Shown: positions 1 through 21,318 of the stretch, piece by piece | Layout of the letters: each line of letters begins with the position of its first letter | How positions within the stretch are numbered: the stretch's first letter is position 1 | Source of the DNA: a virus | Lineage: Duplodnaviria; Heunggongvirae; Uroviricota; Caudoviricetes | Virus record (IMG/VR): IMGVR_UViG_3300037067_004861 | Length of the DNA stretch: 21,318 nucleotides | Strand: one strand, 5' to 3' | Position numbers and translations under genes: made by a program | The notes under the pieces: generated by a model | Databases searched by the model: none | Told to the model about the DNA's origin: nothing | Seen by the model: only the letters and a program-made list of their open reading frames with translations

Positions 1-306
1 TTTAGTTATTTGATTCGTAGCAGTAACGGCTGTACTGCTGGTTTTAGATAACGAACCAAGGGCTGTAGAAGCCTTGTTTGTTGAGGACGCTGTATTCCCC
101 GTGGCAACAGCAAATGATTTTGCGTTTGCACTCAGAGTCGATAGATTCTGTTCAACACCAGTAGATGCCTTATTAAAAGCCCTTAATGCAGCAGCAGACT
201 TATGGACACCAGCCGTAAAAGAACTAAGATTGGCCGTTAGTTCTTTTAAGGTTGAGATAGCCCCACTGGCATCAAAACCTAATACAGTTTTAAGTTCATC
301 GGACAT
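1..306 (-). CDS. Tape measure protein, N-terminal part (truncated by window start; not in ORF track)
   Basis: ATG at 306, 1 nt after the TAG of 308..775, open to position 1: MSDELKTVLGFDASGAISTLKELTANLSSFTAGVHKSAAALRAFNKASTGVEQNL... Ala/Ser/Thr-rich, helical-looking, located after the tail chaperone. Confidence 0.8.
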   Translation of the reverse strand, partial: MSDELKTVLGFDASGAISTLKELTANLSSFTAGVHKSAAALRAFNKASTGVEQNLSTLSANAKSFAVATGNTASSTNKASTALGSLSKTSSTAVTATNQITK

Positions 307-307
307 C

Positions 308-775
308 CTAGAATCCCTTTATTTTAACAGCCTGAAAAACAGGTTGTGGTAGTTTCACTTTTTTAGACAATTCACTTGCAGCTATTAAACCGGCAGCGAA
401 AGACAACCAAGGTGCCGATTTACTTATACCAACATTTTTATACTCTTGTGTGACATAGTGTGGTACCTTTGTAGAGATCGTGATTTTATAATCAGTGGGT
501 CCATACTCAGGTACTGCAGAACCAAGGAGTTCACCCTCAGGAATACGACTAGGTACGCCACTTTTGGGTGTGATAAGTAACGATCCGTTAATAAGATCAA
601 CTAAAGAAAGTAACGAACCTCTTGCCATGCCCGACCACACGGGGACACGTCCTGTGACCCCGCGTAGCCAAGCTTTAGCAACTTCATGTAATTTAAGTGT
701 CAAATAGTCATCCAATTTCTTTTGATATGCTACCATATCAAGTTTGACACCTACCATTTTACCAGTGAATTTCAT
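308..775 (-). CDS. Putative HK97 gp10-like neck/tail completion protein
   Basis: 155 aa; RVPVWSGMARGS resembles the PVxTGxLRxS motif of gp10-like proteins; ATG overlaps the TGA of the frameshifted chaperone (ATGA). Confidence 0.55.
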   Translation of the reverse strand: MKFTGKMVGVKLDMVAYQKKLDDYLTLKLHEVAKAWLRGVTGRVPVWSGMARGSLLSLVDLINGSLLITPKSGVPSRIPEGELLGSAVPEYGPTDYKITISTKVPHYVTQEYKNVGISKSAPWLSFAAGLIAASELSKKVKLPQPVFQAVKIKGF

Positions 776-1430
776 CGAAACAAACCCTCAAAGCTCTCAG
801 AACTCTCTAATTCACGGACTTGATTATAGCCAACTATTGTACTTTGAGTTTCGATATTACAATCATCCCAACCGTCTTTTACTCCCGGTGGACGAATACC
901 TAGTCGCTCGCAGGCTCGCCAGATTGCATAGTCTGTAGTGCGTCCGGTAGGGAGTTTAATTCGCTTTGTTGCTTTTGAAGAGTAAGTAAAAAACGGGCAC
1001 GAGCCTCCTCAACTTTCTCCTCATTAAGGCAGTTCACATTAAGTACGCCATTAATGATTCGTTGGATTTCAGTTGTACTGAAACCAGAATCACGCAACTC
1101 CTTCTCATATAGGTGCCAAGTTGAGTGGTCTCCCAGGTCAACTTGCTCCCATTCTAACCCCTCAGTAGAGGCTAGGGATGTTAATATCATCCATGCAAGG
1201 CGTTGTTTAGCATACTTATCAATCTTCTTCAGGTAATTGTCATCCTTGAGATTAGGAATATCCTCGCCATTTATCTTACGGAGAGGAGGTTTTGGTACGG
1301 GGCATAGTTTCTCGAACTCACTGCCATCAATGATGGCTTGAGCAATAAATACAATATCCTCGCCATTACCCCGTGGGATAGCGATATATTCTTTATTCGG
1401 TTCAGATATCTTGCGACCGTTAATCTTCAT
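772..1430 (-). CDS. Tail assembly chaperone, -1 frameshifted long form (gpGT-like, 219 aa)
   Basis: In-frame T TTT TTA heptamer at 993-987. The -1 frame stays open for 72 codons (FTYSSKATKRIKLPTGRTTDYAIWRACERLGIRPPGVKDGWDDCNIETQSTIVGYNQVRELESSESFEGLFR) to TGA at 774-772, filling the gap at 776-899. Confidence 0.8.
900..1430 (-). CDS. Tail assembly chaperone (gpG-like, 176 aa)
   Basis: Directly after the major tail protein; acidic and helical-looking; AAAGG SD; carries the slippery site near its 3' end. Confidence 0.75.
   Translation of the reverse strand: MKINGRKISEPNKEYIAIPRGNGEDIVFIAQAIIDGSEFEKLCPVPKPPLRKINGEDIPNLKDDNYLKKIDKYAKQRLAWMILTSLASTEGLEWEQVDLGDHSTWHLYEKELRDSGFSTTEIQRIINGVLNVNCLNEEKVEEARARFLLTLQKQQSELNSLPDALQTMQSGEPASD
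987..1010 (-). promoter_or_regulatory. Programmed -1 frameshift signal: internal SD GAGGAGG, 10 nt spacer, TTTTTTA
   Basis: Minus strand reads GAG GAG GCT CGT GCC CGT TTT TTA; X XXY YYZ heptamer in the correct register. Confidence 0.75.
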
Positions 1431-1470
1431 AATATAACCTTTTCAGAATAGGAATAAGAATAAGAAACTG

Positions 1471-2544
1471 TTAGCCACGAGTGACGGTAGCCTCGACTAC
1501 GTTACACTTACCTTCACAAGAAACCGTACTGGCACTGAGATCGTGGGCAAGACTCTCCCAACGGAACTCAGGCAGTACAATGATTTCACTATTAGCACCG
1601 CCGCAAGCGGGATCATAATGAATTTCAAGATCAACGCAATATGGTTCACATGGATCGGTTGAAGTGGTTTCCCACAAAGCAGCCTCACCACGTTGCTTTA
1701 GTGCGTCCTCGATAGTGGGGATACCACTGGCTGTCACACCGGTAATCCATTCCCAGACGAACTCAAAACTAACAGCCATTGGTTCATCAACACCATCGCG
1801 GATAGTCCCACCGTTCACCGTACCAATACGACCACGGTTAGGAATATACTCCCGCGTCTTGGCTTCGGTATACGTTAGATTACCTTCACCAATTTTAATA
1901 TCAAGTCGGCGACCCGTAAACGTCACGGCTCCACCAGCCGCTACTGCGGCAGCCAAACCAGCAGTCAAGACGATAGCAGTTGTTGTACCATCAACCACAC
2001 CCGGTGTAGTCAGTGTGAGGGTGGGGGTAGTGCCGTTTAATGTACCTTTATCAAAAGTAAATACAGTAGCGGATATTGGTGTTGCCGCTAGATCATCCTG
2101 GAAAGTGATAGTAATATCACCAGGAATAGCAACTAGGATGTCGCCATTACCAATACCGTCTAACGCTTCCAATTCCAATTGAATTAGGCTAGCCGCGGCA
2201 TCATAAGAAATACTATTCGTGGTCTGACCAGCATAGGTAAGTGTGTACGAGCCAGATGCCGAACTATCTAGATCAAGAGTGAAAACAGCGTTGGCTCCAC
2301 CTGTAGTTGTCCGTGACTCAACCACGTATTCCGTGTCCGTTGAGTCGTTGGCAAAATGAACGGTAGCACCAACAGGTACGTTCTCACTGCACGCGGTTAG
2401 GGCAACCGAGGTTTCACCAAGGGGCTCTAGAGCTGTGTTAGTAACACCCGTGGCCGTCCAACCATCCCGGATATACAGATCGGCTAATTTAAGATCAATA
2501 GGGGCAAAACAAACAAATTCCTTAACACCTTTTAGAAATTCCAT
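1471..2544 (-). CDS. Major tail (tube) protein with inserted surface domains, 357 aa
   Basis: Likely start is ATG 2544 (GGAGA SD), not 2595. Beta-rich core LDIKIGEGNLTYTE...EPMAVSFEFVWE...YCVDLEIHY...SCEGKCNV; position between tail terminator and chaperone. Confidence 0.75.
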   Translation of the reverse strand: MEFLKGVKEFVCFAPIDLKLADLYIRDGWTATGVTNTALEPLGETSVALTACSENVPVGATVHFANDSTDTEYVVESRTTTGGANAVFTLDLDSSASGSYTLTYAGQTTNSISYDAAASLIQLELEALDGIGNGDILVAIPGDITITFQDDLAATPISATVFTFDKGTLNGTTPTLTLTTPGVVDGTTTAIVLTAGLAAAVAAGGAVTFTGRRLDIKIGEGNLTYTEAKTREYIPNRGRIGTVNGGTIRDGVDEPMAVSFEFVWEWITGVTASGIPTIEDALKQRGEAALWETTSTDPCEPYCVDLEIHYDPACGGANSEIIVLPEFRWESLAHDLSASTVSCEGKCNVVEATVTRG

Positions 2545-2560
2545 GGCTTCTCCATTTAAT

Positions 2561-3010
2561 TTACTCTGACAAGAACATACGAAAAGACGCCTCAACTAAC
2601 CCCTGTATTAGCGTCGAACCACCAACTAAACCTAGATTATGACATCTTATATCTTTATTGAGCGTCAATGTACCTATAATTGTTTCATCATCTCCAGCAC
2701 CATCGCCATACTTCTTAACACAAATATTCTGCATCGCCTCAAGGATTATTCCTTTAATATCCTCGCCACGTTGCAATTCTGATTGAGTAATATGTTTTAC
2801 CCAAATGAGACTAACACTTGCTTCCAAAATATATTCGTGTCTCTGCAGTTGACGTTGGTGTGGCCCCTCTATTCTTAATTCCACCCATTCAGTATTTTGG
2901 GTTACTCGATTCATCCCCTCAGAATAAAAGGCAATACTATTTGCAATCATAGCATCACTAAAGTGCTTAGCTATGGAAGCATAGGTCCATCTAGCCCAAT
3001 TCTTATTCAT
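2561..3010 (-). CDS. Putative tail terminator / tail completion protein
   Basis: 149 aa immediately upstream of the major tail protein; alpha/beta pattern (WARWTYASIAKHF...WVELRIEGP). Assignment mainly by synteny. Confidence 0.55.
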   Translation of the reverse strand: MNKNWARWTYASIAKHFSDAMIANSIAFYSEGMNRVTQNTEWVELRIEGPHQRQLQRHEYILEASVSLIWVKHITQSELQRGEDIKGIILEAMQNICVKKYGDGAGDDETIIGTLTLNKDIRCHNLGLVGGSTLIQGLVEASFRMFLSE

Positions 3011-3018
3011 ATTGTAAC

Positions 3019-3495
3019 CTATTCTGTTACTGTTGGATTGATTGTAATATCAGTATCAACAGTAGCCTCTGTTATAGTATGGATAGGAGCCCCAGGGACA
3101 TGCTCTCCAATAATAATAAAAGCGGTTTTGTAGTCATACTCAATAATTTTAGTGATATTCCAACGGGCACCTTCGTAAACGAAGTAACCCGTTGTGGTGA
3201 TAATAAAATCACCAAGGTCACGCTGATCTACTAACAGTGTTTTGATATTATTGTCATAGACCGCCCCAAATTGGTATTGGGTACTTATGGCCTTATTATT
3301 AAATTTCCTCGCTACCTCTTCTGGAAGAACCACGGCTAGTGGCACTATTATGGACTCTATTCTTGACGCTTGGTGTCCTGTTTCATAATCTACTGTGGAA
3401 GTTAGAACTTCATAAAAAGTGATTGGATATCCATAATCACGTTTGAAGACATAGATTACATTAGAAATGAAACGACTTGTTTTGCGATCAATCAT
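3019..3495 (-). CDS. Putative head closure / head-tail joining protein
   Basis: 158 aa, beta-rich (YFVYEGARWNITKI); TAATG-coupled to the upstream gene; neck-cluster position. Confidence 0.5.
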   Translation of the reverse strand: MIDRKTSRFISNVIYVFKRDYGYPITFYEVLTSTVDYETGHQASRIESIIVPLAVVLPEEVARKFNNKAISTQYQFGAVYDNNIKTLLVDQRDLGDFIITTTGYFVYEGARWNITKIIEYDYKTAFIIIGEHVPGAPIHTITEATVDTDITINPTVTE

Positions 3496-3755
3496 TAGAG
3501 TACCCTTAAAATGACCCCTGTTATAAGGGTGCAGATAACAGTTATCAAACCACCACCCATCATAATTGAAACAGTTTTCAAAATACTGTAGGATCGTTCC
3601 AGCCTATCTATCCTGATTAAGAATCCTGGTTTCTCTTTAGTGTTGGTGGGATCACCTACCAATGCTTCAAACATAATATCAATTTTATCTTTGATACTCA
3701 AGAATTCTTTTGTTAATTGGTCCAAACCTGGACAATCTTGCGGCTTACATTCCAT
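3495..3755 (-). CDS. Small membrane-anchored protein (helical region plus one C-terminal TM helix)
   Basis: ATG 3755 with GGGGA SD 6 nt upstream; 86 aa; C-terminal hydrophobic stretch VSIMMGGGLITVICTLITGVIL. Function unknown. Confidence 0.6.
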   Translation of the reverse strand: MECKPQDCPGLDQLTKEFLSIKDKIDIMFEALVGDPTNTKEKPGFLIRIDRLERSYSILKTVSIMMGGGLITVICTLITGVILRVL

Positions 3756-3767
3756 ATTCAATCCCCA

Positions 3768-3797
3768 AGGGATGGGTGGTATAGGCCACCCATCCCT
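3768..3797. terminator. Perfect 12-bp hairpin downstream of the major capsid gene
   Basis: AGGGATGGGTGG-TATAGG-CCACCCATCCCT. No U-tract on the coding strand, so it may be an mRNA stabiliser or weak terminator. Confidence 0.5.
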
Positions 3798-3815
3798 GTT
3801 TCCATTGGAAGACGA

Positions 3816-5270
3816 CTAACCGATTAGAACGACGCCCTGGTCCTCATCGAGAACCTTAACGCCACAGAGCATGTCCAACGTGATTAAGTGACCCTGCTTC
3901 TCACCATCGTAAGTGATAGTGACACGCATTGAAAGGTCATTATAATTCGAAACACCAGCGATAGCGCCAGCACCTGCCCGAGGTAGAGCTAGTGGCCGAA
4001 CAACTAGAGCAAGGGCTTCTCGGAGGAAAGCAAAGTTATACTCACCACCAGGACCCAGACCCACGGTATAGTTATTGGCAATAGCCGCCTCAAGAGGACG
4101 ATCTAGGGTAATAGCATAGGCCGTTGTCATATCCACAACGTCAATAATGCAGTACTCATCCGTTAGTGGTGTGGCAGCATTATTGAATGAGCAAAGCTGA
4201 CCAATCGTGGGTACACCAGTTCCATCAACCCAAATCTCTTTGGTATAACCAGCCGGATAGGCGGAAGGACCACCGGCAGCAGTATGCTCAGCGAGAGCCA
4301 CTGAGGCCATCGGAACGAGATAAACATCACTATTATTAGCTAGAGCTACACGAAGAGGACGGTTAAGAGTCAATGTATCAGTGTTGATAGCAGTAATACG
4401 GTAAGGCATACGATCTTGTGATGTAGTGCCATCAACAAAATAGATATACTGGCCAACTACATAACCAGCACCCGCTGCACCATCACTTACAACTGTGGTG
4501 GCACCAGCAGCAGCCGCAGCAATATCATCGGTATCCACTATGCCAGTGTCGGTGACACTTGGGACATTTTGACACTTGAAGCACTGGAATCCTAACTTCT
4601 CTCCGAGAGAAGCCTTACGGAGAGCAGTACCATTATCACCCACTTGCTCGGCACTGATGAATAGGTCTAACCGTAAAGCATCGGTCTCACTGCTTGGTGA
4701 TAGAATAAGAACACGTCCACCCTCATCAGGGCAGTTATTCTCATCCATCGCCTTACGTGCATCTAGAATCAAGTTCTTAGCATTATGTGCATCACCCGTG
4801 GTAGCATTCATCTGACCAAGATCACCAACACAGTTATTTAGGTATTGGTAAACCTGACCAAGAAGAATTTTGTCAACATGCCGAGCCATCGAAACCGCAG
4901 CCGGCTTTAGATATCCCTTGATAAGATCAGCTAAGGAACGAGATTCCTCACCATCACGAATCATAAATGAAGTATGAACGTGTTGATTCAATACAACTGG
5001 CACCTTCGTGGCTGTTGCATTCTGAACCGTCACATCGTCATTCACACCCTTACGCTTGGCAGTAAAAATACCAGGCTTTCGAGTATTAACCGTATCACCA
5101 AAAGAAGCAATCTCAGAACTGAAATCTGTATAGACTAGCCGCCCAATAACCATGTTCTCTTCGAGAAGCATTAGAGTATGGGCAGCCCAAACCTCTGGAA
5201 CCCAAGCACGATCGTCAGTATCAAAATCATTATCAAAAGCAACGAAACGCAGATAATTTAAATTTTCCAC
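3816..5270 (-). CDS. Major capsid protein, P22 coat-like HK97 fold, with duplicated insertion domain
   Basis: GTG 5270 lies 7 nt after AGGAG (track start 5276). Motifs VPEVWAA...FGDTVNTRKP...VPVVLNQH...LKPAAVSMARHVDKILL and C-terminal MRVTITYD...ITLDMLCGVKVL; follows the scaffold gene. Confidence 0.85.
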   Translation of the reverse strand: MENLNYLRFVAFDNDFDTDDRAWVPEVWAAHTLMLLEENMVIGRLVYTDFSSEIASFGDTVNTRKPGIFTAKRKGVNDDVTVQNATATKVPVVLNQHVHTSFMIRDGEESRSLADLIKGYLKPAAVSMARHVDKILLGQVYQYLNNCVGDLGQMNATTGDAHNAKNLILDARKAMDENNCPDEGGRVLILSPSSETDALRLDLFISAEQVGDNGTALRKASLGEKLGFQCFKCQNVPSVTDTGIVDTDDIAAAAAGATTVVSDGAAGAGYVVGQYIYFVDGTTSQDRMPYRITAINTDTLTLNRPLRVALANNSDVYLVPMASVALAEHTAAGGPSAYPAGYTKEIWVDGTGVPTIGQLCSFNNAATPLTDEYCIIDVVDMTTAYAITLDRPLEAAIANNYTVGLGPGGEYNFAFLREALALVVRPLALPRAGAGAIAGVSNYNDLSMRVTITYDGEKQGHLITLDMLCGVKVLDEDQGVVLIG

Positions 5271-5334
5271 AACCACTCTCCTGATTTTCTTTTAGGAAAT
5301 AATACAAGCACTCCCGGAAATTGACACCCGTATT

Positions 5335-6150
5335 TTAGCCCAGAAGTTCCGGTCTCTCTTTGACTAACTGACGGTAGCGTTTTGGATCAGTCTTAGCAAT
5401 CTCAATCAAATTAATCTTACCAGTCTTCGTTGAGCCCGAATTACCCATACCACCAACTTTACTATTCTTGAACAAATTAGCATATTTATCTAAATCCTTC
5501 ATACGCTTAACGGCATCTTCGACCGTTAGGTCTAGTTCAATTGGCTTACCTTCCTTATTTACGTCGGGTAGTTTTACCCGTGGTACCGACATGCCACTCG
5601 GCTTACCATCGTCTCCCAGTACGTCTACCATCTTCAACTGCTTAGTGCGTAAGACGGCTAGAATCTGGTCTGGGTCCACAGCCCCATGCTGTACGGACGC
5701 CCGCGTGATGGCCGACTCAATAACAAGGTTATCGTGTCGATTACGCCACTGTTCCTTTTCGGACTCTAGTTGAGAGATTATTGTAGCGTGCTCTTTGGCC
5801 GTCTTATCAGCCGCTTGCTTAGCTAACTCCTCAGCGGACATAGTTTGCTGACGTAGTTCATCAATCTGCTTCTCAAGCGCCTCTTTCTCATCGGCCGTTA
5901 ATTTAGCTACCTTTTGGTATTCCTCAAGTTGCCCTACTATACGCTTCTGAGCCTCTTGATTCTTACGCCGATCACGAGCCATTAACTCATTAACTTGATC
6001 TTGCGTGAAGGTTTTTGTTTCCTCAGTCTTTGTCTCAGTTTTTGACTCCGGATTGGTATTCGGGTCTTTACCTTCCTCACCTTCAAAGCACATAATTGAT
6101 TTTAAAATCAGCGAATCGAAATTAGAATTAAGCATTGTCTTTTTCTCCAT
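5335..6150 (-). CDS. Capsid scaffolding protein
   Basis: 271 aa, highly charged coiled-coil (TFTQDQVNELMARDRRK), basic Gly-rich C-terminus, directly upstream of the capsid gene. ATG 6135 (GGAG SD, 9 nt) is an alternative start. Confidence 0.75.
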   Translation of the reverse strand: MEKKTMLNSNFDSLILKSIMCFEGEEGKDPNTNPESKTETKTEETKTFTQDQVNELMARDRRKNQEAQKRIVGQLEEYQKVAKLTADEKEALEKQIDELRQQTMSAEELAKQAADKTAKEHATIISQLESEKEQWRNRHDNLVIESAITRASVQHGAVDPDQILAVLRTKQLKMVDVLGDDGKPSGMSVPRVKLPDVNKEGKPIELDLTVEDAVKRMKDLDKYANLFKNSKVGGMGNSGSTKTGKINLIEIAKTDPKRYRQLVKERPELLG

Positions 6151-6204
6151 ACCCTCTATTGGGTTTAAAACGGGATAGAGTACCCTTCGATAGAAAATAG
6201 AAAA

Positions 6205-6669
6205 TTACGATACCCTATGGATAAAAATGTTACGATTATTATCCAAATAGCGTAACAAGTATTGCCAGGCTATCCTACTAGGAATGCCTGCAATTAAGTA
6301 ATCAGGCAAATTATCTTTATCATACGTTGTTTTAACAACACCAAAAGCATGGGATGTTACTCTCAAATTCTCCAGTTCAGTCTCAGGATTAATACCATCT
6401 AACAAAGAAAATGCAATCTCATAACATGCCAGTTCAATGTCTAAAGGAATGATTTCGGTGTTATCTGCTTCATCTCCATAGTAACGAGGGAATTCTAAGT
6501 CCTGAGTATCCATCACCCTATAACCAGCGAAACGAAGTCTATCTATTCGTTGTGTTGCCTCATTTAATGCCTTGGTTTTATTGGCGTCGGTTTCATTAGT
6601 CCATGAGTCCACATAGAGTCGTGTTAAAAAGTATGTATCAGCCGCTGCTAAGGTTCCATAAATTGCCAT
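6205..6669 (-). CDS. Head-tail adaptor (DnaT-like / gp15-type connector)
   Basis: Motifs YGTLAAADTYF...KTKALNEATQRIDRL...QDLEFPR...IELACYEIA resemble this connector family; TAATG-coupled to the glycosyltransferase. Confidence 0.65.
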   Translation of the reverse strand: MAIYGTLAAADTYFLTRLYVDSWTNETDANKTKALNEATQRIDRLRFAGYRVMDTQDLEFPRYYGDEADNTEIIPLDIELACYEIAFSLLDGINPETELENLRVTSHAFGVVKTTYDKDNLPDYLIAGIPSRIAWQYLLRYLDNNRNIFIHRVS

Positions 6670-7823
6670 TATCTATATCCTTTTAACCAGAACTCATCAA
6701 TCTCTTGGTGAAGTGCATACCAACCATTATTCCATAAATCCAATAGTTGTTGAAAATATGTTTGGTATCTCCAACGAACCTTATCCATGGAATACATATT
6801 TACTGCCCGCTTGTGGATATAATAGGGATTCAAGTTCGATACATTATTAGCTGCGGTCACGAACTCATTAAGGGTGTGGCATCGAAACCCCGTCCGTCCA
6901 TGTTCTACCGTTTCGGGGAAGGCCCCGAAATCCGTAGTGATAGCCGGTGTTCCAGCCATTTGAGCCTCAATAGCCACAGCCCCAAATGGTTCGATGTAAA
7001 TCGTAGGAACGAAAGCGGCCTTGGTTTTAGAGAAAAGATCAGCCCGCTTCTTTCCCGTGGCGAACCCAACAAACTCCATATTGTCATATTGATAGTATTG
7101 TCCATCCTCACAAAGCAGAGAATGTTTTTGAGGATTATACTCCTTGCATCCCTGCCCAGCGATTATCAGTTTGGCACCAATTCGTTTACAAGTCTCAATA
7201 GCAATATGGATTCCCTTCCTTTGAATTAAACGTCCTAGGTACAAAAAGTAATTATCTTTTTTGCTTTGAAAAGGATAGTCAGTTGGTTGTAAGTAATTAG
7301 GTATTACCGAGTCATAGAATTTACCATCAGGGTCATAACTACCTTGTGCTCCCCAAATCTTGTGCATATGTGCATAAGATTCAAAGACTCTGTAATTGGA
7401 GAACGTGCCATTGTAACCAATGCCATATTCCACGGTTAGAGTTTTATTTGGAGTCAATTTATCGTGGAGAGACTTATTTAGAGTCCCCATAATAATACAG
7501 ACGAAATCCTGTTTTTGACTTCGTTTGTTTATTTCTACCGCGGCACGATCATTTAGTAATTTCCAATACTCGGCTTTACCACTCCAATCAACATTATATA
7601 GTTGTTCGGGATTGTAAGGACCAAAGAACCTCTTCTGTTCCTCCTTGGACATGATAATAATATCATCGCATTCTACCTCACTACCCTCAACACCATAGTG
7701 TATACATTCATGGCCTAATGAAGTCATCATTTGAATGAAATGATAAATCTTCATTGTGAACGCACAAGCACTATGGTGTAAATTCGTTTGAGTATGTGGG
7801 AGGCCAACAATATGGAATCTCAT
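6669..7823 (-). CDS. Glycosyltransferase, GT-B fold, family 4
   Basis: 384 aa; YFLYLGRLIQRKG, LIIAGQG and the retaining GT4 EX7E motif EPFGAVAIEAQMAGTPAITTDFGAFPETVEHGRTGF. Confidence 0.9.
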   Translation of the reverse strand: MRFHIVGLPHTQTNLHHSACAFTMKIYHFIQMMTSLGHECIHYGVEGSEVECDDIIIMSKEEQKRFFGPYNPEQLYNVDWSGKAEYWKLLNDRAAVEINKRSQKQDFVCIIMGTLNKSLHDKLTPNKTLTVEYGIGYNGTFSNYRVFESYAHMHKIWGAQGSYDPDGKFYDSVIPNYLQPTDYPFQSKKDNYFLYLGRLIQRKGIHIAIETCKRIGAKLIIAGQGCKEYNPQKHSLLCEDGQYYQYDNMEFVGFATGKKRADLFSKTKAAFVPTIYIEPFGAVAIEAQMAGTPAITTDFGAFPETVEHGRTGFRCHTLNEFVTAANNVSNLNPYYIHKRAVNMYSMDKVRWRYQTYFQQLLDLWNNGWYALHQEIDEFWLKGYR

Positions 7824-7832
7824 AGTAACATC

Positions 7833-10800
7833 CTATAATAAAATACTTCTGAATATCTTTCCATTGGGCGCACTGCCGGCTAGGACAATACCTTTCTCAA
7901 GGTAGCATATATTTGGGATTGTGGTTTCACTAGCTTGTTGACCAAGATCAGTCCATGTAGCACCATAATCTATTGATTTTAAAATCTTACCACTATTACC
8001 ACTTCCACTTACAACAACACCATTCCCAAGATAGGCAAAATTATAAACCATAGCAGTACTATATTGTTGACCTAGATCAGTCCAGGTGGCACCATAATCT
8101 ATAGACCTTACGATATGTCCATGACCAGATGTTCCACCTACAACTATACCATTTCCAAGATAAGTTAATCCTATAACTAAAGTTTCTCCAGCTACAATAG
8201 TTCCAAGATCAGTCCATGTGGCACCATAATCTGTGGACCTTAAAATTTTACAGTTGGGATATGCTCCTGCAACAACTATACCATTTCCTAGATATGCAAA
8301 TGAATATATTCTAGCTTGGCTGTATTGTTGCCCAAGATCGGTCCAAGTGGCACCATAATTCGTGGAACGAAGTATTTTTCCATTAACCACAGTACCAGCT
8401 ACTACAATACCATTACCAACATTTCCTAGACTTATAATGAACATTTCGCTGTATTGTTGACCTAAATCAGTCCAAGTGGCACCATAGTTTGTTGATCTTA
8501 TTATATGTCCATGTGATGCTGTTCCACCTAGCACTATACCATTTCCCAAATAAGCCGAGCTATATACACCTTCTTCACCAACTACGATGGTTCCTAGATC
8601 AGTCCAAGTAGCCCCATAATTGGTAGAGCGAAATATTTTTCCATGTGTAGATGTTCCTGCAATAACTATACCATTACCGATATAACATATCGTTCTTATA
8701 GTTGTTTCACTAGCTTGTTGACCAAGATCAGTCCAAGTAGTACCCAGGGATTCTTTTAATGGAATAATATAACCAAAATAATCTTGGCCAGTATCATCAG
8801 GAATTCCGATAGCTCCTGTTGCACCTGTGGCGCCCGTGGCCCCTGTCGGTCCTCCTGGAGGGCCACTAGGGCCTGTTGGCCCCGTTGGTCCTGTAGGTCC
8901 ACCACTTGGGCCTGTTGGTCCTATATCACCGCCTTCGGAGAAAAGTTCCCAGTAGGCAGAAGGTATTGTTGGTATCTCACCAAGAGCCGAAGTGACACAA
9001 ATCCAAGTGGAATCACCTTTACCAGAAACACCACTTGAATAAGTAACTAGGTCATTAAGTTCATATAAGGTTTCACTATCCCACTCACCTTGCCACTGGC
9101 ATCCTGCTGGTCCCGTTGCTCCTGTTGGACCACCACTTGGACCCGTTGCCCCAGTTGGACCAGTTGGTCCTATTACTCCATCATCACCCTTGGCACCTGT
9201 TGCCCCCGTTGGCCCTATATCACCACCCTCTACTAATAAATCCCAATAAGGGTTTGCTAGTAAATCAGGCACATTGCCTGTGGTAGTGGCTTTACAAATC
9301 CAAGCAGAGTCGCCATAAATAGTACCAAGATAGTATTTTACTACGTCATCGACGTAATAGGTAACACCATCATCATACTCACCTTTCCATTGGAGTCCCT
9401 TAGCTCCCGTAGCCCCAGTGGCTCCTGCACCAGTTGCACCAGTTGGACCCGTGGCCCCTGCTGGTCCGGTGGCTCCAGTAGCACCTGCTCCTGTAGCTCC
9501 TGTAGCTCCTGTTGGTCCCGTGGCTCCTGCTGGTCCCGTGGCTCCTGTTGGTCCTGTAGCTCCTGCTGGACCACTAGGTCCGCTAGGTCCGCTAGGTCCG
9601 CTAGGTCCACTAGGTCCGCTAGGTCCGCTAGGTCCGCTAGGTCCAATTAATCCATCGGTTATAATTTTTAGTATTGGTGACGATGGACCGGGTGAGCAAT
9701 AGATTATATTATCAATTGCTACTCCACGTTCCCAATTCCCAACACCAACCGAAGCCGTCGTACTTATTGAGTCATCTAAAGGATTGATTCTAAGAACATA
9801 ATCATATAATGCGGGTACACCGAAAATATAATTACCGACGTAGTTTGCTCCACTCCATTTCCCACCGCCTACTAAGGTACCGAAGGTAGTGATACTGTCG
9901 TCAGTGGTATCAATTTTAAGAACTGTTTCACTACTATAAGGTATGCCATAGATATAATCACCAACGGCTACCGCGGATTTATATTTAGTACCGCCAGCAT
10001 CAAAGGTTCCAAAAGTAGATGTTGTGTCATTAGTTGTATTGATTTTAAGGATAGATGTTTCATTGTAAGGCGTGGCATAGATATAATTACCAACTTTATC
10101 CGCTCCCCACCACTTGCCATTGCCAACTAATGAGCCAAAAGTAGTAATGGTGTCAGTAGTGGTATCAATTTTTAGAACTGTTTCACTACTATAAGGTATG
10201 GCATAGATATTATTGCCAACCAATACTGCCGTAAACCACCCATAATTTCCTGCTAATGAACCAAAGGTAGTGATAGTATCGGTAGCAGTATCAATTTTTA
10301 GAATCGCGGTACTCGCTACCGGAATACAATAAATGCACCCATTGGGCGCTAATATTGCATCCCCATAAGACTCATAGGTAAGCGATCCTAATTCTGTAAT
10401 TTCATTGGTGGCCGTGTTTAATTTTAAGATATATGTTGTGCCCGAACGTGGAATAAAATAAACATACAGCCCCACGGCTACCGTACCATAGTAATGACCA
10501 TCTTCGCCATATAGTAAAGTAGTTGAATACCCACGATCAACTTCTGGCCCTGTGGCCCCAGTGGCTCCAGTAGGTCCCGTGGCTCCACTAGGTCCAGTAG
10601 CTCCAGTAGGACCATCGACTCCATTAGCTCCACTAGGTCCTGTAGCTCCACTGGGCCCCGTAGCCCCATCTATTCCAGGTGCCCCACTAGGTCCTGTAGC
10701 ACCATCGACTCCATCGACTCCATTGGCCCCACTAGGTCCACTAGGCCCACTAGGTCCACTAGGTCCACTAGGTCCACTAGGACCTGTTGGCCCTGTTGGC

Positions 10801-11021
10801 CCTATGCTTCCACTACCACCCGTTTCCCAAGTAGGTAAGGCACCTATACCATGTGAAGTTAAGACCTGACCCTCTTCCCCTTGACTTAATTCAAGATAAT
10901 CACGGGAATAAGGGTTATCAGCCTTAACTATTAAAGAGCCATATTCACCAATCTCTATCATAGATGGGCGAATAGCCAATTCTATTTGTACCCAAGTAAT
11001 GAAATCAGTGAATTCTGACAT
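7833..11021 (-). CDS. Collagen-like fibre/adhesin with two beta-propellers and two CBM5/12-like modules (1062 aa)
   Basis: Four G-X-Y runs (GPT/GAT/GPS); about 7 repeats of ~42 aa (VGNYIYxIPYxSxxVLKIDT) at ~9660-10500; two WxGxY/W...W modules at ~8925-9400; 7 repeats with Asp-box/BNR motifs (RSTxYGATW) at ~7836-8745; AGGA SD. Confidence 0.8.
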   Translation of the reverse strand: MSEFTDFITWVQIELAIRPSMIEIGEYGSLIVKADNPYSRDYLELSQGEEGQVLTSHGIGALPTWETGGSGSIGPTGPTGPSGPSGPSGPSGPSGPSGANGVDGVDGATGPSGAPGIDGATGPSGATGPSGANGVDGPTGATGPSGATGPTGATGATGPEVDRGYSTTLLYGEDGHYYGTVAVGLYVYFIPRSGTTYILKLNTATNEITELGSLTYESYGDAILAPNGCIYCIPVASTAILKIDTATDTITTFGSLAGNYGWFTAVLVGNNIYAIPYSSETVLKIDTTTDTITTFGSLVGNGKWWGADKVGNYIYATPYNETSILKINTTNDTTSTFGTFDAGGTKYKSAVAVGDYIYGIPYSSETVLKIDTTDDSITTFGTLVGGGKWSGANYVGNYIFGVPALYDYVLRINPLDDSISTTASVGVGNWERGVAIDNIIYCSPGPSSPILKIITDGLIGPSGPSGPSGPSGPSGPSGPSGPSGPAGATGPTGATGPAGATGPTGATGATGAGATGATGPAGATGPTGATGAGATGATGAKGLQWKGEYDDGVTYYVDDVVKYYLGTIYGDSAWICKATTTGNVPDLLANPYWDLLVEGGDIGPTGATGAKGDDGVIGPTGPTGATGPSGGPTGATGPAGCQWQGEWDSETLYELNDLVTYSSGVSGKGDSTWICVTSALGEIPTIPSAYWELFSEGGDIGPTGPSGGPTGPTGPTGPSGPPGGPTGATGATGATGAIGIPDDTGQDYFGYIIPLKESLGTTWTDLGQQASETTIRTICYIGNGIVIAGTSTHGKIFRSTNYGATWTDLGTIVVGEEGVYSSAYLGNGIVLGGTASHGHIIRSTNYGATWTDLGQQYSEMFIISLGNVGNGIVVAGTVVNGKILRSTNYGATWTDLGQQYSQARIYSFAYLGNGIVVAGAYPNCKILRSTDYGATWTDLGTIVAGETLVIGLTYLGNGIVVGGTSGHGHIVRSIDYGATWTDLGQQYSTAMVYNFAYLGNGVVVSGSGNSGKILKSIDYGATWTDLGQQASETTIPNICYLEKGIVLAGSAPNGKIFRSILL
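7836..8745 (-). repeat. Seven ~129-132-bp intragenic repeats encoding BNR propeller blades
   Basis: WTDLG...GNGIV...G.I.RS..YGAT repeated; 32 identical nt at 7924-7955 and 8704-8735. Confidence 0.85.
9571..9644. repeat. 9-bp tandem repeat CCRCTAGGT x8, encoding (GPS)8
   Basis: Read directly from the sequence; a second array of about 6 units lies at 10729-10782. Confidence 0.9.
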
Positions 11022-11038
11022 ATTTATTTCCTACAATG

Positions 11039-12751
11039 TCAAATGGTTTCTTCAAGAGTTAGATAAGCTGTACCAGAGGCGTTCGCCGCAACGGCATTTA
11101 GATCACACCAATAAATATAATTACCGGTGTCACTTAGATTACCACCAGCATCAACTATTGTGAAACGATAAGCAATATCCAATTTATTAGCTTGGTAGGT
11201 AAGTAAATGGCCACTATTATCATAACACACTAATTTTTCAGGATTAGTGGGTAAACACGAGATTCCCACTAAGTCGGAGATCGGTTCCAAAGGCCAATCT
11301 GGTGTATGATCGAAAACCACACTTATTGGTTCAAAACCACCAATCACGCAGTTTCCAGTGGTAGTAGCATTGTATCCAGATTGATTTGTCGCCGGAACGA
11401 ATTGCATCCAAGCAGCCGTACCGCGGGCATCATCGTTTTCTATCAAAAGTGAACGAGTCCAGATTTTCTTTTGGCCACTAGGAGTAGCCACGAAACCGGC
11501 ACCTTGCCACGTTCCACCAACAACAATATTGAGATTAGGTGCTATGGCTAGATTTTGATTGGATGTCACAGTGATAATATGCTCATTTTCAGAACGCAAT
11601 CTACTATCTGCTTGTGTTACTGTTAGTAGTGGTGCGATATCTGCAACTTCGATAGTTTTATCAAAAACAGAAATATAGCCGTTAGCGGCCCTGGTTGCTG
11701 TTATCCTAAAGTTGATATTATTATCATTATAATCCCCAGGATTAACGCAAGTAATGTCTTTAATTTTCTCATAGGTTGTGCCATTCGCTATGACGAAATC
11801 ACCGTGTGGTGAGGAATAGACAATAGTATCAAAAGCAGCTACTGTTGTGTCCTGGACTCCGGCCTCAATACCTTTAAAAGCAAGCGCTCCTGGATTGCTT
11901 TCATTCGTAAAGCCATTATCAATAAATGTTGGCCTTGTATCGTTGCATTTAATTGTGTGGTAGCCATCGTCCGATCCATCCACATTAGTAAGGCGAACTG
12001 GGCCATAGGCCCCAGCCGCATTACGTGCTTGAACACTAGCCGCCAAGGCTTGTGTTGTGTAGCCAGTAGTATCCACCGTCCCTGTTACCACAAAGGTATT
12101 CGTGGAGGGAAAGGTTTGGATAGAAGCAACACAAGCCCCGAAATCAGCGATACGTACCGCTACACAGGGAACATCCGTGGTCCCTGTGAGTTGGAACGTA
12201 TCACCTTCTTTTACTTCCGTTTGACTTCCAGGATATCCACCCAGGAAATGCAGTGTCAAAAGAGTAGGACCAGCCACAATCTCTAAGGTAGTAGTGTAAC
12301 TGGTTCCTAAAGTCTCATTTGGAAGTACCATACTAACAGTTAAATCAACCGCATCTTGCTGCAATGTGTAATTCACTGACTTGGAGTAATGTCCAGTATC
12401 GGTTGAGGCATCCAGTTCAAAAACTGTATCCTCTATCTTACACATTGGAAAGGTAGAATGAATCGTGATAATAATATCACGAGAACTAGTCACACAACTA
12501 GCTAAAACAGTTTGACCAGCAACGTCAATAAATACTTTACTCGAAACCTCTTCATTATCTTCATCTTGTGGAACAATATCCGTAATGAAGATACTGCCAC
12601 TATTAGCAGCCTGGTTTAAAATCTCTTTTTGGACTTTCCCCATTTCCTCTACAACACGTTCATAATCCCAGCCATCTGGACTGGCAAATTTGCCCATGTC
12701 CAGACGACTCTTGGATTGACCATACCAGAGACTTGTCAACCAGTTACTCAT
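11039..12751 (-). CDS. Hypothetical virion accessory protein, probably tandem Ig-like beta-sandwiches (570 aa)
   Basis: Thr/Val/Gly-rich beta pattern; lies in the head module; N-terminal ~45 aa resemble those of 12754..13485. Confidence 0.6.
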   Translation of the reverse strand: MSNWLTSLWYGQSKSRLDMGKFASPDGWDYERVVEEMGKVQKEILNQAANSGSIFITDIVPQDEDNEEVSSKVFIDVAGQTVLASCVTSSRDIIITIHSTFPMCKIEDTVFELDASTDTGHYSKSVNYTLQQDAVDLTVSMVLPNETLGTSYTTTLEIVAGPTLLTLHFLGGYPGSQTEVKEGDTFQLTGTTDVPCVAVRIADFGACVASIQTFPSTNTFVVTGTVDTTGYTTQALAASVQARNAAGAYGPVRLTNVDGSDDGYHTIKCNDTRPTFIDNGFTNESNPGALAFKGIEAGVQDTTVAAFDTIVYSSPHGDFVIANGTTYEKIKDITCVNPGDYNDNNINFRITATRAANGYISVFDKTIEVADIAPLLTVTQADSRLRSENEHIITVTSNQNLAIAPNLNIVVGGTWQGAGFVATPSGQKKIWTRSLLIENDDARGTAAWMQFVPATNQSGYNATTTGNCVIGGFEPISVVFDHTPDWPLEPISDLVGISCLPTNPEKLVCYDNSGHLLTYQANKLDIAYRFTIVDAGGNLSDTGNYIYWCDLNAVAANASGTAYLTLEETI

Positions 12752-12753
12752 AA

Positions 12754-13485
12754 TTAGTCATCGCCAAGAAGAGTCCAAACTATTGTAATTGTACCGCTTA
12801 CTTTAAGAACATCAGCGGTCACACCACTATCATCATCACCAAGACCAACGACATTAAGATTTAACTTTATTGCCGAAGTATGGCCATCTAGAACTGCTAT
12901 TGCTGTGGATGTAGAGGCTTCAATGGCATCCGAAGCACCAGCCACTAAATCAGCATCAATACTGGCACAAATGTTCTCCTCTGTAGTCTGGAGAGCAAAG
13001 TTAGTACCATTGGCTCGGGCTGCGGTACCCACACCAACCTCTAAGTCTGCAGTATCCGAAAGACCACCACCACCACCCGTCACAGCTTCAAGGCCACCAA
13101 GAGGATAAACTTGGTGCGATCCAAGGAGTAGTGCCCGGCCTACCGGAAGCGTATAGAGGAGTTTTGTTCCCCATGCCGCATCTGTAGCCGGAGTAGTACC
13201 GTCCGTAATAGCTACCTCAACTTCATCCAAGGTGAGGATAGTTTTGTGGACAGCTCCATCACCCTTCTCTACCACGGTAAGACCGACTACTGTAGCCGCT
13301 ACACCAACACTATCTATAGCATCTGCATCGACACCAGATGTTGTATCATCCAAATGTTGCTGTGTTGCAGCGATCTCCGCAACAGCCCTTTGCCAATCGT
13401 CAGCATTAGGAGCCTTACGTTGACCAAGAGATACGTCACGATTTACCGAATCACCAGTCCATACACTTGTTGGATAACTAGCCAT
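12754..13485 (-). CDS. Hypothetical head decoration-like protein (243 aa)
   Basis: TAATG-coupled to the portal gene; small-residue-rich beta pattern (HKTILTLDEVEVAITDG...KLLYTLPVG). Function inferred from position. Confidence 0.55.
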   Translation of the reverse strand: MASYPTSVWTGDSVNRDVSLGQRKAPNADDWQRAVAEIAATQQHLDDTTSGVDADAIDSVGVAATVVGLTVVEKGDGAVHKTILTLDEVEVAITDGTTPATDAAWGTKLLYTLPVGRALLLGSHQVYPLGGLEAVTGGGGGLSDTADLEVGVGTAARANGTNFALQTTEENICASIDADLVAGASDAIEASTSTAIAVLDGHTSAIKLNLNVVGLGDDDSGVTADVLKVSGTITIVWTLLGDD

Positions 13486-15227
13486 TATTTTGCCTCTCCT
13501 CTAACTTGTTTTTTACCAGTAGGACTCAAATCAGGATTTTGACTTTCCGCTTTCTCCACTCTACTATCATTAACGGGATCACCACTTTCATCAGCAACAC
13601 CACGAGCACCATTACTATCATTATCATTATCATTATCATTATCACTAGTTTGAGATAATTTTATTCTCAAAAGACGTTCGGTATGATCTTTAGCGGCCTT
13701 CTCTACTTCATCTTCGGAGTAACCACGGGCAACAGCCGCAGTTTTAAGGCTAACTAAACCATGCTCAATATCTTTATGGATATCTTCAGCCTTACTAGTC
13801 ATATAAACTGCATCATCAATTTCGGAGATTATTGTATCCAAATCCTCCTTAGATACCTTAGCACCCACCAATATATTTGCTATTTCCTTAGAGATAGCTC
13901 TTTGGAAAGTAGAAGAAGGTATTGTCTCTCGTTGCACCCCAAGAGATTCTGCCTCTTTCAATCGTTGGGCATCAGTTTTTAAACTATATTTTTGTGGGTA
14001 ATTAATTGTAGCAACATCGTCCGTGTTCTCATAATAGGCAAAAATCTGAGCAATCTGTCGCTCACCATGTTCGAGGATTAAGCCGAGATTACTTAAACCA
14101 CTTTCTAGTCCACGTTCATCCATTTCCTTGGACTCAGCACTAGAATATTTAGACTGCACATTGCTTAATGCTAAATTAATTAGCATTCTAATGTCGTCTT
14201 TCAACTCCTTTTGCTTCTCCATTGAAGCCTTTAATGGCTCTGATGACGGGTGAATGAATCCAGGACGTTCCATTCCCTTACCATAAGAACGGCCATGGTT
14301 AGCACCGATTTCCGCGTCAGTATTTTTCCCAACTCTCCCCTCAACCTCATTCTTCATGAACATGGCCTGAGCCATTTGATCCGTTTGTTCTGTATAGAAT
14401 GGAAGGGATGCCCTTAGAATCCAACTTATATCCGAACTCTCCATATTCATTAAGGCAATTTGGTGGTTAGCAATATCCTTTGTTAGTGGTTGATCTAATT
14501 CAAACAATACAAATGGTATCTTCGGGATATTGATAATATAATCTTCCTCAGATATCTCACCATGGATATCAATTTGTTTACTATCCGTATTAAATAGTTT
14601 TACCTTAACTACTCCATTCTCTTTAGAGAGGAAACGATAACGATACTTCGTTCCACTTGGAAGACCTAATTCATCGTTAGTAAGATATGCTTCCTCTAGG
14701 AGTAGAGTTTTGAATTCAGTTCCATGACTAGAGAAGTCAAAGGACCAGTTCTTAATGGCTTCGGCCTTATAAGTATAGAGATATGGCCGTAAACCCTTGG
14801 AATCCGCTAATGTGATATTATCCTCAATTCGAGGCATATCAACGAAAACACCTACTTTACCAAGGAAGAGCATTTCCGGTAGGACGTGTCTTCCTATGAA
14901 GTGGTTCATAGTTGACCCCTCAAGGTCAACACCTAAGTTCTCACCGGATACCGCTGAGGAATATTCTTTGGAACCACCGAGACGAGAAATATCACTCATT
15001 CTTTGAAAGATGGCGTTCTTTACGTCTTCAATCGCCCCACGGGCAAACGCCTTAGTAGTGGAGATACTTTTACGATCAGCAAAATCAGCAACACTCTCAC
15101 GTTGGCTGAATTTCACCAAGTATTTCTCAATAAAATCATCCCCACTATCCTTAATATACCGATATTTTTCCCAATATACCGATGCAGCCAAGTAATCTGG
15201 GTGCATCGATGAACTAATATTAATCAT
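13485..15227 (-). CDS. Portal protein
   Basis: 580 aa, ATGA-coupled to the large terminase; N-terminus HPDY...WEKYR...YLVKFSQRES..F..RK resembles DUF4055-type portals; helical C-terminal half. Confidence 0.8.
   Translation of the reverse strand: MINISSSMHPDYLAASVYWEKYRYIKDSGDDFIEKYLVKFSQRESVADFADRKSISTTKAFARGAIEDVKNAIFQRMSDISRLGGSKEYSSAVSGENLGVDLEGSTMNHFIGRHVLPEMLFLGKVGVFVDMPRIEDNITLADSKGLRPYLYTYKAEAIKNWSFDFSSHGTEFKTLLLEEAYLTNDELGLPSGTKYRYRFLSKENGVVKVKLFNTDSKQIDIHGEISEEDYIINIPKIPFVLFELDQPLTKDIANHQIALMNMESSDISWILRASLPFYTEQTDQMAQAMFMKNEVEGRVGKNTDAEIGANHGRSYGKGMERPGFIHPSSEPLKASMEKQKELKDDIRMLINLALSNVQSKYSSAESKEMDERGLESGLSNLGLILEHGERQIAQIFAYYENTDDVATINYPQKYSLKTDAQRLKEAESLGVQRETIPSSTFQRAISKEIANILVGAKVSKEDLDTIISEIDDAVYMTSKAEDIHKDIEHGLVSLKTAAVARGYSEDEVEKAAKDHTERLLRIKLSQTSDNDNDNDNDSNGARGVADESGDPVNDSRVEKAESQNPDLSPTGKKQVRGEAK
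13621..13644. repeat. (TTATCA)4 microsatellite encoding DNDNDNDND in the portal tail
   Basis: Read directly from the sequence. Confidence 0.85.
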
Positions 15228-16885
15228 AGGAACTCCTTAATATCAGTATTAGTTGTAATACTAGCAGCCAATGGTAATGCGACTTCAGAATAATTGTAGG
15301 CGTGAGCAAAGTGGTCGGGACCAATATTCTCGTAATAGCCTACAGGATTACCATTCTTATCTTCTTTATATCTACGCACTGGACTCTTTAACTGACTTTG
15401 GAACTCAGCAGAAATATCCTTAGGGATAATAACCGTACCATTCCTAAAGCGATTTAAAGACGTATCCAACCAAGTAGTCCTATCAATCAGGACGCGGTGG
15501 GCATTAGAGTCATCAGCTATGAATCTACCAGAGATACTATGATTATAAAAGCATAATCTAACACGACCATAATAGGCCATAGCAAATTCAAAAGCTAATC
15601 GCGTTTCCGGTTGTGCATCAATGACGCACATCATCACCTGCCACCGCTTCATCAACTCTCCCAGTTCACTGAACTCCCTAGCTTTTCCAGCCGTGATAAC
15701 TTCACAGGTCGCATTCATATTTAAATCAGGGCCGAAACCAGGAAGGGACCAAGCACTAACGACATAGTGAAGCCACGTCCCAGCGTCAACCCCCATTGTA
15801 ATCACTCGACGCGGTGCTGTATTATCAAAGATATCGTTGCAGCAACGATTGCTTTTCAGTTGGGCATTGATAAGTTCAACATCAGTTATCTGGCTACCAG
15901 GCGCCACATACGCCACCCCTAACTTGGAGTTATAAAGTTCTTGGGCTTCCAATGGATCAATTAATGAGGATAGATAAGAATAAGCTAGACTCGCCGGAGA
16001 GGCTTTACTAGCAGAAGAATATAACTGTGGAATATGAAAACCACGTATATCCACGTCCCTAGGACCAGTAGGTTCCCAGAAACCATTTTTCAAGAAATTA
16101 GGTTTCTCTTCATGCTTGAGAACACCATGGCACTCCTTACAAACCAAATAACTATCTCTGATTTTAGGATCAAGACGATCCTCAGCCGTAATGACCAAAC
16201 ATTCCGGAAACACTAACTCAGTTATTCTGCTACAATGCGGACATTTAAAAAGAAAATGTTCCTTGGTGCTTTGGTCGTAGATTTTTGAGATACCCTTATT
16301 TGGTAGTGTTGGAGTAGATAACTTAAAAATCTGCCACCGAAGTTGGCCCGCGGCACGTTCCTCAGCAAGGATCACATTCTTTTCATCCATTTCGTTCAGT
16401 TCATCAAAAACAATAAAGCCAACCGGAATGGATTTCAAACCGGAACGGCTGTTGCTACCACGGATGTAGAGGTTAGCACTGCCAGCTCTTTTGTGGCCGA
16501 CGTTCTTAACATCACTGAATAACTCTGAGAGATGTGGACTTAGTTCTAGGGCTGCATCGAAACGAGCCGAACTGAAATCCGTAGCATCTGGAGTCTTCGA
16601 CGGTAAGACGTAAAGGCAATCGCGTCGTTCTACGTCGATATTATAAAAGGTGATGTTTAAAACTGTCTCAGTGAAACCCATCTGAGCAGCTTTTGATATT
16701 ACTATCTGTGGATGCTTAGCATCATGGACTTCCCGCAACCATGGGTGATGGTCAAAAGACCAAGGCCCAGGAAACGGCGAACCCATCATGCGGTAACGTA
16801 CAGCCCATTTTGAGGGCGACGTTACCGCACGACGTTTCAGACCATTTGCAATCACTGTTGCAAAATGTTGCTGCAAATTACCCAT
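15224..16885 (-). CDS. terL: Terminase large subunit, lambda gpA family
   Basis: Walker A-like ISKAAQMGFTE, Walker B FIVFDELNEM, KLSTPT motif, Zn-binding CPHC...CKEC, nuclease motifs ITMGVDAG, VIDAQP and DHFAHA. Start probably ATG 16885 (track uses TTG 16909). Confidence 0.9.
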   Translation of the reverse strand: MGNLQQHFATVIANGLKRRAVTSPSKWAVRYRMMGSPFPGPWSFDHHPWLREVHDAKHPQIVISKAAQMGFTETVLNITFYNIDVERRDCLYVLPSKTPDATDFSSARFDAALELSPHLSELFSDVKNVGHKRAGSANLYIRGSNSRSGLKSIPVGFIVFDELNEMDEKNVILAEERAAGQLRWQIFKLSTPTLPNKGISKIYDQSTKEHFLFKCPHCSRITELVFPECLVITAEDRLDPKIRDSYLVCKECHGVLKHEEKPNFLKNGFWEPTGPRDVDIRGFHIPQLYSSASKASPASLAYSYLSSLIDPLEAQELYNSKLGVAYVAPGSQITDVELINAQLKSNRCCNDIFDNTAPRRVITMGVDAGTWLHYVVSAWSLPGFGPDLNMNATCEVITAGKAREFSELGELMKRWQVMMCVIDAQPETRLAFEFAMAYYGRVRLCFYNHSISGRFIADDSNAHRVLIDRTTWLDTSLNRFRNGTVIIPKDISAEFQSQLKSPVRRYKEDKNGNPVGYYENIGPDHFAHAYNYSEVALPLAASITTNTDIKEFL

Positions 16886-16961
16886 GATAATTAGGAACCA
16901 CCGCAACAATGTGCAACCCTAGGAAGCATAAAACGCTTAGAGACTAAAGAATTAAGCATAA

Positions 16962-17237
16962 CTAACTCTCCATGTTATCCGCTTTTTCTATAAAAATAAG
17001 AATTAATAAAGAGAAAACAGACGCGAATGCCACTAGAGCAAAACTATTGATTATAAAATCAAAAAGTGTAAATGAAATTAAAGTTGCTATTAGAAATGCC
17101 ACCCAATGACTTAAACAATAGGGGCATTTCAATACTCTCCAACCCAGGTAAGAGCGTAATTTTCTAAAAATCACGCTCTTACTTATAGTTATGGAGATTG
17201 TAGAGATAGCGGCTGAAAGCAATATAAAATTAACCAT
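16962..17237 (-). CDS. DUF1360-like small membrane protein with CPYC motif
   Basis: 91 aa, about 3 hydrophobic helices; LKCPYCLSHWVA matches the L.CPxCxSxW pattern of this family. Confidence 0.6.
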   Translation of the reverse strand: MVNFILLSAAISTISITISKSVIFRKLRSYLGWRVLKCPYCLSHWVAFLIATLISFTLFDFIINSFALVAFASVFSLLILIFIEKADNMES

Positions 17238-17257
17238 AATGTTTTTAACTTAAAACT

Positions 17258-17584
17258 TTAATTTCTTAATGATAGGTCCACAACCAATGGTTGATCCACG
17301 CCCCTACCCGTTTTAGGAATGACATTACGGTAGAAGGTTTCTGTTCTGAGTCCAACATATCTAACTACCTTACCATCAATCCTAATAATGAGGGTTGGAA
17401 ATACACGCTCTCGACTATCCATTATGATTTTAACGTCATAACCCTCGGCTATTAGTTTATTGATAACAGCCTTAGCCGGAACACAGAAAGGGCAATGTGG
17501 GGAGACATGCAATTCCGCTGTCTCTGCTCTAGCACTAACGCTAAACGATATAAGAGCAAGAGTTGCAAGAAAAACTTTTACCAT
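17258..17584 (-). CDS. Secreted thioredoxin/glutaredoxin-fold protein
   Basis: Sec-type signal peptide ending A-R-A; HCPFC active-site motif; cis-Pro-like VFPTLII motif. Confidence 0.7.
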   Translation of the reverse strand: MVKVFLATLALISFSVSARAETAELHVSPHCPFCVPAKAVINKLIAEGYDVKIIMDSRERVFPTLIIRIDGKVVRYVGLRTETFYRNVIPKTGRGVDQPLVVDLSLRN

Positions 17585-18564
17585 AGGTGGTATTCCTTAT
17601 CCGGTTTAACAAAGCCTTTGTAATCTGCGAACGCAAAACTATCTGAAAAAGTAGAGCCGTCTCTGTTTCTCCAGAGAACATATTTGTCTACGTTAGCCGC
17701 GTCAATCCATACCGAACCCACTGGCTGCCCATTCGGTAATGGGCCCTTTCCGAAATTAGGGCCATGGCTGTTAATGAACAAGGCTCCAGGACGCTTACCG
17801 TCTTGGACTCCCGCAATCACCATACTGTGGTACCACGTTCCGGAAGGTTGAACAAAGCCGTCACTATCCCTGTTTGCACCCTCTAATCCCATAGTTGAGC
17901 AGAAAATCACAGGGTGGCCAGCAGACACGGAGTCCCGAATCTCGTTCCAACTACTTACCAGGGCGCAGGTTTTAACAGGTTGCTTTTTCGCTTCCTCTAA
18001 GAGGGCGGGGGTAAGGCCATTGCGGTCCCAGTAATCCAATTCTTTTTTGTTGTAAACGGTGAGGTCATAAGGAGGATATGGCTTCCGAAGAAGATTACCA
18101 TAAGCCATTAGGTAATCAACTGCCCATTTCCCACACATCCCCTCTCCGCCACCCATTTCATCCAATTCTTTTTTAGCACTAGGCATGTGCCGTCCACCGG
18201 CATAAATCGCTATCGTGCTGCTAGGAATAGTATTACCGACGGCCCTGTTTTTAAGATTTTGTACCGCGTCTAATATGTCTACTCCAGCTCCGGAGGCATG
18301 GGAAACGCAATCACCGGCTACTTGGAACTGTGGTTCCCAGAGTCGGTGGTTCACTTTTTCCCAGGCCTTCCAGAGGGCTACTGATTTGTCTTCTCCATAA
18401 GAACGTAAAGAACTGATTGTGTAGAGGGGTGGCAGTGTTGTTGGGAGATGCGAGGGCATCCACCCACACCTTTTAACCTTAGTATTAGGAAGAACTACCC
18501 TACCAAGAGCAGTTCCACTAACAAATAAGGAGGCCGCCAATCCCAAGAAACTGCGACGATCCAT
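17578..18564 (-). CDS. Papain-like (C1) cysteine peptidase with twin-arginine signal peptide, 328 aa
   Basis: ATG 18564, 2 nt after the previous stop, gives MDRRSFLGLAASLFVSGTALG. Catalytic motifs QVAGDCVSHA (Gln/Cys), WYHSMVIAG (His) and FINSHG (Asn). Confidence 0.8.
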   Translation of the reverse strand: MDRRSFLGLAASLFVSGTALGRVVLPNTKVKRCGWMPSHLPTTLPPLYTISSLRSYGEDKSVALWKAWEKVNHRLWEPQFQVAGDCVSHASGAGVDILDAVQNLKNRAVGNTIPSSTIAIYAGGRHMPSAKKELDEMGGGEGMCGKWAVDYLMAYGNLLRKPYPPYDLTVYNKKELDYWDRNGLTPALLEEAKKQPVKTCALVSSWNEIRDSVSAGHPVIFCSTMGLEGANRDSDGFVQPSGTWYHSMVIAGVQDGKRPGALFINSHGPNFGKGPLPNGQPVGSVWIDAANVDKYVLWRNRDGSTFSDSFAFADYKGFVKPDKEYHLW

Positions 18565-18566
18565 GG

Positions 18567-19274
18567 CTATGCCTTTTCTAAGGTATCCGCAATTTTCAGC
18601 CAAAGAGCATAATAATCGTCAATAGTAGCGTTAGTCATGTTCTGTTTGCAATGATCCAGGACGCTTTGAAGAAAAGGCTTCCAAACTTCCAAGGATTCAT
18701 TGAGAATAACTTTATTGCTTATCTGAGTGCGTGTGAATAGTTCGTCGATGGTAGCGGGCTTACTTTCAACCGCGAATCTGAAAGAGCGGGCTAATTGTTT
18801 GGCTACAACTGGATCAAAGTCTTTGGGTAGATTGTCAGTGATATTAAAATCAGTGTTCTTGTTTCCAGGACCAACGACTAAGCGCTTCACCACCAAATCG
18901 ACTTTACCACCTTTAGTCATAGCACAAATGAAAAGGTATTCACCTTCGGTGGTTGCACTAAAAACTAATTGTTTACCACCGTCAATGACGCGATAATTTT
19001 TAGTGTTCGGGAGGACATGCCAAACATAAGCATCGGCATCACTGACCCCGGCGTCAAAAATCACTAATTCCCCGACTGCCGCGGAAGTAGTGGATTTTAT
19101 TTGACCATCTAGTTCGGAAGATGGCGCAGCTAAGAAGGCAGAGATCACACCAACTAACAGTAGAATAAGGGGTGAGTTCTCTTTTACACTCTTCTTAGAA
19201 GGCATCTTCTTAGTAATAACCGTTTTAGAAGGCACTTCCTTAGAAGGCAACTTATTTAACAGAAGTGTCGGCAT
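18567..19274 (-). CDS. Membrane-anchored protein with PKD/Ig-like domain and helical C-terminus, 235 aa
   Basis: ATG 19274 with AAGGA SD; basic xPSKx-repeat N-terminus, hydrophobic segment LILLLVGVISAFLAA, then GELVIFDAGVSDADAYVWHV (PKD-like). Confidence 0.55.
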   Translation of the reverse strand: MPTLLLNKLPSKEVPSKTVITKKMPSKKSVKENSPLILLLVGVISAFLAAPSSELDGQIKSTTSAAVGELVIFDAGVSDADAYVWHVLPNTKNYRVIDGGKQLVFSATTEGEYLFICAMTKGGKVDLVVKRLVVGPGNKNTDFNITDNLPKDFDPVVAKQLARSFRFAVESKPATIDELFTRTQISNKVILNESLEVWKPFLQSVLDHCKQNMTNATIDDYYALWLKIADTLEKA

Positions 19275-19473
19275 CCGTTGTTCCTTCAGTACCAATAGGT
19301 AGGCTTGTTACCAAGCGTAATGCAATATTCACACCACTGATAACCATCCCCAAGAAAGCCACTAACGAAGCGTTTTGTGCAATAAGTTCGGACCCTTGGG
19401 CCGCAGTGAAAATCGTAATCCCCAGGGTTAGTAGGTTCACAATGACAGTCTTACTCTGATACCATTTCTTCAT
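19252..19473 (-). CDS. Putative holin (2 TM helices)
   Basis: AAGGAG 7 nt before ATG 19473; KKWYQSKTVIVN...VNIALRLVTSLPIG resembles a common small phage holin-like pattern. Confidence 0.6.
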   Translation of the reverse strand: MKKWYQSKTVIVNLLTLGITIFTAAQGSELIAQNASLVAFLGMVISGVNIALRLVTSLPIGTEGTTDADTSVK

Positions 19474-19515
19474 AACCACACTCCTTAAAAGAATAAAAAT
19501 AGGGAAAACTAAAAA

Positions 19516-20049
19516 TTAGCCGATACTAACAGTATCTAATGCTTTTAAAATCTCATCACCAATTTTTTCTAATAGTTCTTCATCGTCGATGTATTTGCCA
19601 ATAATCTCAATAATCAACTGGGCGAACTGTAAAACCTTAGTTTTATCGAGTAGGTTTCCTAGTTTACTTTCAAGGCGTTGGCAAGAAGTTACTAGCTTCT
19701 CGCACTTCATAATTAAATCAGAGAGTGGTTGACTAATTGAAACCAGATCATAGTTATCAGTACATTTTTCAACTCGCTCCTCAATAAGCATCCGGAGGAT
19801 GGAGACTTCATCTTTCAATGAGAATAGACCGTCACTATTGCCGAGTTCCTCGGCCCTAGCTTTGAACTTAGTTAGTCTATAGTTTTTCATTGCTTTTTTC
19901 TCTGCCACTTGGCGAAGAAGACCCCCACCATGCGCAGAACACAAATTAGTACCATCCACTGCCTTGAGATGGCACTGGGTATGGCCTGAGATGGCCTGGC
20001 AACGGTGTGGATCGTCAGGAGCCACGAATTCTTTTGTGTAACCGTCCAT
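19516..20049 (-). CDS. Putative terminase small subunit with N-terminal C3H (HGG-type) Zn finger
   Basis: CQA...QC...LCSAHGG followed by a helical/coiled-coil region; first gene after the non-coding gap. Start uncertain (ATG 20049 or TTG 20073). Confidence 0.55.
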   Translation of the reverse strand: MDGYTKEFVAPDDPHRCQAISGHTQCHLKAVDGTNLCSAHGGGLLRQVAEKKAMKNYRLTKFKARAEELGNSDGLFSLKDEVSILRMLIEERVEKCTDNYDLVSISQPLSDLIMKCEKLVTSCQRLESKLGNLLDKTKVLQFAQLIIEIIGKYIDDEELLEKIGDEILKALDTVSIG

Positions 20050-20069
20050 ATGATAATAATATCCAGAGA

Positions 20070-20099
20070 TCAATTATTGACCAAGTTTGGTTTAGGCAT
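20070..20099 (-). other. Nine-codon upstream ORF (MPKPNLVNN) with strong SD
   Basis: AGGTGAGG-CACTAA-ATG; its TGA (20072-20070) overlaps TTG 20073, which opens the terS frame. Confidence 0.35.
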
Positions 20100-20217
20100 T
20101 TAGTGCCTCACCTACATATAGGACCGGGCCAATGAAAATGTTCAAGAAACCCTGAAAATTTCCAAAATTTCCGAAAGCCAAAAAGCGACAAACAATGTTC
20201 CCGTGTTTTCTAGGAAA

Positions 20218-20506
20218 GAGGTAAATAACCCACCCTACCACTACCATATGGGAAATAAATCTAGGATTCAACTAATCATTGCTTCATAGCTCTCTTGGGT
20301 AAATGATTTTAAAATCAAGAAATCAATAATTAGAAATCAATAATTAGGAATCAATAATTAGAAATCAAGGAAACCTCGGATTCGACTCTTTTCATAATAA
20401 TATCGTTTCAAAATAAAAGACACAAAATTTCAGGCATCCTAGGGCCGGAGCAGCATTCGATCCCCCAATCGGGGGAGGTGCCTTCAAGGAGGCAAATAAC
20501 CCTCCC
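20218..20506. repeat. Two 18-bp direct repeats GAGG(T/C)AAATAACCC(A/T)CCC at 20218-20235 and 20489-20506
   Basis: 16 of 18 positions identical; 271 bp apart. Confidence 0.7.
20304..20368. repeat. Perfect palindrome TGATTTTAAAATCA followed by 3.6 copies of G(A/G)AATCAATAATTA
   Basis: Palindrome at 20304-20317; units at 20319, 20333, 20347 and a partial unit at 20361. Confidence 0.9.
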
Positions 20507-20533
20507 CCGTTAGCGGGGAATTACTACAACTAC

Positions 20534-20563
20534 GATTACGATTACGATTATGATTACGATTAT
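20534..20563. repeat. (GATTAY)5 microsatellite
   Basis: GATTAC GATTAC GATTAT GATTAC GATTAT read directly. Confidence 0.9.
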
Positions 20564-20600
20564 GATATTACAATCATTACAACTATCAATGATTATAGTA

Positions 20601-20870
20601 TCAACGGGTCGGCGGCTTGTTGTTGATCCATCCTGTTTTGCCACGCAATCCATGGCAGTTAATGCAACGCTCACAATCCTTGCAATCCACGCAGGCAATG
20701 CAATGATCGCAATTGGTACAATCCACACAAGTATTGCAGTCCGTGCAATCATTGCAGGTTATGCAATTGTTGCAATTGGTACAATACTCACAATCATTGC
20801 AGCCAATGCAAACATCACAATTGCTGCAATGCACACAAACGCTACAATCTGCACAATTGTCGTTAGTCAT
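20601..20870 (-). CDS. Cysteine-rich (CxxC)n repeat microprotein 2, 89 aa
   Basis: TAAGAGG SD before ATG 20870 (the track start at 20957 is unlikely). Cys at every third residue from 6 to 72 (23 Cys), then HGLRGKTGWINNKP. Confidence 0.75.
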   Translation of the reverse strand: MTNDNCADCSVCVHCSNCDVCIGCNDCEYCTNCNNCITCNDCTDCNTCVDCTNCDHCIACVDCKDCERCINCHGLRGKTGWINNKPPTR

Positions 20871-20895
20871 AATCGTACCTCTTATGATTGTGATA

Positions 20896-21162
20896 CTATG
20901 ATCGTGGTTTGTTGTCTTTCCAACCCGTCTTGTCTTGCAATCCATAGCAATTCTCACAATCTATGCAATCCGTGCAATTGTGGCAATTGTCACAATATAT
21001 ACAATTCGTACAATTGCTGCAATCACCACAATATATACAATTCGTACAATGGCTGCAATTGTCACAGTCGGCACAATGATTGCAATTCTTGCATTCGTTG
21101 CAACCACTACTGGCTATGCAATAGCTGCATTCGTTATAATTCTGGCAATTGACGTTAGCCAT
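20896..21162 (-). CDS. Cysteine-rich (CxxC)n repeat microprotein 1, 88 aa
   Basis: TAAGAGG SD 7 nt before ATG; same register as its paralogue (21 Cys; positions 9 and 18 are TAT and AGT), then YGLQDKTGWKDNKP. Confidence 0.75.
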   Translation of the reverse strand: MANVNCQNYNECSYCIASSGCNECKNCNHCADCDNCSHCTNCIYCGDCSNCTNCIYCDNCHNCTDCIDCENCYGLQDKTGWKDNKPRS

Positions 21163-21177
21163 GCTCTTGCCTCTTAT

Positions 21178-21318
21178 GATTGTAGTATCCCTGATTGTAG
21201 TATCCCTGATTGTAGTATCCCTGATTGTAGTATCCCTGATTGTAGTATCCCTGATTGTAGTATCCCTGATTGTAGTATCCCTGATTGTAGTATCCCTGAT
21301 TGTAGTATCCCTGATTGT
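21178..21318. repeat. Perfect 15-bp tandem array (GATTGTAGTATCCCT) x at least 9.4, truncated by window end
   Basis: Identical units with no spacers. Confidence 0.95.

Follow-up and report, generated by a model that had tools for sequence, protein, structure and literature searches.

To our knowledge, a single system is known in which leaders direct the trimming of phage structural proteins outside the capsid, namely that of the host protease Prp with 80alpha-like Firmicutes phages, and Prp/L27-type processing is classified as MEROPS C108. Short N-terminal leaders are also removed by the C39 peptidases of bacteriocin and quorum-peptide exporters, which recognise their substrates mainly through the leader. 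Prp cleaves the 80alpha capsid and scaffold after Phe, and its motif has already been noted on the major tail protein of phi13 (PMC5744158). The L27 extension has the consensus MLxx(D/N)LQ(F/L)F↓A(S/H)KK, the arrow marking the junction (PMC9405229). In the literature searched we found neither a C39-type maturation protease of a phage nor the leader described below.

The phage considered here is uncultured. Its complete genome is 85 kb, of which the window (the whole stretch of DNA that was analysed, 21,318 nucleotides) covers part. An earlier note on the window had reported that the scaffold, capsid and tail tube proteins begin with leaders ending in related motifs, which it did not find at other structural N-termini, and had proposed a maturation system analogous to that of Prp. 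The motifs were found exactly at the coordinates reported, and their absence from the other structural N-termini is borne out for this genome by the scan presented below.

A conserved leader limited to virion proteins

The existence of the leader is shown by the analysis, as are its conservation, its modularity, its co-variation within genomes and its restriction to virion proteins. Table 1 lists the three leaders and their genes, together with two peptidases. The likely true starts were chosen by Shine-Dalgarno spacing, read off the sequence; they are the tube ATG, the second of the capsid GTG codons and either of two scaffold ATG codons. From these starts the tube leader is MEFLKGVKEFVCF (13 aa) and the capsid leader is MENLNYLRFVAF (12 aa). 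The predicted junctions are ..KSIMCF↓EGEEG in the scaffold, ..LRFVAF↓DNDFD in the capsid and ..KEFVCF↓APIDLK in the tube.

Table 1. Positions of the leaders, their genes and the peptidases considered (window numbering unless marked as genome).
Feature	Position	Strand	Basis or detail
Scaffolding protein gene	5335-6150	(-)	Pfam Phage_scaffold; PHROG 206 head scaffolding protein
Major capsid protein gene, P22 coat family	3816-5276	(-)	PF11651 8.8e-28; PHROG 283 5.5e-52
Probable major tail (tube) protein gene	1471-2544 (ORF 1471-2595)	(-)	mainly gene order; PHROG 10909
Scaffold leader	6085-6150 (22 aa, ATG 6150) or 6085-6137 (17 aa, ATG 6135)	(-)	junction Phe F22, 6087-6085
Capsid leader	5235-5270 (12 aa, GTG 5270); 14 aa if GTG 5276	(-)	junction Phe F14, 5237-5235
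Tube leader	2506-2544 (13 aa, ATG 2544)	(-)	junction Phe, 2508-2506
Tat-signal papain-like (C1/C39_2-like) peptidase	17578-18564	(-)	twin-arginine signal; envelope/lysis-like cassette between terS and terL
154-aa cysteine peptidase, candidate processing enzyme	genome 54861-55325, ~34 kb outside the window		C39 leader-peptidase fold, predicted from a model

When the 85-kb genome was scanned with the last six leader residues, scores of 29-35 were obtained at the three N-termini only. None of 19,813 internal positions reached a score of 24, and the resemblance among the three N-termini therefore exceeds chance. Matching N-termini number three in G000, three in G001 and five in the related genome G062, where the tagged proteins are the capsid, the scaffold, the tube, a 1353-aa tape measure and a 535-aa fibre-like protein. 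Two further candidates were rejected. ORF 308-775 fits the loose 4-residue pattern; its N-terminal residues, however, are ordinary conserved sequence and do not co-vary with the leaders. The LFTLQHF that begins a 165-aa tail protein (genome 24877-25374) was considered as an 80alpha-like Prp site; it is not conserved in orthologues and so is attributed to chance.

The earlier note had pointed to homologue N-termini as the place to check the motif, and it is kept there. A set of 120 capsid homologues (52-73% identity) was assembled, of which 119 align at the junction, and all 119 possess a leader, with a length of about 12-13 aa. In these sequences P1 is Phe (75) or Tyr (44), P2 is Ala (47), Cys (44) or Gly (12), P3 is V/T/I and P4 is F/Y/L/W; P5 is Ser, P8 Lys, P9 Leu and P10 Phe, and P2' is Asn in all. 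Conservation is sharpest at P4-P1 and P1'-P3'. The leader is also present on scaffold and tube homologues, and its consensus may be written (F/L)LKx(V/L)S(F/Y)(V/T/I)(A/C)(F/Y).

Within a genome the leaders resemble one another more closely than they do between genomes. In 64 dereplicated loci, the best 7-mer shared by the N-terminal regions of capsid and scaffold from the same genome scored 24.0 on average, compared with 15.7 +/- 0.5 for shuffled pairings, and the observed score was not attained in any of 500 shuffles. Pairs such as KFFKPVY/KFFKPVY, NPVLACY/NPVLACY and FITVH/FILVH illustrate this co-variation, and in one phage WFG is common to the capsid, scaffold, tube and tape measure. The junction residues of related phages vary (F, Y, H, C, G), and the substrates of one genome shift together. 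The GC content of the clade ranges from 41 to 63%. A search for cultured relatives in 50,697 phage records left the tube and the 154-aa peptidase unmatched, and the best capsid identity in this collection was at most 33%.

The product of 1471-2544 is probably the tail tube, mainly from gene order: its gene lies downstream of the head-tail connector genes and upstream of two chaperone-position genes and the tape measure. The match to the PHROG 10909 major tail protein has a value of 3e-05, and PHROG profiles applied to short tube orthologues were uninformative. The AlphaFold2 model is of low confidence (pLDDT 64, core 30-60); its inserted domain, the only part that matched Bxb1 proteins, resembles that of the Bxb1 tube, capsid and tail tip.

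The predicted cut site

We propose that the scaffold, capsid and tail tube would be made as precursors with an N-terminal leader of 12-17 residues, which would serve as a portable recognition tag particular to each phage lineage. The leader would be removed in the cytoplasm at an [FY]↓[D/E/A] junction, before or during assembly, leaving mature ends that begin DNDFD.. (capsid), EGEEG.. (scaffold) and APIDLK.. (tube). The cutter would be a phage-encoded, stand-alone cysteine peptidase of 154 aa with a C39 leader-peptidase fold and without a signal peptide. On the full statement, that such precursors are trimmed at the aromatic junction, most likely by the phage's own 154-aa peptidase, our confidence is evenly balanced.

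Cleavage itself is suggested by relatives that do without the leader. Distant leaderless tube orthologues begin MAQIELR, MAQIDLK or MAVIDLK, with the Met aligned with P1. The capsids of five cultured outgroup phages (Streptomyces phage Hiyaa, Gordonia phage Morgana, Corynebacterium phage PSonyx, Dinoroseobacter phage R26L and Clostridium phage phiCP34O) begin M-AN(T/N/K)F.. or M-AVTSF.., so that the residue following Met falls exactly at the predicted P1'. Proteins that begin Met-Ala lose the Met through Met aminopeptidase, and a leaderless Met-Ala start would thus give a mature end equal to that produced by cleavage. A leader was looked for on the scaffold-position proteins of the same five outgroup phages and none was found. 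In G062, the fibre-like protein that carries the leader has a leaderless paralogue that begins at the cut point.

The best surviving alternative, which we nevertheless consider unlikely, is that the leader stays on and acts as a shared tag for assembly, chaperone binding or the avoidance of aggregation. Binding of the leaders to a shared non-protease partner would likewise yield co-variation and modularity, and residues 1-14 of the low-confidence tube model are disordered (pLDDT 27). Further, the leader of the 80alpha scaffold is required for assembly, whereas its cutting is dispensable (PMC5744158). Against a retained tag, leaderless orthologues begin exactly at the junction with Met at P1, the conservation peak over P4-P1 and P1'-P3' has the pattern of a cleavage site, and the core genes of the clade include an enzyme with a leader-peptidase fold.

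Candidate processing enzymes

The AlphaFold2 model of the 154-aa peptidase has a pLDDT of 96. VIA-align matches it with the PCAT1, LahT and ComA peptidase domains (Z 12.5-11.8, rmsd 2.8 A over about 120 residues), other close folds being PeiR (Z 11.8) and staphopain (Z 10.8). Foldseek agrees, and the structure neighbours in the Atlas are Peptidase_C39 clusters. Among 31 family sequences H115 is invariant and C12 and D128-P129 are nearly so (C12 and D128 in at least 90%). Gln6, at the oxyanion-hole position, is present in the studied phage's enzyme and substituted in several members. By sequence, membership in PF03412 or PF13529 is not detectable: the protein matches no Pfam family at E<=0.05, the 31 members at E<=1 yield a single PF03412 match (0.2), and a family profile run against PDB sequences retrieved no peptidase. 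The protein has no signal peptide and, like the best 150 of 1,895 cluster representatives (~140-270 aa), is not fused to an ABC exporter.

Five complete or near-complete genomes share about 27 core genes, of which that of the peptidase alone is protease-like. When records were chosen by capsid, the peptidase was found in both of the complete ones and in 9 of 11 of at least 58 kb; conversely, 10 of 11 complete records chosen by peptidase have this capsid family. In the five leaderless outgroup phages it was not detected at E<=1 (0/5). A 43-kb phage, G053, has a divergent homologue and another capsid type, and no shared leader was detected on its structural proteins. In at least 20 of 40 loci the gene neighbours a phage gene of the sigma-70 family, and in this clade it always lies in the replication/middle-gene module, so that the enzyme would be made ahead of the late proteins. 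Since the gene is in that module and never beside holin-like genes, an endolysin role, which the likeness to PeiR might suggest, is unlikely.

The phage's own peptidase is most likely the enzyme that would act on the leaders, although the link is circumstantial. Divergence of the leader correlates with that of the peptidase in a partial Mantel test (r 0.50, p 2e-4; 0.47 when capsid and scaffold bodies are controlled for), but DNA polymerase and sigma-factor controls give equal partial correlations. The correlation was therefore rejected as a sign of specific leader-peptidase co-evolution and is ascribed to genome history. The co-occurrence of leader and peptidase may reflect two traits of one clade and a single evolutionary gain. 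Further points weigh against the peptidase: G053 has a homologue but no detectable shared leader, the family matches none of the Pfam C39 models, the junction differs from the Gly-Gly cut by C39 enzymes, and the gene lies outside the head module. Prohead protease genes are usually found within that module.

Slightly less probable than a retained tag is cutting by a host protease, either a Prp-like enzyme that matures L27 or some other cytoplasmic peptidase, with the phage peptidase otherwise employed. The precedent is the action of Prp on the 80alpha capsid and scaffold, with its motif present in phi13 on the major tail protein (PMC5744158). The residue at P1 is Phe or Tyr, the tube, like L27, has an F↓A junction, and the sigma-factor neighbour of the phage peptidase would also suit a regulatory role (host takeover or sigma-factor control). 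The leader nevertheless lacks the L27 consensus (PMC9405229): in the 119 capsid homologues P3 is beta-branched and never Gln, P2 is small and P4 is aromatic or Leu. Moreover, the junction residues differ among close relatives and change jointly within a genome. This diversity of junctions, together with the GC range of the clade, disfavours host Prp, which the earlier note had offered as a possible enzyme. Its other suggestion, a Prp-like protease of the phage, is not supported: a search of the complete 85-kb genome for PF04327 at E<=1 gave nothing, although the control genomes were matched. What stands of the proposed analogy is a modular, removable-looking leader on three proteins; the Prp-type enzyme is not supported, and extension to the tube is not new in itself. 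Four MAG contigs with this capsid were assigned to Saccharibacteria, Rhodoferax, Methanomassiliicoccales and Dehalococcoidales, unrelated phyla that indicate unreliable binning, and the ends of two provirus-classed records carry resolvase-like genes and no clear host genes.

The earlier note had also named, as the less likely enzyme, the Tat-signal papain-like peptidase of the window, which would have to act in the cytoplasm before export. Tat substrates do fold in the cytoplasm, and the protein has a papain-type active-site pattern (GDC near the nucleophile, later His and Asn) and a weak Peptidase_C39_2 match. We rejected it as very improbable. Of 12 relatives with a completeness of 90% or more, only 3 were found to have it, as were 3 of 21 fragments, whereas capsid and scaffold leaders are present in all ten of the twelve complete relatives whose head module was read, in G062 and in every other related head locus read; its cassette of membrane and exported proteins suits a lysis or envelope role. 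The same note's statement that no prohead protease is recognisable is confirmed: S78, S77, S49 and ClpP (PF04586, PF03420, PF01343, PF00574) have no match at E<=1 in the phage genome. Finally, the idea that there is no real feature, the starts lying downstream or the likeness being fortuitous, has a negligible probability: an in-frame ATG two codons before the scaffold junction, which could be an alternative start, favours it, but this codon is not kept in homologues, start codons are lacking at the capsid and tube junctions, the leader is conserved as protein in more than 100 homologues behind plausible ribosome-binding sites, and the genome-wide background at the score of the three N-termini is zero matches.

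Relation to known leader-directed systems

The interpretation given in the earlier note is partly supported: the system would work like that of Prp and 80alpha, yet is not a Prp system. As in 80alpha (capsid gp47, scaffold gp46), a short leader (12-17 aa) is common to non-homologous abundant virion proteins, the junction, at which cleavage is here predicted, follows an aromatic residue, and a separate scaffold is combined with the lack of a canonical prohead protease. In both, a small cytoplasmic cysteine protease would act outside the capsid, as is proposed here, and a tail protein would be among the substrates, the Prp motif having been noted on that of phi13 (PMC5744158). Unlike the Prp system, the studied phage has no Prp gene and a leader that does not resemble the L27 extension; the motif diverges strongly from one related phage to another, some relatives also have the tag on the tape measure and a fibre-like protein, and the candidate enzyme is phage-encoded with a papain/C39 fold (clan CA), whereas the Prp fold belongs to clan CR.

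With the C39 peptidases (PCAT1, the ComA PEP domain and LahT150; PDB 8vp5, 3k8u, 6mpz) the 154-aa peptidase shares the predicted fold, including a nucleophilic Cys at the start of a helix and His and Asp downstream. It differs in lacking PF03412/PF13529 sequence membership and fusion to an ABC transporter, in its proposed junction, [AC][FY]↓[DEA] (YG↓ or FG↓ in some lineages) rather than Gly-Gly, and in its proposed substrates, which are large structural proteins rather than exported peptides. Prohead proteases (HK97 gp4/S78, T4 gp21/S77, lambda C/S49-ClpP type) also trim N-terminal parts of capsid and scaffold. Those enzymes, in contrast, are serine proteases whose genes belong to the head module and which are packaged into the prohead, and none is detectable here; they could not reach the tail tube or the tape measure.

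The logic would be that of the Prp system, but the tag differs and the enzyme probably belongs to another, phage-encoded family, which comprises 1,895 cluster representatives and has neither a Pfam entry nor a characterised member. The wider proposal, that a large clade of uncultured siphophages (~80-150 kb, P22-type capsid) uses an undescribed C39-fold morphogenetic protease to trim a fast-evolving leader from three to five unrelated structural proteins, falls just short of an even balance in our judgement. If it were true, it would define a new class of morphogenetic protease and give a function to a widespread phage "hypothetical protein", and pre-assembly N-terminal tagging of self-assembling virion proteins would have evolved more than once. 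The mature N-termini in structural models of these phages would need correcting, and the clade would offer many natural enzyme/leader pairs for the study of how protease and substrate specificity co-evolve. As a whole, the system would then be the phages' own equivalent of the host Prp system, spanning head and tail together.

Leaders on the scaffold, capsid and tail tube proteins

The window covers one end of an 85,110-bp IMG/VR virus record (bases 1-21299, reversed). CheckV rates this record complete, and the minus strand carries all of the window's main genes. The earlier note had located a common motif at the ends of short N-terminal leaders on the scaffold, capsid and tail tube proteins, and a direct reading of the DNA shows these positions to be exact. 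When start codons were chosen by Shine-Dalgarno spacing, read off the DNA, the tube gene was found likely to start at ATG 2544, with the leader MEFLKGVKEFVCF/APIDLK (the slash marks the predicted cut, between P1 and P1'), the capsid gene at the second GTG, 5270, with MENLNYLRFVAF/DNDFD, and the scaffold gene at ATG 6135 or ATG 6150, with the junction ..LILKSIMCF/EGEEG.

Features of the window (in transcription order), of the rest of the genome and of other records
Feature	Coordinates (window unless stated)	Strand	Remarks
terS-like gene		-	first in transcription order
Five-gene membrane/export cassette		-	includes the Tat-signal peptidase
Papain-like peptidase, twin-arginine signal	17578-18564	-	between terS and terL
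Neighbours of this peptidase	16962-19295		membrane and exported proteins
terL, then portal		-	after the cassette
Two unknown genes		-	after portal
1062-aa collagen/BNR-repeat fibre	7833-11021	-	long collagen-like G-x-x tracts; two blocks of 'STNYGATWTDLG'-form repeats (BNR/sialidase-like)
Glycosyltransferase (GT-B)		-	directly after the fibre, within the head module
Head-tail adaptor Ad1		-	between glycosyltransferase and scaffold
Scaffold	5335-6150	-
P22-type major capsid protein	3816-5276	-	insert at residues about 250-320 of 3816-5270
Three small connector-position genes		-	after capsid
Probable major tail (tube) protein	1471-2544	-	insert at residues about 65-165
Two chaperone-position genes		-	after tube
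Tape measure, 1290 aa		-	last; start only in window
165-aa tail-module protein	genome 24877-25374 (L034:3877-4374)
154-aa candidate peptidase	genome 54861-55325 (L035:13861-14325)		about 34 kb beyond the window
Sigma gene of this genome	genome 58998-59546 (L035:17998-18546)		Sigma70_r2, 27 bits
Peptidase plus sigma gene, example loci	L064:2896-4217, L073:2977-4151
Peptidase homologue of G053	L194:10884-11363	-
Tagged tube, capsid, scaffold, tape measure (1353 aa) and fibre-like (535 aa) genes of G062	L202:13308-13829, 16162-17556, 17583-18533, 8001-12062, 1378-2985	-
Leaderless fibre-like paralogue of G062	G062 19898-21310
Capsid gene of G049	L206:5390-6769		one in-frame TAG

With the last six leader residues as query against every ORF of the genome, the three N-termini scored 29-35; the next-best N-terminus reached 21 and none of 19,813 internal positions scored 24 or more. 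The resemblance is therefore not due to chance, and for this genome the scan bears out the claim that the motif is confined to these three proteins. A 165-aa tail-module protein that starts MGISNKLKPRGLFTLQHF/DEKG resembles the Prp site of the S. aureus phage 80alpha (..LQHF/A). We regard this likeness as fortuitous; the site is not conserved in orthologues.

The motif is also conserved in homologues. Searching by protein sequence gave 120 homologues of the capsid (52-100% identity), and in the 119 with an alignable junction P1 is always F (75) or Y (44). P2 is A, C or G in 103 and P3 is V, T or I in 114; P4 is F, Y, L or W, P5 mostly S, P8 K, P9 L and P10 F, and P2' is always N. Leaders of 12-13 residues are the commonest. 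The window's tube leader (MEFLK...FVCF) is closer to this capsid-family consensus than is its own capsid leader, and on related viral contigs the scaffold and tube genes adjoining the capsid gene bear a similar leader. Landfill, sediment and digester samples are sources of these phages. One relative, G049 (terminal repeats, rated complete), has an in-frame TAG in its capsid gene, and TGA readthrough lengthens its total long ORFs by about 70%, versus 23-41% in two relatives; a non-standard genetic code or errors in sequencing could produce this pattern.

The tube protein is probably correctly named, from gene order, a weak PHROG match and a decorative domain like that of mycobacteriophage Bxb1; the AlphaFold2 model of its core is poor. 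Its inserted domain matches the Bxb1 domain (PDB 9d93, 9d9w) by sequence profile, and in Bxb1 this domain occurs on the capsid, the tail tube and the tail-tip cage. Since the capsid also carries an insert, head and tail seem to display one surface module, the PDB comparison covering the tube insert.

The junction as natural N-terminus and the co-variation of leaders

The comparison took in five cultured phages whose capsids belong to this family (27-33% identity). Their capsids begin M-ANTF.. (Streptomyces phage Hiyaa), M-ANNF.. (Gordonia phage Morgana), M-ANKF.. (Corynebacterium phage PSonyx), M-ANTL.. (Dinoroseobacter phage R26L) and M-AVTSF.. (Clostridium phage phiCP34O), and all five starts coincide exactly with the predicted P1' (D/A-N-D/T-F). 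In these phages the proteins in the scaffold position are leaderless, with low-complexity sequence from the very start. The tubes of distant relatives begin M-AQIELR, M-AVIDLK or M-AQIDIK, with Met aligned to P1 and the following residues to APIDLK. In the complete 84-kb genome G062, where a fibre-like protein bears a leader, its neighbouring leaderless paralogue begins MMAVDIQV.. at the junction. These alignments show the leader to be an addition, and the predicted junction to be a natural N-terminus. Because untagged relatives start at the junction, a cut there would restore their N-terminus on every tagged protein. Judging from sequence, we think it probable that the leader is removed at this junction, and unlikely that it stays on the proteins.

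The residues at the junction vary by lineage, yet match within one genome. Capsid and scaffold pairs end, for example, in ..KFFKPVY/ on both, ..NPVLACY/ on both, ..FITVH/ and ..FILVH/, or ..TFC/ and ..TYC/. The capsid and tube of G043 share ..FLTVH/, and the capsid, scaffold, tube and tape measure of G058 share ..WFG/ or ..WYG/. In G062 five proteins carry a leader ending ..R.WYG/, the next N-terminal match being far lower. We scored the best 7-mer shared by the capsid and scaffold N-terminal regions in 64 dereplicated loci. The average was 24.0 within a genome and 15.7 +/- 0.5 in shuffled pairings, and in 500 shuffles the observed value was never reached. This lock-step change points to a single common partner that differs by lineage.

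Candidate enzymes

What might this partner be? Among the roughly 27 genes common to this genome and four complete or near-complete relatives, just one is protease-like. It encodes a 154-aa protein without a signal peptide, which matched no Pfam family and no solved structure by sequence. In the family alignment H115 is invariant, and C12 (in QPNSWSC), a GHDGSE block and D128-P129 are nearly so. A very confident AlphaFold2 model (pLDDT 96) is closest to the C39 peptidase domains, which cut leaders, of PCAT1, LahT150 and ComA (Z 12.5-11.8, rmsd 2.8 A over about 120 residues), with PeiR and the staphopains just below; the ESM Atlas yields the same neighbours. The structure of LahT150 (6mpz) was solved together with its leader peptide, which lies in a groove. 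The family of the 154-aa protein comprises 1,895 representatives at 50% identity clustering, most of the best 150 being stand-alone proteins some 150 aa long.

Among records chosen by their capsid, the peptidase is present in both complete ones and in 9 of 11 that measure 58 kb or more; conversely, 10 of 11 complete records chosen by the peptidase have this P22-type capsid family. The same profile found no peptidase in the five leaderless cultured phages at E<=1. Leader and peptidase may, of course, be two traits of one clade, gained once, so that their co-occurrence amounts to about one event, and a test for specific co-evolution of the two did not hold up against its controls. The peptidase gene is always part of the replication/middle module (DNA polymerase, VRR-NUC-position gene, NYN, peptidase, nucleotidase-like gene, ligase), so the peptidase would be made ahead of the late proteins. 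In at least 20 of 40 loci the very next gene encodes a divergent member of the sigma-70 family, and the stop codon of the one often overlaps the start codon of the other; here the sigma gene lies 3.7 kb downstream, beyond three inserted pentapeptide-repeat genes. The peptidase may thus be co-made with the factor that switches on the late proteins. In G053 (43 kb, terminal repeats, a different capsid) a divergent homologue adjoins small membrane and lipoprotein genes, and no leader common to several proteins could be detected, so the family may serve more than a single purpose. Taken together, we see an even chance that the 154-aa protein removes the leader.

That a host protease does so appears quite improbable. 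Reports of a host L27/Prp pair are limited to Firmicutes and a few allied phyla; the diversity of junctions and the 41-63% GC of the clade fit poorly with such a pair. The genome has no PF04327 match to suggest a Prp-type enzyme of its own, and the leader departs from the L27 consensus (PMC9405229). Canonical prohead proteases are absent, in keeping with the earlier note, which had recognised none. The Tat-signal peptidase, which that note thought a less likely enzyme, occurs in just 3 of 12 related genomes at least 90% complete, so a lysis or envelope function is more likely than maturation. The note's 80alpha-like interpretation stands as to the kind of system, its likely enzymes being wrong or at least unsupported.

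Comparison with known systems

We found no paper describing such a system of leader and C39-type enzyme. In 80alpha a small cytoplasmic cysteine protease cuts the capsid and scaffold leaders after Phe, and the major tail protein of phi13 bears the same motif (PMC5744158), so that a leader on the tail tube is not in itself new. The mechanism proposed here is of this same kind: a small cytoplasmic cysteine protease would remove a short leader from capsid and scaffold. The tag itself differs, however; it changes fast, lineage by lineage, and extends to the tape measure and a fibre. The predicted junction is not Gly-Gly. Finally, whereas the fold of Prp belongs to clan CR, the candidate enzyme is encoded by the phage and has a C39-like fold of clan CA.
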